Part shown: in pieces, positions 1 through 64,000 of the stretch
Layout of the letters: each line of letters opens with the position of its first letter
Numbering within the stretch: the stretch's first letter is position 1
Assembly: GCF_032191835.1 (NCBI RefSeq)
Contig: NC_083232.1
Coordinates: forward strand, 682,001-746,000
Reading direction: 5' to 3'
Length of the DNA stretch: 64,000 nt
Origin: Heteronotia binoei
Lineage: Eukaryota
Position numbers and translations under genes: made by a program
Notes under the pieces: generated by a model
The model's database searches: none
Told to the model about the DNA's origin: nothing
What the model saw: only the letters and a program-made list of their open reading frames with translations

Positions 1-3000
1 CATGTTGGTGGAAGGGCTCCTGGAGCGCGTGGAGGACCCGCCCCCTGCCAATGAGACGGTCGCCGTGGAGACCTTGGAGAGGGAAGCCAATGGTGGGTGC
101 TGGGACGGAGGGGACCTGCTGCTCTGGTTGAGGGAGGGCCATCCTCCGCAGAGTGGAAGCATTCTGAGCCCCTGGGCTCCCCAGGCCTACCCCCCCTCCT
201 TTCCTGGCACTCTGCTTGCCCCACGGGATGGAGAGAGATGCGGGAGGGGGGCTGCTGATGCCTAGAGGGGCTGGGCTCGGGCCAAGGGAGCCAGAGAGTT
301 TGTGTCCCTCCTGGTGTGTGTGTGAGCGGGGGTGGGGGTGTTCCCCTTGAGCGGAGGATTCAGCAGCAGCGAAGTGTTTGTGAGTTTCCTGCCTTGTGCA
401 GGGGGCTGGACTAGATGACCCTAGAGGTCCCTTCCAACTCTAGGATTCTTTGGAATGGCCTCAAGGTGGCTTCAGCAGGTGCCTGCGGAGGAGAGCACAG
501 CACGGGGGAGCCCTGGGAGCTGGGGCTGGGGGGAAGGGCAAGTGGAAATTTCCATTCCAGGCTGGGGCTGCTGAGCAAAAGAGCCCTCGATGACTGGGCA
601 AGCTGGGAAGAAGTTGGTCTCGGGGTTCAAGCAGGCAGGGGGGTGGGGTTCTGTCTGGGCACTCCAGCACAGCAGGGGACACCCCACTGTGCAGCCAGAG
701 GGGGCAGATCTGCCAGAAGCAAATGGAGCCCGGGCAGGGCATCCGTCGGAGGTGAGTCCTGCAGAGGGACCTGGGCAATCCCCTTCCCCCCAGCCCCCCT
801 GTCTCCTGGCCGACCAACACTGAAGTCCCTCTGCTCCTCCTCTCTCCAGGCCCCAGGCACTTGTGGGTCCCCGAGGGCCGCCTGCCCCCCTGCACGCTGC
901 AGCAGGCCCTCACCTTCTTCCTGGACATCAGCACCCCGCCCAGCCCCCAGCTGCTCCAGCTCCTGGCCACCCTGGCCGAAGACCCCGCCCACCAGAGGCA
1001 GCTGCAGCAGCTCAGCCAGGTAGGGGCAGGGAGGGCCTGGGCCTGGGAGGAGGGTCCTGGGGGGAGATGTTGAAGGGGGCTGAGAGCTGATGAAGTGGAG
1101 GCAGGGGTGTAGCCAGCCCATTTTGAGGGGGGGGGGGCACTGGGAAATCCTGTGGGGCAGGGAGCCAGGGGAAAGGGGGGGTGGGAGAAATAAGAGATTT
1201 GGATGCTGCCAAGAGAAGGGCTCCCCCACCTGCAGCCAGCAGAAGAGAAAGAGGACACATCGTTGGGGGCGGAAGGCTGCCGACTGCTCCACCCGCCCCC
1301 CCCCCCCATGGTTCTACTGGCTTCCTTAGCTACAGCAGTTGGGGAAGGAGGGGATGTCTGGCTCTGGCTCTCTCGCTCTTTTAGATTTTGCAATTTTGTC
1401 TTATTCTCCGTTTTTAAAAACCTGTTTATTTTTTGGCCTGGAAAAAAAGATGAGACTGAAGTTTCTCTTGACTTTGTCTGGGGTCATTTTGGAAACCCTG
1501 CGTGCATCTTCCATTTAAAAAATATTGTGTTTGAATTTTTCTGCAGGGAGTGGCACTCATCTGTTGGGGGGGGGCATTGTCCCCAGTGCACCCCCCCCCC
1601 CGTGGCTCTGGGTGTGAATGGAGGACCAGACAGCTGGCCAGAGAGACCCTCCAGCCCCCCTGGGCTCTGTGCTGTGTCTCTTCTTCCCACGAAGGGGGTG
1701 GGGGTGGGGGAGCTGCAGTTGTCTCCCCAGAAAGAGCATGGAGGAGAGGAGGAGGAGGACAGCCACTCTGGGCCCCCACTGGAGAGAAATCATGTCAGAA
1801 ACCAAGAGAGTGAGAGAGAGATTCTGCACTGATGCCCCATCTCTGGGACCGTCCTCCTCCCCTTGGACCGGGCTCAGTGGAGCCTCTCCGCTCCCCTTGG
1901 GACAGGCCTGTGGTCTGCTGGCTCTTTGGGTGGCGGGTGTGGATTCAGGGAAGGTGCTGGACTGCTTGGCTTTATTGTCCATCACCTCAGAGGCCCCAGG
2001 GAGAGGCAGAAAAGCAACACTGCACAAGAATGAAGCCGTGGCCCTCCGGGTGCACCATCCAGTGACGCGCTCCCCCCCCCCCTGCAGGATTCTCAGCTAT
2101 ACGAGGAGTGGAAGTGGTTCCAGTGTCCCACGATGGTGGAGCTCCTGGAGGCCTTCCCCTCAGTCACCCTGCCAGCCTCGCTGCTCCTCACCCAGCTGCC
2201 CCTGCTGCAGCCGCGCTACTACTCCATCAGCTCCTCGCCAGGGGCCCACCCTGGGCAGCTCCACCTCACCGTCGCAGTGCTCAGCTACCGCAGCCAAGGT
2301 GGCGGGCAGGGCGGGGCGGGGGAAGGGGCTGTCGGGCACAGGCAGGCTTGCAGAAAAATTGTGGCAGGGCGGGGAAGGGAAGGGCAGGAGGCAGACCTGG
2401 CAAGGCCCTCGGCAGAGCCCCCCCCCGCCCTGTCTTCTCACCTCGCTTGTCCCCCCTCTCTCCCACAGACGGGAAGGGCCCCCTGCACCATGGTGTCTGC
2501 TCGACGTGGCTTTCCCAGCTGGCACCGGGGGAGATGGTGCCCGTTTTTGTCCGAGGGTAAGGACCCTGTGAATTGGAGGCTGGGCTGCCACCAAGGGAAG
2601 AGGGGCAGGGAGCCCTCAGTCTCTGCAATCAGGCAGCAGCTGGGGCGGGGGGGGAGAGATGTGAACTGAAGGGGAGGGACCTGTGAATTTCCTGCATTGC
2701 ACAGGGGGTTGGACTAGATGAACCCGGGGTGTCCCTTCCAACTCTAGGATTCTATGATCCCAGCAGGAATTGGCTGTCTAGGAGAGACTTCAGCTCCCAG
2801 CATGCACTGTTCTCATCCTGGAAACTACAATTACCAGCATGCTTCTGTGCCACAGCGGGTACAGTCCCACTGGCATTAACTTCCTGGCACTTTTAGTGCC
2901 GCAGTGATGTTCCCTCCCCAGACTGCCTTCTGCAGGCCCCACTCCCGAATCCACAGGAATCCCCCTGCTAGAGTTGGCAGCCTTTGCTCACACACAAGGT

Positions 3001-6000
3001 GTCCCCCGAGCCTGCCGGCCTGCCAGAGAGGCAAATGCACCTGCTGACAGACCAGCAGGACAGATGAGGGGGGAGGGTAGAGGCAAGCCACCGGATCCCC
3101 AGGCCCCCCCCAGTGCCAGCCTGACCCAGCTGCCCTGCAAGTGAAAGCGAGAGAGGCGCTGCCTGCTGGCCTGAGCTGGCTCCGGGAACTGAGGCGGGGG
3201 ATAGAGGCCCAGGCCCAAGCAGCAGCTGGGGTGGTCTGCAGGGGGAGGGAGAGGAGCAAGTCTTCTCCCCCATAAAGCCCCAGCAGCCACCCACACAGAC
3301 AGATGCCCAAGGGAACCACAATGAGGAGGGCTTGGACCCCACCTGGAAAACACCTTCCATTGTAGCTGAAACCAGCGGCTCTGGAATGACCTGAGGGGTG
3401 TGAATGGGCCGGTCACGTGTACAAGGGAGGGGTGTTTTCCACAGAGGGGGAACATGCAGGTGAGGCTTTGACCCCTAAACTTCCCACTCTTCCACTTGCA
3501 GCTGCTGGAATGGCCTTGGCTCAGCCAGAGCTCTCATAGGAGTTGTCCTTGAAAGGGCAGCTGCTGGGAGAGCTCTCTCAGCCCTACCAAACCCAAACAA
3601 GCCTCCTGCAAACAAAATGACTGATAGACCAGGCAGGCCTCTGCTGAGTGGCTGGCCAGACTCACTCCAGGGCATCCCCAGGCGGCAGGTGGGGCTTCTT
3701 TGACTCCGGTGTTGCCAGGATAGATTCTGGCTTGGCATGCTGCATTTATGGCTTGTTGCTTAGCTGGGCAGTGAGGAAAACAGTTGCCGTGAAGATGTCT
3801 CCAAGGAGCTGGAATGTGGGTCACGGGTGGTGCGAAAACAGTGGGAGGAACGGGGCTGCAATGAGCACTGCACCATGAGCTCTGTCATCTCTAGAAGGGA
3901 AGCGCTGCTTTCTGGGAAGCGTAGTCACAGCAGGGGAAGTGCCAACCTCTGGGCAGGGCTTGGAGATCTCACTGAACTTCAGTTGATCTTCATATTAGAG
4001 GGATCAGCTCCTCTGAAGTAAAGGGTGGGCGCTCTGGCATTATGCCACACTGAGGGCCTTCCCGTCCACAAACCCCACCAAGTCTCCAGGAATTTCCCAA
4101 CCTGGAGTTGGCAAGCCTATCAACATGGCAGCAGGGTGCTACTGCCTGTGCCCCCTGGTTCGGGTCTCCTGCTTTGCTCTTCCGAGCCAGCTGGCTGGGC
4201 AGCAAGAACGGGCACACTGCACAAGGCCCCGTCCGGTGAGAAGCTGAGGTTGTCTGCCCTGGCCTTCCTCTGCAGTCTCCCTGGGTGGTCTCCCCTCCGA
4301 GTACAGCAGGCCCCCTCCCCTTCCCTCCAGGGCACACAATGCCCTCCCCCCCCCCACAAAGGAACAGACTCCCTCCCAAGCTGCGCTGCCCATTGCCTTC
4401 ACTCCTGGAGCAAACCTCCTCTCTCCGTAGTCACGGCTGCCCCCCACAAACCTGAAGGCGGGTCTCCTGCCAGGCAGTTCTCGGGATCTGCTTGCCACTG
4501 AAAGGCTCCGCCCAGTTGCTGTCTCTCCCACTTGGCTTATACTAGTTACTGCTGGGACAATTGATGGCACTTTTGCATTGTTAAGCTCTCGCACGCACGG
4601 GATGACCCACTGCCCACCCTGTTTGCCACTCTTTGGATAGTAAGACTGCAGCGGTGCAGTGTGCCTTGCAGTGACCCAAGTACCCACCGGGCCTAGCTGC
4701 CGAGATTTGGGGGTTTTGGCCCCTGTGTGACAGTGTTGGACTTGGATGGGTCATTGGCCTGATCCAACATGGCTTCTCTGATGTTCTTATAATCAGGCTG
4801 CAGGAATTCAAACTCTTAACAAGGAGAACAGGCTAGCAGGGGTAGGGATCAGTGGCTCTCCAGACGCTTTTTGCCTACAACTCCCATCAGCCCTAGCCAT
4901 TGGCCATGCTGGCTGGGGCTGATGGGAGTTGTAGGCAAAACACATCTGGGGAGCCACTGTTCCCTACCCCTGGTGGAGGATCTTGACGTTAGTTGCTAGG
5001 AAATCCTGAGCTTGCAGCACCGAGATTTCTGTTCCTTCACTTTTCAGACCGGGGACTTCTCCCCACTGTTCCCTGGCATGTGGCCAAGATGGAGTCCTGA
5101 TGTGAAGGTTTTGACTTCCATGGCTAAAGCCGCCTTCCTTGTGGCCTCGGAATTTAGAATTCCCCCTCAGAGAGTCCGGCCCGCTCTGGGTCAGCCCTGA
5201 TTTCCCTGCATCAAGAGGAAGAATATTCTGCAGCTGTTTTTGCCTTTCCCAGCCTTTGAGGGTGCAGCTGAGATGTTAGAGGGGGGAGCTTTTGTTCCGC
5301 TCTGGCCAAGGCTGTTTGCATAACTTGGGAGAGAACCCGCCCATCTCCTGTTGCCAACTAGGAGCTTGCAGGGGGGCCCCGTTGACAGAACTACTGGGGT
5401 GAATGGGGGGCCTTTTTTGTGCAGCATTCGTGAAACAGAGTGGGTTTTATTTTGGTCGGGTGAGCCGGAGCAGCCTCATTCAAGCTCTGTCTGGAGGCAT
5501 AACGCCAGGCCAGGGGCCTCCTCCAGTGCCCTTGAGGCAGCCTCCACCCCATCTCTTGTTGCTGGGAGCCCAGGCAGTAGGCATGGGCACTGGTGCTGGT
5601 TGCTTCTGAGCCCCAAGGCTGCCCCCCCCCACAACCTTCAGCAATGCTCCTGAGACCTCAGCCTCGCTGGACTGGAGGGTTTGCCTTTTGCACCTTGGGG
5701 GCCGAACTTCTGTGCTCCTTTTCCTCCCTTAGCGTTGGTTGAAAAGCCTCCAAAGAGCTTGGGACACCTTGCAGCCAGCACCCCCTTTTCTTCCCTTCTT
5801 GGATCTCCCTTGTAAAAGGAGCGCCAAAGTTCAGCAATCCGCCCCCCCCCCCATGAAGGTGCTGTTGTAGGGGGCTTCTATTAACAGCAACATTCGACCA
5901 CCCTGGGCCCCACTGACAGTCCTTACACGACCCCCCCCCCCCGCATGGGCTGTGAGGCCAGGCCTTTCTCCAAAGAGATGTGGGTTTTGCGCTGGGGACG

Positions 6001-8018
6001 AGGGCTGGCAGCCAGGTGGGAGATGGGGGTCTGCTGTCCAGGGGACTGGCCTAGCTGGGCTTGGGAGGGGGAAAGCAAAGTTCTTTGGACAATGCCAGAT
6101 TGGGGGGCACCTGCAGGGGAAATGCCCAGCTGATCTTTGACCAGTGAGCCTCTCTGTTTGCCCCACCCCCAGGGCCCCCAACTTCCACTTGCCAGAAGAC
6201 CCCTCAGCCCACTGCATATTAGTGGGGCCCGGAACTGGCATTGCCCCCTTCCGCAGCTTCTGGCACCACCGGCTGCACATCCTGGAGTCTCAAGGTAGGA
6301 CAGAGACCTGGCGGGGGGAGGCAGGCGCTGTGGGCCAGGAGCTGCTAAGCCCCGTTGTCCTTGCAGGCCTCCTCCTGAGCGAGATGACCCTGGTCTTTGG
6401 CTGCCGCTGCTCCCGCTTCGACCAGCTCTACGAGGAGGAGATCCAGGAGGCCCAGCGGAGGGGGGCCATCAGCCAGGTGCTCACAGCCTTCTCCCGGGAT
6501 CCAGAACATCCCAAGGTGGGGCGGAAGGAGCCTTTGCGCTCTCGCTGGGGGCCTGGACCCTCAGCTTTGGGGGGGAGGCCAGGAGCAGGGTCTGCACAAC
6601 CGGGGTGCTCCATTGGCCACCTGCAGCTTCATCCACCTGGCTGGAGGGCCACAGGCTGTCCAAGCAGGGAGAGGGTCAGAACACAGCTGGCCAGCCAGCA
6701 CTACCAAGAGGGGGGTGGGGGCAGCTCCCAGGGGGCACCAGTAGCTCTCACTCCTCCACTCCCCACCCCCAGCTCCCTCTGGCTGCTTCCTCCCCTTCTA
6801 CAGCATGCTTGCGGCACCTGAGCAACTGCAGACAATGCACTGGGGTTTGGGGGGGGGGGGGGTTGACCACCACCACCACCCCCGCCAAATTCAATTTGGA
6901 GGATTTCCCACATTTCTCTGCAAATCCAGGGTATCCCTCAATTCTGAAGACAGCCCCCTTCTCTGGACATTCTAGCAATTTACGGGGGGTGGAGTGGAGG
7001 AAGTCCAGCATAGATCTAGGACACTGGTGTTCCCAGTTAGGCCTCTCACAGTGCTGGCAAAGGGGGGGGGGTCCCTCTGAGTCCTCATAGCCCCTCCCCT
7101 TCCCCACGCTGCATGGCCTGCTGTCTTCCTGGTCCTTCACGATCCCCGTGTGAACGTCTCTCCTGCAAACTCCCTAACTGGCAGGCAGAGGCAAGTGCTC
7201 CCTCCCCTACCCCCGGGTGGGTGTGGACAGGTGACAGTCGCCCAGTAAGAGGCACTCTGCGCACGTTCAGCTCCGGACAGATTGTGGGGTAGACCAGCAC
7301 CTGCTCCTCTTCTCCCCCACCCCCAGACCTACGTGCAGGACTTGCTGAGGATGCAGCTGGCAGGCCGCGTCTGGGAGGTGCTGTGCCGGCGAGGCGGCCA
7401 CATGTACATTTGTGGTGATGTCACCATGGCCACGGGGGTCCTGCAGACGGTCCAGCAGATCTTGGCCACGGAAGGGAACATGTCACTGACAGAGGCTGGA
7501 GACCTCCTCAGCCAGCTTCGGGTAAGCGGCCCCCGCAGCCCAGATCAGAGCAGGTGGGGAGGACCCGCATTGCCCAGAGTGGGAGAAGAAGTCCTGGCAG
7601 GAGGGGCTGACAGATGGCACAGTCTGGCCACGAGGGGGGGAGGAAGGGCATCAGGGCTGCCAGCACGGGTAGGTAGTCGGGGGCTGCCAGCCAGCTTTGC
7701 GGGCTTCCGGGAGAAGGGGAGGGGTTCTCTTCCTTCATGTGAAGGAAAGCCCACTTGGTGGGGGGAGGGTGCAGGTCTCCCACCCAATTTCTCCTCCGTC
7801 GCAGGGCAAGAGGCTTCTCTCCCCCTGGGCCAGCTGCGCTAAGAGGCTGTCAGGGGGAAGCCAGACTGTCCCCTTTGCCCCCTCTGTCCTAGGACCAGAA
7901 TCACTACCACGAGGACCTCTTTGGCCTGACCTTCCGTGCCCAGGAGGTGGCCTCCCGCATCCGCAGCCAGTCCTTCTCTGTGCACATGCAGAAGACCGCG
8001 CTGGGCACTGATCCGTGA
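1..8018 (+). CDS. NOS3: Endothelial nitric oxide synthase, 3' part (reductase domain; last 8 coding exons, 5'-truncated by window edge)
   Basis: GT-AG exons 1-92, 850-1019, 2088-2298, 2469-2556, 6173-6294, 6367-6515, 7327-7521, 7893-8018 join in frame. They give [84 protein letters not shown] and RIRSQSF (eNOS-type Akt site). TGA at 8016-8018. Adjacency to ATG9B/ABCB8 favours NOS3 over NOS1/NOS2. Confidence 0.95.
376..449 (+). repeat. CR1 3' end
   Basis: GGACTAGATGACCCTAGAGGTCCCTTCCAACTCTAGGATTCT. Confidence 0.75.
2680..2757 (+). repeat. CR1 3' end
   Basis: GGGGTTGGACTAGATG...CCCTTCCAACTCTAGGATTCTATGAT. Confidence 0.75.
3922..4120. mobile_element. hAT-type MITE relic (GGTTGCCAAC-type ends)
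   Basis: GTGCCAACCTCTGGG ... GGAGTTGGCAAGCCT. Confidence 0.5.
4837..4972. mobile_element. Palindromic hAT-type MITE
   Basis: TIRs CAGGGGTAGGGA / TCCCTACCCCTG; internal inverted repeat CCTACAACTCCCATCAGCC / GGCTGATGGGAGTTGTAGG. Confidence 0.75.
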
Positions 8019-8057
8019 GCTCCTGTTTCCTACAGCCCACACTGCAGCCTGCCTCTC

Positions 8058-8063
8058 AATAAA
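8058..8063 (+). terminator. NOS3 polyadenylation signal
   Basis: AATAAA 40 nt downstream of the NOS3 stop codon. Confidence 0.7.
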
Positions 8064-8752
8064 ATATTTTGCATATCCACAGAGCACAAGATTATGCTGT
8101 TGGGGGCTGAGGGCCTTCTGGCTGGCCCTCCAAGGCTGGCGGGTGGGAGAACTTTGGGGTGAAGCGGGTGGAGGTGGGGCCGGCAGGCAAGGGGGGAGCT
8201 GGAGCCATCTTGGAGCGCACGCCTTTGGAGGGAGGGAGGGAGGGGGCAGCATGACAGCCATCACCTGCCCCCAAAAGTGCTGGCAGAGGGGCAGAATTCC
8301 ACAGTCAGCTGTGCTCCCCCAAGTAGCCGCTGGCAGGGGCCTGGCTGGGCCTGCAGACTGACCCACAGAGGAGCCAAAGGGGCCTGCGGGGGGGGGGCAC
8401 TTTCCAGGGGCTGAGGGAGATGCCCAGCCTGGGCTCCTTCTGGGGTCTGCCTTGCCCCCCCACCCCTAGGAATGCAAAGGGGGAAGCCACAGAGCTGCAC
8501 CCAACTCGCACTGACCCTGCCCCCTCCCCCTCCCCCACAACAGGGCCCCCAGCCTGCTCAAGCGCCAGCACGGGAGTCCTCCCCAGAGGGGTCTTGCAGC
8601 TGGCCAGACTGCCACCCCCAGGGGAGCAGCTGGGCCACTGCTTTTGCCTCCTCCCTGCCCCCCCAAGGCCAAACGATCCAGGAGATCCGCTCTTCAACAG
8701 CCCCCTCCAAACACAGGCTGCGAGACCCCACCATTAGCCACACCTGTAAACA

Positions 8753-8758
8753 TTTATT
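8753..8758 (-). terminator. Probable ATG9B polyadenylation signal
   Basis: TTTATT on + (AATAAA on -), about 1 kb downstream of the predicted ATG9B stop. Confidence 0.55.
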
Positions 8759-9767
8759 GTCCCAGAAGAGTTCCTGGGGTGGGGGCACCACAACACGCAG
8801 GGCCCCGCCCCGGGTGGCATCGGCAGCTCTGCGTAGGGGAGCACAAAGGGGAGGGGCAAAGCGAGGGATCCTGGCGCACCTCTCCCCTCCCCTCCCCTCA
8901 GCCATTTTGCAGGGGCCACAGGGAACCCTATAAATACAAGTAGCACCGTGAAGCCTAGTCTGGCCCGAGGAGGAGGAGGCCACGCACCCAAAGCGAGGAG
9001 GGGGCCCTGCTCCTGGCCACACCCACAACCGAGGCCGGGACAGCTGCAGCCCACTCTGGAGGGGGGTGGCATCGCCCTGCTGCACCACCACATGTCGCCC
9101 TGTTCCTGAGGCGGACGGGACGGTCCTGCTAAGGCAGTGCTGGCAGCTTCTGAGTGCCCGGAAATCTGGGGAGGCAAAAGGCAACGGAGTGAGGGGACAG
9201 GGCAGGGAGGGGCAGGGGGTGCTTGTGGCAGGGACCTCCCAACCCCACAGAAGGCCGAAGGCAAGGACAGCAGGACAGCCCAGCTGGATCCGGGCCACAG
9301 AGCAGCTAGCCAGTCCCTTTGGAGCTCCAACAAGAGGGTACAGAGGGCAAGGCCTTCCCCTGAGGCTGGCTCCAAGAGGAAGAGGTGGGTCTGGCCCACC
9401 TGGAGGTGGGAGAGGGGCTCCTGAGCACCATGTGTAAGGGAAGGGCAATCTCTCAGGGGGGAAGGGAGTGGCACAGCTCTTCCGTTTCCGACCAAGCAGC
9501 AGCCCCAGGGCCCCCCATTTTTCTCCTCCAAACAGAATCAGAGATCAACCCTGCCCAGTGGAGGGAGGGCAGAGCAAACAAAGGCGACCAAGCCTTGGTG
9601 AATTTCAGAGGCTGCAGACGGACGTGGAGAACGACGAGACCATCCTAAGCAGAGCTACACCCTTCGGAGAGTCTGCCGATGTCCGGGAGCTGAGAAGCCC
9701 TGCTCCGGCTGGGCTGCAGGGGAGGGGCACTTACACTGAGAGGCAGGGAAGGAGCCCGCGGGGGCTG

Positions 9768-12700
9768 CTAGCGTTTCTCCCTCTCCTGCTGCTGCGCCTG
9801 AGAGGCCTCGTTGGCTGCTGGCTCCTCCTCCCAGCCCCCGAGAGGCAGATCCTGGCTGCTGGGCCCACACGAAGAAGGCCTTGCAGGAGCTGCAGGCAAC
9901 AGGAGGTTGGGGGAAGGGGGCCGGGAGAGAAAGAAAAGATGATCAGCAAGACATAGGGGCATCCCAAGTTTCTGGTTAGGTGTGTGACAGCAGACTCCAT
10001 TGTGGTGCTGCCCCCATCCTTTATGCCTTTCTGGGAGGGACCCAGCCTAGGAACACAGAGGCCTGCCAGAGAAGAAGGGGGGGCAGGGGAGAGAAGCACA
10101 CCCTCCTAGGACTCCCTCCGTGTTCAGTGGGAAAGTTGAGAAAGTCTGAGAAGAACTGCAATTCCTATGTATTTTCTCCCTTTTGAAAGCAATGGAACGC
10201 TTTTCAAAATCTATAGCACGAAGGAATCTGAGAAAACACTGCAAAAATAACCCCTTCCATTTGCTTTCCATTTGGAAGCAGCGAAATGCATTCAGGCAGC
10301 GCAGGGGGCAACCTACTGGTTCGGTATTGGACGTATTTGCGGAGGCACTGACACTTTTAAATTCCATTGCTACAATTATTTATGCCAACTAAGCTGATTC
10401 ATAAATGGTTATGTTGTTACAAGCATAAAGCAGGTTTGTGAGGACATTCCCTCCCTCCCTCCCTCCCCAAAAGTCTTTCTCGGGGGCTTCAGAGTGTGCA
10501 GGGGCTGCAGGTCTCCCACCCAGGCTGAGTGCCAGAAGGTGCCCAGGGCAAGGCAGGCCACCGACAGACACCCTGGGAAAGCAGCAGCCTATGAGAGCCA
10601 AAAGGACCAGAAAGACCTTGTCTGAAGGGTTGCAGGCACTCCTGCAAATGTGCCCACTCCAGCCTGGCAGCCGGAACGGTGGCTCAGATGGCCTTTGGGG
10701 CACTCTGGCACCAGCCCCTCCAGCCTGCCGAACTCAGGCCTTTTGTCCCTCAAGGATCTGCCCTGAGCTGGGGGGGGGGGGGGCTCTCCTCCATTTGGTC
10801 CAAGCTGCCTCGGGCTGTCGCCTCCAGAGCACCCCGAGTGCTTGACCTGAGCACATCTCCCCTCCACCCAGGGCCCACCACCACTGACTCGTGGGCCAGG
10901 GCTTCAGCCAGAGGCTGGAATCTGGGGAGGGAAAAGCTGCCTCCTCCCACCCTCCCTCCCTCGTGCTGACCTGTTTGTGCTGAAGTCTGGAAAGGAGCTG
11001 GGCTGGGGGCAAGGGGGGGCGGCGGCGGCTGTTGCTGCTGTTGCTGGTGAAGCTGAACAAGAGCAACACGGAGAAGGCATGAGACCCACAATGCCCATGG
11101 CCCCCCACCACTACGGCGGGCTCTAGAAGAGGCCAAGGCCCCAACTGACACCCCCCCAGCTGCCCCCTAACCACTCACCTCATGCATGTAAATGGCATGC
11201 AGGCTCATCTCAGCGGAGGCAAACTCAGACAGCACAACAGAGCGGGTCAGGGGGGCCTGGCGGGACTCTGGGGGGGCCACACTGCAGGGCAAAGAGGAAA
11301 CATGGCCGGCTGCCCCCTGCACAACCCCTGCGTCTCGCGCCCACCCCCCACCCCCCAGAGAAGGGAAGAGAAGCAGGGCCACAATGGGCTTCAGGACACC
11401 TCCTCACCACACAGCCCCACAGGCAGCCGCAGGATCCGAGGTGTCACACAGGGGAAGGAGAGAGAGAGAAAGAGAGCGTGCTCAGGAGCAGTGATGCCTC
11501 CCTGCCTCCAGCCTGCAGCAGGGTCAGGACCAAGGTCAGCCCTGGTGCATCAGGCAGTCGGCTGCGTGTTTGGGGCAGATGCGCCCCCAGGATGACCTCT
11601 CCTCTCCTCTCCCCTGGCTCCCTGCCCTCCAGAGCACGTGCCGCCATACCTGTCCCCGAGGAGAGTGCTGTCGCTGCGATAGATGGAGTTCTCGCCCAGA
11701 GGAGGGTAGCTGCGCCGCGGCAGCTGGGAGCAGGACAGCGATGCCAAGATGCTGGCAGCTGCGCTGGCTGTGCCCCCTGAACGGGCCGGGAGGTGCCGCT
11801 CTGCCTGCGAGGCCAGGATGGGATGGGCCAGAACGCTGGCCAGGAGGGCATCCGGCTGCAGAGACAGGGGCAGGCTGAGCAGAGAAGCAAGGGGCCTCCC
11901 CAAGCTCTGCTCCCCCTCTTGGTAGCACTCGCGCTCACCATGCTGCTGGGCCCCTCGTCCGAGAGCAGGGAGGTGCTGAACGGGGCCTCAGCCAGCAGCC
12001 GCTGGGCGGGAGGGGCGTGGGCCGCGTCCTGCTGCACTTTCTCCTTGAGGTGCCCAATGAAGAGGGAGCTCTCCGGCGGAGGCTGCCAGCGCGGGTTGGT
12101 GATGGCAAAGTGGACAAGCGACAGCTCTGTCTTGCCGTTCTCCGCCTGCTGGTACACCGAGGCCTCGGTCCGGCCCTGCGACAACCACTGGCAAGAGGAG
12201 GGAAGGGAAGAAGAGGAAGAAGATACTGGATTTATATCCCGCCCTCCCCTCCAAAGAGTCTCAGAATCTCCTTAATCCTCCTCCCCCACAACAGACACCC
12301 TGTGAGGTGGGTGGGGCTGAGAGGACTCTCCCAGCAGCTGCCCTTTCAAGGACAACCTCTGCCAGAGCTCTGGCTGACCCAAGGCCATTCCAGTAGCTGC
12401 AAGTGGGGAGTGGAGAATCAAACCTGGTTCTCCCAGATAAGAGTCCGCGCACTTCATCACTACACCAAACTGGCTCTCCAGAGGGCTGCGTTTCCAATGG
12501 CCCTGGGGGCTCCCCGCCCAAAGGCCAGCTCCCACAAGGAAGGACCCCAAAGCCTCAACACAGGGAGGGGCAGCCATGCACCCCCCTCTCCTTGGCGGGG
12601 GGGGAGAATGGTGGACAGCCCCAAGAGACCACGCAGTAAGCTCACTGCCTGGCCTGGAGTGGGCGGCCCTCAGCCCCGTTTCCCCAACCCAAAGCTGCAT

Positions 12701-15700
12701 TTTCTGTACTCGAGTTGAAGAGAGGAATCGCCAGCTCAGCCCCTCCAGAAGAATCTCCTCCCCCATGTTGGGCGGGGGGGGGGGCTGCCTACCCAGAAGG
12801 CACCACAGGTGCAGGCAGCCTCCAGGACCCCTCCTCCCAGCACCTGGGTCTCCTACGCTGCCAGCCCCCCCTCACCTGCGGGTTGCCATGGTTACGGATG
12901 TCAAGCTGGGCGAAGGAGCAGATGTCCCCCACGCCCACCACCTCGACAGAGAAGTGGCGGAAGAAGTCGATGATGTCCAGGGCTTTGGCTCGTAAGGCGA
13001 AGATGAGGAGGAAGGGCGTCACGATGGGGCTCAGCAGCTCCTCCAGGATGAAGACCTGGGGCCAGAGGAGCTCCTCAGAGGCTGCCAGAGGGCCCCCCCT
13101 CCCCGCCGGCCTCCCCTCCCCTCCCCCCCCGCCCCTGCTCACAGCCTTGTACTGGAAGAGCTGGGCCATCTCTTCCCGCGTCTCTGACTTGTGGGCGTTG
13201 CCTTGCCAGTGGTCGGGGATGTAGTGGATGTGTGCCAAGACGCACTGCAGGAGCTGCTCTGGACACCACACCAGGTGCTCATCCGGGATAAAGGACCTGC
13301 AAAAGCCAGAGATCCTCAGCCTCCGGGAAGGGAAGGGGGGCACAGGCTGTGACACCACAAGGGAGAAGGAAGAGGAGGAGCCAGAAACTGCCTGGCACCA
13401 CCAGGGGCCCAACCCTGGGAAGTCACTCCAGTCTCACCCTCTGAGGCTCACTGGTGACCGTCGCAGGTGCGCAGCCAAGCTGGTCTGAAGCAGCAGAACA
13501 ACACCTGAGTCCAGGCAGGCACCTTCGAGACCAACCAAGCTTCTGCCCAGAATAAAACTTAGCTGGTCTTAATGGTGCCACTGGACTCAAACCTTGTTCT
13601 GGTGACAGTCTGCACGGGACCACGCTGACAGGACTTCACGAGGGCTCAAGCCTTTCTTTGCCCACCTGAAATCGTAAAGGCTCAGACTAGTTCATATGCT
13701 GGAAATAATGGATGCACCTCATTCCATCCTGGGGAGGAGAACTGCACAGGCCAGAAAGATAAACAGAACTAATTTGGACTGGGTTTGAAATTTGGAATGG
13801 ATTGCAGCAGCATGGCTGGTGAAGGAGAAGAGGCAGTGACGTGCAAAGTCTGCGGCATGTTCGTATTCTTTCCTGAGGGTAACAGCAAATACACTTGCAG
13901 CAAGTGTAAGCTGGTAGCCCTACTGGAGGAGAAGATGCAGTGACTTGAAGCACACTTGTCCACACTCTAGTTTATAAGGATTTAATGGAAAGAACACATT
14001 AAGTGCTCGAGAGGGCAAAAGGAGGAGGTGGAAAAGGTACCTCAGCGAGTGGAAGGAGGGCACATAGGAAAAGATAACCCTAGAAGCAGGACAATCAGGA
14101 GACATTCTCAACTTCTGTTGCTAAGCAATCGGTTCCAGGATCTCCCTGCAGATACTGATTCTGGACCACTGGTACAAGGGCGACTTCCCCAGTCTCCACA
14201 AAGCTTGAAGGAAATTTCACAGGCCCCTGTGGATGAGGACTCGAGCTTCTGCTCCCCAATATAGGAGGCGCAGAGGAGCAGAGACTACAGCATGCCAACC
14301 GGATTTGCCATCTCAAGAGGTCTGCTGTCTACCGAGTGCACACATCCAGGACATGACTGAAAGGGTAGGAAGCCCACAGATTAAATATCCTTTCTTGCTG
14401 ATCCATGTGGGAGCAAAAGATACTGCCCGGCACAGCCCAGAATGTATTAAAAGAGACTATGTGGCTCTAGATAAGAAGGTGAAGGACCTGGAAACGCAGG
14501 TTGTATTTTCATCCGTTCTTCCTGTCAAAGGCCAGGCTTACGAAGGAAAAGAAGAATACAGCAAATAAATAGATCACAGTAGGCAGCCATGTTGGTCTGA
14601 AGCAGTAGACAAGTGCACCTTTAAGACCAATTAAGTTTTATTTAGAATGTAAACATACGAAAGCTGACATTCAAAATAAAACTTGTTGGTCTTAAAGGTG
14701 CACTTGTCTACTGCTTTGTTCTACAGGAAATAAATGACAGGCTATGTAGATTGTATAATCAGGAAAGGGCTGGATTTTTGGACCATGGCTTATGCTTTCA
14801 AGACGGTTGGCGCCTCAAGAGGGTAGGAAAAAATGTGGTTGGTAAGATCCTTTCAAACCTAATAAGAGGGCTTTAACCTAAACTGCATGGGGGAGCACGA
14901 CAAAAATGCAAAGTCTTGTATGATCCCAATAACCAAGGATAAGAAGGCTACAATTTTGCAGGGAATGGCACATAAACTAGGTAACATTAACTCGTGGGTA
15001 AGTAAAGAGACAAAAACCTCAGGGAACATAAAACATGGATTCTGATGTCTCTACAATAATGCACAGAGTATGGGAAACAAGCAGGAAGAACTGGAAGTCC
15101 TAATACAGGAAGGGGACTATGACCTAATAGGCATTACAGAAAGCTGGTGGGATAACACAACTGGAATATTAGGATCGAGGGATACAAATTTAAAAGGGGC
15201 AGACAAATGAGGAAGGGCAGAGGAGTTACACTGTATGTAAAGGAGGCATATAATTGTGAGGAAATACATGACTGAGCGTGGAAGTTCAGTTGAGAGTCTC
15301 TGGGTAAAAATAAAAGGTGTAAGAAACAACAGTGATATTATGGCTGGGGTCTGCTATAGACCACCAAGCCAGGCAGAGGACTTGGATGAGATGCTCCTAC
15401 AACAGATTGCAAAGTTCTCCAAGAGAAGGGACACAGTGGTCATAAGAGATCTCAGTTACCTAGACATCTGTTGGAAGTCCAACTCCACTAAAATGAAAAG
15501 TCAAAGAAAGTCCTGGCTTGTATTGCTGACAACTTCATTTTCCAGAAATTGGAGAAGGAAATGAGGGAATCTGCTATCTTGGACTTGATTCTCACCAACA
15601 GGGAAGAACTGGTAGTAGTGACTATGTCATTTTGGAATTTACAGTCTTGCGGAAGAGGGGAAGGGATGATGGCTCAGTGGCAGAGCATCTGCTTGGGAAG

Positions 15701-18700
15701 CAGAAGGTCCCAGGTTCAATCCCTGGCATCTCCAAAAAAGGGTCCAGGCAGATAGGTATGAAAAACCTCAGCTTGAGACCCTGGAGAGCCGCTGCCAGTC
15801 TGAGAAGACAATACTGACTTTGATGGACCAAGGGTCTGATTCAGTATAAGGCAGCTTCATATCTTCAAATGCTGAACATAGCCGGACATATAGGTTGGAC
15901 TTCAGGAAAGCAAATTTTGCCAAACTTTTATGCTGGATAAAATCCCATGGTCAGAAATATATAAAGAGGTATGGGAGTTTCCTAAAAGCAAAATATTGAA
16001 GGCATAATCACAAATGATCCCTATGAGAAGGAAAAATGGGAGGAACCTAAAGAAGCCAAGGTGATAAACAGCTATCTAAAGATTGAGAAATAAAAAAGAC
16101 TCCTTTAAGAAATGGAAGGAGGGTCTTATAACCAAGGATGAATATAAGCAAATCATCAGTGCTTGTAGAGAAAGAGTTAGGAAAGCTAAAGCTCCATATG
16201 AGTTTAGGCTAGTGAGAGATGCTAAAAAAAACCCCAAAAACCTAGTTCTTATCTTATGAACAAAGTAAGAAAAAGCACAAGGACATGGTAGGCCCCTTGC
16301 AGGGTCAGGAAAGTGAAATTGTAACAGGTGATGAAAAGAAAGCAGAACAGCTCATTTTCTACTTTTCCTGACTTTTCTTCTGAGGGAAAAAGTGCTCAAC
16401 CTGGCAAAAACAGAACACATCATGAGGGAAGGGAATTGCAGCCTAGGATCAGCATAGGGGTAGCACAGAAACGTCCAGTTACCCAGATCCTCCTTTTCCC
16501 CCCTTCTTGAAGATGGGAATAACATTTGCCTGCCTCCAGCCTTTTGGCACCTCACCTGTTCTTCAGGAATGCTCAAAAATAATGGCCAGAGGCTCAGAAA
16601 TTACATCCGCAAGTTCTCTTAGTACCTTGGATGCAGTTCCTCTGGCCCTAAGGACTTTGTTTCATTTAATGAAAGTGACTGGATTTATACTCCCCATCCT
16701 TCACTCAGAGTCTCAGCGCAGCTTCCAATCTCCTTTCCCTTCCTCTCCCCACAACAGACACCCTGTGAGGTTGGTGGGGCTGAAAGAGTTCTGACAGAAA
16801 CTGCTCTTGAACAGAACAGCTCTGAGAGAGTTATGACTGACTCATAGAATCATAGAGTTGGAAGGGCCCTCCAGGGTCATCTAGTCCAACCCCCTGAACA
16901 ATGCAGGAAACCCACAAATACCTACCCTAAATCCACAGGATCTTCATCGCTGTCAGATGGCCATCTAGCCTCTGTTTAAAAACCTCCAAGGAAGGAGAGC
17001 CCACCACCTCCTGAGGAAGCCTGTTCCACTGAGGAACCGCTCTGACGGTCAGGAAGTTCTTCCTAATGTTGAGTCAGAAACTCTTTTGATTTAAATTTAT
17101 TGATAACATATAGTAACAATTTCCGTTAATAACTTCTTTTCATCTATCCCATATGCTTCTTTCTAATCACCCCTCCCCCCGTTACTTGACCCCCGCCAGT
17201 GTTATTTACTAAAAATACTAACATTAAAATGTATCCTTAATTACTAAGAACTAAAATTAATATTCTTCTTTCTTCTAAAGTTTAATCATTATCAAAAATT
17301 GTCCAAAGTCCTTTTACTTTCCACTCGTCTTCTACGTAACTTCTAAATTTTTTCCACTCCCTTTTTTTTTTAAATAAATCAAAAGTTTATTTCAACACCA
17401 AAAATAATTTACAAAGCGGTATAACTCTAACATTTCGCATACAGATAGGTTTGTCTTCCACATAAACAATATTGTCCTCTAAGATATAACCTATCCCCAA
17501 ATTACCCAAATGGGGTAGAACGTGGTGTCAAACCATAATCGAACATCCATCTTAACGACATTTTTTCTTTATAAATGGTAACACTAACATTTCTTTTTAC
17601 CTTTAATTGTCTTTTACCTTGCACCTTTTTTTAACCAACTATAAAACTTTTCCCATTTTTTAATTGCTTCAACTTTGGGGATCCCTTTTAACATGTTCGA
17701 TAAAATATCCATCTCTGCGGCTTGCAGTGTTTTATCTACCACCTCCTCTAATTCAGGAGTTTCTTTTTGTTTCCAATGCCTGGCATAAACAATTCTAGCT
17801 GCTGTTAAAACATATATTGTCACATATTCATCCTCCTGTGGGACCTCCTTCCTTACTAAGGACAATAACATAATTGCGGGTTTAAACTGCCAGTTTATAT
17901 TTAACATCGCTTTCAGCATCTCATAAACTTTAACCCAAAATTTCTTTGCCCATTTGCAAGTCCACCATAGGTGGAAGAATGAACCAATCTTTGTCCCGCA
18001 TTTCCAACAGTTTGGGGAAGTAGATACCTTAATCTTATTTAATTGAACAGGGGTAATGTGCCATCTATGAAATAACTTTAAAAAAATTTCTCTAAAATTA
18101 TACGGCTTAATGATTTTATAATTCAATTTCCAAAAGCGAGACCATGTTTCCAAATCAATATTTTCCGTCAAGTTCTTGGACCACTTCAGCATCACATCTT
18201 TAACAACTTCATCCTCCAATTTCATCTGCATTATATAATTATAAGTTTTCTTAATAACTTTATCCACCCACTCCCTTTTGAAATCTTCTAAATTATAGTA
18301 TCTTAAAGTTCTTGTTCATTTGTCCATCGCACTCCATGTCATAACTTTTACAATCCAATCCCATTTTTCTGGTATTTTTTCTTGCTTCCATAACTGCGCA
18401 TATAGTATCCTAGCAGCTGAAAGCAAGTACCAAACTATAGTTCTATCCTCTTTTGGAAATTTTTCCATTTGTAATCCTAACAGAAAAGTCTCTGCAGCTT
18501 TCCTTAATTCATATCCCAAGATCTTAGAAATTTCTTGTTGGATCATCTGCCAATACTGTTTCGCTCTTTCACAAGTCCACCACATATGATAGAAAGAACC
18601 TTCATGTTTTTTGCATTTCCAACATCTGTCTGGCATCTTGTTATTTATCGTTGCCAATTTTTTAGGAGTCATATACCATCTATACATCATTTTAAAACAG

Positions 18701-21700
18701 TTCTCTTTAATACTCTGACATGTTGAAAGTTTCATAGAGTTCTTCCATAAATATTCCCATGTATCCATCTGTATTTCTTTATTTACATTTATTGCCCATT
18801 TAATCATTTGAGATTTCACTACTTCATCTTCTGTAGACTATTTTAAAAGTAACTTGTAAGTTTTTGAAATTAATTTTTCATTATCATTTGTTAAATTGTT
18901 TACTGTCTTTCACAATCGGAATAGTTTGAAACAAATACATTATTCTCGGCAAAATATTCATCTTAATTGCAGCTATTCTTCCAAGCAATGACAAGCTTAT
19001 TCCATTTTATCATATCTTCATCCATTTTACGCCATAGCTTTTCATAGTTATTTTTGAACAGGTCAATATTCTTCATTGTTATTTCCACACCCAAATATTT
19101 TACTTTAGATGTAACTTCACATCCTGTTAGTCTCTGCAACTCCTTTTATTTACTTGCATATTTTTACATAAAAATTTTGATTTTTCTTTAGTAGCATAAA
19201 ATCCCGCCAGTTCTCCATATTCTTGTATTTTAGCTAACAACAAAGGTGTTACTTGTGTAGGATTTTCATTTATAAACATTATATCATCTGCAAATGCTCT
19301 GTATTTGTAAATAAACCCTTTAACTCTCAACCCTTCTATTTCTTTATCATCTTGTATTTGCATCAATAACATTTCAAGAGTCATTATAAACAACAAAGGT
19401 GAAAGCGGACAACCTTGTCTTGTACCTTTGCTGATTATCATTTCATCTGTAAGATCTGCATTTATACATAACCTTGCACGTTGTTCAGTATATATTGCCT
19501 TTATCATACATAAAGTTTTCCCCCAACTCTATTTTCTCCATTACTGCAAACATAAAGTCCCAGTTCAAATTGTCAAAAGCTTTCTCTGCATCCGCAAACA
19601 ATAATGCAACTTCCTTCTCTGGATGTCTTTCATAATATTCTACAATATTTACAACAGTTCTAATATTGTCTCTTATTTGCCTTTTAGGGAGAAATCCCGC
19701 TTGGTCTTCCTTTATGAAATTTATCAAATATTTGTTGTTCTGCCAAAATTCTTATATATATCTTATAGTCATTATTTAATAATGAAATTGGTCTATAGTT
19801 CTTTACATTCGTGACATCTCTATCTTCCTTAGGAATCAAAGAAATTACATCTTCCTTCCATGTATTTGGTATTTTCCCTTCTATTCCTATCATATTCATC
19901 AATTTTTGAAGTTTCAGTACTAATTCTTCTTTAAAAATTTTAAATTTTTTTGCCGTATATCCATCTGGCCCAGGTGCTTTCCCAATTTTCACTGCATTAA
20001 TTGCTGCTTCGATTTCTATTTTTTCAACTGGATCATTCAATTTTTTTTTTCATATATTCAGTTAAGGGTGCTATTTTAATCTTCTGAAAATACGCTTCCA
20101 TCCGTTCCTTCTTTACTTTAACACCTTTAAATAATTTAGCATAGTACTTGAAAAATTCTCTTTATTCCTTCTTGATCTACCATCTCTCTTCCATCAACCA
20201 CAATTTTATTAATAATTTTACTTCCTCTCTTTTTCTTCAGTTGCCAGGCCAATACTTTCCAGGTTTCTTCGCTCCCTCAAAGGACTTCTGTTGTAATTTT
20301 ATCAAATTCCATTCCAATTCCTTATTTAACAAATGTCTCATTTGTACTTGTAGTATTGTAATCTCCCTTATAATTTTCTTTTTCCCTGGCCTTTTCCTCA
20401 ATTCCCCTTCTTTTTTCTTTATTTCATTTTGAATGTCCAACATCTGTTTTTCTTTTGCCCTTTTGTCATTGTTTAATGTAATAAATATTCCTCTCATTAC
20501 GGCTTTATAAGCATCCCACACCATCTGAAATTCTATATAATCTTTATCATTTATTTGGAAGAAAGCTTTAGTTTCATTTTCTAGAGATGTCACCAATTCT
20601 TGATTTTGTAGTAAATCTTTATTTAATCGCCATCTTCTCACTTTTTTAGACAATTTTGTAATCCATAATATTGGGTTATGATCTGCACCTATCTTCGGTA
20701 AGATCTCTATTTTTTTAGTTATAAGGCCTAAGTCCTTTGTACCCCATAACATGTCAATTCTGGAAAAAGTATTATGTCTTGCTGAAAAAAATGTATAATC
20801 TCGTACTTCAGGATTAAATTTTCTCCATAAGTCTTCCAAGTTTTCTTGTTTAACCAGTTCAAAGAAGGATTTTGGCAATTTTCCTTCGTTATTATTTTTT
20901 TTCCCAGATCTGTCCAATGTATTCTGAATTGTTCCATTAAAGTCTCCCATAATCATGACCTGGTTGTATGTCACTTCATCAAGTTGTTTTATAATGTCTT
21001 TTAAAAAAACATCTTTTGCACCATTTAGTGCATACAGTCCCAATAATAAGGTTTTTTTCGCATTTATTATTACTTCTACTGTCACAAATCTCCCATCTTT
21101 ATCTTTAAATATTATTTTTGGGTCCAATTCTTGTTTAATATAAAAAATCACACCCCTTTTCTTCTGTTCAGCCAATGAAAAAAATTCCAGTCCCAACTGT
21201 TTATTCCATAAAAATTTATAATCCTTTTGTTTAATATGAACTTCTTGTAAGCAAATTATATTACAGTTTTGTTTTTTAATCCAATGAAATATTGCCTTTC
21301 TTTTTTGTGGTGAATTTAGTCCATTTACATTCCAAGATAATAATTTATAATCCATCATGGTGCAAATTCTTTATTTTCTTCATAAAATTTACGCAGCTCC
21401 TGTGTATTTGTAATTGTAATCCTTCTTCCTTGTAGCTAAAAGCTCAAACCTTCAGGTATTATCCATCTATACCTCATTCCATTGTCACATAGTTTTTCTG
21501 TTAATTTCTTATATGTTCTCCTGTCATTTATCACTTGTCTTGGCAATTCTTTCATTATTCTTACTCTGCTTCCTCCCACTATCAATGTCTTTTCAAGATT
21601 TTCCCCACCATTTCTTTTGTCATATATCTTATAACCACATCTCTTGGTAAGTTATTTTTCTTGGCATATGATGAATTCCCTCTATACATATAATCATACA

Positions 21701-24700
21701 TATTTCTAGTCCCTTCAGGATCTTCCTCCAAGAAATCAGCAATTATTTTTATTACATGTTTTTTTTAAGTCTGTCCCTTCTTCTTCAGGTACTCCTCTCA
21801 GACGTCTTTGTGTCTCCATCAATTTACAGTCATGGATTGTTATTTTTTTCTTGCATTTTTAATAAGGTGGAATCCTGGAGTTTAACTTTTCCTTCTACCT
21901 CCTGCACTTTTTTTGACACCACCACTGTTTCATTTCTAAGCTCTTCCATTTTTTTTAAAGTCCTCAATATCTTTTTAAAGTTTTTTTTTTGCAAGCATTT
22001 ATCATCTTTTCCACCCCTTTCATCATCCTAGCTTCCATTGCTTCCAACTGACCTTGCATCTTCTCCAATGAGGCGGCCCTTGCACGGGTTACCTTTGACT
22101 CTGACATTAAAAAAACAGCGAAAAATTTGATATCACCAAAATAAAGTTCAACTATCAGGTTTGATAGATTAGAAGTTGCCCTTTCAAATGAGCCTAATTT
22201 CGCCGTCCTCCGACCTTCCCAGGCTCAGATATTAATTTTTTAAAAATTTAGCCTCCCAATAATGGCCACTGATGTTTTTCTATGGTAATACAATCCTAGA
22301 GTAGGTCCACTTCTTCAAGTTACTTCCTGCTTTGCTTGCCCTAAGTCACGTTCTCACTGGTAACAAAGTCTCACGATACTTGACATATTTCCTGTGTTGA
22401 CTGTAGAAACTGCAGATCTCTGACGATGGTGCTTTCACTCCACGACCGCAGGTAGACAAAACAATAAATTCCTTTCCAATTTTTAACACTGTCCTTAATT
22501 TAACAAAGTCCAAAATTCACCCCTTCTCCTCTTCTTCTTCCAAGCTTTCAAACTTTCTCTTTCCCACCTTCTAATATTATTTTGTTTGCTTTAAAATAGT
22601 CCCGGAATGGTAGATAACAATCAGTACCTTTTTCTAAGGTTATTCAGATCAACACTGGTCTCATACAGCATCAGATGTTTAGCAGTCTCAAAGAAGATTA
22701 GGATCTTGTTAAGCTTATGTCAAGTAAATGACTCTGCAAGCTTCTGTAGATGATGAATGTGTAACTCTTCTCCGGGGATCCCTCAAAGTCTCAAAGGAGC
22801 CCCCCCGCCCGGGACTTCCTTTTAGCCAAGGTAAATCACCTCAAAGTTTCCTGTGCATATCTTGGACTAATTTCTCACTGAGAAAAGTAGGCAGAAGGCA
22901 AAAATCTGCCCTTTACTACCCCGAACAGAAGCTCCAGTCTGCCCCCCTTAGAGAGGCAGGTCAGCTCAGCATTCTCCAAATCCAGGAAGTCCCTCTTTTA
23001 ATTTAATTTCGACCCACTGGTTCTGGTCCTACCTTCTGGGGCCACAGAAAACAATTCCACACCATCATCATCAGGGGAGGGACGGTGGCTCAGTGGTAGA
23101 GCATCTGCTTGGGAAGCAGAGGGTCCCAGGTTCAATCCCTGGCATCTCCAAAAAAGGGTCCAGGCAAACAGGTGTGAAAAACCTCAGCTTGAGATCCTGG
23201 AGAGCCACTGCCAGTCTGAGAAGACAATACTGACTTTGATGGACCAAGGGTCTGACTCAGTATAAGGCAGCTTCATATGTTCATATGTTCATCTATAGGA
23301 CAGCCCTTCAAGTACTTGAAGACGGTGATTCTATCACCTCTCAGCCGCCTCCTCTCCAGGATAAACATCCCCAGCTCCTTCAACCTTTCCTCGTAAGACT
23401 TGGACCCCACACCCCGCACTATCTTCGTCGCCCTCCTCTGGACCCCTTCCAGCTTGTCTATATCTTTCTTAAAATGTGGTGCCAAGGTCACTCCAGCAGG
23501 GGCATGTGGAGGAGTGCGGAATAAACCCAGTTCTCTCAGATAAAAATCACAGAATCATGGATGGGACCTCCAAAGTCCAACCCCCTGCACAATCCAGGAA
23601 CTACACAAGTACCTCCCCACCACATCCTTTTTGTGCACTTAACCACTACACTTAATCGTTAGAAGATGATGATGATTAAAAATATATCGGATTTCAATCT
23701 TGCTCTTCACTCTGAATCTCAGAGTCTCAGAGCAGTCACAGTCTCCTTTCCCTTCCTCCCCGTCAACAGACACCCTGTGAGGTAGGTGGGGCTGAGAGAG
23801 CTCTCACAGCAGCTGCCCTTTCAAGAACAACCACCTCTGCAAGAGCTATGGATGACCCAAGGCCATTCCAGCAGCTGCAAGTGGAGGAGTAGAGAATCAA
23901 ACCCAGTTCTCCCAGATAGTCCACACACTTAACCACTACACCAAACTGGCTCCCTAACCACTACACCATGAACCATTTTATGTTATATCCCTGGCTTGGT
24001 GGGATGGGTGGGATATAAATCCCATCAATAAATAAATAAAATAAATAAATACACTGAACCAGAGTCAGTGAGGGATCTGGAGACCAAGTCCTATGAGAAA
24101 CAACTGAAGGAGCTAGCCTGGAGAGGAGACAAGTGAGAGGTTAGGAAGGACATTACTGACATTAGGAAGAACTTCCTGACTGTTAGAGCGGTTCCTCAGT
24201 GGAACAGGCTTCCTCAGGAGGTGGTGGGCTCTCCTTCTGTGGAGGTTTTTATGAAAACAGGCCAGATGGGCATCTGACAGCAAGACTGATTCTGGGAAGT
24301 CTGGCAGTTCGTGAGAAGGAGAGCAGGGAGAATTGCATCAGTGCTTAGATCTTGTGACCCCTTCTCATTTGCCCAGGGAAATGTTGTTTGCCACTTTGGG
24401 GTCAGCTAGCAACATTTCTCAATGCCAGCTTCCCCATAAATCCTGAAGGGTTTTTTTTTGCCATCTCCTGTGCTTGCAGCAGGGGTTACTGGGGGGGGGG
24501 GGGGAGAGATTTGTGAATTTCCTGCATTGTGCAGGGGGTTGGACTAGATGACCCTGGAGGTCCCTTCCAATTCTATGAATCTATGAAAGGTAAGGAGTGG
24601 GGACAAATGTCCTGATGGGGAAGTGAAAGCAAGAGCCCATCTCCAGCATGGGGAGCTCATGAGGCAGCAAAAGCGGCTGAGGGGATCCAGCCCCCCAACT

Positions 24701-27700
24701 AGTGAGGCCACACTCACAGAACATGGAGAGAAGTGCCTGGAAGCAGAGTGCTCCATTTAGCCAAGCCAGGCTGGAGAAGGGGCCTTTCCTCCCAGCTGGG
24801 CCCCTCTCAGCCTAGCTTTAAAGCCCCGCCCCGTGGCCGCCTCCTGTCTGCAAGAGATCCAGAGCCAGGCCTGCCGGGGAGTCTGAGGTGGAGGAACCTT
24901 CTGAAGTGCAGACAGCCAAGGCCGGACAGCGAGACTTGCCTCCTGGGAGGAGTCTCCGGGTGTGTGGGGTGCAGGCCAAGCCAGATCACTCCCACAGCGC
25001 AAGGAAGCTGGGCAGGGAGGGTGGCGGGGCTCACCTGGCGACAGTGACGACCAGGCCCAGGAGGGTGATGGTGGTCAGGATGTGCTGCACGGTGAGGACG
25101 TCCTCGTCGTAGACGGTGAGGGCGATGAGCACGGCCAGGATGGAGCCGGCGAAGAAGCCGATGTTCTTGGCCAGCACGGTGAGCAGGGGGCTGGTGAAGG
25201 AGTTCATGTACTTGGAGGCCGGCTTGTAGCCGCGGCTCAGGCGGGCGTGCAGCTCGTGGTCCAGCTCATTGAAGTGGCGCAGGTAGAGGCGGCCGTAGAG
25301 CGACCAGCGGCGGGCCCCCAGGCTGCCCGGCTCCCGCTTGAGCACCTCCGTGTAGCTGAAGAAGGCGTAGAGCACCTGCCACACCAGGATGAAGGGGCAG
25401 AGCAGCAGGTTGGCCAGCCCCAGCAGCAGCATGCCACGCCCCAGGCGCCGGGCCAGCTGCAGGCGGGTCCCCGAGCGCTTGTACTGGGGCTGCAGGCTCC
25501 ACTTGCTCTGGAAGAGGGAGCCCGGCCCCCAGAAGAAGAGCAGCTCCAGGTTGTACTTCAGGCCCTTGGTCAGGAAGACCACCTCCCCCAGCAGGGGCAG
25601 GCGGAAGCGGACGGGCAGCAGCGACTTGTTCACCATGGCCACGAGGTAGTTCTGGAAGCGCAGGATGCGGTGGTGGATGTCCAGCTCCGTCAGCTCCCGC
25701 TTGTGGACGCACATCTGCTGCTCCCGCTGCAGCGAGATCAGGCGCGCCTGCACTTCCTGCCAGCTGCGGTTGCACAACTCTCCCTGCATGGAACCACCAA
25801 GGGTGAGGCCTCCAGCCCAGCGCCCACCCGCACAACTGAGTCTCCGTGCCCCAGGGGAGAGCGGGCAAAGGTGCTGCTTTCCTTCCCCCTCAGCTGAGCC
25901 CTGCTCTCCCAGCTGCCTCTCGGCCCTCCCACAACATCCCCGCACTCTCCGCATGACCACAACGAAGGCCACGCAGCCCACCCCACTGCTGCAAGGGGTG
26001 CCTGCCACGGAATCAGACCCTGCCTCGGCCCTTCCGGGTCAGCTCCGTCTGAGTCGACTGGCAGCAGCTCCCTGGCCAGGGTCTCTTCCCCATCAACTTT
26101 TGACTGCAGATGCTGCTGTGGGTTGAACCAGGGACCACTGCAGGCTCAGCAAAGACTCTACCACTGAGCCACGGCCCCTCTGCCCAAGCAGCCCCCACAG
26201 CCATCTGTGACCATGAGATGTCTAGAGAGGATTCCTGTGCAAACAACCTGCTGCAGAGGGTTTTGATGGGGTGCCACTAATTTCGGCCCCAAAGGTCAAG
26301 AGCGGCCCTTGACTCTGAGTCGGAGACTACAGCTAGCACAGAATGCTGCAGCATGGTTGTTAATGGGACTCCCGAGATGGGAGCACATTCAACCAGTGCT
26401 GAAAGAAAGGCTGCCTATTGTGTTCCAAGTCCGTTTCAAGCTGGTATTGACCTTTAAAACCCTATACAGCCAAGGACTTGTCTATCTAAGGGACCGCCTT
26501 TCCCCATAGGTTCCCCGGAGAGCACTGCGTTCAGGAACTAAAAATCTATTGTCCATCCCCGGACCAAGGGAGGGCAGACTGGGCATTACACGGGCCAGGG
26601 CCTTCTCAGTGGCAACACCAATGCTGTGGAATGCGCTCCCTGAGGCCATAAGAGCTCTGCAGGATCTCTCCCAATTCCACAGAGTTTATAAAACAGAACT
26701 TTTTAAACAGGCCTCTAAGAACTAGGGGAGAAGGCTGCCGCTTTTGTGCTACTGAGCAACTCCACCAGAAGGACCACCGACAGATAAATTGTAAACTCTG
26801 TATAGCACCAATACTTTGTTTTAAATTGTAATTTAAAACTGTCTTATTGTTTTGAACATATGAAGCTGCCTTATACTGAATCAGACCTTTGGTCCATCAA
26901 AGTCAATCTTGTCTACTCAGACTGGCAGCCGCTCTCCAGGGTCTCCAGCTGAGGTTTTTCACACCTATTTGCCTGGACCCTTTTTAGTTGGAGATGCTGG
27001 GGATTGAACCTGGGACCTTCTGCTTCCCAAGCAGATGCTCTGCCACTGAGCCACAGCCCCATTCATGGCTCCCCAGGGTCTCCAGCTGAGGTTTTCCACG
27101 CCACTTTGCCTGGACCCTTTTTTGGAGATGCCAGGAATTGAACCTGGGACCTTCTGCTTCCCAAGCAGATGCTCTACCACTGAGCCACCATCCCTCCCCG
27201 TTTTATATTTGAAGTTGAGATGCTGGCTTTTATATGATTGTTAGCCACCCTGAGTCCGTTTGGAATGGGCGGGATATAAATGGAAAGTAAATAAATAAAC
27301 AAATAAATAAGAGGATGGTAAACCAATACCAATAAGACTTTTAAAGCCCCCAGGAACCAGCATCACCCAAGCAAGGCAGAGGGGGTGCACCTGCTGCAAA
27401 GAGAGGGCACCCAGAGCCCCACCCACCCTCCAGGCCACGGCTGTTCAGGCGCTGCCCTCCTCCCTGCACTCACCGAGGGGATCCGGAGGGCCTTGGTGTA
27501 AAAGGCCCGGATCTCCCAGTAGCCCAGGAGGCTGCAGAGCACCTTCCCCAAGCGGTAGAGCCAGAAGGTGGCAGCCATCACCAGCAGGAAGATGATCCAG
27601 CCGCTGCCCCGGATCCTGCAGCCGAGAGAAGGTGGGGGGGGGGGGGGGAGAAAGAGGCAGCGTCAGCCAGGCCAGCCCGGGACCTGGTGGGTCATGCGAC

Positions 27701-29334
27701 TGGGGCAGGGCCGGTGGCATTAAGGCCAGCTCCAAGGCTGGCGTCTCCCGTCACACACAGCCACTCTCCTGCTAAACCAGCTTTTCTTTTGAAGAAAAGG
27801 ATACCCCAGCTGAGACCAGCTACAGGGAGGGGGTGACCTTCCTTGCCTGCCCCCACTGGAGGCATCTGGCTGGCCACACCTTCTCCCTCCCCCTCCGCAC
27901 ATCAGCACTGGCCGCAGTCGCCCCAATAGCACTGCTTAGCCCCCCTCAGGGCAACTCAGCCACTGACCGAGGAGGCAGACCGGGGGTGAGTCCACAGCAG
28001 CCGACTCCGCCAGTTCCACATTCAGAATCAGATATCAAGAGAAGAAGAATTGGCTTTTATTTTTCTACCCCAGGGAGTCTTGGAGTGGCCTTCCTTTCCC
28101 CTCCCCACAACAGGCCCAGCACTCTGACAGAACTTGCAACTGGCCCAAGGTCACCCAGCCAGCTTCCCGTGGAGGAGGAGTGCTCCCAGACGAGAGTGAA
28201 ATGGAAGCCAGACCCTCCCCTCCTCGAAGGGGGGAGAAGCTGGGAGGCCCCACCGTGCCTGAAGATGGTTCCTGCATCCCAGCCTCTTTGCTCACCTCTC
28301 AGCACACTGCGGTGTGGGCAGGATGGCATCCGCCAGCGTCACCTTCCCTCGGTCTGTAAAGCCACCTCCTGGCTGCGTGTGATTGACAGGCCGGTTGGCA
28401 AATAGCACATCGTACTCCACGCAGCAAAACAGGAAGGTGGTGAAGGTGACAACAAACAGGAACTGCCTGGGAAAGGAGCAGCCTGGGCTCAGAGGCCTGC
28501 CTTGCCCTGCCCCCGGCCCCCCTCCCACGCTGGACCTGGGCTCTTTTCCTGGCCCACCGCACACAAGGGCAGGCCGCAGCCCTCGGGGGGGGGGGATATG
28601 GGACCAAGTCTTGTCCTCCTCCTGGCCTCTTGACCAGGACTGGGGCCCCCATGTCTCTCCAGCCCCTCCGTGTGGGGAAAGGGCTTGTGGTCCAAGCTCT
28701 GGCTCCTTACACCAGCTCAAAGACATCAGAGAGCATCATGCAGGCAAAGCCATTCTTCTGGTGGAAGTGGTAGATGTGCAGAGGCAGTCAAGGAAAAGCG
28801 CAGCAACTGCCCCAGTCACCCCTGCCAGGCTCTCCTGTATCCCACCTCCCCCCCACAGAAGACTAACGGGGGAGCCTGCTCAGCCTTCGAAAGCCCCAGC
28901 TGGCAGCCCAAGGCCTCCTGGGGAGGGGAAGGCAGAAAGCTGCTCGCTTGTCCCTCCGAGGCATCCCAGTCCGCCCCCCGCTGGGCCTCTAGGGACAGCC
29001 TCTCAACAGGGCTGAGCGGAGACTTTGCGGGAGGCTGCTGGAGAGCCGTTGCAGCACTCCTTCCGGCCCCTGCCACAAAGGATATTTTGGTGAAGAAGTT
29101 ATCTAGATTCTTGATGTGATGCCAGGAATCTGGGAAGGAAGAAAAAGGGCAGTTTGGCCATGATCCCTCTGGCGTCCCCCCCTCCCCACTCCAAGGCCCC
29201 ACTGCCCCCTGCCGGGTACCCTTCAGGCCCTCGGTGACGTGCACCAACAGCTGCTCCTCCTCCTCGGGGGGAGAATCCTCCGCGAAGTCCGGCAGGCGAT
29301 GGTAGTCCCCATAATGCTCCTGGCTGACCGCCAT
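9768..29334 (-). CDS. ATG9B: Autophagy-related protein 9B (lipid scramblase), 13 coding exons, 793 aa
   Basis: Exons (-): 29334-29220, 29129-29086, 28775-28711, 28466-28296, 27615-27474, 25783-25035, 13296-13143, 13055-12876, 12187-11939, 11855-11650, 11281-11179, 11052-10971, 9889-9768 (2382 nt, phases consistent). Motifs [81 protein letters not shown]. The last two exons are less certain. Position between NOS3 and ABCB8 identifies the B paralog. Confidence 0.93.
12205..12480 (-). mobile_element. tRNA-derived SINE, family B
   Basis: On -: GGAGAGCCAGTTTGGTGTAGTGATGAAG...GGTTTGATTCTCC head and (TTC)n tail. Related copies at 3467-3590, 16690-16835, 23700-23960, 38880-39375, 62760-62870. Confidence 0.8.
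13812..16480 (+). mobile_element. Decayed CR1 LINE, 5' part (ORF1 zinc finger and SGNH esterase, ORF2 endonuclease), 3'-truncated
   Basis: [17 protein letters not shown]...CSKCKLV; [11 protein letters not shown]...[11 protein letters not shown]; [15 protein letters not shown]...LIGITESWW; VESLWVKI...GVCYRPPSQ. Many stops and frameshifts. Confidence 0.85.
15657..15868 (+). mobile_element. tRNA-derived SINE, family A (Squam-type), inserted in CR1
   Basis: A box TGGCTCAGTGG, B box GGTTCAATCCC; body matches copies at 23074 and 26855. Confidence 0.8.
17095..22992 (-). mobile_element. TSD-flanked, decayed L1-clade LINE (5'UTR, ORF1 relic, ORF2 EN-RT-Cys domain with internal deletion)
   Basis: EN: [16 protein letters not shown]...ICLQEVH (21358-20237). 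RT: [38 protein letters not shown]-term CWKC..HMWWTC. AATAAA at 17101-17096. TSD CTCTTTTGATTTAA (17081-17094) vs CTCTTTTAATTTAA (22993-23006). Confidence 0.9.
17366..18267 (-). mobile_element. 5'-truncated L1 of a second family nested in ORF2 of the larger L1
   Basis: Own AATAAA (17391-17386) and poly(A). 12-bp TSD CCACTCCCTTTT at 17354-17365 and 18268-18279. Encodes an intact ORF2 C-terminus ([18 protein letters not shown]). Confidence 0.85.
23074..23292 (+). mobile_element. tRNA-derived SINE, family A
   Basis: GGGGAGGGACGGTGGCTCAGTGGTAGAGCATCTGC...GGTTCAATCCC... with CATATGTT-repeat tail. Confidence 0.82.
23700..23960 (-). mobile_element. tRNA-derived SINE, family B
   Basis: Near-identical body to 12205-12480. 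Confidence 0.78.
24077..24586 (+). repeat. CR1 3' fragment
   Basis: ACATTAGGAAGAACTTCCTGAC...CAGTGGAACAGGCTTCC...GGACTAGATGACC...TTCTATGAATCTATGA. Confidence 0.8.
26310..26720 (+). mobile_element. L2-clade LINE 3' fragment
   Basis: [37 protein letters not shown]; GCCTTCTCAGTGG..CTGTGGAATGCGCTCCC. Confidence 0.75.
26855..27200 (-). mobile_element. tRNA-derived SINE, family A, with tandemly duplicated 5' head (137-bp period)
   Basis: Reverse complement of family A; head segment repeats at 26938 and 27075. Confidence 0.8.
28776..29085 (-). other. U12-type (minor spliceosome) AT-AC intron of ATG9B
   Basis: On - strand: donor AAA|ATATCCTTT at 29085, branch site TCCTTGAC (28794-28787), acceptor ...TGCAC|ATC at 28776. 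This splice is needed to join FFTK to IYHFHQKNG in frame. Confidence 0.9.
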
Positions 29335-31299
29335 GGGTGACGCCACTGGGCTGCCGCTCCCCACACAGACCTGGCCAGGAGGGAAGGCAGAAGCAGAGCA
29401 ATTTCAGCACCACCCTCCCTTTAAGGCCCCCCTCCCCAGACAGCTGCACCACCACCATCACCCGCAGTCTGGCAGTCCTGGTTCTCGGGCAGGCCTGGCT
29501 CAGAGTAGCAGGCACCAACACTCCCTGCCCTGTGGCTCCACCTGTGCTGTGGCTCCGTCTTCTCCTCCCCGCTCAGAGATTGGAGGGAACCCAGCACAGC
29601 CCTGCGCTTCCTGCCTTCTTCAGTCGGCCTCTTAGTCGCTTCTCCAGGACAGCTGCAGAGCCCCTGCCAGGAGTCCGGCTCAAGAGGAGCCCAGCCTGGC
29701 CTCCCAAGGCAAGAGGAGAGAAGCGCCACAAGCACCAACCTCTTCCCTCCAGCCTGTATAGAGGGAGGGGGGAGATGAGGAGCCGGCTGCCCCACACATC
29801 AGATGAGCCAACACAGGGGGGGAGAAGACACCCTGTGGGGAGTGGAGGCACCCTAGAGCAAAAAGCCAGTGCCAGGGGCCCTCAAAGCTCTCCCCCCATG
29901 AGGCTGAGCAGAGAAAAAAGGGACACCTCAGCAGCCCAGCAATGGAAGGCATCAAGCACAGGCCTTGCTTTCCCTTGCCAAACGGCAAGACCCCTTGCTG
30001 CCAGCAGAGGTGTGTGCCAGGCAGAATCCCCACCTCTGCCTCCAGATCTACCTGTGTACCTCCTGCTCACCTCGATCCAGTGTCCTCATATGTCTCCCCC
30101 CTCCACACACACAGAGGAAGAGTCACCCGGCAAGCTAAAAATACCTTGGGCAGCAAGTTCATAAACAGGCCGGGACGGGTAAACATGACAGGCAGTGGGC
30201 GGAGCACCAATTGGGCGAATCTCAAGGAAGCAGCCACTGCATCACTGCTGAGCCCTACTGCCCTGCAATGATTCAGGGGAGAAACACTCACGTCCTGTGC
30301 CCTCCCCAAACACAAAGGGCTTGCTCAAACCCTGCTGCCCAGGAAAGAGGTGAGGGATCCTGGCTGCCAGAATGCCAGCTTGGGGAGTGACTCAGCCCCC
30401 TGGGAACGCTGGCCACAACAGGGTCTCCAGAAAAGACTAGCAAGCAGACATCACGTTCGGAACCAGCTGAACTCGGGAACTCCTCTCCGCTCTTCCTTCC
30501 TTCCTTCCACCCACCCCTGCCCCACACCTTAAACCCTCCGAATCCTACATCTGGGACTGCCCTTTCAAATCCCCACCTTCCCTCCCAGACCAAGCAAGAT
30601 GCAGGGGTGTCCCGCAGCCCAGGAAAGCCAGCCCATCACCAGCACCCGCCCCTGGCCTGAAGAGCAAGGAAGCTGGAGCCCCCTGGTCAGGCCTGCAATG
30701 GAGCCTGGAGAGGAAGGAACCGGGGGTGGGAGGGAGAACTACATGAGCCTTCTTGCCCCCAGCCTGTCCCTGGCAAGCAAACCTCCACGTGCAAAACTGT
30801 CTCAGAATCACGGTCTTCCAAAGGAAGAAGGACCTGAGATGGCATCTAGCCCAACTCCCCTCGTTCATCACAGGGATGCCTCAAGGACACCAGTCCAAAC
30901 AAAAGGCAGCACAGCCTCCACATGAAGGGAGAGCTCCCTCCATCCCATCCCTGAGGGGCCAACAAGATTCCTGGGGAGTCACAGCTCCCCTCATCAGACA
31001 CAAGCTGGGGAGCCCCCACCCCAAGAACCCAGTCAGTCTCGAAGGTGCTCCTGGAGGCGAATTTCCCTCTTCTCCCGCAGACTGACATGGCTGCCCCCCC
31101 CCCCCCCGAAACTGCTTCCACTGTCAAAGGGGACTCTTCTTCCAGCATTCAACGGAAACCTCCCCTCCTGTAACACACTCCGTCTCTGGCTGGGAGGCAG
31201 AGAGCAACAGGCAGGCTTCCCAGGGAAGCAGCCGGAAGGGGAATGAGACCAGGAGCCACGGAAACAGCAAGGCAGACGAGCAGGCAGCAAACGGCCAGC

Positions 31300-32060
31300 A
31301 GACTTGGCGGCCCCCGCGAAAGAGAAGCATCTGGGGCGACAGCCTCGCAAGCCTTGCGGCCCCACGCACCTAGCGGGAGGCGGAGACGCTGAGCCTCTTC
31401 CCGGCTGTGGGAAGGAAGGAAGGAAGGAAGGAATGTGCTGCAGCCGGTCTTCTGGGCAGCCGCTCATGTCGCCATCGCAGGGGCTCTTTCCCGGCGCGGC
31501 GCAAGGGGCTGGCGCGGGCTCATGGCCAGCAGTCGTGCAAGAGCCCTGCAGAGAGGCCTCCCGCCTGCAGCACTCAGCCCGAGCGCGCCACGACGCGGCT
31601 GCACGGGGGGGTCCTAGGCCCCAGCATCCCGGGGAACGCCGCTTCGCCTTGCAGCGGGTGACTGTGCAGCGGGCGCGATCCCGCGGGGGCCACGAGGACG
31701 CGCGTCTGCCGCAGCTGCGCACATCTGCCTGGGGACCCGGTCACGTGGCCTCCGCCGCCCGCGCTGGGCATTGTGGGGCCGCTGACGGGCCAATATGGCG
31801 GCGCGCGCTGCGGCCTGAACCGTCCTGCTGCCGCTGCCGGCCTCCCGCTCCTTTCGCCATGCTGGCGCGGCTGCTACTCCTGAGGCCGGCCCTCTTCGCC
31901 ACGCCGGCGGCCAAGGGCAGGCCTGCGCGGGCCTTTTTGGTTGCCAGGTAACCAGCGTCCGCGCGGGGCAGGACGGGAAGGGCTTCTTCCGACCCCCCTC
32001 CCGCGCGGAGCATCATGGTCGCTGTAGTCCATGCGGGGCGCTGCGAGGGGCCTGGAGCCC
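31300..32060. promoter_or_regulatory. CpG-island bidirectional promoter shared by ATG9B (-) and ABCB8 (+)
   Basis: CpG-dense segment between divergent start codons. GTCACGTGGC (E-box/CLEAR-like) at 31740-31749; CAATATGGCGGC (YY1-like) at 31791-31802; candidate ATG9B non-coding exon-1 donor AG|GTGCGT on - strand at 31369. Confidence 0.7.
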
Positions 32061-35000
32061 GTCAACCGCGTGGAGCGCTCTGGGAAGTGTAGTTTGTGCC
32101 TAGGGTTGCCAAGTCCAATTTAAGAAATATCTGGGGACTTTGGGGGTGGAGCCAGGAGTCTTTGGGGGTGGAACCAGGAGACATTGGGGGCGGAGCCGAG
32201 ACAAGGGTGTGACAAGCATAATTGAACTCCAAGGGAGTTCTGGCTATCACATTTAAAGGGACTGCACAAATTTTTAAATGCCTTCCTTCTATAGAAAATA
32301 ATGAAGGATAGGGGCACCTTCTTTTGGGGCTCATAGGATTGGACACCCTGGTCCAATCTTTTTGAAACTAGGGAGGTATTTTGGGGAGAGGCACTAGATG
32401 CTATACTGAAAATTTGGTGCCTCTATCTCAAAAAACAGCCCCCCAGAGCCCCCGATACTGCGGATCAATTCCCCATCATTCCCTACGGGAATCATTCATG
32501 GAGGTGCATGATGGCTCTGGGGGCGGGGCTTCCCCCACCAGCCAGCTGGCTGGGGGGGGGGGGAAGCCTGTAAAACTGGGGGATCCCTCTCTGGGACCTG
32601 GGGATTGGGAAGCCTATTTGTGCCCCTTGCCGGTTGGGGGAAGGAAGCTGCCTGCTGCAGGTGAAGCCCCTTCTGGGTGGAAGGAGGAGGAGGAGGAATG
32701 CCCCTGCTGTCCTGCCTGAGGAGAGGAGGGGCTGTGCTGGGCTGCTGGCCAAGCAGGGGCTCTGGCACCTGGGAAACGGGGAGGGGAGGCTGGTGCCAGG
32801 CAGCTGGGGATTGCCTACACAGGGGATGTACTGAATGGAATGACAGGCTTGCCCGTTGGAAATCATGGGAGCCAGGAATGCCCATAGACTTGCATTGGAA
32901 TACATCACAGCACAAGAAGAGTTGCAAAGAAAATGCAGATCGGAGTTCTCATTAAGCTCTCCGGGGCCAGGCACACTACTCTGGCGCTGGAATGACAGTC
33001 CCTGGGAGTTGCAGAAGCATTTGGGGGCTGGAACGACAGCCCCTAGGGGAAGCGAAAGTGTTCAGGGACTGAAAGGACAGTCCCTGGAAGTAGCAGGAGT
33101 GATCTGGGATTTGAATGACAGGCCCCAGAGTGGAATGAGAACCCCGGAAGTCCACAAAGACTAGAGGCCACAGTGTGTTAAAGACTGGCTAACCAATAAA
33201 GAATCACGGTGGAAACGATATTGTCTATGTCTTCGTATTCCATGAAATTTACTATCACATTGAAGTCGTTTACAACAGTAAAGTACGAGTTGCAAATACA
33301 ACAAAGTCATGAAAACTTTCTACACACACACATTTGTTTCAATTCAGGATCATAGTCAAAATAAGACTCAAAATTATGATTCAACCAAAGACGGCTAGTC
33401 ACCAGTAAACATCCAAATGAACCAAAAGTACAAACAGCGCAAAATCAAATTAAAAACAAGTTAATGCCAGACGAGGATATTCTGCGCGGTTGAACCAAAA
33501 TTCCCGCAAGAAAAGCAATCCAGAAAAGGGGACCAGTGTGGCGTGCCGCAGGGAGCAGATTCTTTCCCCAATGTTATGTAAAATCTATATTTGCCCCCTT
33601 GTCCAGATTATCCGGAGATATGGGCTGGGGTGTAACCAATATGTGGCCATCAGCCAGCTCCGTCTACTGATGGACGGCTGCCCGGATTCAGTCCCGAAGG
33701 AACTGAGTAGGGCATTGCAAACTGGCTGGATGGTTGCTGAAACTGAATCCATCAAAGACGGAGGTCCTAGGCTATGGGGGGTTGGGATCAGAGGTCAGGT
33801 TCCCATCCTTTGACGGGGCTCCATTGGTGCCCAAGTCAGGGGTGAAGAAATTGGGGGAACTCCTGGATGCCTCTGATGGGCCAGGTTGCCACCACTGCCA
33901 GATCTGCCTTTTTCCATCTGAGACGGGTCAGACAGTTGGTCCCATATCTCACCTCCATCACCTGGCCACAGCGACCCAAGTGGCAGTAATTTCCAGGCTA
34001 TATTGTAACTCTCTGCATGGGGTTGCCCTTGATCCTGCTCCAGAAACTCCAGCTGGTGCAGAACGCTGCTGCATGGATGTTGACATTGTCGCCTGTACAG
34101 GCACGGATCCATCCTGTGCTGTGTGAACTGCACTGGCTACTTATTGAGTACTGGATCTGGTTCATGGTGCTGGTACTTACCTGTAAAGCCCTATACAGCC
34201 AGAGAGCTGGGCCCAGAGAGCGTAATGAAAACTCCATTCCACATTTTCCGTGCAACTTTTCTTGTGCTGTAATGTTTTTCAATGAAGATCATGCAAGTCA
34301 ATTGGCATTCCTGTCTCCCATTATTTCCAATGGGACTTCCAGCCTATCCCATTGTTTCCAAAGGGTGATCCTGTCATTCCTTTTAGTACATCGATCCTGT
34401 TGTCTCACTGTTGTGACCAGAACAGTTCCGCAGGGCCTGCAAAACCATCTTGTTCCGAACGGCCTTCACCAGCTGAAACTACTAAACTGCCAAGTAAACT
34501 TGCCAGCGGAATAGCACTAAATGTACTAATGTTTTTAGAATTTTATGGATTTTAATTAACTGTATTTAAATGCTATTTATTGTATAATGTATATTGAGTT
34601 TTTTGCTGTTAGCCGCCCTGAGCCGCTTGGTCGGGGAGGGCGGGATACAAATAAAATGTGACTGACTGACTGACAGAACACACCTGCCCCTGTTCCCTCC
34701 AGCCTTTCCCAATGCACATGTGTTCGGTGGCCCTGGCCTGTGGCTTTTGAGAAGAAAGAAGGGTGGGGATTGGGGGTCAGCTTCTCCTTGAGATGGGTCC
34801 TCTGGCTGAGGCCAAGCACTCTGTGGGGAATTGTTGTGTTGGGGGGAGGCTAGCGTGCCCCTCCCCTCCAGCTGGGCATTCAGAGCAGCCACCCTGGACC
34901 CCTGCCTCCTCTTTTCTCGAGGGCTGGTCCCCAGGGCTGAAGGCGTTTTCTTGTTCTCTCTCCTGAGACAGAGTGGCTTGTTGGACTGATGGGTCCCTAA

Positions 35001-38000
35001 GGAGGATGAGGGAGCTGGCAGGGATGCTGGTCGGCCCCTCACTGCCTGTGCGAGGAGGCGGCACGAGGGAAGGCCTTGGCCTCCTTGTCTGGGGGTGCTC
35101 TAGGGCACTGCAACCTGCAGCTGGGCAAGGCTGCGCTGGCATCATGGCGGCTCTTCCTCCGCTTGCAGGTCCTCCGGCAGCCATGCCAGATTCTCCAACC
35201 TTCTCCGGGCTCCTGAGCGGCTGGCCAGGCCGCCTCCAGCCGTGCCGCTGCTCTTTGCACATGCCCTCTTCCCCCTGGGCCGGGCTGCCGTCTTACTGGC
35301 TGGCGTGGGGGCTACTTTCCGCAGCCGGGCCTTGTGCCAGCAGGTGGACGGCGATGTGCCGCTGGCGTGCGTCTCCCCGGTTGCAGAGAAACTGCCTCCC
35401 TTTGACTGGGCCACCTTCTGGAAGTTCCTGAGGCCGCAGCTGCTGGCGCTGACTGCAGCAGTCCTGGTGAGGCTCCTGCCCAGAGGGGCCAGAGGTTCCT
35501 GCTGACCCACCCCAGAGCCTCGCAGCCCTGCACGGGGGTTCGGGGCAGGAAGAAGGAGAGACAGCCTGCCAGGGAGAAGGGGAGGGCATTCCAGGGGCCC
35601 CCCGTGTCACCCACCCTCCTGAGCCCTTTCCTCCCTTCAGCTGGCCCTCGGAGTGGCGCTCCTCAATGTGCAGATCCCATTGGTGCTGGGTGATGTGGTC
35701 AACGTGGTGGCCCGCTACACGGATCTGGGAAATTACCTGCGTTTGGTGCAACGCCCTGCCATGCGCTTGCTGAGCATCTATGCCCTCCAGGTGGGTACCC
35801 ACTGGGGACGGGGAGGCCTTTTGTGGAGGGCTGGGGGCAAAGCTGCCTTTTTCCTGGCGGGGAGAGGGTCTCCTCCAGAGGTGGGATGTCCAACTGACCT
35901 GGTGTCTCTTCTCGCAACTTCCCCAGGGGGCGTTGACCTTTGGCTACATCGTGCTGCTTTCGCGCATCGGAGAGAATGTGGCCAATAATATGCGCAAGGA
36001 GCTTTTCAGCTCCTTGATCAGGTAAAGGGGGGCAACAGAATGCTTGGGGCGGCTCTCTTGTGCCACGTGTGATTGGCAGGACCAGGGGCTGCTGTAAGTG
36101 CGGTGGGGGGTGGGGCTTGAGAGATGCCTGGAAACTCACTGCTGGGTGTGGCGGGGGGGGGGGGAGACGTGTACATTCTGCTTGCCATCCGCTCCAGCTG
36201 CAGCCCTGGCGCAGTCGAAGAGGGCCTGACTGACCCTCCCCCTTGTCCTGCCCCACAGGCAGGACGTGGCGTTCTTTGATGCCAACCGGACAGGGCAGCT
36301 GGTGCATCGCCTGACCTCGGACATCCAGGAGTTCAAGTCCTCCTTCAAGATGGTCATCTCTCAGGTGGGCGGAAGGGAGGAGCCGGCAAGATGGAGGCTG
36401 GGCTCCTCAGGGGGAAGGTGGAGGGAGGAGGGCCTTGCTGAGTCTCTCCCCCCCGCTGCACCCTGCAGGGCCTGCGCAGCACCACCCAGACTGCTGGCTG
36501 TTTAATGTCTCTCTACTGGATCTCGCCCAAGCTGACCGGGCTGCTGGTGCTGGTGATGCCCACGCTGGTGGGGGCCGGGACGCTCATTGGCTCCTTTCTG
36601 CGCAAGCTTTCCCGCGAGGCTCAAGAGCAGGTAGGAGAGGCCAGGAATGCGGCACCCACTTGTGCTCCCCGGACTAACGTTTGCCAGACTTGTGGAAGGG
36701 CCTTGCAGGCCCCGCTCCCCTTTGTGACATTGCCTGACCTGCTCAGCACCCCCCCCCCCCCGTCACAGTGCACAGACAAGGTCACCTCCTCAGACTCAGG
36801 GCTGGAATTTCTCCAAGATGCTGGCTTCTGGGTGTGCCCCGGGAAGGTGCTGCAGGGAAACTGAAATTCCAGAGTGACTTTCCAGCCTGCAGGGGAGTTT
36901 CCAAGAATTATAGGGGGGTGGTGTTCAGGCTGGCTTTTCTGCGGCTTGCCTGTGGCTGAGGAGGGGGTGATGCTGAGCTGAGGCAGGGTCTGCTAGGAGC
37001 CCTGGGAGGCATCGGGGCTGGGGTGACCCCTAGCCAGAGGCCCTCTGCTGGCCCTGCTGTGATTCTCCCTTGCCTCCGTTGGGCGCAGGTGGCCAAGGCC
37101 ACAGCAGTGGCAGATGAGGCCCTGAACAACGTCCGGACGGTGCGCGCCTTTGCCATGGAGGACAGAGAGATGCAGTGAGTATGGCGGAGGAGGCTTCTCA
37201 GCACTTCCCCCTCAGGGCTGGGGGTCTAGGGTCACTGGGCTACACACTCTCCCCGCTGCTGCTTTTAGGAGGCAGAAGGCAGCTGGTGGTGGCATTAGAG
37301 TTGGGGTGAAGGGCTGCGCATGTGTCCCCATGGCATGTCGCATGTCCGTGAGATTCACTTTCCATCAGTGGGGCTGCTGCCTTCACTGTGACTCGACTGG
37401 CTGGCCTTGTGCTCCCAGGGGAACCACTGAGGCGCCCTCCAAACACGCCTTGGAGCACATTTCCAGAGACCCTCTGTGAGTGGGGGTGGGCCTCCCCTGC
37501 TCCTCCACTTGCTCTCGGTTGGCCGCCTAGAGCCCCACTGCCCGGGTTTTCAGAGGCCCGGCTTGTGCACCATCCACCGCTCCGGCTCTGCCTGTGTCTG
37601 GCTTGCTTGGGGGCAGCTCACAGCCCCATCCTTTCCCTGCTCACTGTGATGTTCCCAAAATGGCCACCAATCAGCTCTCCCGCTTCTCCCGTCACAGGCA
37701 GTACTCCGCTGAGGTGGATCACTCCGGCTGCCTCAACATGAACCTGGGCGTGGGCATCGCGGCCTTTCAGGGGCTCTCCAATTTGGCACTGAACTGTGAG
37801 TGGAAGCAGAGCTCTGCTGCTCCCCCCCCCCCGTGACTTGGGGCTCCGCTCCCCTGCCCAGAGTGGCTGCTGCACCCCAGCCCTGCAGTGACGGCTCTTC
37901 CCGAGGGCCTGAAGTGCCTGGCTGGCTGCGGTGAGGCCTGAGGCCGTTGTGCAGAGAAGCCCCAGGGGCCGGGAGGGAGGGCCTGTTCCTCTCTGGGCCC

Positions 38001-41000
38001 TGAGAGCCCTCCCGACCAGCTGTGCCTTCTCCCCTCCCCTCCTGGCTGTGGCGGGTGAGGGTCAGAGGCATCCCTGGTTGGAGCTGGGCTGCTGAGCCCC
38101 TCCTCTGCCCCCCCATCGCCCGAGGAGCCCTGAGCCCCTTGACTTTGCCCCAGCCTTCGGAGAGCAGCTGTAGCATCGGAGTGGGCGGGAGGGAGGCAGC
38201 TTATTCGGGGATTCTCCCCCCTCCCTTTGGGTGAGGGAGACCACTTCCAGGCCCGCCTGTCAGGGCTGAAATGTTCCAGTGTTTCTCCAGCTGAGCTGCT
38301 TCATCCCCCCAGTCCTCCCATTCCTGGCACTGTTTCTCTGACACAGCTGCCTTCTCTCCACCCCCCCCCCTTCCTAGGTATCGTGCTGGGCACTCTGTTT
38401 GTGGGGGGCTCCCTCATGGCTGGGGAAGAGCTGAGCCCCGGAGATCTGATGTCCTTCCTGGTTTCCACGCAGACAGTGCAGAGGTAAGGCTGCAGCGAGC
38501 ACCTCCTGCGCAGGAGAGGCCCCAGAGCCCCGGTGCCCCCTTCAAGGCCCTTTGCTTCTCTTCCTGCAGGTCCTTGGCCAACATGTCCGTTCTGTTTGGG
38601 CAGGTAAGTGGGCCCAGGGGAGGGGTGAGCATGCAGACACCCCTCTTCCTTCCTAGGGGAGCAGAAGGCTTGAGTGTGGCACGGTGGTTAAGAGCATCAA
38701 AGTAGTATCAGGGCGACTGAGGTCTGAATTCCAACTCGTGCCATGAAAGCGTACTTGGTGACCTGGAGCCGGTCACGTTTTTTCAGCCTAGCCTCCCTCA
38801 CTGGGTCGTTGTGAGGATTAAAAGGAGAGGAGGCCAGCTGCTGCTTTGGGGTCCCCACTGGGAAGAGGGGGGGTAAGAAGAGGAGATTGGATTTATACCC
38901 CGCCCTTCGCTACCCAAAGGAATCTTAAAGCAGCTTAAAAAACTCCTTCTCCCCTCCCCACAACAGACACCCTGTGAAGTGGGTGGGGCTGAGAGAGCTC
39001 TCCCAGAAGCTGTCCTTTCAAAGACAGCTCTTAGAGAGCTATAGCCATTCCAGGAGGTGCAAGTGAGGAGTGGGGAGATCAAACCCAGTTCTCCCAGATA
39101 AGAGTCCACACACTTCACTACTACACCCAACTGGCTCTTTATTAGAGCTAGGGCTGACCCAAGGCCATTCCAGCAGCTGCAAGTGGAGGAGTGGGGAATC
39201 AAACCCGGTTCTCCCAGATAAGAGTCTGCACACTTCATCACTACACCCAACTGGCTCTCTTCCAGAGCTCTGGCTGACCCAAGGCCATTCCAGCAGGTGC
39301 AAGTGGAGGAGTGGGGAATCAAACCCAGTTCTCCCAGATAAGAGTCCTGCACTTCAGCACGACACCAAACTGATTTATTAACTGGACTTGGTGTGCAGTG
39401 GGAGGAAGTGTTCTCTGCAGCCTGGACGTGGAGGGGCATGTTTCCTTCTCTGGAGGAAAGAAAGGGGCTCAGGTGTGTCTCGAGCCTCTCCCTCCCTCCC
39501 TCAAGTGTGGCCATCCACTCCCTCCAGGTGGTGCGGGGAATGAGTGCTGGGGCCCGTGTCTTTGAATACATGACTCTGATGCCACAGACCCCCTTGTGTG
39601 GAGGGCAGAGGCTGGCACGCAACTCCCTGCAGGGGCACATTCAGTTCCAAGACGTCTGCTTCAGGTGAGATGCCGCCCACTCCCCCCCGCCCCAGCAGGG
39701 GCACAAGGATCACTGCCCCCCTCCCCCCCCCAGCCAGTTGCATGCCCAGGGCAGGAAGAGCCTAAAAGGTGCACGAGGCCTTAAAAAGAAACCTGCATTT
39801 GTTTCCGTATCCAATTATGTTGCTTCTGCTTAGTGAGGATGGGAGGGCCTAGAGCTGGGAGCTCTCTGCGTTTCCCCTTCGCTTCCCCCGCTTTGGAGGT
39901 CTCACCCACCAGCAGAGTTGCCCAGGATGCCAAATGCATGGCCGGTCCCTTTATGCCCTCCCTGTGGGCAGGATCCTCAGAGGCCTTCCTACACATGGCT
40001 CACTGCTCTGCTTCCCATCCAACAAGCATCCAGCTTCCCCCCCCCCCATATCCTTTCCCCAATGCCAGTTACCCAACTCGGCCGGGATACCAGGTGCTGC
40101 GAGACTTCTGCCTCTCCGTCCCCCCCAACAAGACGGTGGCCATCGTGGGAGAATCTGGAGGAGGTAAGCCCCGGCCCCAGCCTGGCAAAGGCAACAGCAA
40201 ATGGGGTGTGGTTCAGATGGCTGAGTTTGGGAGGGGGGGGCTGTTAACACAGCTTAGATGGCTCTAAGGCCGCCTTTGAGGTCTCTTTGATGCTCTAGAG
40301 CAGGGGGTCAAACTCATTCGTTATGAAGGCCAGATCTGACATAAATGAGACCTTGTTCGGCCGGGCCATGTGTGGACCTATTGAAGATTTAAACTTTATA
40401 AAGGACACGTGCAAACACAATTCAATATATACTTTTTAAAAACTTAAAACATTAGCACTTGTAGGTTTTAAAGGTGCTTTCTTTGTATTTCTCCCATGGG
40501 ATCCGGGGAACTGGGCAAAGGGAGCTCTGGCTCTTTCCTTCCTTCCCCAGGGGACTGGGAAGGGGAGGAGCCTCAGCCAATAGAAGGAAGAGAGGCTTGG
40601 CTCAGTAGCTCTGCTGTGCAATTGAGAGAACCTGGAAAAACAAGCTCTGCCTTCCCTTCCTTCCCAAGGGAGGAGCCTCAGCCAATGGAAAAAATAGAGG
40701 TTTTGCTCTGTAGCTCCTGTGCGATTGAGCAAGCCTTGCAAAGCAAGCTGTTCTGCAGAAGGAAGCAAGAGGGAGGGAGAAGGAAGCAGATAACAGCCAG
40801 TTGCTCAGTTGCCTGAATCAGCCCCTGGACCACGTTTGTCACTCCTGCTAGAGTACTGCAAAGCGTTTGCGGTCTCATCCCCCACCCCTGCACATGCGCA
40901 CACTGGGTGTGTTTTGTGAAGCTGAAAGGCACCTGGGCCTCTTTTATCCCAAGAACTGCTGGAAAGAGCAGCAAAGCTCCCCCCCTCCTCCTGCCAGCCC

Positions 41001-43148
41001 ATCACACCTTTGGAGAAAAGTGGGTGGGAACTGGAGCCCTCCCTCTGGGGGAGCCGGAATGTGCTTACACTGAAGCTCCTGGTCGGGCTGCCGGCAGAAT
41101 CCCACTGGATCCCAGGCTCCTTTCAGCCCGGCCACTCCTCCCTCGGGACCCCCGTGTCAGACTCTTTCTCTGCCGCAGGGAAGTCCACAGTGGCTGCGCT
41201 CCTGGAGCGGTTCTATGAGCCCACAGCGGGCACCATCTCCCTGGACGGGCAGGACATCAGCACTCTGGACCCTTCCTGGCTGCGGGGCGAGGTCATCGGC
41301 TTCATCAACCAGGTGAGGAATCTGGACTCTCCCGGCGGGGAGGGGAGGGGAGGGGGGCGCAGCTGCCAAAGCAGACTGAAGTAAGCAGCTCCTGGGCCCA
41401 CCTGGAGTTAAACGAAGGGACTTTCCACTGGGAAAGGGCATGACGGAGACTGGTCTCGATGGCTTTGAAGGAGCTGGGAATATTCACAACTTGGAGCGCC
41501 TGACAGGAAAGCACTTGGGAAAAGTCTGTGTAGGAGCAGCAGCTTCAGACTCTGGGCCGCCGGAGCTGGCAGGAGGGCAGGACACCTCGGCCTTGAGGTG
41601 CGAGAGGTGACTGCGTCCCTCGTCTCTGTGCTCCTTAGACCTGGCATCGCAGGGCAGCTGTTGCGGGAGGTGATGTGTGGCCCGAGGACTGCCTGTTCTC
41701 CCCGGGAGGAGGTGGGGAAGGTGCAAGTGCCCCCTTGTCCCTGGGACTGGAGCTCCGTCCTGGTTCTGAGGCCTCCCTCCTTCTGCCCCCCCCCCAGGAG
41801 CCAGTGCTCTTCAGCACCTCCATCATGGAGAATATCCGCTTTGGCAAGCCGAGTGCATCGGATGCTGAAGTCTACGCTGCTGCTTGCCTGGCCAATGCTG
41901 ACTGCTTTATCCGCAGCTTTCCTGAGGGGTACAACACCGTGGTGGGTCAGTGAGATGGGCGGGGCTTGTGGGGGAGGAGGTGTCCCAGCACGGGGATTCT
42001 GAGAGCAGGCATTTGGGGAGGAAGGCTTTCTGACCCATGGGAGGCTCTGTAAGCTCCGGCCATATCTCTGCAGGCCGCCTCCCCCCCCCCCCAAAGGCTT
42101 GTCATCTGATAAGGTCACAGTCTCTGCAGAGACAAAAAAGGGGGGGTCGCCACTTGCTGACTTTCTGCTGGGAAAGGGCCATTTTATTTTCTTTTTGGAG
42201 CACTGCCCCAACACCACGTGTGTGACGGAGCAGAGCCCTCCCTGCTGTTACCGGAGCGGTGGGAGGGGAGGGGTCTTCTGGCGAGGGACCCCCGAGCTGG
42301 GGCGGGAGAACCGGAGGGGTGTTCTGAGCTCGGTGCCCGTTGCAGGGGAGCGCGGGGTGACGCTGTCGGGCGGGCAGAAGCAGCGGGTGGCGATTGCTCG
42401 GGCGCTGCTGAAGGAGCCGGCGGTGCTGGTGCTGGACGAGGCGACGAGCGCGCTGGACGCGGAGGCGGAGCGGCTGGTGCAGGAGGCGCTGGAGCGGGCA
42501 GGGGCCGGCCGCACCGTCCTCCTCATCGCCCACCGCCTGAGCACCGTGCAGGGCGCGGACCTCATCGTGGTGCTGGCCCAGGGCCGCGTGGCCGAGGTGA
42601 GCCGGGGACAGGGGGCGGGGGGGGGGAGCTCCAGTCTCGAGGGGGCGGGCCTGGCGGAGGGGGGGTGGACCCAGCCTCGAGGAGGCGGGCCTGGGCGAGG
42701 GGGGGAGCCCCAGCCTCGAGGGGGCGGGCCTGGCGGGGGGGCAGCCCCAGCCTCGAGGGGGCGGCCCTGGCGGAGGGGGGGGAGCCCCAGCCTCGAGGGG
42801 GCGGGCCTGGGCGAGGGGGGGGAGCCCCAGCCTCGAGGGGGCGGGCCTGGCGGGGGGGGCAGCCCCAGCCTCGAGGGGGCGGGCCTGGCGGAGGGGGGCA
42901 GCCCCAGCCTCGAGGGGGCGGGCCTGGGCGGGGGGGGGCAGCCCCAGCCTCGAGGGGGCGGGCCTGGGCGGGGGGGGCAGCCCCAGCCTCGAAGGAGCGG
43001 GCAGCTGACGCCGCCTCTCCTCCTCCCCCCCCCCCCGCAGGCGGGGAGCCACGCGGAGCTGCTGAGCCGGGGCGGCCTCTACGCCGAGCTGATCCGTTGC
43101 CAGACCACGAGGGACGCCGCCGCCCCCAATAAACCACTCCTCCAATAA
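31859..43148 (+). CDS. ABCB8: Mitochondrial ABC half-transporter ABCB8 (mitoSUR), 16 exons, 698 aa
   Basis: Exons 31859-31947, 35169-35466, 35641-35790, 35927-36021, 36259-36364, 36469-36630, 37089-37174, 37698-37795, 38378-38483, 38570-38603, 39528-39664, 40069-40163, 41179-41312, 41798-41945, 42346-42596, 43041-43148 (2097 nt, in frame). Arg/Leu-rich mitochondrial presequence, Walker A GESGGGKST, signature LSGGQKQR, Walker [14 protein letters not shown]-loop IAHRL, and ABCB8-typical [16 protein letters not shown]. Confidence 0.96.
32101..32615. mobile_element. hAT-type MITE (TAGGGTTGCCA end)
   Basis: TAGGGTTGCCAAGTCC at 32101; degenerate right end CTGGGGATTGGGAAGCCTA. Confidence 0.55.
33540..34205 (+). 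mobile_element. L2-clade LINE RT and 3' fragment
   Basis: [35 protein letters not shown]. Confidence 0.72.
38880..39375 (-). mobile_element. tRNA-derived SINE, family B, with triplicated 120-bp head
   Basis: GCCATTCCAG...GGGAGAACTG/ACC...CTACACC unit starts at 39044, 39164, 39284. Confidence 0.82.
40301..40847. mobile_element. hAT-Charlie-type MITE
   Basis: CTCTAGAG|CAGGGGGTCAAAC ... GTTTGTCACTCCTG|CTAGAG; TCTAGA target preference and partial TSD. Confidence 0.65.
42625..42995. repeat. GC-rich minisatellite (10 units of 37-40 bp) in the last ABCB8 intron
   Basis: Unit about CCCCAGCCTCGAGGGGGCGGGCCTGGCGG(G)n; CTCGA cores at 42636, 42676, 42715, 42752, 42792, 42832, 42870, 42909, 42949, 42988. 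Confidence 0.92.
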
Positions 43149-43149
43149 A
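43128..43149 (+). terminator. Two ABCB8 AATAAA signals inside or overlapping the coding end
   Basis: AATAAA at 43128-43133 (codons Asn-Lys) and 43144-43149 (overlapping the TAA stop at 43146-43148). Confidence 0.55.
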
Positions 43150-43714
43150 CCACGCCTCTCCTCCCCTAAGCCACGCCTCCGCCTCCTTCCTACAACTCCC
43201 GGCCTGCTCCGGCTCTTAAAGGGCCCGCGGAGCGTGACTCCGGCGCCGCCCCCCCCTCGCGCTCCGGGAGGACGAGGAGGCGGCGGCCCAGCCCCGCGGC
43301 AGGAGGGCAGGCAGGGAGGGTGGAGCAGAGGGCGTCGGGGGTGCGGGGCGTCCTCTCTCCCTCGGGGGTGGCGGGGCTGCCCAGCCCGGGAGCGGGCGGA
43401 GAACAAAGGGCGGGCGGGGGGTCACCTCGGGAGGGGGAGGCGGGCCGCACTTGTCCTTCGGCGGGGGGGGGGGGCATCGCGTCCTGCTCGTCCAGCTGCC
43501 AACCTGCCGGGGGGGGGGCGGTCTGTGCCAGTCGGGGCCCTGGCGGGTGAAGCCCGGAGTTGCCGCCGCCGCCCCCCGACGAGGGCTTGACTGCTCGGCC
43601 TGCCTGCCTGCCTGCCACGGGGGCCGCGGATCCTCCATCGCTCCGGCATGGCCGAGGGGCTGCAGCCGCCGGACGACGGGGCCCTGGGGACTTGCGGGCC
43701 TCCAGCCCCCCTGG
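43150..43714 (+). promoter_or_regulatory. CpG-island promoter and candidate first exon of the downstream KRAB-Harbinger gene
   Basis: CpG-rich; CCACGCCT GC-box-like motifs; TTAAA at 43216; ATG in good Kozak context (GGCATGG) at 43648 encoding MAEGLQPPDDGALGTCGPPAPL; strong donor G|GTGAGG after 43714. Confidence 0.55.
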
Positions 43715-44555
43715 GTGAGGAACCCCTTGCCCTTCCCTGCCCTCTTGCCCCGGGGCGCCCCCCTCCTCCAACCCCTCCTGCAGCCCCGGCCTCTGAGCTA
43801 GAGGGGAGGGGCGGGATGGAGCACAGCGAGCTGGAAGGGACCTCCGGGGTCATCGAGGCCACCCCACCCCCAGTGACCCCCCGCTCCATGCCCAGAAGAG
43901 GGCAAAACTCTCCAGGGTCCCCGGCCTGAAGAAAAACGGCTGCCTGACCCCCAGGAAGCAATTGGCTCTTTCTTGGGGCTGTAAGAACGAAGCCCTGCCC
44001 AGTTCACAGAATGAGCCTTGCTGTCAGGCAGAGGAGGAAGCCTGCTCTCTCCTGGGGCTTCAGTGGTGCTTTCGGGCCAGCTGCTCTGCAGACCACTGCC
44101 AGCGACTTGGCTGCTGCGCTCTCGGAAGTCTTGAGGGGTCTGCAAAGCGAGCTGGCCTGTGGGGGCTCCAGGGGAGGGGGGGGAGAGGGAGGGTGTTTCT
44201 CTGGGGCCATCACCCCAAAGGGAATGAGCCCCCAGCTAAGGGTCAGGCTCAGTTGGTTCTGGCCCTGCCCTGCCCAGCGTGTCTCTGTGGCAGGAGCCCA
44301 GCCCAAGGCTGCCTAACCCTGGAAGACCCCCAGGCACCTAGAATACAGAGCACCCCTGCCCCAGACAGAGAGCTCCAGCAATACCCTGTGCCTCAAAGCC
44401 ACTGATGGACATCTGGAGCAGAGGGTATTGATGGGACTCTGTCTAGGGCAGGGGTGCTCTGTATTCTGGGTGCCTGGGGGGCACAGTGGGAGGGCTTCTT
44501 GTGTCCTCGCCCCACTAATGGGCCTCCTGATAGCACCTGGGTTTTCTGGCCCCTG

Positions 44556-45172
44556 TGTGACACAGTGTTGGACTGGATGGGGATTGGCCTGATCCAACAG
44601 GGCTTCTCTTATGTGACACAAAGTGTTGGACTGGATGGCCCACTGGCCTGATCCAACAGGGCTTCTCTTCTGTTCTTATGTGACACAGAGTGTTGGACTG
44701 GATGGGCCAGTGACACAGTGTTGGACTGGATGGGCCATTGGCCTGATCCAACAGGGCTTCTCGTCTGTGCTTAAGTGACACAGAGTGTTGGTCTGGATGG
44801 GCCATTGGCCTGATCCAACAGGGCTTCTCTTATGTTCTTATGTGAAACAGAGTGTTGGACTGGAGGGGCCATTGGCCTTATCCAACAGGGCTTCTCGTCT
44901 GTTCTTAAGTGATACAGAGTGTTGGACTGGAGGGGCCATTGGCCTGATCCAACCTGGCTTCTCTTATGTTCTTATGTGAAACAGAGTGTTGGACTGGATG
45001 GGCCACTGGCCTGATCCAACAGGGCTTCTCTTCTGTTCTTATGTGACACAGAGTGTTGGACTGGAGGGGCCACTGGCCTGATCCAACAGGGCTTCTCTTC
45101 TGTTCTTATGTGACACAGAGTGTTGGACTGGAGGGGCCACTGGCCTGATCCAACATGGCTTCCCTTCTGTTC
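44556..45172 (+). repeat. Tandem array of 10 copies (67-bp unit, one partial) of a CR1-type LINE 3' end
   Basis: Unit GTGACACAGAGTGTTGGACTGGATGGGCCATTGGCCTGATCCAACAGGGCTTCTCTTCTGTTCTTAT. Starts at 44556, 44613, 44680 (partial), 44710, 44775, 44842, 44909, 44976, 45043, 45110. Single copies of the same end at about 4720-4790 (+) and 57424-57480 (-). Confidence 0.9.
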
Positions 45173-45584
45173 ATCACTCTTGTGGAGTCTGGCCCTGCTC
45201 TCTTGCCCTCCAGGGGCACTGCTGCCATCAGCCCATTCCCTCCACAACCAATGCCCCCCCCTCCTGGCTGGCCCTTCAATCTTCCTTGCAGACTCCTGGC
45301 TTGCACTGTCTGGGAGGAGGTGAGAAACTGAGGAAGGCAGAAGTGCCTCCCACCCCAAGGGGTAATGACTGCTCCTTTCTTGGGAGGCTGCCTGCAGGTC
45401 AGGGAGTGGCTGAAAGCTGGCCGTGGTGCACCCTTCCCGCCCCCCCCACACACCCCTGATTCCAGAGAATTGCCCACTGACTCTCTCTGTGCCGTTTCCC
45501 TGAAAAGTGGAATGTTGAATCTTTGCTTAGGTCTGTGAGCACCAGGGCATCAGCACCTGGCCCAATGTGTTCTGAACTCTCTGC

Positions 45585-45830
45585 TCACAACCTGAGTTCG
45601 ATCCCGGCAGAAATTGGGTTCAGGTAGCCGGCCCAAGGTAGACTCAGCCTTCCATCCTTCCGAGGTCGGTCAAAGGAGTCCCCACCTTGCTGGGGGGAAA
45701 GCGTAGAGGACTGGGGAAGGCAGTGGCAAACCACCCCGTAAAAAGTCTGCCGTGAAAACACTGTGAAAGCAACTTCACCGCAGAGTCGGAAAGGACTGGT
45801 GCTTGCACAGGGGACCTTCCCTTTCCTTTC
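45585..45830 (+). mobile_element. Sauria SINE (Squam1-like)
   Basis: GAGTTCGATCCC B box; GACTCAGCCTTCCATCCTTCCGAGGTCGG; GTGGCAAACCACCCCGTAAAAAGTCTGCCGTGAAAAC...GACTGGTGCTTGCACAGGG. Confidence 0.75.
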
Positions 45831-46374
45831 AGGGGTGGGGGGGGGGCTTAGTCAGGGCAAAACACCCAGGGACAAAGCCAAGAGAAACGGCAGCTGAATC
45901 CACACATCCCGTTGTTTTGGTGGGATGAGTCAGCCACACGCCTCCCTCTCCCACGTGGCTCCTGTTTTGGGAGGCTGGCCTGACGGGCTGGGAGGCAAAG
46001 ATCTGGGTGACTCACCTGCAGTTTCACACCTCCGTGGAGTGGAGTGTGTCATGTGCGACCTCGCCCTGGCTGTGGGAACGCGGAGGAGGAGGAGGAGGCA
46101 GCCAGACAGGTAAGCAGGAGTGGGCTGCTGGGGTGGAGAGAGGGGCTGGAAACAGGTGAGGCAAGCGGCGACCCGGAGGGTGCAGGGGGAAAGAGAAACG
46201 GGCTCCTGGATGAAGCGGGGTGGGGCCTTCTGGCTCCTTGGACCTCTGCCCACCCTCTCCTCTTCAATAAGGGCCCCCAACCTCTGTGTGGTCTGAAAGT
46301 CAGAACAATGCCTTGTTTTGGGGCTTGAATTCAGCCGTGGCTCATCTGGCAGCCCTATAAGTGCTGCTCTCAAT

Positions 46375-46500
46375 AGGGTTGCCAACTGCCTGGAGGGAAA
46401 AGTGTCCCTTTAATGGAGGCTTGATGGGATGTGGTTCGCCTGCTCATGAGCCTCTATGGAAGGAAGAGGGCATCTTTCTCCAGACTTGTTGGCAACCCTG
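46375..46500. mobile_element. Short hAT-type MITE
   Basis: TAGGGTTGCCAAC ... GTTGGCAACCCTG terminal inverted repeats. Confidence 0.7.
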
Positions 46501-47364
46501 CCTGCCTGGGAACTTCTTACTGGTTGCCTCCAATTTAAGGGGGCAGTTCTCTTGTGTCCTTTGTTTGGCTCGAGCCACAGGGGTTCTGGAGGGGCAGCAG
46601 GGCAGACCTGCTCCCTCCCCCCTCCCCGATTCAGATTGCACCTGCCAAGGAGCCTGTCCCATGGCAGGGGGGACTGGGTGCAGGGCTGCCTCCTGCCCTG
46701 AGTTGATTCCCAGCTGTGTGAGAGAGAGAGAGAGAGAAGGTGGCAGGTGAAGCAGCTGCTTTCTTGGGGAGGGGGCTTCTGTGGAAAGGGACAGCTAAAA
46801 GGCCCTCTGGACCCCTGGGCCGGGCCAGGCCATGCGTGGGTGTGAGGGGGAGGGGCAGCAGCCAGAGGCCATCTTGCCACCCCTGGCCCTCCTGCAGGAC
46901 TGGCTGCTCAGCAGAGAGGAGGGCCTCGCAGGGGGCGCTTGGTTGGGGCAGCAAAGGAACGGTCTGGGGGGCTGTGCTCCAAGGGGGGGGTCGCTGGCCA
47001 GCAGCCAGCTGCTGTGTGTTCCTGTCTCCAGGCTCCTCGCCTTCCTGCCATCTGGTGCGTGAGTGAGTCACAGTGAATGGTGGCTCTGAGCTGCTTCTTT
47101 CTCCACTGAGATTCTTGCCCGAAGCGCTCAGGTGACCCACTGCCCCCCATGCCATGACTGGAGCCCCCTCCCCTCAGGGAGGAGAGAACAGATGGGGGGG
47201 TTGGCAGGATTCTGCCGTGTGGCCAGTGCTCCCCCTGTCTGAAATGGGGTGCCCATTCCCTATTGTGAGGAGTTATGCACTCCCTTCCCCAGACACGGGG
47301 CACTCCACGCATCCTCCACAGCACTGTCATCAGGATCCATTCTGGTGGGCAGCCATGTGGGTCT

Positions 47365-48850
47365 AGAAGAATTGAACTGGAAGGGGCCACACAGGCCATC
47401 TAGTCCAACCCCCTGCTCAGTGTGGGATCACAGTGGCCCCCAACCTTTTTGGCACCAGGGACCGGTTTTGTGGAAGACAGTTTTTCCACAGGCCAGAAGG
47501 GAGGGGGGTGGTTTTGGGATGATACAGCTGTGCACTTCATTTCTATTACTACATTGTAATATATAGTGCAATAATGATACAACTCATGGCCTGGTTGCTA
47601 AGAGGCCCCGGACCGGTACTGGTCCACAGCCCGGGAGTTGGGGACCCCTGGCCTAGAGTATCCCTGACTAGGGTTGGTCCAGCCGCTGCTTCAAGAGTGC
47701 CGGGGAGGGGGTGCTCCCCACCTCCCCAGGGAACCGATTCCACTGCTGAACAACTCGTGACTCTCAAAAAGTTTTTCCTAATATCCAGCTGCTACCTTCC
47801 CACCTTAATTTAAACCCCTTCTTGCGAGTCCTTTCCTTTGCTGCCCACAGGACAGCTCCCTGCCCTCCCCTGTGCAAGCACCAGGCCTTTCCGACTCTGG
47901 GGTGACGTTGCTTTCACAACGTTTTGTGGCAGCCTTTCAAATCCTTCAAGAGACCAATCCTGTCCCCCCCCCCCCACAAAAAAAACCCCCTCCTTGTCAA
48001 GCATGCAATTTTCAACAGAACCAGTCCTTGAATTGAAACAAAGTATGGTTTATTGATAATCCATGTGGCTCTACTGAAAGGGGTATTGCAACTGATACAA
48101 AGTAACGGTAGAATGCATGCTTAAATATGGCACATCAAAGGTTCTCTAAACATTGCTACACATTCTAAACAAGCCTCTATTCACTGAAAGTTCACACAGT
48201 AACTTCCTTATCTCCCCTGTGGTTATTCTTCCCGGGCCCAGGACTAGCCTGGGAAACTGTCCCTGGAGGCGTTATCTTCAAAGAGCAAATTCCTGCATTT
48301 GCTAGTGAAAGCGAGGCGCGAAAGCTCTGCCTCTACATTTCTACTTTGATGTGCCCAGGTTTAATTTAGAGTTAGTAACAGGTCTATAATATATTGGTTG
48401 TTTTCATACAATAAAAGAGAGGTTAAACAATGCTTGACACTCCCGTTCTCCAGACTAAACATTCCCAAGTCCCTCTGCCTTTCCTCCTGGGGCTTCTTGG
48501 TCATCCTGGACTCTCTCCTCTGCACCCACTCCATTCTGTCCACCTTCTTGAAGTGAGGCCTCCAGAACTGCACTCAAGACTGACCAGTGCGGCCTGACCA
48601 ATGCAGTGTATGGCAGAACTAGGACATCTTGCAGTTTGACTGATATGCCTCTGTTGATACATCCCAAGATCACAGTAGCCTTTTTTGCTGCTGCATCACA
48701 CTGGCTGCTCATATTTAACTTATGGCCCACCCTTACCCCAAGATCTTGTTCACGCACACTGCTTCCCACAAGTGTATCCCCCGCCCAGTGTGTGTGTGTC
48801 TCTTTTTTGTGAACCCAGATGGCACTTAGCTTTGCTAAACTGCAGAGGAA
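47365..48850 (-). mobile_element. Fragmented CR1 RT and 3' end with nested insertions
   Basis: Peptides EQDLGVRVGHKLNMSSQCDAAAKKA..ILGCINRGI and QFWRPHFKKVDRMEWVQRR; CR1 tail at 47365-47430. Confidence 0.75.
47431..47650 (-). mobile_element. hAT-Charlie non-autonomous element resembling MER1A/Charlie3 ends
   Basis: CAGTGGCCCCCAACCTTTTTGGCACCAGGGACCGGTTTTGTGGAAGACAGTTTTTCCAC ... GGACCGGTACTGGTCCACAGCCCGGGAGTTGGGGACCCCTG. Confidence 0.65.
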
Positions 48851-51040
48851 GGTGTGAGTCCAGGGCATCCGAATGACCCACAAAGTTTAATTCTGGACAC
48901 AAGTTTCTTTGAAGTGTGCACATGCACACCAAAGCTTGTTATACCCAGAATGCAACTTTGTGGGTCTTCAGGATTCCGGGCTGGACTCAGGTTTCATTCT
49001 GACATTATCCTCGGGGAGTTGGTGGCCTACAGACTGGCAACTGGGGGAGATGACGAAGGGGGAGTGGAGACCACAGTCCACCTGCTGCCCGGTCATGCCG
49101 GGACATGGGGGAGGGGCTGCAGTGGTCTTGCTGCACAGAAAAGATGCCCTCTTTGCTGCTGGGGCAGGGGTGGGGAATTCTTGGCCTGGGGGGTGGGGTG
49201 GGGAGAGAAGAGGACAATGTTTTGCGTCTTAGACCTGAGGCCTTGGAAGGGGTCACTTTGAGGGCTGCTAACAAGTGCCCAGGAGGCTCCTGTCTGCCTG
49301 CCTGAAGGTGGGGGGGGGAGGATCCCAGGAGCAAGTTCTCTCCCCACCCTTGCTGCTGCTGCCCCTCCTCCAGCCACCTCCCTCTTGCTTCCAGGGCTCT
49401 CCTTGAGGGAGGGGCCATGCCCATTCTGTAACTGGGAAGACTGGACTGAGGAGGAGAGCATGTTGCATCCCCCCCCCCTTCCAACATCACAGTTTTGAAA
49501 GCAGATTTCTTTCTAGAAATCTGTCCTGGTTTGGGGCGTGGGGTGTCTCTATCTTGTCCTCCTCAGCCCCCAAGCGCCAGCACTTCTGCAGCCCTCCCAT
49601 CCCATGCTGCCCTTTCTGTCCTAGAGGTGAGTCGGTGCTGGAGGCAAAGTAACACCTTCTGGAGCCAAGTGGGAGGGAAGGCATGTCTCTGCAGTGCCCC
49701 AGGCCCTCCGGGCAGGCGGGCGGGTTGGCCTTGTTTGCCAGGAGGAAGGAGCCGCCCGTGCCAGGTGCACAGAAGAGCTTGTAGGGCTGCAACTGACTGA
49801 CGGGGGGAGGCAGAGTGCCGAGAGCAGTCCCTGGGCCTAATGGGGAGGGGCAGGACGGGGCACCTTTCCCAGGTGCTGGAGGTGTTTGGAGCCAGGCCAG
49901 GAGGCGGCTGGGGGCTGAGCAGGCTCCTGGGGCAGTCATGGAAGTTGCTCTCAGAAGGCTAGAGAGACCGGGGCCCAGGAGGACTAGCATCTCCCCTTGG
50001 GCCTGGAGGTCCGGGCCTTCCCCCACGGCTGCCCCCTGGCCCTGGGCTTCAGAGAGTGGCGGCTTCCCTTTCGCCAGCAGCCTTTGAGAGACCTCTGCTC
50101 CATGCCTCTCGTTTGTTAACTGTCTGGTGTACAAAACATCCATTCCCCCCATCTTCTTTAAAGCCTTCCAGAAAGCTGGTTCTGTGTGAGGCTGCCCTGA
50201 AAGCCCCCAGCAGTGCCTGGGCCTCTTGCCTCCTCCAAGGCATAGCTGGGGACCCTGCAGAAGCCCTCCAAGGCAGGCTGGGAGGCTGATGGCGGCCTGC
50301 CTGCCTGCTTTCTGGACCCTACAGGGCTTGGGCACCTTTGGGCAAGCCCCACCTGGCCAGGGGAAGAGGCAGCTTGTGCAGAACACATGGCAGCAGTTGA
50401 GGCTGCTCAGAATGGGCCAGGCCTTGCTTTGCATTTCTGTGCCTTCTCTGAGTCTGCTGGGGCCTCCGTGCCTTGCTGAGTGGCTGCAGCCCCAGCGCTG
50501 GAGCAGGGCAGAGGAGGACTCTTACAGGGAAGCACTTGAGGGGGGAAGGAGCACCTCTGAGCCGCCACAGCACCCCTCGAGGCTCCTGCATGCAGGGGGA
50601 AGGTGTAGCGGGGCTCAGGGGGCCACGTGTGCTGGAGGAGGGAAGCTGGCGGGTGTCTTCCAAAGAAGAAAACCTGGCCCAGGCGGCGAGCGTCAAGGTG
50701 TCCTGGGTTCTTTCTTCCAGCCTGGGTGTCCCCCACAACTGCTCAGGAGCCGGACTGCAGAATGGAGGCCGGCGTGGGCATCTGGGAAGCGGCAGGTGAG
50801 CGTTGCCAGTGGCCTAGGTCTAGAGAGATGCGGGCCAAGGACTTTGGAATCTGACCAGAGGCCTGGGGTTGGGCGGGGGAGGTCAAGAATCTGGTTAGAG
50901 GTCAACCCTCTGTGGGACCCTTCTGGAATGAGTGGCAGCCGGCAGCCATAGAGGAGGTCGGAGGGTGCTGGGCTGGTGGGGAGGAAGTGTGTGTTCCTCG
51001 CTGGAGGCGGGGGGGGGCGCTGTTCAAGTTCACTGTTGGC

Positions 51041-51043
<3 letters not shown>

Positions 51044-51078
<35 letters not shown>
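51044..51078. repeat. (GA)n microsatellite
   Basis: Uninterrupted GA dinucleotide run. Confidence 0.95.
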
Positions 51079-51079
<1 letters not shown>

Positions 51080-52934
51080 CTCTTGCCGCTTCTCTTCCTG
51101 GATTGCGCTTTCTCTTGATGCCTGGAGCCCGGAGAAGGGCCTGCATTCCAGGAGCTCCCTCCAGAGCTCGTGAGAACGCCGTGGGCCATGATACTGGGCT
51201 GGCTCACAGGGCTGCTGGCAGGATCTCAACCGGGTCACACGTGGGAAACCCTGTGATCCCAGAATGGACCGCTCCCACGTGGTGGGAACTCCCTCCCGCT
51301 TCCTGATCATCCTGCGATCTCCTTGACGTGCAGCCCAGCTCTGCTGTCTGCCCTCCTGCTTTCTGCTGGGCCTCTATCCAGCGAGGAGGCTCTGCTGCCA
51401 GTCCTGGTCTGCATGTCCTCCGTGGGGCGCTCTTCTGCGTGGCCCCTCAGCCCCACTCCATCCTGCTTTTGGGCTTGCTTTGCAGCCCACTTTTTGCTCT
51501 CTCTGGCTTCTTTCTGCCCTGAAGGCAGGGACCAGGCCTCTTCCCTTGTGTCTTGTGTGTGTGTGAGAGAGAGAGAGCACAGACTGTGGGTTTTCACCCA
51601 GGCCACTGAGCTTAGCAGGTAAGAAGACCTGCCTTTGTCTGGCTGCCTGTCTGGAGCAGAGAGCCCGAAGAAGCAACAGCGAGGGGGTGGGGAGCTCTGC
51701 CAGGTCTTCTGCTGCATTGCACCCGGGCAGGTTGGGGGACCTGCTCTTCCTGGGGTGGGCTGGAGGTTCCTGGGGGCATCTCTGCAGTGCCAAAGCCTCC
51801 TCCCCCCAGTGCAAAATCTCTGCTCCTCATCCCCAGGCTGTGAAGGCACCAGCTTGCCAGCTGTTCCCCTGCAGGACTCTTTGGTGCCCCCCGGAGCCTG
51901 GCACGGCCTGTGCACCTGGCAGTGTTGGCACCAGAGGGTCTTGGAGCACCTGGAGCAGGAGAGGGCCCCCGGCAGCCCCTCGCGGATCGCTCAGGTGAGC
52001 AGATGGAACTGGAGGTGGGGGGGAGGCGGGATGCTGAAGCAAGCTTTGGAGAAGGGGAGGGCATAAGCAGGAAAGAAGCTGCTGCGGCTGGCTGTGCTCC
52101 TGTGTGCCACTGCAAGTGCCGCTTCACAGGACCCCTCCTGGCTCTGACTGGCTGCACAAACAGAGGCACAAGTCAGCTCAGGGGCGTGGCCAGGAAAGCC
52201 CTTCCAGGTGTCTTCGCTTTCTGTTTCCTGGAGTGATGGAGCCCCTCTTCTCTGCAGGTCTGCCCCCTTCACTGGCTCAGCTCAAAGGGCTGCGAAATCC
52301 CCTTTCTGGGAGGGGGAGCCTCTGCAGGCCTTGCCGGGACCAGAGCTCCTGCCCTCACTGGGGGGGCTGCCTGGCGATGCTGCCAGCTCGGCAGGGGTTC
52401 TGTCTTCAGCTGGTGCCCTCGCCTGGCACAGGGACGTTACAGAGTGCACCTCTTCCCTTTTGCCAGCCGCTGGCCTCTTTGCTGGTTGGGCACTGGCAGG
52501 TGGACGTAGCCCCCTCCCCAAGCTTCTGCTGCTGCAAATCTCTGCATTGGAGAAGCCCCCCAGTGCTGATGGGTGTGCTGGCTGTTTCTGGGCCTGGCCT
52601 CCCCTCCCCAAAACACACACGAACCCCAAGGGCAGTTTACGGCAGCCAGAAGGAAGCCTGAGAGCCGATCAGAGCAACTTGGTGTGCTCCGAAATGTCTC
52701 TGAAGGCTGCCTGCCTGGCTTCCAAGGGGGGCAGTAAAACTTCCCATGGTAAGCTGAGCGGGTGGGCTGCTGCCATCAGTGGGTGGGGAGGAAGCACAGC
52801 AGTTCCCCTCCCCTTTCTTCCCTGCCGGGGTTATATAGTCTCTCTCTCAGTCTGCCCACATCTCACCCCTCTGGAGGCCAATGAGGACTCTTGCAGGGAC
52901 TTCTGCTGCTGTTAGAGATGCCTGCAGAAGCAGA

Positions 52935-53635
52935 TAGATAAATTTATTGTCATTGTTCTCAACAAAAAGAGAGCAACGAAATGAGGTGCTCTTCCACAAA
53001 ACATACCAACACATCAAACACACATATCCATATTCATACCATTTAAATACATCTAAAACCATTTAAACCATTAAAACCATTTAAATACATCTAAAACAGA
53101 TAAACATTCATAAAACCATTTAAACCATTTAAATATATCTAAAACAGATAATCCTTCATAACCCTGCATTTAGCTAACCACAGCACTTGGATAGAAACTG
53201 TCCTTAAATCTATTTGTCCTAGCCTTCAACACTCTATATCGTCTACCTGACGGTAAGATCTCAAATAGCAAATGGCCCAGATGTGAAGGGTCCCTTAGGA
53301 TCATTTGTATCTTCCTTTTACATCCCATATTATACAGATCCACCAATGAGGGGAGAGAACATCCACAAATCTTTTGTGCTCTTCTCGTCACTCTTTGGAG
53401 CACCCTTCTCTCTGCTTCCGTGCAGCTCCCAAACCACGCGCAGAGGCAATAAGATAAAATGCTCTCAATGGAACTACGATAAAAGGCGACCAGCAGACTC
53501 CCTGACAGTTGTAGTGATCTTAAGAGTCTTAAGTAGTATAGTCCTTTTTCTCGTTGCTGTCGCCTTTTTCTCTAGAGCTAAAGTATTTGCCCCCCATGTT
53601 AGATCCTGTTTCATGGTAATTCCCAGAAAGGCCAG
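52935..53635 (-). mobile_element. Rex1/Babar-type LINE 3' fragment
   Basis: LQRVTRRAQKICGCSLPSLVDLY...RDPSHLGHLLFEILPSGRRYRVLKARTNRFKDSFYP; [16 protein letters not shown]. Confidence 0.7.
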
Positions 53636-53664
53636 TGCTGAATGCGAGATGCCTTGTTTTTCAG

Positions 53665-53785
53665 GTGACCTTTGAGGACGTGGCAGTCTATTTCTCCCCA
53701 GAGGAGTGGGCAGAGCTGACGGCATGGCAGAAGGCCCTGTACTGGGAGGTGATGAAGGAGAACCACACCCTGGTGGCCTCTCTCG
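53665..53785 (+). CDS. KRAB-A box exon
   Basis: ttttcag|[41 protein letters not shown]|gtaagg; typical phase 0-1 KRAB-A exon. Confidence 0.92.
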
Positions 53786-56700
53786 GTAAGGGGCCGAGGG
53801 CTGCATCGTCCAGGGCAGGGGGGCTCTCCGAGAGGGCGGGGCGGAACTGCAGAGGCGCTGTGGCCCGTGGTGCTGGGGGAGCACCTGGCTTGGGCACCCG
53901 CAGGGCCACTAAGGGAGGTGTTTGGGCCAGGGCAGAGTGGTTCCTGGCTGAGCAGGAGGGCCGAGGCTTGAGTTCTCCTCCTGCTCTTCCCTTGGGTGGA
54001 CACCCCCCCGCCCCCTCGCAGGGCCTTGCCTTCTCTCCCACCCTCAGGTCAGTCTTCTGTGTTCTTTCCTCTGACCAGTGTCTGCACCTGACAGCCAGCC
54101 CGAGGCCCTGTGCCGGATCGCATGTGGGGAGGCCCCCCCCTCTGAGAACCCGCTCGGGGGGGAGAGGGAAGCCGCTCCCCGGGACCCCAACCCGGGTGAG
54201 TGATGCTGGGTGGTCCCTCATTGCGTTGAGAGGCATGGGGTGGGTGCTCTGTCTGCTGGAATGCGGCCCCCAAGGCTTCCCCTCTGTGCCGGAGGAGGGG
54301 GGGGTGCAGGGAACCCCTGCCTCTGGGCTAGCTGCTCTGCAGAGCCAGGAACACCCCCCCCTTTTTCACTCCCATCCTGCCTTCCTTGATGTGATGAATG
54401 CAACGTATGAGTAAGCAAATCACAGCGACTGGGGGATGGCAGGACAGAGGAGCCTATCAGAAAGTCCGGCAAAGCAAAAGGCTCGTCTGTGGCCACCCCC
54501 TCCCCTCCCCAGGTGGCAACGCAGAACGCCCGGCCTGGAGAAAGAGCAGAGATGCTCTTGCACAAAATTATGATGTTGAGAAATACGATCTTCCCAGAGC
54601 TCTTGCAAAGAGAGAGTGGGTGAAAGAGAGCTGATTGTACCAGTTTCTTGTGCCTCGTCTGGTCCAGCTTTGCCTGTCCTGGGGGTGGGGGCAGCATTTG
54701 CACACACGCATGCAGCCCACCCACCCCCACCCCAGACCTCCCTGCCAGAACACAGAAGCTGATGGGGCCTCCAAAGAGAGAGGCAGACAGGGGAGGCAGT
54801 GGCCAGAGGGCAGTGAGGTGTGGAAAGTGGACACACACGGTTGAGAAATCCCCCTGGGCGGGGAAATCAGCTGCCTCATCTGGTTGGAAGAGGCCCTCTC
54901 AGTTCTCTCCCCTGCTTCGTCTCTTGCTGCCCCTCCAGCTGTGGAAAGCTGGCAACAGAGTGCTGGAGGACCAAAGGGCTGGTGGACCAGAGCGGTTGCG
55001 CTTTTAGGGTTTAGCTCAGTTGTAGCATCCATATCAAACAATGGCGTGTATTTGCTTCAGACAAGCGCACATCTGTTTGACTTAACTGGTTGTCTGGCAT
55101 GGGGGCGCTGGTGCTTGTAAGCAGTTCCGCGTGTCTAGCAAAGGGTGCTCAGGCCTGGCTCTGAACTGCAGCTTTCCAGGGTGGGGGAGTGCTTAAGCCA
55201 TTACAGTCAGAACAACTTGAAAGTGTCTTAGGCATCATAAAGATCTCTCTCAGGATGGAGGCTGGTAGGCATTGAGTTGGTGGCAGGGAGGGCGGCTTTC
55301 AGCTCAACCCAGGGAGCCCCTCTGGGCTGAGCAGGGTCAACCCTGAACTGTCTGGCCCCCTTCTGGCGCACCCCCCCCCCACGGATAACATCACCGAGTC
55401 ACATGGAGGGTGCCCAGTTTGGCGCCCCCAGAAGGCCAGCACCCAAGAACACTCCCCTCCCCCCCCCGGCCATCCTTCCCCCTTCGCCAGGGCTCGCTTC
55501 TCCCCCAGCCTGGAGCACAAGGGCTGGTGCTGAGTGGGGCTTCCCTCCCTCCTGCAGGAGCTGGGACAGACGGCCCCTCTTCTTGGGTCAGACCAGCTGC
55601 CAGGGACGCCTCCCAGCCGGAAGGAGAGCAAGCGGGCAGGAAGAGTGACTCAGAAGAAGCGGGGCTGGAAACCCCCACTGCCCCCAGCCCCGGTGAGTGA
55701 CCCTTGGGGTTTGTGGCGAGGCGGGCCCCAGAGTCCCCAGGCTCCTCTTCTGGGGGGGGCAGAGCTGCCACTCAGGCATGCAGAGTAGGGAAGGCAGCCC
55801 CCTCCCTGCTAGCTGCCCCCCCCCCCAATTCCAGTGTGGCTGCGGCTCTGGATCACCAGGCTGAAGCCCACATGGGGGGGGTGCTAGGAAGGGGGGACAC
55901 CAGAACTCTTTGGGAAGAAGAGCTCAGCAGAGACAGCTGGGGGGGGGGGCTGCTGCTGACACATGAAGGGAGTCTTCCAACTGGGGCAGAGAGGACAGTG
56001 GGAGGGGGTCAGATCCTGGAGCCTGTGGGGCCCAGAGGGCTTGAGGTGGGGCAGGGGCCAGCAGGTCATCTCTGGGGTTCAGCTGAGGCTTCCTCTGGAG
56101 CGCCTGGAAGTGGAGAGGGAGGAGGCTCTTTCTGGCTGCAGGCTCCCCCGGGGCCTCCTGATTTGCCTCTTCTCTGGCTCCTCCCCCCGCAGGCCCCAAT
56201 CTCTGCATTAAGGTGGAAGAGGAGCCCCCCCACGACTGCCGGGAGTGTGGCCGGAGCTTCCCCGAGAGGGACGTGCTCATCTCCCACTTTGGCGAGCGAG
56301 CCCTGCCCTGCCCCGAGGGCGGGAAGTCGCTGGGCAGTCCCGGGAGCCTGGCCGCCCACCGGAAGGCTCCCCGCCAGGAGCAGTGCCTCTTCACCTGCGT
56401 CGCCTGCAAGGGCAGCTTCGTCTACGAGGAGCAGGAGGCCGGGCGGATCCGTGCGCAGCTGGCCCTGGGGGAGCTCTTCAAGTGCTTCAGCTGCAGCTGC
56501 CACATCCCCCTCGCCCTGGACCAGAAGGGGGACGTGCTCCACGGCTCCCTGCCCTTTGGGCAGCCAGACAGCATGTACTACAGGTGCGGAGGGGACTGCA
56601 CGGGAGTGGAGTCGGGCTGGGCTGCAGGAGTCCACAGGGAATCGTGCAGGTGTAGAGTTGGAAGGGACCTCCAGGGTCATCTAGTCCAACCCCCTGCACG

Positions 56701-59700
56701 ATGCAAGAAACTCACAAACACCTCCCCTCCCCTCCCCTCCACACCCGCCCAACGAGCCCTGCTCCACGGAGTCTTTAAGGAGGTTCTGAATATGGAGGGG
56801 AGCGAGTTTGGGGGAGGGTTCGTTTCCCCCCCCTTTAGTGAAGCCATGGGCTTCCATGGTTGTGAAGCTTGCACACCCAGGGTAGGCAACCGGGAGGAGG
56901 GGTGGTAGGCCTGTGACAGTCAAGGTGCTGAGACAGAACCTCCATTTGCCTCTGAATAGGAGCGCTTTGAGAGAAGTGACTGGGGAGAGCCTGTGTCCTG
57001 CTTGCCAGCTCCTGAGACTGGCTGTGCTTGGGACTTCTTTTTCAGGGCTGCCATTACGTTCTGGGAAAGGAGTCTGGCTATTTCCTGGCTCCCAGAGGAG
57101 GGGCCTGCCCTTTTGGGTCATTCCAGCTGATCCAAAGACAGCAACACTGGTTTGGGCAGCACATGAAAAAGCCGTTCAACCCTAGAGCCCATGGCCAGGG
57201 AGGCTGCCCAGGGCTCTTGGAAGCAAGGGAGGGGCCGTGGCTGCTGGAGCGGAAGGGTCTGAGGCTGAAGGGGAAAGGCCTTTCCCTGCTGCCGCCCTCC
57301 AGAGGTGAGACCAGTGTCCTGCCTGACCCTTCGTTCTGGCTCTCAGGCACACCTCCCAAGCAGTTGACCCCCGGCCCAATGACCACAGGTGTCTCTCAGA
57401 CCAGTCCTTTGGGAACATTCCTATAAGGACAAAAGAGAAGCCATGTTGGATCAGGCCAGTGGCCCATCCAGTCCAACATTCTGGGCCAAAACCCAGGGGC
57501 CATCAAGAGGTTCACTAGCAGGGCCAGAATGACTGAAGCCCCCCCTCCCCAGCACCAAGAAGACAGAGCATCATTACCCCAGACATAAGAGAAGCCCTTT
57601 TGGATCAGGCCAGCACTCTGCATCACACAGTAGCCGAAGCCCAGAGGCCGCCCAGAGGTCCCCCAGCGGGGCCTTGAGGCCAGAGCAGAGCCCAGAGGCT
57701 CAGGTGCCTGAAGAAAGGCAATTGGTCTAATCCTCACTGTGTTCCCATCTGCAGAAATTTAAATCCACAGACGGGGGCCGTGGAAAGAGGAGTGGGGCTT
57801 TGTTTCCTTTTTACCAACTGGGGGGGTCTTCAGAAAAATCGGGGGTGTTTCCCCTTCCCAGATGGGCCTCTATCAGCCACCTTCCTTCATCCCTCCCTCC
57901 TTCCCTTCCTGCAGCCACCAGCAAGCACTGGATCAGGTCCGCCAGCGGGCAGCTCACTGGACCATCTCAGAGACCAAAGCCTTCGTGGAGCTCTGGGGGG
58001 ACAACTGCGTCCAGACAGCGCTCTTTGACAACTACCGCAACGAGGTGCAGTACAAGCGGCTGTCGGAGAGGATGGGGAAGCTGGGCTTCCACCGCAACCT
58101 GGAGCAGTGCCGGCAGCGGGCCAAAGACTTGCGGAGGGGCTTCAAGGAGCTCAAGGACGGCCACCTGCACTCCAACCGGGCGCGCCAGACCATGCCTTTC
58201 TTCCCCCTCCTCGACCGCTTCCTGATGATCAGCCGGGGGCTGGTGATCCCCAAGGTGTGTGCCAACCGCGCCAGGCAGAAGGGCCGGAGGGGCCGGAGCC
58301 GGAGGGAGGAGCTGCCCAGAGAGCAGCCCCTCGTGCTCCTGCTGTCCCCCGGCGGCTCAGACTTGCACCGCCTCCCTCTCTCGGACCGGGACCGCTATGT
58401 CCACGCACTGGGGCTCCCCGGCTACCAGCTCCCGATGCCCGACCAGGTGGCAAGCCTTCCTGACTACAAGGTGCGGCTGCCCAAAGAAGATGCCAGGGGC
58501 CACGTGAGGGGGGTGCCCAGCTACCAGCTGCTGAGGCACGGTGACGCCTCGCTTCCCTGTGCCGCGGGACTCTCTGACTTCCCCCTACGGCTGCAAGACC
58601 AAGATGCCTCCTGCGTGCCCAGCCGCCTGCAGCAGCAAGAGGTGGCACTGGCTCCCCCCATCAACGGGCTCTCTGCCGCCAGCAGCCTCTGGCAGGAGAT
58701 GACTTCTGGCGCTCCCGAGCGCCCGGCCAGCACCGCAGCCCAGGGGAGCGTGCAGGGTAAGTGGGCCACCTCCTCTTGCCCCTGCCAGGGCCGGGGGGGA
58801 GCTGCGCTCAGGGCCTGGGCCAAAGAGGCCTCAGCAGTGCTCAAGCTGCGGGGGGGAGGGGGGGGAAGAGCAGGTTCTTCCTGTGCTCCTGCACGTTGGC
58901 CTCACCTTCTCACAGTCTCTAATGCACACCTCTACCCGCTGCCCCAAAAGACCTGCACTGGCTTCTTTTCCTAGCGCATCACAGGGCTGCTTGCCATTTT
59001 TTGCTGTGTTCGGGGGAAAGGTTTGTTTAAGGGCCCTTCAGAGGTTCTGGCTCTGCTGATGTATCCCTCTGCCACCCACCCCTCCTTTTGCAAAAACAGA
59101 CCCAGATAGGAAAAGGCAGGAGGCAGGAATACGTGGGAATTCCTGCTGGAACAGGGAGAGAGGCGCTAGCAGACAGGGTCTCTTCTGCTGGGGTCCCTCT
59201 GAAAAAGCACCACTCGGGAATCTCCAAAGAACATCTAGACTGACCCGTTAAGAAGGCAGCACAGCATGAAGAGCAAGAGCAGCTGGCAGGTGGAAGCAGC
59301 GGAGTCAGCTGGGGGGGGAGGCCCTCGGGCTTTGCTGGGGGGTCTGAGTCTCCCCCGGGCAACCAGTGCCATAAACTCCTTTGAGCTTAGGAAAATGTTT
59401 TCCAATCCATTTTATATTTTCAAGAACGAGAGAGAATGATCTTTGGAGACATGAATGAGGTAATGGTTCCTATGAAGAAATGCATTATTCTCCTGAGATG
59501 TTGGCATGCAGGAAAACTCCCCCCGCCCATCCCCGCCATGTGCATTCCCCCCCCCCCCCCACCTCTGGGCTGGAAAGATGGAAGTCAGCATGTCGTGAGC
59601 TTCCAGGCTCACCTTCTTACAAATGCCAGTTGAGCTAGCAGGACAGACAGTGGGATGGTTAAACGCCCCCCTTCTCCAAGCAGGGAGGCCAGCGTGTGGT

Positions 59701-62441
59701 GCTGTCAAATGCCAGAGAGCCTTTAGGGAGACAGGAAAAGGTGCCTTGGCGGACCTGGGTCAAGGGGCAGGGAAAGAGACTGGATAACATTCCTTGCAAC
59801 AGGAAGAGAAGGGCTCTTGCCGCTGGTCCATCAGGGGAGACTGACCTCTGACCTGAGGTCTAGGGAAGGTGGCCAGCCTAGAGGGCTCATGGACTCTTGA
59901 CATTGCAAAAGGTAATTGTGATCTGCAAAGCTTTTGGTTGTGTCTTTGCACTCTCTAGGATTAATAGCTAAGGTTTTTATATCAGTCCTTGAATATGTTT
60001 GGTGTCTGTTGGAAAAGAAAGTATAGTCCTTACACCTGGCTGGCTCCACCTCCTTTCAGTGTAGCAGCAGTCAGACTGTGAGGCCTCCATTGGGTCCAAC
60101 GTACTTGCTTGAGTCCAATTTATATTTTTTTTGGGGGGGGGAGTGAGATTTAGGGGGAGGGCTTGAAGATCAGAGGCCTTTTAAAATCTCCTTTTGCCCT
60201 GGATGCAGGAATGTGCACTCTGTACATGTTCATGCTCTTTTTGCTGTCACCTAAGATGGTATGGGGCAGTTTCAAACAGGCAACCAGCTAGGTAATGTGA
60301 GGCAGAATTTGCCATTTTAGTACCTATTGTTACTCTGTAATTTTAGATTTTATATATTTTAAATTGGGTTTTCCCTGCTGATTGTTTTAATGATGTAACG
60401 CACCCTGAGTCTGCTCTGCAGGAAGAGTGGGCTGAAAGCTGAATAAAATAAATAAAAATAATGCTGAGAGAAGAATTTGGGAGGGGAAACCCCAGTTGAG
60501 TAGCCCTTTCAAAATGACAGCAAATGTATTGCTATAGGATTCGGGGGTTCTTTGGGGGGTGTACTAAAAGGAATGACTGGATTACCCATTGGAAACAGCG
60601 GGAGAGGTTTGAAGGCCCATTAGAGATAATGGGAACCAGGAATGCCAATCGACTTGCATGCGCTCCATTGGAAAACACTGAGCTCAAGAAAAGTTGCAAA
60701 GAAAATGTGGAATGGATTTTCTGCTAAGGTCTCTTGAGTCCAGATAGGCTACTCTGGAACTGGAATGACAGACCCCCAGAATGGAATAACAGCCCCTGGG
60801 AGCAAAGTTAAGAAAGTTCAAAGTAGCTTAGTGTTTATTTCAGTTCCTCTGTATGTCTTATGCCAGTACTCCAGTTGATTCATTGTTGTACCTTCATGTG
60901 CTGCTCAAAACCATAATTTCCCACTGTCCAAAATCCCAGGAAATGATCTCTCTTCTTGTTCAGTCTTAAATCCTGGGAATCATGAACTTTGCTGCAGATA
61001 TTCAAAGAGTATTTTTACTGAAGCAAATTGTACTAACTAAGCGAAGCCAAAACAATGTATTTGTAATGGGTAGTGAGAGGGAAAAAATGAAAAAGGTGGT
61101 TGGATTCAAAAGGGGATTGAAAAAGGGCAAAACGAAATCCAGGTACGAGGCCCAGAGCCGCGCAGCAAAGTGGTGCTGAAATCCAAAGCAGTGGCAGCAA
61201 CTAACCCTTGGATTGTTTTCTGCCTCGCAGGGTGGCATCCAGGGAAAGCCCCGAGCTCCTCTGCCAAGCGCATGCGTGACCTCCGCTTGCGCCGCAGAAG
61301 GCAGCGGGCAGCGATGGCGCGGGTCTTGCTGGGGGCCAGTTATCGTCCAAATGACCGGACAGTGTGGAGCAAGACCCAGAAAACAGACTGGTGGGACAAC
61401 CTGCTCGCCGGCCAGTTTGACAACCATGAGTGGGTCCGTTACTTCCGCATGTCCCGGGACGCGGTGCTGGAGCTGGTCGAGAAGCTGCGGCCTGTGCTGC
61501 AGCGGGAGGACACCAACATGCGCGCAGCCATCCCCGTGGACAAGCGTGTGGCCCTCACGCTCTGGAAGCTCGCCACCTCAGACAGCTACAGATCTGTGGC
61601 CAACCAGTTTGGCGTCGGGGTGTCCACTGCATCTGTCATTGTGATGGAGGTGTGTGAGGCAATCCACGACGTGCTGCTGAAGCACGTTGTGCGGCTGGGA
61701 GACACGCAGGCTGTCATGGAAGGCTTTGACAGGGTCGGCTTCCCCAACTGCCTGGGGGTGGTGGATGAGACCCACATTCCCATCCTGTGTTCCCCCCACG
61801 GAGCCTCTGCCTACATCAATGGGAAGGGGCTGGTCTCCATGGTTCTGCAGGCCCTGGTGGACAGCGCTGGCCGGTTCATGGACGTGTACGCAGGCTGGTC
61901 TGGCGGGATGCAGGACTCCGGGCTGCCCTGGGGCTCCCCCCTCTTTGAGCGGATGGAGAAAGGCACTTTCGGTCCCCAGAGCACCACAGAGATTGAAGGC
62001 GTGGTCATGAGCCCAGTCCTGCTGGGAGGGCCCGCGTGTCCCCTGCGACCGTGGCTCATGACACCCTACCCCGAGGCCAGCAGCGAGCCCCGAGAGCGCT
62101 TCAACGCCATCTTGCACAAGTGCCGCATGGCCGTGACCTACGCCTTTGAACGGCTGAAAGGGCGCTGGCGGTGCCTCCTCAAGCGCCTGGATGTGGCAGA
62201 GAAGAACGTCCCGCTGGTGATTGTGGCCTGCTGCATCCTGCACAACATCTGCGAGACCCGGAACGAGGCCATGCAGGAGGGCTGGGAGGAGGGAATGGAC
62301 TATGCCGATCTGCCCTCAGCCACCTCGGAGAGCCCTGTGGACAGCAGCTGGGAGGCGGAAGAGGCAGGGGAGGCCCACTGCATCCGCGAGGCCTATTGCG
62401 CTCTCTTTGAAAAGAGGCGGCAGCAGGAGGAAGGGCTGTGA
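53665..62441 (+). CDS. Predicted KRAB / degenerate zinc-finger / Myb-SANT / Harbinger DDE-nuclease fusion gene (6 exons, 938 aa from KRAB-A; N-terminal exons unresolved)
   Basis: Exons 53665-53785 (phase 0-1), 54079-54195 (1-1), 55558-55692 (1-1), 56193-56583 (1-2), 57915-58756 (2-1), 61231-62441 (1-stop). All have pyrimidine-tract AG acceptors and GT donors; total 2817 nt with no internal stop. Confidence 0.75.
54079..54195 (+). CDS. KRAB-B-like exon
   Basis: ctgaccag|(V)[39 protein letters not shown]|gtgagt; [13 protein letters not shown] resembles KRAB-B PDLISRLERGEEP; phase 1-1. Confidence 0.65.
55558..55692 (+). CDS. Low-complexity linker exon
   Basis: ccctcctgcag|(G)AGTDGPSSW...[10 protein letters not shown]|gtgagt; phase 1-1, open frame. 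Confidence 0.6.
56193..56583 (+). CDS. Exon with degenerate C2H2 zinc fingers and CxxC pairs
   Basis: cccgcag|(G)[46 protein letters not shown]...LAAHRK...[10 protein letters not shown]...FKCFSCSCH...MYY AG|gtgcgg; phase 1-2. Confidence 0.75.
56652..56720 (-). repeat. CR1 3' end
   Basis: TAGAGTTGGAAGGGACCTCCAGGGTCATCTAGTCCAACCCCCTGCAC. Confidence 0.75.
57424..57700 (-). repeat. LINE 3' end of the same family as the 44.5-45.2 kb array
   Basis: AGAGAAGCCATGTTGGATCAGGCCAGTGGCCCATCCAGTCCAACA... Confidence 0.7.
57915..58756 (+). CDS. Myb/SANT-like (Myb_DNA-bind_4/trihelix type) DNA-binding domain exon
   Basis: [14 protein letters not shown]...[42 protein letters not shown]...[13 protein letters not shown] fits the Harbinger/MSANTD/ZSCAN29-type Myb pattern. 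Acceptor ttcctgcag at 57914; donor G|gtaagt after 58756. Confidence 0.88.
61231..62441 (+). CDS. PIF/Harbinger (HARBI1/ALP1-like, DDE_Tnp_4) nuclease exon, intact frame, catalytic site degenerate
   Basis: [95 protein letters not shown]. Acceptor ttttctgcctcgcag at 61230 gives phase 1 in this frame; TGA at 62439-62441. Confidence 0.93.
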
Positions 62442-62693
62442 CAGTGGGGGGAGAGGGAGGAGTGGGGGTTTGTGTGTGTGTGCTGTCCCTTCCCAGCTCT
62501 GGTTTCACTCAAAAGGACGGGGTGGGCTTACTCAGGTGACATGCCCCTCTGGTGTCCCTACTTCTTGGGGAAAAGGGACAGTCCACAGGGCGGCAAAGTC
62601 CGCCTTTTACCGGTTGCACTGTTTGACCTTTTATAAGCCTTTTATAAAAATCTTCTTCGCTTGAGGTAGTCAACTTTCATCCAGAGTCTCTCC

Positions 62694-62699
62694 AATAAA
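62694..62699 (+). terminator. Polyadenylation signal of the fusion gene
   Basis: AATAAA about 250 nt after the stop codon. Confidence 0.6.
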
Positions 62700-62870
62700 T
62701 GGTTTTCTTCTTCTTCTTCTTCTTCCACTGAGTCACCTTTAAAACCTGCTGGGTCCTGAACTAGCTCAGCTTCCTCCCCAAGAACAGAAGAAGACAAAGG
62801 AGTTTGTCAGCTGCTCTGAGTCTCTGATTCAGAGAGACGGGCGGGGTATAAACCTGCAATTCTTCTTCTT

Positions 62871-63492
62871 CAGGGGGGAGGAACCTTTTTTCTGCCAAGG
62901 GCCATATGGATATTTATAACATCATTCGTGGGCCATAAAAAATTATCAACTTAAAAAACAGTGCTCTGCCGAGAGAATGCAAATAATTGTTTTTCTATTT
63001 GAAGTCATGTGGGGGAGAGCTTAATCTGGCGCGTGCGCATGCACACACACACACGGCCTGCCGCCCTAGGCAAATGCATAAGTCCAGGGCTTTTTTGTAG
63101 AAAAAGCCCAGCAGGAACTCAGTAGCATATTAGAGCACATCCCCTAATATTAGCATATTAGGTCACACCCTCATTAGCATCTTAGGCCACACCCTCTGGG
63201 ATAATCAAGTGAAAACTGAACTGTGACAGTAACTTTTCCAGGCCCTGCAGCAATTCTGGCCGGCCAGCCAGGCTCCAGGGAGGCTGCTGCACAGTACATC
63301 TGGGCGCTGTGACCCCTGCCTGGTCCTGGGGAGGCTGCTGCACGGTGTGGCTGGGCCCCATGATCCTCGCTGGTCAGCCAGGCCCCAGGGAGGCTGCCAC
63401 ATGGCTCGGTTCAGTCCAGCAATCCCCAAGGTCCACACCAAGTGACCTCAAGGGCCGTATATGGACCTCGGGACGGAGGTTCCCCACCCCTG
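62871..63492. mobile_element. hAT-type MITE with nested repeat fragments
   Basis: CAGGGGGGAGGAACC (62871) pairs with GGTTCCCCACCCCTG (63478-63492), followed by TCTTAGAG. Confidence 0.55.
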
Positions 63493-64000
63493 TCTTAGAG
63501 GGAACACTTCTTCCCACAGGTGGAACCGGCCCCTTCAGGGTTCCTCTCCATCCCAGGAGCAGCTGGCCCTCTCCTGCTTCCTTCCCCACCCAGGGCTGCT
63601 GTTGCCTGTGTCTTTGGCCCGCCCCCCTCACTAACATGGGGAGAGAAGCAAAGCCAAGCCTTCCTTTCCTCTGTTGGCTGAGTGAGGTCTCCTCATTCAG
63701 GGAGAAGGGAAGGGGGAGGGAGGGAGAGAGAGAGAGAATTAGGTTGGAGTCCTGTGACACCTTTGTTGGTCTTAAGGCTTTATTCCTGGAATAAGCTTTC
63801 GGCTGCATGCACACTGCTTCAGAGGGAGGGAAGGAGGGAGGGAGGGGAGATTTTTCGGATAAGCACAATTTACATTGAGATCACCTTGCTCTGCTGTTTG
63901 CTTTGAAAGCTGATCGCCCTCGGGGGTTAGAAAAGGAGCAGGAAAGAGGTGCCTCTGAGATAAGAGGAATTAAAAGGAAATTGTTTCGTGAACACTTGGA

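Follow-up and report, generated by a model that had tools for sequence, protein, structure and literature searches.

KRAB-transposase fusions are a documented route to new vertebrate transcription factors. To our knowledge, the Myb and transposase parts are separate proteins in every Harbinger-derived system that has been studied functionally. In the pairs ALP1-ALP2, HDP1-HDP2, and HARBI1-NAIF1, a Harbinger nuclease-type protein and a Myb-type protein bind each other and are kept together by selection. The catalytic triad of the plant ALP1 reads DGA instead of DDE, with two of the three catalytic residues replaced (PMC4671723). In Anopheles, a PIF transposase and a Myb/MADF gene, APLG1-APM1, were co-domesticated and appear in the annotation as one transcript whose introns have RNA-seq support (PMC9710019). 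Fusions of KRAB with PIF/Harbinger transposases have been published as KHARBID1-4, with dN/dS values of 0.04-0.08, in a study in which KRAB-transposase fusions act as repressors (Cosby et al., bioRxiv 10.1101/2020.05.07.082677). The table of that study also includes TIGD-G4-Zscan29, in which a transposase domain was added to Zscan29 (bioRxiv 10.1101/2020.05.07.082677).

We analysed a window of 64,000 nucleotides from the gecko Heteronotia binoei (NC_083232.1, positions 682,001 to 746,000), in which an earlier note had predicted a single-chain fusion of KRAB, zinc-finger, Myb/SANT, and Harbinger nuclease parts. The gene resembles KHARBID1-4 in having a KRAB box, here predicted to be spliced to a DDE_Tnp_4 body, in a reptile, and in being single-copy, old, and of low dN/dS, but no Myb domain is given for any KHARBID entry. 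As in the ALP, HDP, and HARBI1 pairs, selection keeps Harbinger nuclease-type and Myb-type parts together, here in one predicted chain that also carries a KRAB box. Its triad, DGT, has lost the same two residues as that of ALP1. The Anopheles gene differs from it: it belongs to an insect, its domain is of the MADF type, it lacks KRAB, and it was not analysed as a fusion protein (PMC9710019). Genes of the ZSCAN20/ZSCAN29 type (SCAN, Myb_DNA-bind_4, and C2H2) also have a Myb exon within a gene of the SCAN/KRAB zinc-finger family, but there the Myb precedes the fingers and here it follows them; the transposase captured by Zscan29 is a Tigger, whereas the one studied here is a Harbinger.

Structure of the gene

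The six exons predicted in the earlier note between positions 53665 and 62441 were recovered exactly, with the same phases: they add up to 2817 nt and 938 aa, and the terminal TGA is the sole stop (Table 1). All are bounded by a GT donor and by an AG acceptor rich in pyrimidines, and every boundary is canonical. The open frame is not due to chance: five other squamate loci have the same exons in that order and frame. The polyadenylation signal expected at the end of the gene is also present, and lies in a 3' flank conserved with that of another gecko: positions 62524-62710 are conserved with the Sphaerodactylus sequence just 3' of the stop codon. The latter result comes from a noisy tblastx comparison of the flanks, from which we took only this block of the 3' UTR and the exons of the ABC transporter gene upstream.

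The KRAB exon starts at a splice acceptor and does not open the coding sequence. Searches with the N-termini of orthologs (tblastn) revealed a probable first coding exon ~540 nt 3' of the last exon of the ABC transporter gene. It matches residues 1-28 of the Gekko japonicus protein P0167 (68% identity, E 1.6e-4) and the N-termini of the Eublepharis and Zootoca proteins, which likewise begin with MAEG. A second exon, in frame with both the putative first exon and the KRAB exon, matches 13 of the 14 ortholog proteins by tblastn (43-81% identity, in an alignment reaching position 52000); it is absent from the Pogona isoform P0156. Some orthologs show an optional small exon near 50721-50797. The two spacer exons after KRAB were matched by tblastn to residues 120-158 of P0167 (74% identity, same frame) and to its residues 158-211 (50% identity). 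With the two upstream exons added, the product has 1013-1022 aa. The gene spans about 43.65-62.7 kb of the window, and the six-exon region is its 3' two-thirds.

Table 1. Coordinates of the gene and its landmarks in the window
Feature	Position	Strand	Basis
Putative first coding exon, with ATG	43648..43714	+	homology only, GT donor after 43714
Conserved exon before KRAB, no Pfam family	51837..51994 (acceptor may be 51810)	+	tblastn
KRAB-A exon	53665..53785	+	Pfam KRAB, splice sites
Short, weakly conserved spacer exon after KRAB	54079..54195	+	tblastn, AG/GT, phase
Spacer exon	55558..55692	+	tblastn, AG/GT sites
Zinc-finger-derived exon	56193..56583	+	ortholog alignment, RNA contigs
Myb/SANT exon	57915..58756	+	Pfam, RNA contigs
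Intron, Myb exon to transposase exon	58757..61230	+	GTAAGT donor, pyrimidine-rich CAG acceptor
Harbinger transposase exon	61231..62441 (stop TGA 62439-62441)	+	Pfam DDE_Tnp_4
Triad positions	D178 61764-61766; G266 62028-62030; T302 62136-62138	+	alignment
3' UTR with AATAAA at 62694-62699	62442..62720	+	sequence reading

Three of the predicted domains were matched by Pfam profiles: KRAB (PF01352, 53665-53787, E 2.2e-20, 72 bits for a cut-off of 20.4), Myb_DNA-bind_4 (PF13837, 57955-58218, E 1.2e-15), and DDE_Tnp_4 (PF13359, 61761-62246, E 2.6e-20). HTH_Tnp_4 matched positions 61539-61673 (E 1.2e-4) with 22.0 bits, below the Pfam cut-off of 27 bits. Mammalian KRAB-A carries an 'MLE' motif. At this position, the window and the Phrynocephalus ortholog have 'MKE', and co-repressor binding is thus only assumed. 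The zinc-finger moiety of the earlier prediction is only partly retained: an exon of zinc-finger type is present, covered by RNA contigs, but its fingers are degenerate. This exon had no match to a zinc-finger family in Pfam, even at E 0.1, and in the alignment two C2H2 fingers are canonical in Hemicordylus, but in H. binoei both have lost part of their set of Cys and His. As the fingers decayed steadily next to a Myb domain that stayed conserved, the captured module may have taken over DNA recognition from the fingers of the host.

Orthologs, synteny, and selection

The 2.63-Gb genome contains a single copy of the transposase exon, the next best match being 55% identical. Among 1.84 billion representative proteins, the best match was a protein of 1125 aa from Phrynocephalus with the domain order of the window (KRAB, Myb_DNA-bind_4, HTH_Tnp_4, and DDE_Tnp_4). 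Thirteen other squamates, from geckos to agamids, have predicted proteins of 881-1263 aa with Myb/SANT and DDE_Tnp_4, and 12 of the 13 also have KRAB (the Pogona isoform listed does not). The order of the exons is the same in all five of the other squamate loci that we compared. An ABC transporter and/or a downstream gene of the ribosomal S12/S23 family also flank the gene in four of them, the flanks being different in Varanus. Geckos and other lizards diverged ~200 My ago; since the gene is common to both, it is ~200 My old.

The KRAB, Myb, and transposase parts are under purifying selection. The KRAB exon is 80-97% identical in five squamates, with a dN/dS of 0.13 (bootstrap 95% 0.07-0.26); the Myb_DNA-bind_4 domain is 83-92% identical among ortholog proteins, with a dN/dS of 0.20 (0.13-0.33) over the first 125 codons of its exon; and the transposase exon is 77-90% identical across squamates, with a dN/dS of 0.13 (0.10-0.17). 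The squamate comparison asked for in the earlier note gave a conserved exon order and values of 0.13-0.20 for these three parts. The zinc-finger-derived exon (0.56, bootstrap 95% 0.43-0.79) and the linker of the Myb exon (0.55) have higher ratios.

These results bear on an alternative in which a decaying or still mobile Harbinger element merely lies beside a KRAB gene. The genome does contain many Harbinger copies, some of which have intact frames. However, the single copy, the exon order and flanking genes shared with other squamates, the low dN/dS maintained over ~200 My, and the loss of the triad in every ortholog make this alternative extremely improbable. The KRAB, zinc-finger-type, Myb/SANT, and DDE_Tnp_4 parts very probably belong to one host gene, as had been proposed; they lie on one strand and in one frame, and the locus is single-copy and transcribed. 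We regard the locus as a likely case of a domesticated host-transposase fusion gene, present in squamates from geckos to agamids, with a dead core and a probable function as a regulator.

A transposase core without an intact catalytic triad

Of 114 diverse Harbinger transposases, 88 have the second Asp of the D-D-E triad and 85 have the Glu. The window and all 14 ortholog proteins carry Gly at the position of this Asp, and Thr, Ser, or Ala at that of the Glu; the first Asp, D178, is kept in the window. The triad thus reads D-G-T in the window and D-G-T/S/A across the orthologs, with Thr 302 sitting at the place of R-x3-E-x6-K. The AlphaFold2 model of the exon (pLDDT 81.8) has the strand and helix order of an RNase H-like fold, with the triad positions at the D/D/E places: G266 falls after strand 4 and T302 on the long helix. 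The word nuclease used for this moiety in the earlier note is therefore misleading, as two of the three catalytic residues are gone in the window and in 14/14 ortholog proteins; judged by these residues, the transposase is catalytically dead. Its basic N-terminal helix is extremely conserved (dN/dS 0.04).

A Foldseek search of PDB structures with the model gave no match at E ≤ 0.001, and a sequence search with the exon found no relative in the PDB. As a lead only, DDE transposases and retroviral integrases, including ISCth4, TnsB, piggyBac, and Metnase, make up most of the weak top rows of the Foldseek output (E 0.02-0.5).

RNA evidence on a proposed single transcript

The predicted junction between the zinc-finger-derived and Myb exons, 56583^57915, was found in two RNA contigs (X1 record 1 and X2 record 9). 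In another contig, X2 record 8, the sequence joined at 56192/3 consists of 173 nt of exon from further upstream. The picture is more indirect for 58756^61231, which would join the Myb exon to the transposase exon: we saw no read or contig across it in the RNA contigs of four runs, but contigs leave the genome sequence at both sites. X2 record 9 continues for 12 nt beyond the donor at 58756 with a sequence that departs from the intron, and the 7 nt of X1 record 7 ahead of the acceptor at 61231 differ from the intron as well. Both alignments overshoot by exactly one G, as the partner exon would supply. The unique parts of the intron have zero RNA depth in the four runs, where depth is found over short repeats only, and the Myb and transposase exons are equally deep in X1 (7.6 and 7.5).

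Could predictors have misjoined two neighbouring genes, one encoding KRAB, zinc fingers, and Myb and the other a separate domesticated transposase? Besides the missing spanning read, this would fit the Ensembl-type models of Anolis and Varanus, which give a DDE-only protein, and a Logan contig of a related species that carries both exons with the intron unspliced. A separate DDE product is also made possible by Met codons that lie in frame at residues 14 and 28 of the transposase exon. Yet the frame is open from the acceptor, and the residues ahead of the first Met rank among the most conserved of the exon. Donor, acceptor, and phase are kept in six species in spite of intron lengths that vary from 280 to 2478 nt. 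The two exons are also joined in the predicted proteins of 13 other species, 12 of which have RefSeq models. Given these observations, together with the contig ends, the empty intron, and the equal depths, we find two misjoined genes improbable. The contig ends, the empty intron, the conserved splice sites, and the predicted proteins indirectly support a single chain from KRAB to DDE.

Origin of the Myb exon

After the domain, the Myb exon has a conserved extension up to ~58290 and then a linker that varies, and it carries a short conserved motif close to its 3' end. The domain has a weak match to the trihelix domain of plant GT-1 (2ebi, E 0.014), and its third Trp position is Lys or Arg. In the ESM Atlas it falls among generic Myb/SANT clusters, and a protein search restricted to its region returned orthologs only, with no outgroup named. 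In the same atlas, the paralog L019 falls in an MSANTD2-like cluster at 0.91, which is a lead only.

Zinc-finger exons are normally the last of KRAB-ZNF genes. Here, the zinc-finger exon is followed on its 3' side by the Myb and transposase exons, which are neighbours and share a strand, as would follow if one Harbinger element had landed 3' of a KRAB zinc-finger gene and both its Myb partner and its transposase had been spliced on. Harbinger partner proteins have a domain of the Myb_DNA-bind_4 type, which also lies beside DDE genes in element copies of this genome. Such a co-capture would also fit the conservation of the C-terminal motif of the Myb exon and of the basic N-terminal helix of the transposase: Myb-nuclease binding in the Ping, ALP, HDP, and NAIF1 pairs uses these two regions (PMC7282668). 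The co-domesticated Anopheles pair, annotated as one transcript, offers a precedent (PMC9710019). The arrangement of the elements themselves speaks against it: the ~30 DDE/Myb pairs within 15 kb in this genome, matched by eye from coordinate lists, are all convergent rather than in tandem, as are those of the nearest turtle Harbinger family. One further Myb hit of this genome, L027, has a DDE hit 8 kb upstream in the same orientation, the DDE coming first. The Myb tree places the gene (97/97) with three Myb exons that adjoin no transposase, one of them 3 kb downstream of a SCAN exon, and element-linked Mybs form a separate clade. The Myb is also closer to these host-type exons (36-48% identity) than to that of the nearest turtle family (33%), whose transposase is 50% identical. 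The predicted complex of the transposase and Myb exons scored 0.00, with a pLDDT of 42-47 for the partner's own fold, and counts neither way. The convergent copies and the grouping with host-type exons thus go against the earlier claim that both PIF/Harbinger proteins came from one element, and we put the chances of co-capture a little below even.

Relation to published fusions

KHARBID1 (Pogona LOC110070590), KHARBID3 (Python LOC103055168), and KHARBID4 (Alligator LOC102577222) share 40-44% identity with the gene. In the DDE tree, the gene is in a clade of its own (100/99), sister to a stand-alone paralog, and these three KHARBID lie elsewhere. The three gene IDs that we searched for, Pogona 110082590, Gekko 107118608, and Podarcis muralis 114607153, do not occur in Table S3 of the preprint of Cosby et al. 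According to the tree, the locus is a capture independent of the KHARBID fusions. No publication turned up in a full-text literature search that combined the three Pfam names. The view that this is not a described gene is hence right in that the locus is not among KHARBID1-4. It needs qualification in that KRAB-Harbinger fusions have been published and that many squamates already have the architecture among their RefSeq and GenBank predictions, under the name 'uncharacterized protein LOC...'.

Discussion

We propose that the domesticated gene encodes a product of ~1,015 aa comprising KRAB-A, decaying C2H2 fingers, a trihelix-type Myb/SANT domain, a variable linker, and a full-length transposase body, in which a basic N-terminal helix is followed by a helix-turn-helix and an RNase H-like core. 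It would no longer cut DNA, and would act instead as a sequence-specific regulator of chromatin or transcription. The Myb domain would read DNA, probably aided by the helix-turn-helix of the transposase, and KRAB may bring in a co-repressor, as for other KRAB-transposase fusions. The dead core might serve as a scaffold for oligomerisation or protein docking, as in the plant ALP1 and HDP1. A more specific version, which we hold to be possible but rather doubtful, is that of a natural single-chain, two-component Harbinger transposase, nuclease-dead and tethered to KRAB, that would still bind DNA resembling Harbinger ends through a retained intramolecular contact between Myb and transposase; its Myb and transposase exons would stem from both genes of a single ancient Harbinger element.

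The gene adds an old example to the class of KRAB-transposase fusions. ALP1 became an accessory of Polycomb, and the loss of the same two residues here raises the question of what a nuclease-dead Harbinger core does. With a Harbinger-type Myb and a complete but dead transposase in one chain, the gene would test in nature whether interaction can be replaced by covalent linkage. If the two-component reading is true, this would be a first vertebrate case of the fusion and joint domestication of both components of a two-protein transposase.

Gene structure and transcription

The six exons that an earlier note had joined into one frame of KRAB, zinc-finger, Myb and transposase parts proved correct to the base, with the phases it had claimed, and we confirm its observation of a six-exon fusion frame (see the table below). 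Together they span 2817 nt and encode 938 residues with a single terminal stop, and all six are flanked by an AG acceptor with a pyrimidine tract and by a GT donor. The KRAB, Myb_DNA-bind_4 and DDE_Tnp_4 profiles all matched. Since the KRAB exon starts at an acceptor, the start of the gene must lie upstream, and ortholog proteins placed two further coding exons there, both in frame, which gives a product of 1013-1022 aa.

Features of the fusion gene and its upstream neighbour (window coordinates)
Feature	Position	Strand	Support
ABC transporter, last exons	41164-43106 (end approximate)	+	about 540 nt before the fusion-gene ATG
ATG exon	43648-43714	+	MAEG... start matches Gekko, Eublepharis and Zootoca N-termini
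Conserved pre-KRAB exon	ends 51994	+	ortholog proteins
Exon 1 of 6, KRAB	53665-53785	+	Pfam KRAB, E 2e-20
Exon 2 of 6	54079-54195	+	AG acceptor, GT donor
Exon 3 of 6	55558-55692	+	AG acceptor, GT donor
Exon 4 of 6, zinc-finger	56193-56583	+	AG acceptor, GT donor
Exon 5 of 6, Myb	57915-58756	+	Pfam Myb_DNA-bind_4, E 1e-15
Exon 6 of 6, transposase	61231-62441	+	Pfam DDE_Tnp_4, E 3e-20; HTH_Tnp_4, E 1e-4 (under Pfam's own cut-off)
AATAAA	62694-62699	+	within block conserved with gecko 3' flank

Transcription was assessed over 56100-62000 with two RNA contig sets (X1 and X2) and two raw RNA runs. The junction 56583^57915, singled out earlier as a check, is present in two contigs (X1 record 1, 1162 nt; X2 record 9, 1081 nt), so the zinc-finger and Myb exons are spliced together. 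In X2 record 8, 173 nt of upstream exon sequence are attached at 56192/3. The other proposed junction, 58756^61231, has indirect support from contigs that leave the genomic sequence at both of its sites and from an empty intron between them, but no record bridging it was seen in the two contig sets and two raw runs over this interval. X2 record 9 tracks the genome to 58757 and continues with 12 letters unlike the intron, and X1 record 7 begins 7 letters before 61230, again with letters unlike the intron; each alignment overshoots by one G, the base expected from the opposite exon. The depth of this intron is zero in all four RNA runs, short repeats excepted, and contig depth is equal in the Myb and transposase exons (7.6 and 7.5 in X1). 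The fusion of Myb and transposase is very likely real.

Two intronic repeat pieces (56653-56727 and 57423-57600) have RNA contig depths in the tens of thousands. Most of their reads continue into unlike sequence, so they reflect SINE-like repeats transcribed from elsewhere and not expression of the intron that holds them. A Logan contig of SRR31946008 (L029, 5465 nt), from another squamate and 88% identical, carries the Myb and DDE exons unspliced, about 1.2 kb apart, and is either DNA or pre-mRNA. Annotated isoforms vary among Pogona (P0156, isoform X5), Gekko japonicus (P0167) and Podarcis muralis (P0162, isoform X7): the KRAB box is absent from one and the zinc-finger exon is skipped in another, and at least seven isoforms are annotated in Podarcis. 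Alternative splicing may give products with and without KRAB or fingers.

Conservation across squamates

The transposase exon is present in one copy in the 2.63-Gb assembly; its next best matches in this genome reach identities of 55, 49 and 46%, and below them come numerous element copies (35-44%). Among 1.84 billion representative proteins, the best match is a Phrynocephalus protein of 1125 aa (85% identity, residues 724-1123), which has KRAB, Myb_DNA-bind_4, HTH_Tnp_4 and DDE_Tnp_4 in the order found in the window and an identical junction context. A second protein search retrieved proteins that combine Myb and DDE_Tnp_4 domains and measure 881-1263 aa, from Pogona, Rhineura, Sceloporus, Hemicordylus, Podarcis (two species), Eublepharis, Zootoca, Tiliqua, Sphaerodactylus, Gekko and Varanus, all with KRAB save the Pogona isoform listed. 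The annotation calls nearly all of them 'uncharacterized protein LOC...' and one 'ALP1-like'. In the same search, Anolis is represented solely by a DDE-only Ensembl model. No snake protein was among the full-length orthologs retrieved, though many snake genomes are annotated, which may reflect loss in snakes or the limits of the search.

The exon order, whose conservation had been proposed as a check, is identical and on a single strand at the five ortholog loci that we fetched. The Sphaerodactylus, Sceloporus, Hemicordylus and Phrynocephalus loci have an ABC transporter upstream and/or a ribosomal S12/S23-family gene downstream on the opposite strand. The transporter, which matches ABC_membrane / ABC_tran in the orthologous loci, lies immediately upstream in Sphaerodactylus, Hemicordylus and Phrynocephalus. 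The flanks in Varanus differ (ATG9 gene and a downstream ABC transporter). At the Myb-DDE junction, all six species compared keep the AG|GTAAGT-type donor, the pyrimidine tract with CAG acceptor, and phase 1, with introns of 280 to 2478 nt. The transposase exon of the window shares 85-90% identity with its counterparts in geckos, an amphisbaenian, a skink, a cordylid, lacertids, agamids and Sceloporus; with Varanus the figure is about 77%.

Pairwise Nei-Gojobori estimates in six species (codon bootstraps, 95% intervals in brackets) gave dN/dS values below 1 in all five regions, as the earlier note would have it: 0.13 for KRAB (0.07-0.26), 0.56 for the zinc-finger exon (0.43-0.79), 0.20 for the Myb domain with a short extension (0.13-0.33), 0.55 for the linker (0.45-0.70), and 0.13 for the transposase exon (0.10-0.17), whose basic N-terminal 40 residues reach 0.04.

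Lost catalytic residues and decaying fingers

The term 'nuclease' used previously for the transposase part does not hold. In an alignment of the exon with 14 ortholog proteins and a diverse set of 114 Harbinger transposases, the first Asp (D178, in the 'D-x-T-H' strand) is retained. The Asp of 'L-G-D-x-A-Y', found in 88 of the 114 transposases, is replaced by Gly in the window and throughout the ortholog proteins, and the neighbouring Tyr is replaced by Cys. In place of the Glu of R-x3-E-x6-K (85 of 114), the fusion gene has Thr, Ser or Ala. We take these columns to be the catalytic triad because of their IS4/IS5-type signature and their arrangement in an AlphaFold2 model of the exon (pLDDT 81.8, pTM 0.79). 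There, residue 178 is part of the first long strand, 266 comes right after a short strand (262-264), and 302 sits on a long helix (285-311), a predicted RNase H-like D/D/E arrangement. Judged by these residues, the nuclease is dead. The triad is intact in two stand-alone paralogs of the same genome and in a turtle element. Plant ALP1 has DGA instead of DDE, and changing even one triad residue drastically reduces Ping transposition (PMC4671723).

The zinc-finger part stands as a finger-type exon in frame, but in the window species both fingers have lost Cys or His residues: the first lacks a His-bearing segment and the second a Cys and a His. No Pfam zinc-finger family matched this exon, even at E 0.1. 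The Hemicordylus exon keeps two canonical C2H2 fingers.

Relation to known fusion genes

The survey of Cosby et al. lists 94 host-transposase fusions, including four KRAB-Harbinger genes (KHARBID1 in Toxicofera, KHARBID2 and 3 in python, KHARBID4 in Archosauria) and one SCAN-Harbinger gene in Squamata (bioRxiv 10.1101/2020.05.07.082677). No Myb domain is listed for any of these entries, unlike the fusion gene. The accessions identify KHARBID1 as Pogona LOC110070590 and KHARBID3 as Python LOC103055168; the three gene IDs looked for (Pogona 110082590, Gekko 107118608 and Podarcis muralis 114607153) are absent from the preprint table. In the transposase tree, KHARBID1, KHARBID3, KHARBID4 and the SCAN-KRAB forms fall in clades apart from the fusion gene, which forms its own clade with the Anolis DDE-only model (100/99), sister to a stand-alone paralog. 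The gene is therefore distinct from KHARBID1-4, as the idea of an undescribed gene implied, but public annotations already predict it as uncharacterised. Anopheles offers a precedent for a single transcript with Myb and transposase parts (PMC9710019).

Origin of the Myb exon

That the Myb is of Harbinger type, as suggested earlier, is safe, because the Myb_DNA-bind_4 genes of vertebrates are all believed to derive from Harbinger partners (PMC9392472). The further claim that Myb and transposase were captured together from one element is not; we regard it as possible but somewhat doubtful. The two exons are neighbours, are co-linear, and both follow what is normally the last exon of a KRAB-ZNF gene. 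The Myb exon has a small conserved C-terminal motif and the transposase a strongly conserved N-terminal helix, the regions through which Myb and nuclease bind in the Ping, ALP, HDP and NAIF1 pairs (PMC7282668). However, DDE and Myb matches within 15 kb of each other are convergent at about 30 places in this genome (paired by eye from two coordinate lists). One additional Myb match, L027, is 8 kb downstream of a DDE match on the same strand. The turtle family with the closest transposase (50%) is likewise convergent. Moreover, the Myb tree groups the fusion-gene clade (97/97) with three Myb exons that have no transposase within 10 kb; one of the three follows a SCAN exon at a distance of 3 kb in a ZSCAN20/29-like arrangement. 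All element-linked Mybs of the genome that were included form a separate clade (98/95).

By identity, the Myb paralog nearest to the fusion gene (48%) is in the L021 region (G000:C5:25636200-25656200), a ZSCAN20/29-like gene with a SCAN exon 3 kb upstream on the same strand. Another locus, L020 (C106:220065-220439), has the same tblastn identity (47.7%) and coordinates as the L021 copy and is thus probably an unplaced duplicate or haplotig.

Other Harbinger loci in the genome

The convergent transposase and Myb genes are mostly 2-8 kb apart (e.g., C8:85363285/85370360, C4:74401334/74406071, C2:3763793, C643, C652). Several families retain open frames of 518-523 aa. In one family, the copies on C2 and on small contigs agree exactly in score and match range, which suggests that they were recently active or are duplicated in the assembly. 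The locus L002 (G000:C5:40243741-40244691) has a single-exon open frame of 557 aa, 55% identical to the transposase exon, with D-D-E intact; its orthologs (about 485 aa, 'ALP1-like' or 'uncharacterized') occur in many squamates including snakes, and L002 may be a second Harbinger transposase gene that was domesticated. The tree sister of the fusion-gene transposase (95/92), L003 (G000:C15:23380992-23382053), has an open frame of 471 aa in which D-D-E is intact; Myb, KRAB and SCAN are all absent within 10 kb of it.

Function and significance

This KRAB-Myb-Harbinger fusion is old, under constraint and nuclease-dead, and it adds to the known KRAB-transposase fusions. By analogy with its relatives, the protein would be a DNA-binding regulator, in which the Myb domain would recognise DNA, the dead transposase core might serve as a scaffold, and KRAB would repress. 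If the Myb is truly the cognate partner of the transposase, the gene would stand as a new type within KRAB-transposase fusions.

What the first reader, a model, noticed from the sequence alone, without database searches (positions are those of the whole stretch)
61231..62441. The Harbinger nuclease looks catalytically dead but structurally preserved
Seen: the first two acidic residues are kept (GVVDETH; GGMQDS), but the family motifs GD-x-xYPL and VE-x-AFG-xLK read GGPACPL and VTYAFERLK, so the additional conserved Asp is Gly and the catalytic Glu is Thr. The HTH region, WLMTPY and CCILHNICE remain. Known: the domesticated plant Harbinger nuclease ALP1 also has a broken triad and acts as a chromatin-complex scaffold. 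Inference: a pseudonuclease kept for protein or DNA binding. It resembles sauropsid Harbinger transposases more than HARBI1, implying an independent domestication.
Basis: partly seen in the sequence, partly recalled or inferred. Interest (0 to 1): 0.7.

Follow-up and report, generated by a model that had tools for sequence, protein, structure and literature searches.

The report
Dead Harbinger nuclease in lizard fusion gene
This stretch is the last exon of an old lizard and gecko gene that fuses a repressor (KRAB) domain, a Myb DNA-binding domain and a jumping-gene (Harbinger) enzyme; the enzyme part has lost a key DNA-cutting residue yet is the most strictly conserved part, a familiar pattern for a tamed transposase.

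Summary
Observation confirmed. Every quoted motif is at 61231-62441(+). In the Harbinger (DDE_Tnp_4) triad, D1 (61764-66) and D2 (61914-16) are kept. The catalytic Glu column is Thr (ACC, 62136-38).

The change is fixed: 17 ortholog sequences from 15 squamate species show T, S or A there. In 184 other homologs the column is E in 157 of 170. Two lineages have also lost D2.

The ORF is not a stand-alone gene. It is the terminal exon of a six-exon KRAB / C2H2-ZNF / Myb-SANT / Harbinger-transposase fusion gene. An RNA contig joins 58756 to 61231 (GT..AG, in frame). Annotated proteins of 881-1263 aa in geckos, skinks, lacertids, amphisbaenians, iguanians and Varanus are colinear with the window's exons. 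The gene sits in conserved synteny between an ABC transporter and a ribosomal S12/S23 gene. No TIRs were found.

The transposase exon has dN/dS 0.07-0.16, and 0.056 around the dead active site. The AlphaFold model is confident (pLDDT 84), with an HTH and an RNase-H-like core.

Best reading: a domesticated pseudonuclease serving as scaffold or DNA-targeting module of a KRAB repressor. It is publicly annotated only as "uncharacterized LOC". It is not among the KRAB-Harbinger fusions listed by Cosby et al.; the gene IDs differ.

The scan has noted other, different Harbinger-derived genes elsewhere in this genome. Verdict: new member of a known kind, moderate interest.

The parts
61231..62441 (+). 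Terminal coding exon: Harbinger/PIF transposase-derived domain (DDE_Tnp_4) plus stop codon TGA at 62439-62441
   Evidence: ORF; Pfam; acceptor site; RNA contig starts here; 87-90% identical to the C-terminal 400 aa of annotated squamate fusion proteins
61233..61352 (+). First 40 codons of the exon ([28 protein letters not shown]...): basic, NLS-like segment. It is conserved upstream of the first ATG (61272), so it is read through from the Myb exon
   Evidence: dN/dS 0.012; identical in all orthologs
61422..61691 (+). Helix-turn-helix region (residues about 64-153 of the exon)
   Evidence: HTH_Tnp_4 1.2e-4, below cutoff; helices in the AF2 model; matches to sigma-factor region 4 HTH at Z 5-6.4; dN/dS 0.071
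61701..62273 (+). RNase-H-like transposase core (residues about 157-347)
   Evidence: AF2 pLDDT mostly above 90; piggyBac Z 9.2, Tn5 Z 9.1, integrase cores Z about 6
61764..61766 (+). First catalytic Asp (GVVDETH), retained
   Evidence: D in all 17 ortholog sequences
61914..61916 (+). Second catalytic Asp (GGMQDS), retained here. It is Ala in Varanus (NCBI model) and in the Logan species
62028..62030 (+). Gly in place of the conserved non-triad Asp of the GD-x-AYPL motif
   Evidence: G in all orthologs; D in 169 of 184 other homologs
62136..62138 (+). Thr (ACC) in the catalytic Glu column ([13 protein letters not shown])
62148..62150 (+). Glu four residues after the lost Glu. This is the only candidate for a shifted acidic residue
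   Evidence: E in 15 of 17 ortholog sequences, G in Varanus; also present in 14 homologs that keep the canonical E
62442..62676 (+). Conserved 3' UTR; AATAAA/ATTAAA signal at 62694
   Evidence: blastn similarity to L001 runs to 62647; RNA contigs reach 62676; signal
58757..61230 (+). Phase-1 intron (GTAAGT ... CAG) between the Myb exon and the transposase exon
   Evidence: RNA contig X3 record 10 lies on 58183-58755 and then on 61230-62328; splice-site sequences; not alignable to L001
57915..58756 (+). Myb/SANT-like (Myb_DNA-bind_4) exon, related to the Myb-like ORF of a turtle Harbinger copy
   Evidence: Pfam 1.2e-15; RNA contigs; colinear with orthologs; 31% identity, E 3e-13 to the Myb ORF in L006. 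The exon start is inferred from the acceptor and from zero RNA depth upstream; the tool masks 57874-57914
56180..56581 (+). C2H2 zinc-finger exon (approximate bounds), degenerate in this gecko
   Evidence: tblastn with P0121, P0122 and P0126; alignment; no Pfam hit for the window copy
54078..54185 (+). Small exon after the KRAB box (approximate)
   Evidence: tblastn with P0126
53656..53787 (+). KRAB box exon (approximate bounds)
   Evidence: Pfam KRAB 2.2e-20; tblastn and alignment
51797..52000 (+). N-terminal coding exon (approximate)
   Evidence: tblastn with P0126, P0122 and P0121
37056..41995 (+). Exons of the upstream ABC-transporter neighbour (synteny marker, not part of the gene)
   Evidence: tblastx HSPs of 78-90% identity to the ABC gene upstream of the orthologs in L003 and L004; gene tables

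Best explanation
Window 61231-62441(+) is the last coding exon of a single-copy, squamate-wide host gene. The protein runs N-terminal region, KRAB box, (degenerating) C2H2 fingers, Myb/SANT-like domain, long linker, then a Harbinger/PIF transposase domain. The transposase domain keeps its HTH and RNase-H-like fold but cannot form the canonical D-D-E metal site, because the Glu is Thr/Ser/Ala in every ortholog and the second Asp is also gone in two lineages. So it is most likely a pseudonuclease. Shown: exon structure, in-frame splicing to the Myb exon, orthology and synteny, fixation of the substitution, and strong purifying selection that is strongest on this exon. Inferred: the dead transposase core is kept as an interaction and DNA-recognition platform. 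In active Harbinger elements the transposase binds the Myb-like partner that recognises the element ends. Here the two are covalently linked and coupled to a KRAB domain. The protein would then act as a sequence-specific KRAB/TRIM28-type transcriptional repressor or chromatin adaptor, as shown for other KRAB-transposase fusions.
For: Pfam DDE_Tnp_4, Myb_DNA-bind_4 and KRAB. The spliced RNA contig runs 58755|61230, with GT..AG sites and a continuous frame. The window exons are colinear with 13 annotated fusion proteins. Synteny is ABC transporter / gene / ribosomal S12-S23 in Gekko, Hemicordylus, Sphaerodactylus and the window. Only coding parts align to the L001 contig of a distant species. 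No TIRs and no second copy in the window. Triad table. dN/dS is 0.07-0.16 for this exon against 0.30-0.54 for the Myb exon, and 0.056 around D1-D2 and around the lost Glu. The clade has support 0.999 with stem 0.39 and tips 0.07-0.21. The AF2 model has pLDDT 84.2 and pTM 0.81, with best structural matches to DDE transposases and integrases. One mutation in the Ping DDE triad cuts excision about 150-fold (PMC2836001). ALP1 is a precedent (PMC4671723). KRAB-transposase fusions are known as repressors (Cosby et al., bioRxiv 10.1101/2020.05.07.082677).
Against: No enzymatic or binding data exist. D1 is invariant, and D2 is kept in 13 of 15 species. A Glu one helical turn later is kept in all species but Varanus. 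The active-site surroundings are as constrained as the rest of the domain. A non-canonical activity or a metal- or DNA-binding role of the old active site is therefore not excluded. The AF2 confidence comes from an alignment dominated by intact relatives, so it is weak proof of fold retention. The KRAB-to-Myb exon junctions in this genome rest on homology to annotated models, not on reads. RNA depth is low. The repressor role is inferred from architecture alone.
Confidence: 0.75

Rival explanations
1. The domain is still an active nuclease or recombinase that uses a non-canonical site: D, D plus the Glu four residues downstream, or the Thr/Ser hydroxyl.
For: D1 is invariant and D2 is present in 13 of 15 species. 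The E at +4 is present in 15 of 17 ortholog sequences but in only 14 of about 168 other homologs. dN/dS is 0.056 in both active-site segments. T and S, both hydroxyl residues, alternate at the old Glu position.
Against: Varanus reads D-A-A and has Gly at +4. The Logan species reads D-A-T yet shows dN/dS 0.07 against the window. The +4 Glu also occurs with an intact canonical Glu in the P0004-P0009 group, so it predates the loss and does not compensate for it. Single triad mutations cripple Ping transposase (PMC2836001).
Confidence: 0.08
2. It is a decaying or recently inactivated two-gene Harbinger transposon copy (Myb ORF plus transposase ORF) that merely lies next to a KRAB-ZNF gene.
For: Myb-like and transposase ORFs lie side by side, as in Harbinger elements. 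A turtle copy (L006) has both genes between candidate TIRs. Gene callers on the Logan contig called them as separate genes.
Against: No TIRs were found. The locus holds the same position between the same neighbours in at least four species spanning Gekkota to Scincoidea. There is no sequence similarity outside the exons. The two ORFs are spliced in frame. dN/dS is about 0.1 at dS up to 1.0. There is one ortholog per annotated species.
Confidence: 0.02
3. The gene is one of the already catalogued KRAB-Harbinger fusions (KHARBID1 or HARBID-G2 of Cosby et al.), or a HARBI1 orthologue or duplicate.
For: Same lineage (squamates or Toxicofera), same domain combination (KRAB plus Harbinger DDE), and a similar dN/dS of 0.04-0.08 in their Table S3. 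Databases auto-name relatives 'HARBI1' or 'ALP1-like'.
Against: The Pogona ortholog is LOC110082590. KHARBID1 is Pogona 110070590 and HARBID-G2 is 110091519. None of the gene IDs 110082590, 107118608, 114607153 or 118092265 occurs in Table S3, which also lists no Myb domain for these entries. A SCAN-KRAB-DDE protein (P0205) that fits HARBID-G2 is only 45% identical and reads D-D-K. The top 120 hits are all sauropsid, and none looks like a vertebrate-wide 350-aa HARBI1.
Confidence: 0.07

Closest known systems
KRAB-Harbinger host-transposase fusion genes of reptiles (KHARBID1-4, HARBID-G1-3; Cosby et al., bioRxiv 10.1101/2020.05.07.082677, Table S3)
   Same: A Harbinger DDE_Tnp_4 domain is spliced in frame to a KRAB (or SCAN) host gene. 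The genes are squamate or archosaur lineage genes in fixed positions, with dN/dS of 0.04-0.08.
   Different: The gene IDs differ. This gene also contains the Harbinger-type Myb/SANT domain and C2H2 fingers. It is found from geckos to Varanus, so it is at least as old as crown Squamata. The paper's main text does not mention catalytic residues of these genes.
Arabidopsis ALP1 (and ALP2), domesticated PIF/Harbinger transposases (PMC4671723, PMC7282668)
   Same: A Harbinger transposase-derived protein with non-conservative substitutions in the DDE triad (DGA in ALP1), conserved under selection, and acting as a non-catalytic component of a chromatin complex (PRC2).
   Different: These are plant proteins of independent origin and stand alone. 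ALP1 lost the 2nd and 3rd triad residues, whereas here the 3rd is lost (plus the 2nd in two lineages). No KRAB, ZNF or Myb is fused.
HARBI1 / NAIF1 pair of jawed vertebrates (Kapitonov & Jurka 2004 and Sinzelle et al. 2008, as summarised in PMC9392472)
   Same: Both proteins of a Harbinger element, the transposase and the Myb-like partner, were domesticated and still interact.
   Different: They are two separate genes present across vertebrates. By my own recollection, not tested here, HARBI1 keeps its DDE triad. The present gene is squamate-only, covalently links both parts, and lacks the Glu.
HDP1/HDP2 (Arabidopsis, PMC5339849) and the Drosophila DPLG/Myb-like co-domestications (PMC9710019)
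   Same: Recurrent co-retention of the transposase-derived and Myb-derived Harbinger proteins as a functional pair in chromatin regulation.
   Different: The genes are separate, the lineages and partner complexes differ, and there is no KRAB.
Active two-gene Harbinger transposons of sauropsids (e.g. Chelydra copy L006; P0020 family, 80 members)
   Same: 45-50% identity in the transposase domain. The Myb-like ORF is 31% identical to the Myb exon. Same HTH plus core layout.
   Different: The TE copies have D-D-E, candidate TIRs (L006 5793-5809 / 10652-10668), convergent gene orientation and many copies. The window gene has none of these.

Membership tests
PIF/Harbinger transposase superfamily (descent) | Significant full-length match to the DDE_Tnp_4 profile | tested here: met
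   2.6e-20, 73 bits against a cutoff of 24.8, profile 1-158/158. The score is lower than for intact relatives (98-103 bits).
PIF/Harbinger transposase superfamily (active member) | Intact D-D-E catalytic triad | tested here: not met
   The window reads D-D-T. Orthologs read T, S or A at the Glu column. 134 of 184 other homologs are DDE.
PIF/Harbinger transposase superfamily (active member) | Terminal inverted repeats and multiple copies | tested here: not met
   No credible TIR pair around 52-64 kb. There is one copy in the window and one ortholog per species. Genome-wide copy number could not be searched.
Host-transposase fusion (HTF) gene sensu Cosby et al. | Transposase domain spliced in frame to host-derived domains, with RNA support | tested here: met
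   The Myb-to-DDE junction is seen in an RNA contig and is in frame. The KRAB, ZNF and Myb exon order rests on colinearity with 13 annotated proteins. The KRAB junctions were not seen in reads here.
Host-transposase fusion (HTF) gene sensu Cosby et al. | Syntenic orthologs in species more than 50 My apart, with dN/dS below 1 on the transposase domain | tested here: met
   Synteny. dN/dS 0.07-0.16 with bootstrap upper bounds at most 0.21.
Domesticated pseudonuclease (ALP1-like class) | Catalytic residue loss fixed across orthologs while the domain stays under purifying selection | tested here: met
Domesticated pseudonuclease (ALP1-like class) | Demonstrated absence of nuclease or transposase activity and a non-catalytic role | not testable with these tools
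   Needs biochemistry and genetics.
KHARBID1 (Cosby et al. Table S3) | Same locus as Pogona GeneID 110070590 / Anolis 103280956 | tested here: not met
   The Pogona ortholog is LOC110082590. None of this gene's IDs is in Table S3. A change in gene-ID history cannot be excluded.
HARBI1 orthologue | Stand-alone gene of about 350 aa, present across jawed vertebrates and nearest to HARBI1 in a tree | tested here: inconclusive
   The architecture (fusion), the distribution (squamates only) and the nearest relatives (sauropsid Harbinger proteins) argue against it. No verified HARBI1 sequence was available for a direct tree.
KRAB zinc-finger repressor | KRAB box that recruits TRIM28, plus a DNA-binding array | tested here: inconclusive
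   The KRAB box scores 2.2e-20. The C2H2 fingers are degenerate in this gecko (no Pfam hit; Cys and His losses). TRIM28 binding is not testable here.

The most novel reading that the evidence does not exclude
Both proteins of one ancient Harbinger element (the Myb-like end-binding protein and the transposase) were captured together into a KRAB gene in the squamate ancestor. They have persisted for about 200 My as a single-chain 'fossil transpososome'. In this reading the nuclease-dead core is the obligate platform that positions the Myb domain on Harbinger-type end sequences, so KRAB silencing is aimed at Harbinger-derived repeats or at genes that have co-opted them. No single-chain Myb plus transposase domestication of this superfamily turned up in the literature I could search.
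Probability: 0.3. Interest if true: 0.65.

Novelty: new member of a known kind. Interest (0 to 1): 0.45.

Why it matters
Domesticated transposases are a recurrent source of new regulators, but few Harbinger-derived ones have been studied (HARBI1/NAIF1, ALP1/2, HDP1/2). This gene adds a squamate-wide case. In it the catalytically disabled transposase core is the most conserved part of a KRAB/Myb fusion protein, which argues that the RNase-H-like core itself has a selected non-catalytic role, not only its DNA-binding partner. It offers a tractable test of what a dead Harbinger core does, whether that is Myb docking, dimerisation or DNA or chromatin recognition. It also fills a gap in the published catalogue of host-transposase fusions.

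Tried and rejected
(1) TIR search across 52-64 kb found only low-complexity or chance pairs.

(2) PDB sequence search found no relative (best E 0.2, spurious). Foldseek against the PDB gave only weak hits with E at or above 0.019, though all were transposases or integrases. VIA-align was needed to get Z about 9.

(3) I first suspected the gene was KHARBID1 of Cosby et al. I rejected this on gene IDs.

(4) The first protein search missed all full-length orthologs because of its length filter. They were found only with a longer first sequence or a long query.

(5) The look-up of encoding contigs had no record for P0121 or P0124, so Rhineura and Zootoca DNA are absent from the dN/dS analysis.

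(6) Maximum-likelihood pairwise dN/dS timed out, so NG86 with bootstrap was used instead.

(7) I checked the sister protein P0012 (king cobra) as a possible snake ortholog or source TE. It is a single intact-DDE gene between NUFIP2 and a TMEM219-like gene, with no Myb neighbour, so it is neither.

(8) A shifted triad using the Glu at +4 is considered unlikely, because Varanus lacks that Glu and it co-occurs with the canonical Glu elsewhere.

Full report
**1. What is at the coordinates**

- The + strand holds an uninterrupted ORF at 61170-62441 (423 codons from a GTG; first ATG at 61272).
- Pfam gives a full-length DDE_Tnp_4 match (2.6e-20, profile 1-158 of 158) and a sub-threshold HTH_Tnp_4 match.
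  - GVVDETH, with D at 61764-61766.
  - GGMQDS, with D at 61914-61916.
  - GGPACPL, with G at 62028-62030.
  - VTYAFERLK, with T (codon ACC) at 62136-62138.
  - WLMTPY and CCILHNICE.
- The window contains no N.

**2. Is the triad really broken?**

- I aligned 194 retrieved homologs plus the window to one HMM.
- Among the 184 sequences outside the orthologous clade, the three columns read D (168), D (167) and E (157 of 170 with a residue); 134 sequences are D-D-E.
- The third column sits in the motif R-x3-E-x6-K (CRMVVECAFGRLK). By my own knowledge this is the IS4/IS5-type signature that holds the catalytic Glu.
- The window reads D-D-T.
It is outside the triad and is also G or N in other lineages, so I give it little weight.
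- Published work shows that one triad mutation (D295A) in the rice Ping transposase lowers excision about 150-fold (PMC2836001).
- ALP1 carries DGA instead of DDE (PMC4671723).

**3. The ORF is an exon, not a gene**

- DNA similarity to a 5.5-kb Logan contig of a distant species (L001) begins at 61233, upstream of the first ATG.
- The peptide [13 protein letters not shown] that precedes that ATG is invariant in all orthologs.
- Base 61231 follows a textbook acceptor (ttgttttctgcctcgcag|G).
- Upstream, an ORF at 57862-58974 carries a Myb_DNA-bind_4 domain (1.2e-15). It has a CAGG|GTAAGT donor, so the exon ends at 58756.
- Laid RNA data gave one contig (run X3, record 10, 1657 nt) that lies on 58183-58755 and continues directly at 61230-62328.
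- Because base 58756 and base 61230 are both G, this equals an intron at 58757-61230. The intron is phase 1 and joins the two reading frames (g + gg = Gly).
- RNA depth is zero at 57694-57890 and between the exons.
- Expression is low: word depth is about 7, and raw reads give 1-6x at 6% sampling.

**4. The whole gene and its orthologs**

- The first protein search only considers proteins of similar length. It found a Logan protein (88%), an Anolis UniProt model (79%) and a Varanus model (71%), then nothing above 55%.
- Searching with a profile whose first row is long, and then with a long orthologue restricted to its C-terminal region, revealed annotated proteins of 881-1263 aa. They come from:
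  - Gekkota: Gekko, Eublepharis, Sphaerodactylus.
  - Scincoidea: Hemicordylus, Tiliqua.
  - Lacertoidea: Zootoca, two Podarcis, Rhineura.
  - Iguania: Sceloporus, Pogona, Phrynocephalus.
  - Anguimorpha: Varanus.
- All carry KRAB, Myb_DNA-bind_4 and DDE_Tnp_4, and most carry C2H2 fingers.
- The window's exons are colinear with them:
  - about 51797-52000 (N-terminal exon).
  - 53656-53787 (KRAB).
  - about 54078-54185 (small exon).
  - about 56180-56581 (ZNF).
  - 57915-58756 (Myb).
  - 61231-62441 (transposase).
- In Gekko, Hemicordylus and Sphaerodactylus the gene lies between an ABC transporter on the same strand and a ribosomal S12/S23 gene on the opposite strand.
- The window has the ABC exons at about 37-42 kb.
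- There are no TIRs and no second copy in the window.
- No snake protein appeared in either long-protein search.

**5. Fixation and selection**

- Across 17 ortholog sequences, the old Glu column is T (12), S (3: Gekko and both Podarcis) or A (2: both Varanus models).
- D1 is invariant.
- D2 is Ala in Varanus (NCBI model) and in the Logan species, where the protein was seen in three contigs of two runs.
- Pairwise NG86 dN/dS for the transposase exon among five species is 0.07-0.16, at dS 0.39-1.0.
- Bootstrap 95% intervals are 0.09-0.21, 0.06-0.12 and 0.05-0.10.
- The Myb exon as a whole scores 0.30-0.54.
- Within the transposase exon:

| Segment | dN/dS |
|---|---|
| First 40 codons | 0.012 |
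| HTH region | 0.071 |
| D1-D2 segment | 0.056 |
| Helix with the lost Glu through CCILHNICE | 0.056 |
| Insertion loop | 0.16 |
| C tail | 0.25 |

- Outside the exons the two most distant genomes no longer align.
- The disabled active-site region is therefore among the most constrained parts of the protein.

**6. Phylogeny**

- I ran a FastTree analysis of 169 sequences, rooted on three fish proteins.
- The orthologs form a clade with support 0.999, a stem of 0.39 substitutions per site and tips of 0.07-0.21.
- This pattern fits a burst of change at domestication followed by slow evolution.
- The sister (support 0.93) is a king-cobra protein with an intact triad (P0012). It is a lone gene between NUFIP2 and a TMEM219-like gene.
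- Deeper nodes are poorly supported (0.63).
- All of the top 120 hits are sauropsid.
- I had no verified HARBI1 sequence, so the statement 'not HARBI1' rests on architecture, distribution, synteny and nearest neighbours.

**7. Structure**

- AlphaFold2 on a 100-sequence alignment gave pLDDT 84.2 and pTM 0.81.
- The model has an N-terminal helical/HTH part and a beta-beta-beta-alpha-...-alpha core. D178 lies on the first strand and T302 on the long helix 285-311.
- Foldseek found nothing significant in the PDB, but its top rows are all DDE transposases or integrases.
- VIA-align gave piggyBac Z 9.2, Tn5 Z 9.1, Tn4430 TnpA Z 8.3 and integrase cores Z about 6 on residues 157-347. It gave sigma region-4 HTH domains Z 5-6.4 on residues 64-153.
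- These values are at or only just above the tool's stated background, so they support the fold class and nothing more.
- The prediction leans on intact relatives in the alignment.

**8. Origin of the Myb exon**

- A turtle Harbinger copy (L006, family P0020 with 80 members) carries three features:
  - a transposase at 6001-7275(+);
  - a Myb-like ORF at 10454-10164(-) that is 31% identical to the window's Myb exon (E 3e-13);
  - a 17-nt inverted pair at 5793-5809 / 10652-10668 enclosing both.
- So the Myb exon is of Harbinger type.
- Whether both parts came from one insertion is not shown. The orientation differs from the fusion gene.

**9. Comparison with the literature**

- Cosby et al. catalogued host-transposase fusions, including KRAB-Harbinger genes in squamates (KHARBID1, HARBID-G2) with dN/dS 0.04-0.08.
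- The Pogona ortholog of the present gene is LOC110082590.
- Their entries are Pogona 110070590 and 110091519. None of this gene's IDs occurs in their Table S3.
- A SCAN-KRAB-DDE protein (P0205) that fits HARBID-G2 is 45% identical and reads D-D-K.
- Full-text searches for the LOC names found no paper.
- The gene is thus publicly predicted but, as far as I could search, undescribed.
- The scan's own notes list other, different Harbinger-derived genes in this genome, and a note on this same window proposing the fusion. I used these as leads only.

**10. Mechanism**

- Shown:
  - exon structure;
  - splicing to the Myb exon;
  - orthology;
  - fixation of the Glu loss;
  - strong constraint.
- Inferred: the core no longer cuts DNA. 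It is kept as the partner surface for the Myb domain, and perhaps as a dimerisation and DNA-recognition module, of a KRAB repressor.
- The zinc fingers are decaying in geckos: the window copy has no Pfam hit, has lost Cys and His residues, and is absent from the Gekko model. This shifts the likely DNA-targeting role to the Myb and transposase parts.
- The main rival is residual non-canonical catalysis. It is kept at about 8% because D1, D2 and a nearby Glu are mostly conserved.

**11. Verdict**

- The object is a new member of a known kind: a domesticated, nuclease-dead Harbinger transposase inside a KRAB fusion gene.
- Its noteworthy architecture holds both Harbinger proteins in one chain.
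- Interest is moderate.

Noticed in passing
window 56180-56581: The C2H2 finger exon is degenerating in this gecko. The first finger lacks the 5-residue stretch with the second His, the second finger has CPQC changed to CPEG, and the exon has no Pfam hit. The Gekko japonicus model lacks the exon, while Eublepharis and the non-gecko lizards keep fingers that score.
   Followed up: partly
window 57300-57600 and 62800-63200: These stretches have RNA word depth of 10^4-10^5 and hundreds of raw reads, with many 'goes back' joints at 57423-57483. They look like high-copy, transcribed interspersed repeats flanking the gene's exons. The transposase exon itself shows only a single contig per run.
   Followed up: no
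protein searches: No snake ortholog of the fusion gene appeared, although many snake genomes are annotated. The gene may have been lost or strongly remodelled in Serpentes. This was not checked at the DNA level.
   Followed up: no
L005 8001-9356 (Ophiophagus hannah): The sister protein P0012 has an intact D-D-E. It is a lone single-exon gene between NUFIP2 and a TMEM219-like gene, and its 90% cluster has 44 members. Inverted repeats of about 300 nt (5926-6241 against 11932-12247, about 80% complementary) flank it. It may be another domesticated gene or a remnant element.
   Followed up: partly
proteins P0031, P0042 and relatives (Podarcis, Pantherophis): A separate squamate Harbinger-derived group reads G-E-E at the triad columns (7 sequences) and also has Gly in the GD motif. 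Thamnophis P0011 and the gecko P0101 group read G at the Glu column. Loss of catalytic residues is recurrent among sauropsid Harbinger-derived genes.
   Followed up: no
P0205 (Sceloporus undulatus LOC121922960): This SCAN-KRAB-DDE_Tnp_4 protein reads D-D-K at the triad and is 45% identical to the window domain. It probably corresponds to the HARBID-G2-type fusion of Cosby et al.
   Followed up: partly
L006 5793-10668 (Chelydra serpentina): This looks like a complete two-gene Harbinger copy. The transposase is at 6001-7275(+), a convergent Myb-like ORF is at 10454-10164(-), and a 17-nt inverted pair (94% complementary) lies at the ends.
   Followed up: partly
orthologs, old Glu column (window 62136-62138): The replacement residue is almost always a hydroxyl amino acid: Thr in 12 sequences, and Ser in Gekko and Podarcis. 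This hints that the position is still used, for example for hydrogen bonding or phosphorylation. Only Varanus has Ala.
   Followed up: no
window 16000-23000: An AT-rich island (GC 0.31-0.39, strongly negative GC skew) sits inside an otherwise 55-64% GC window.
   Followed up: no
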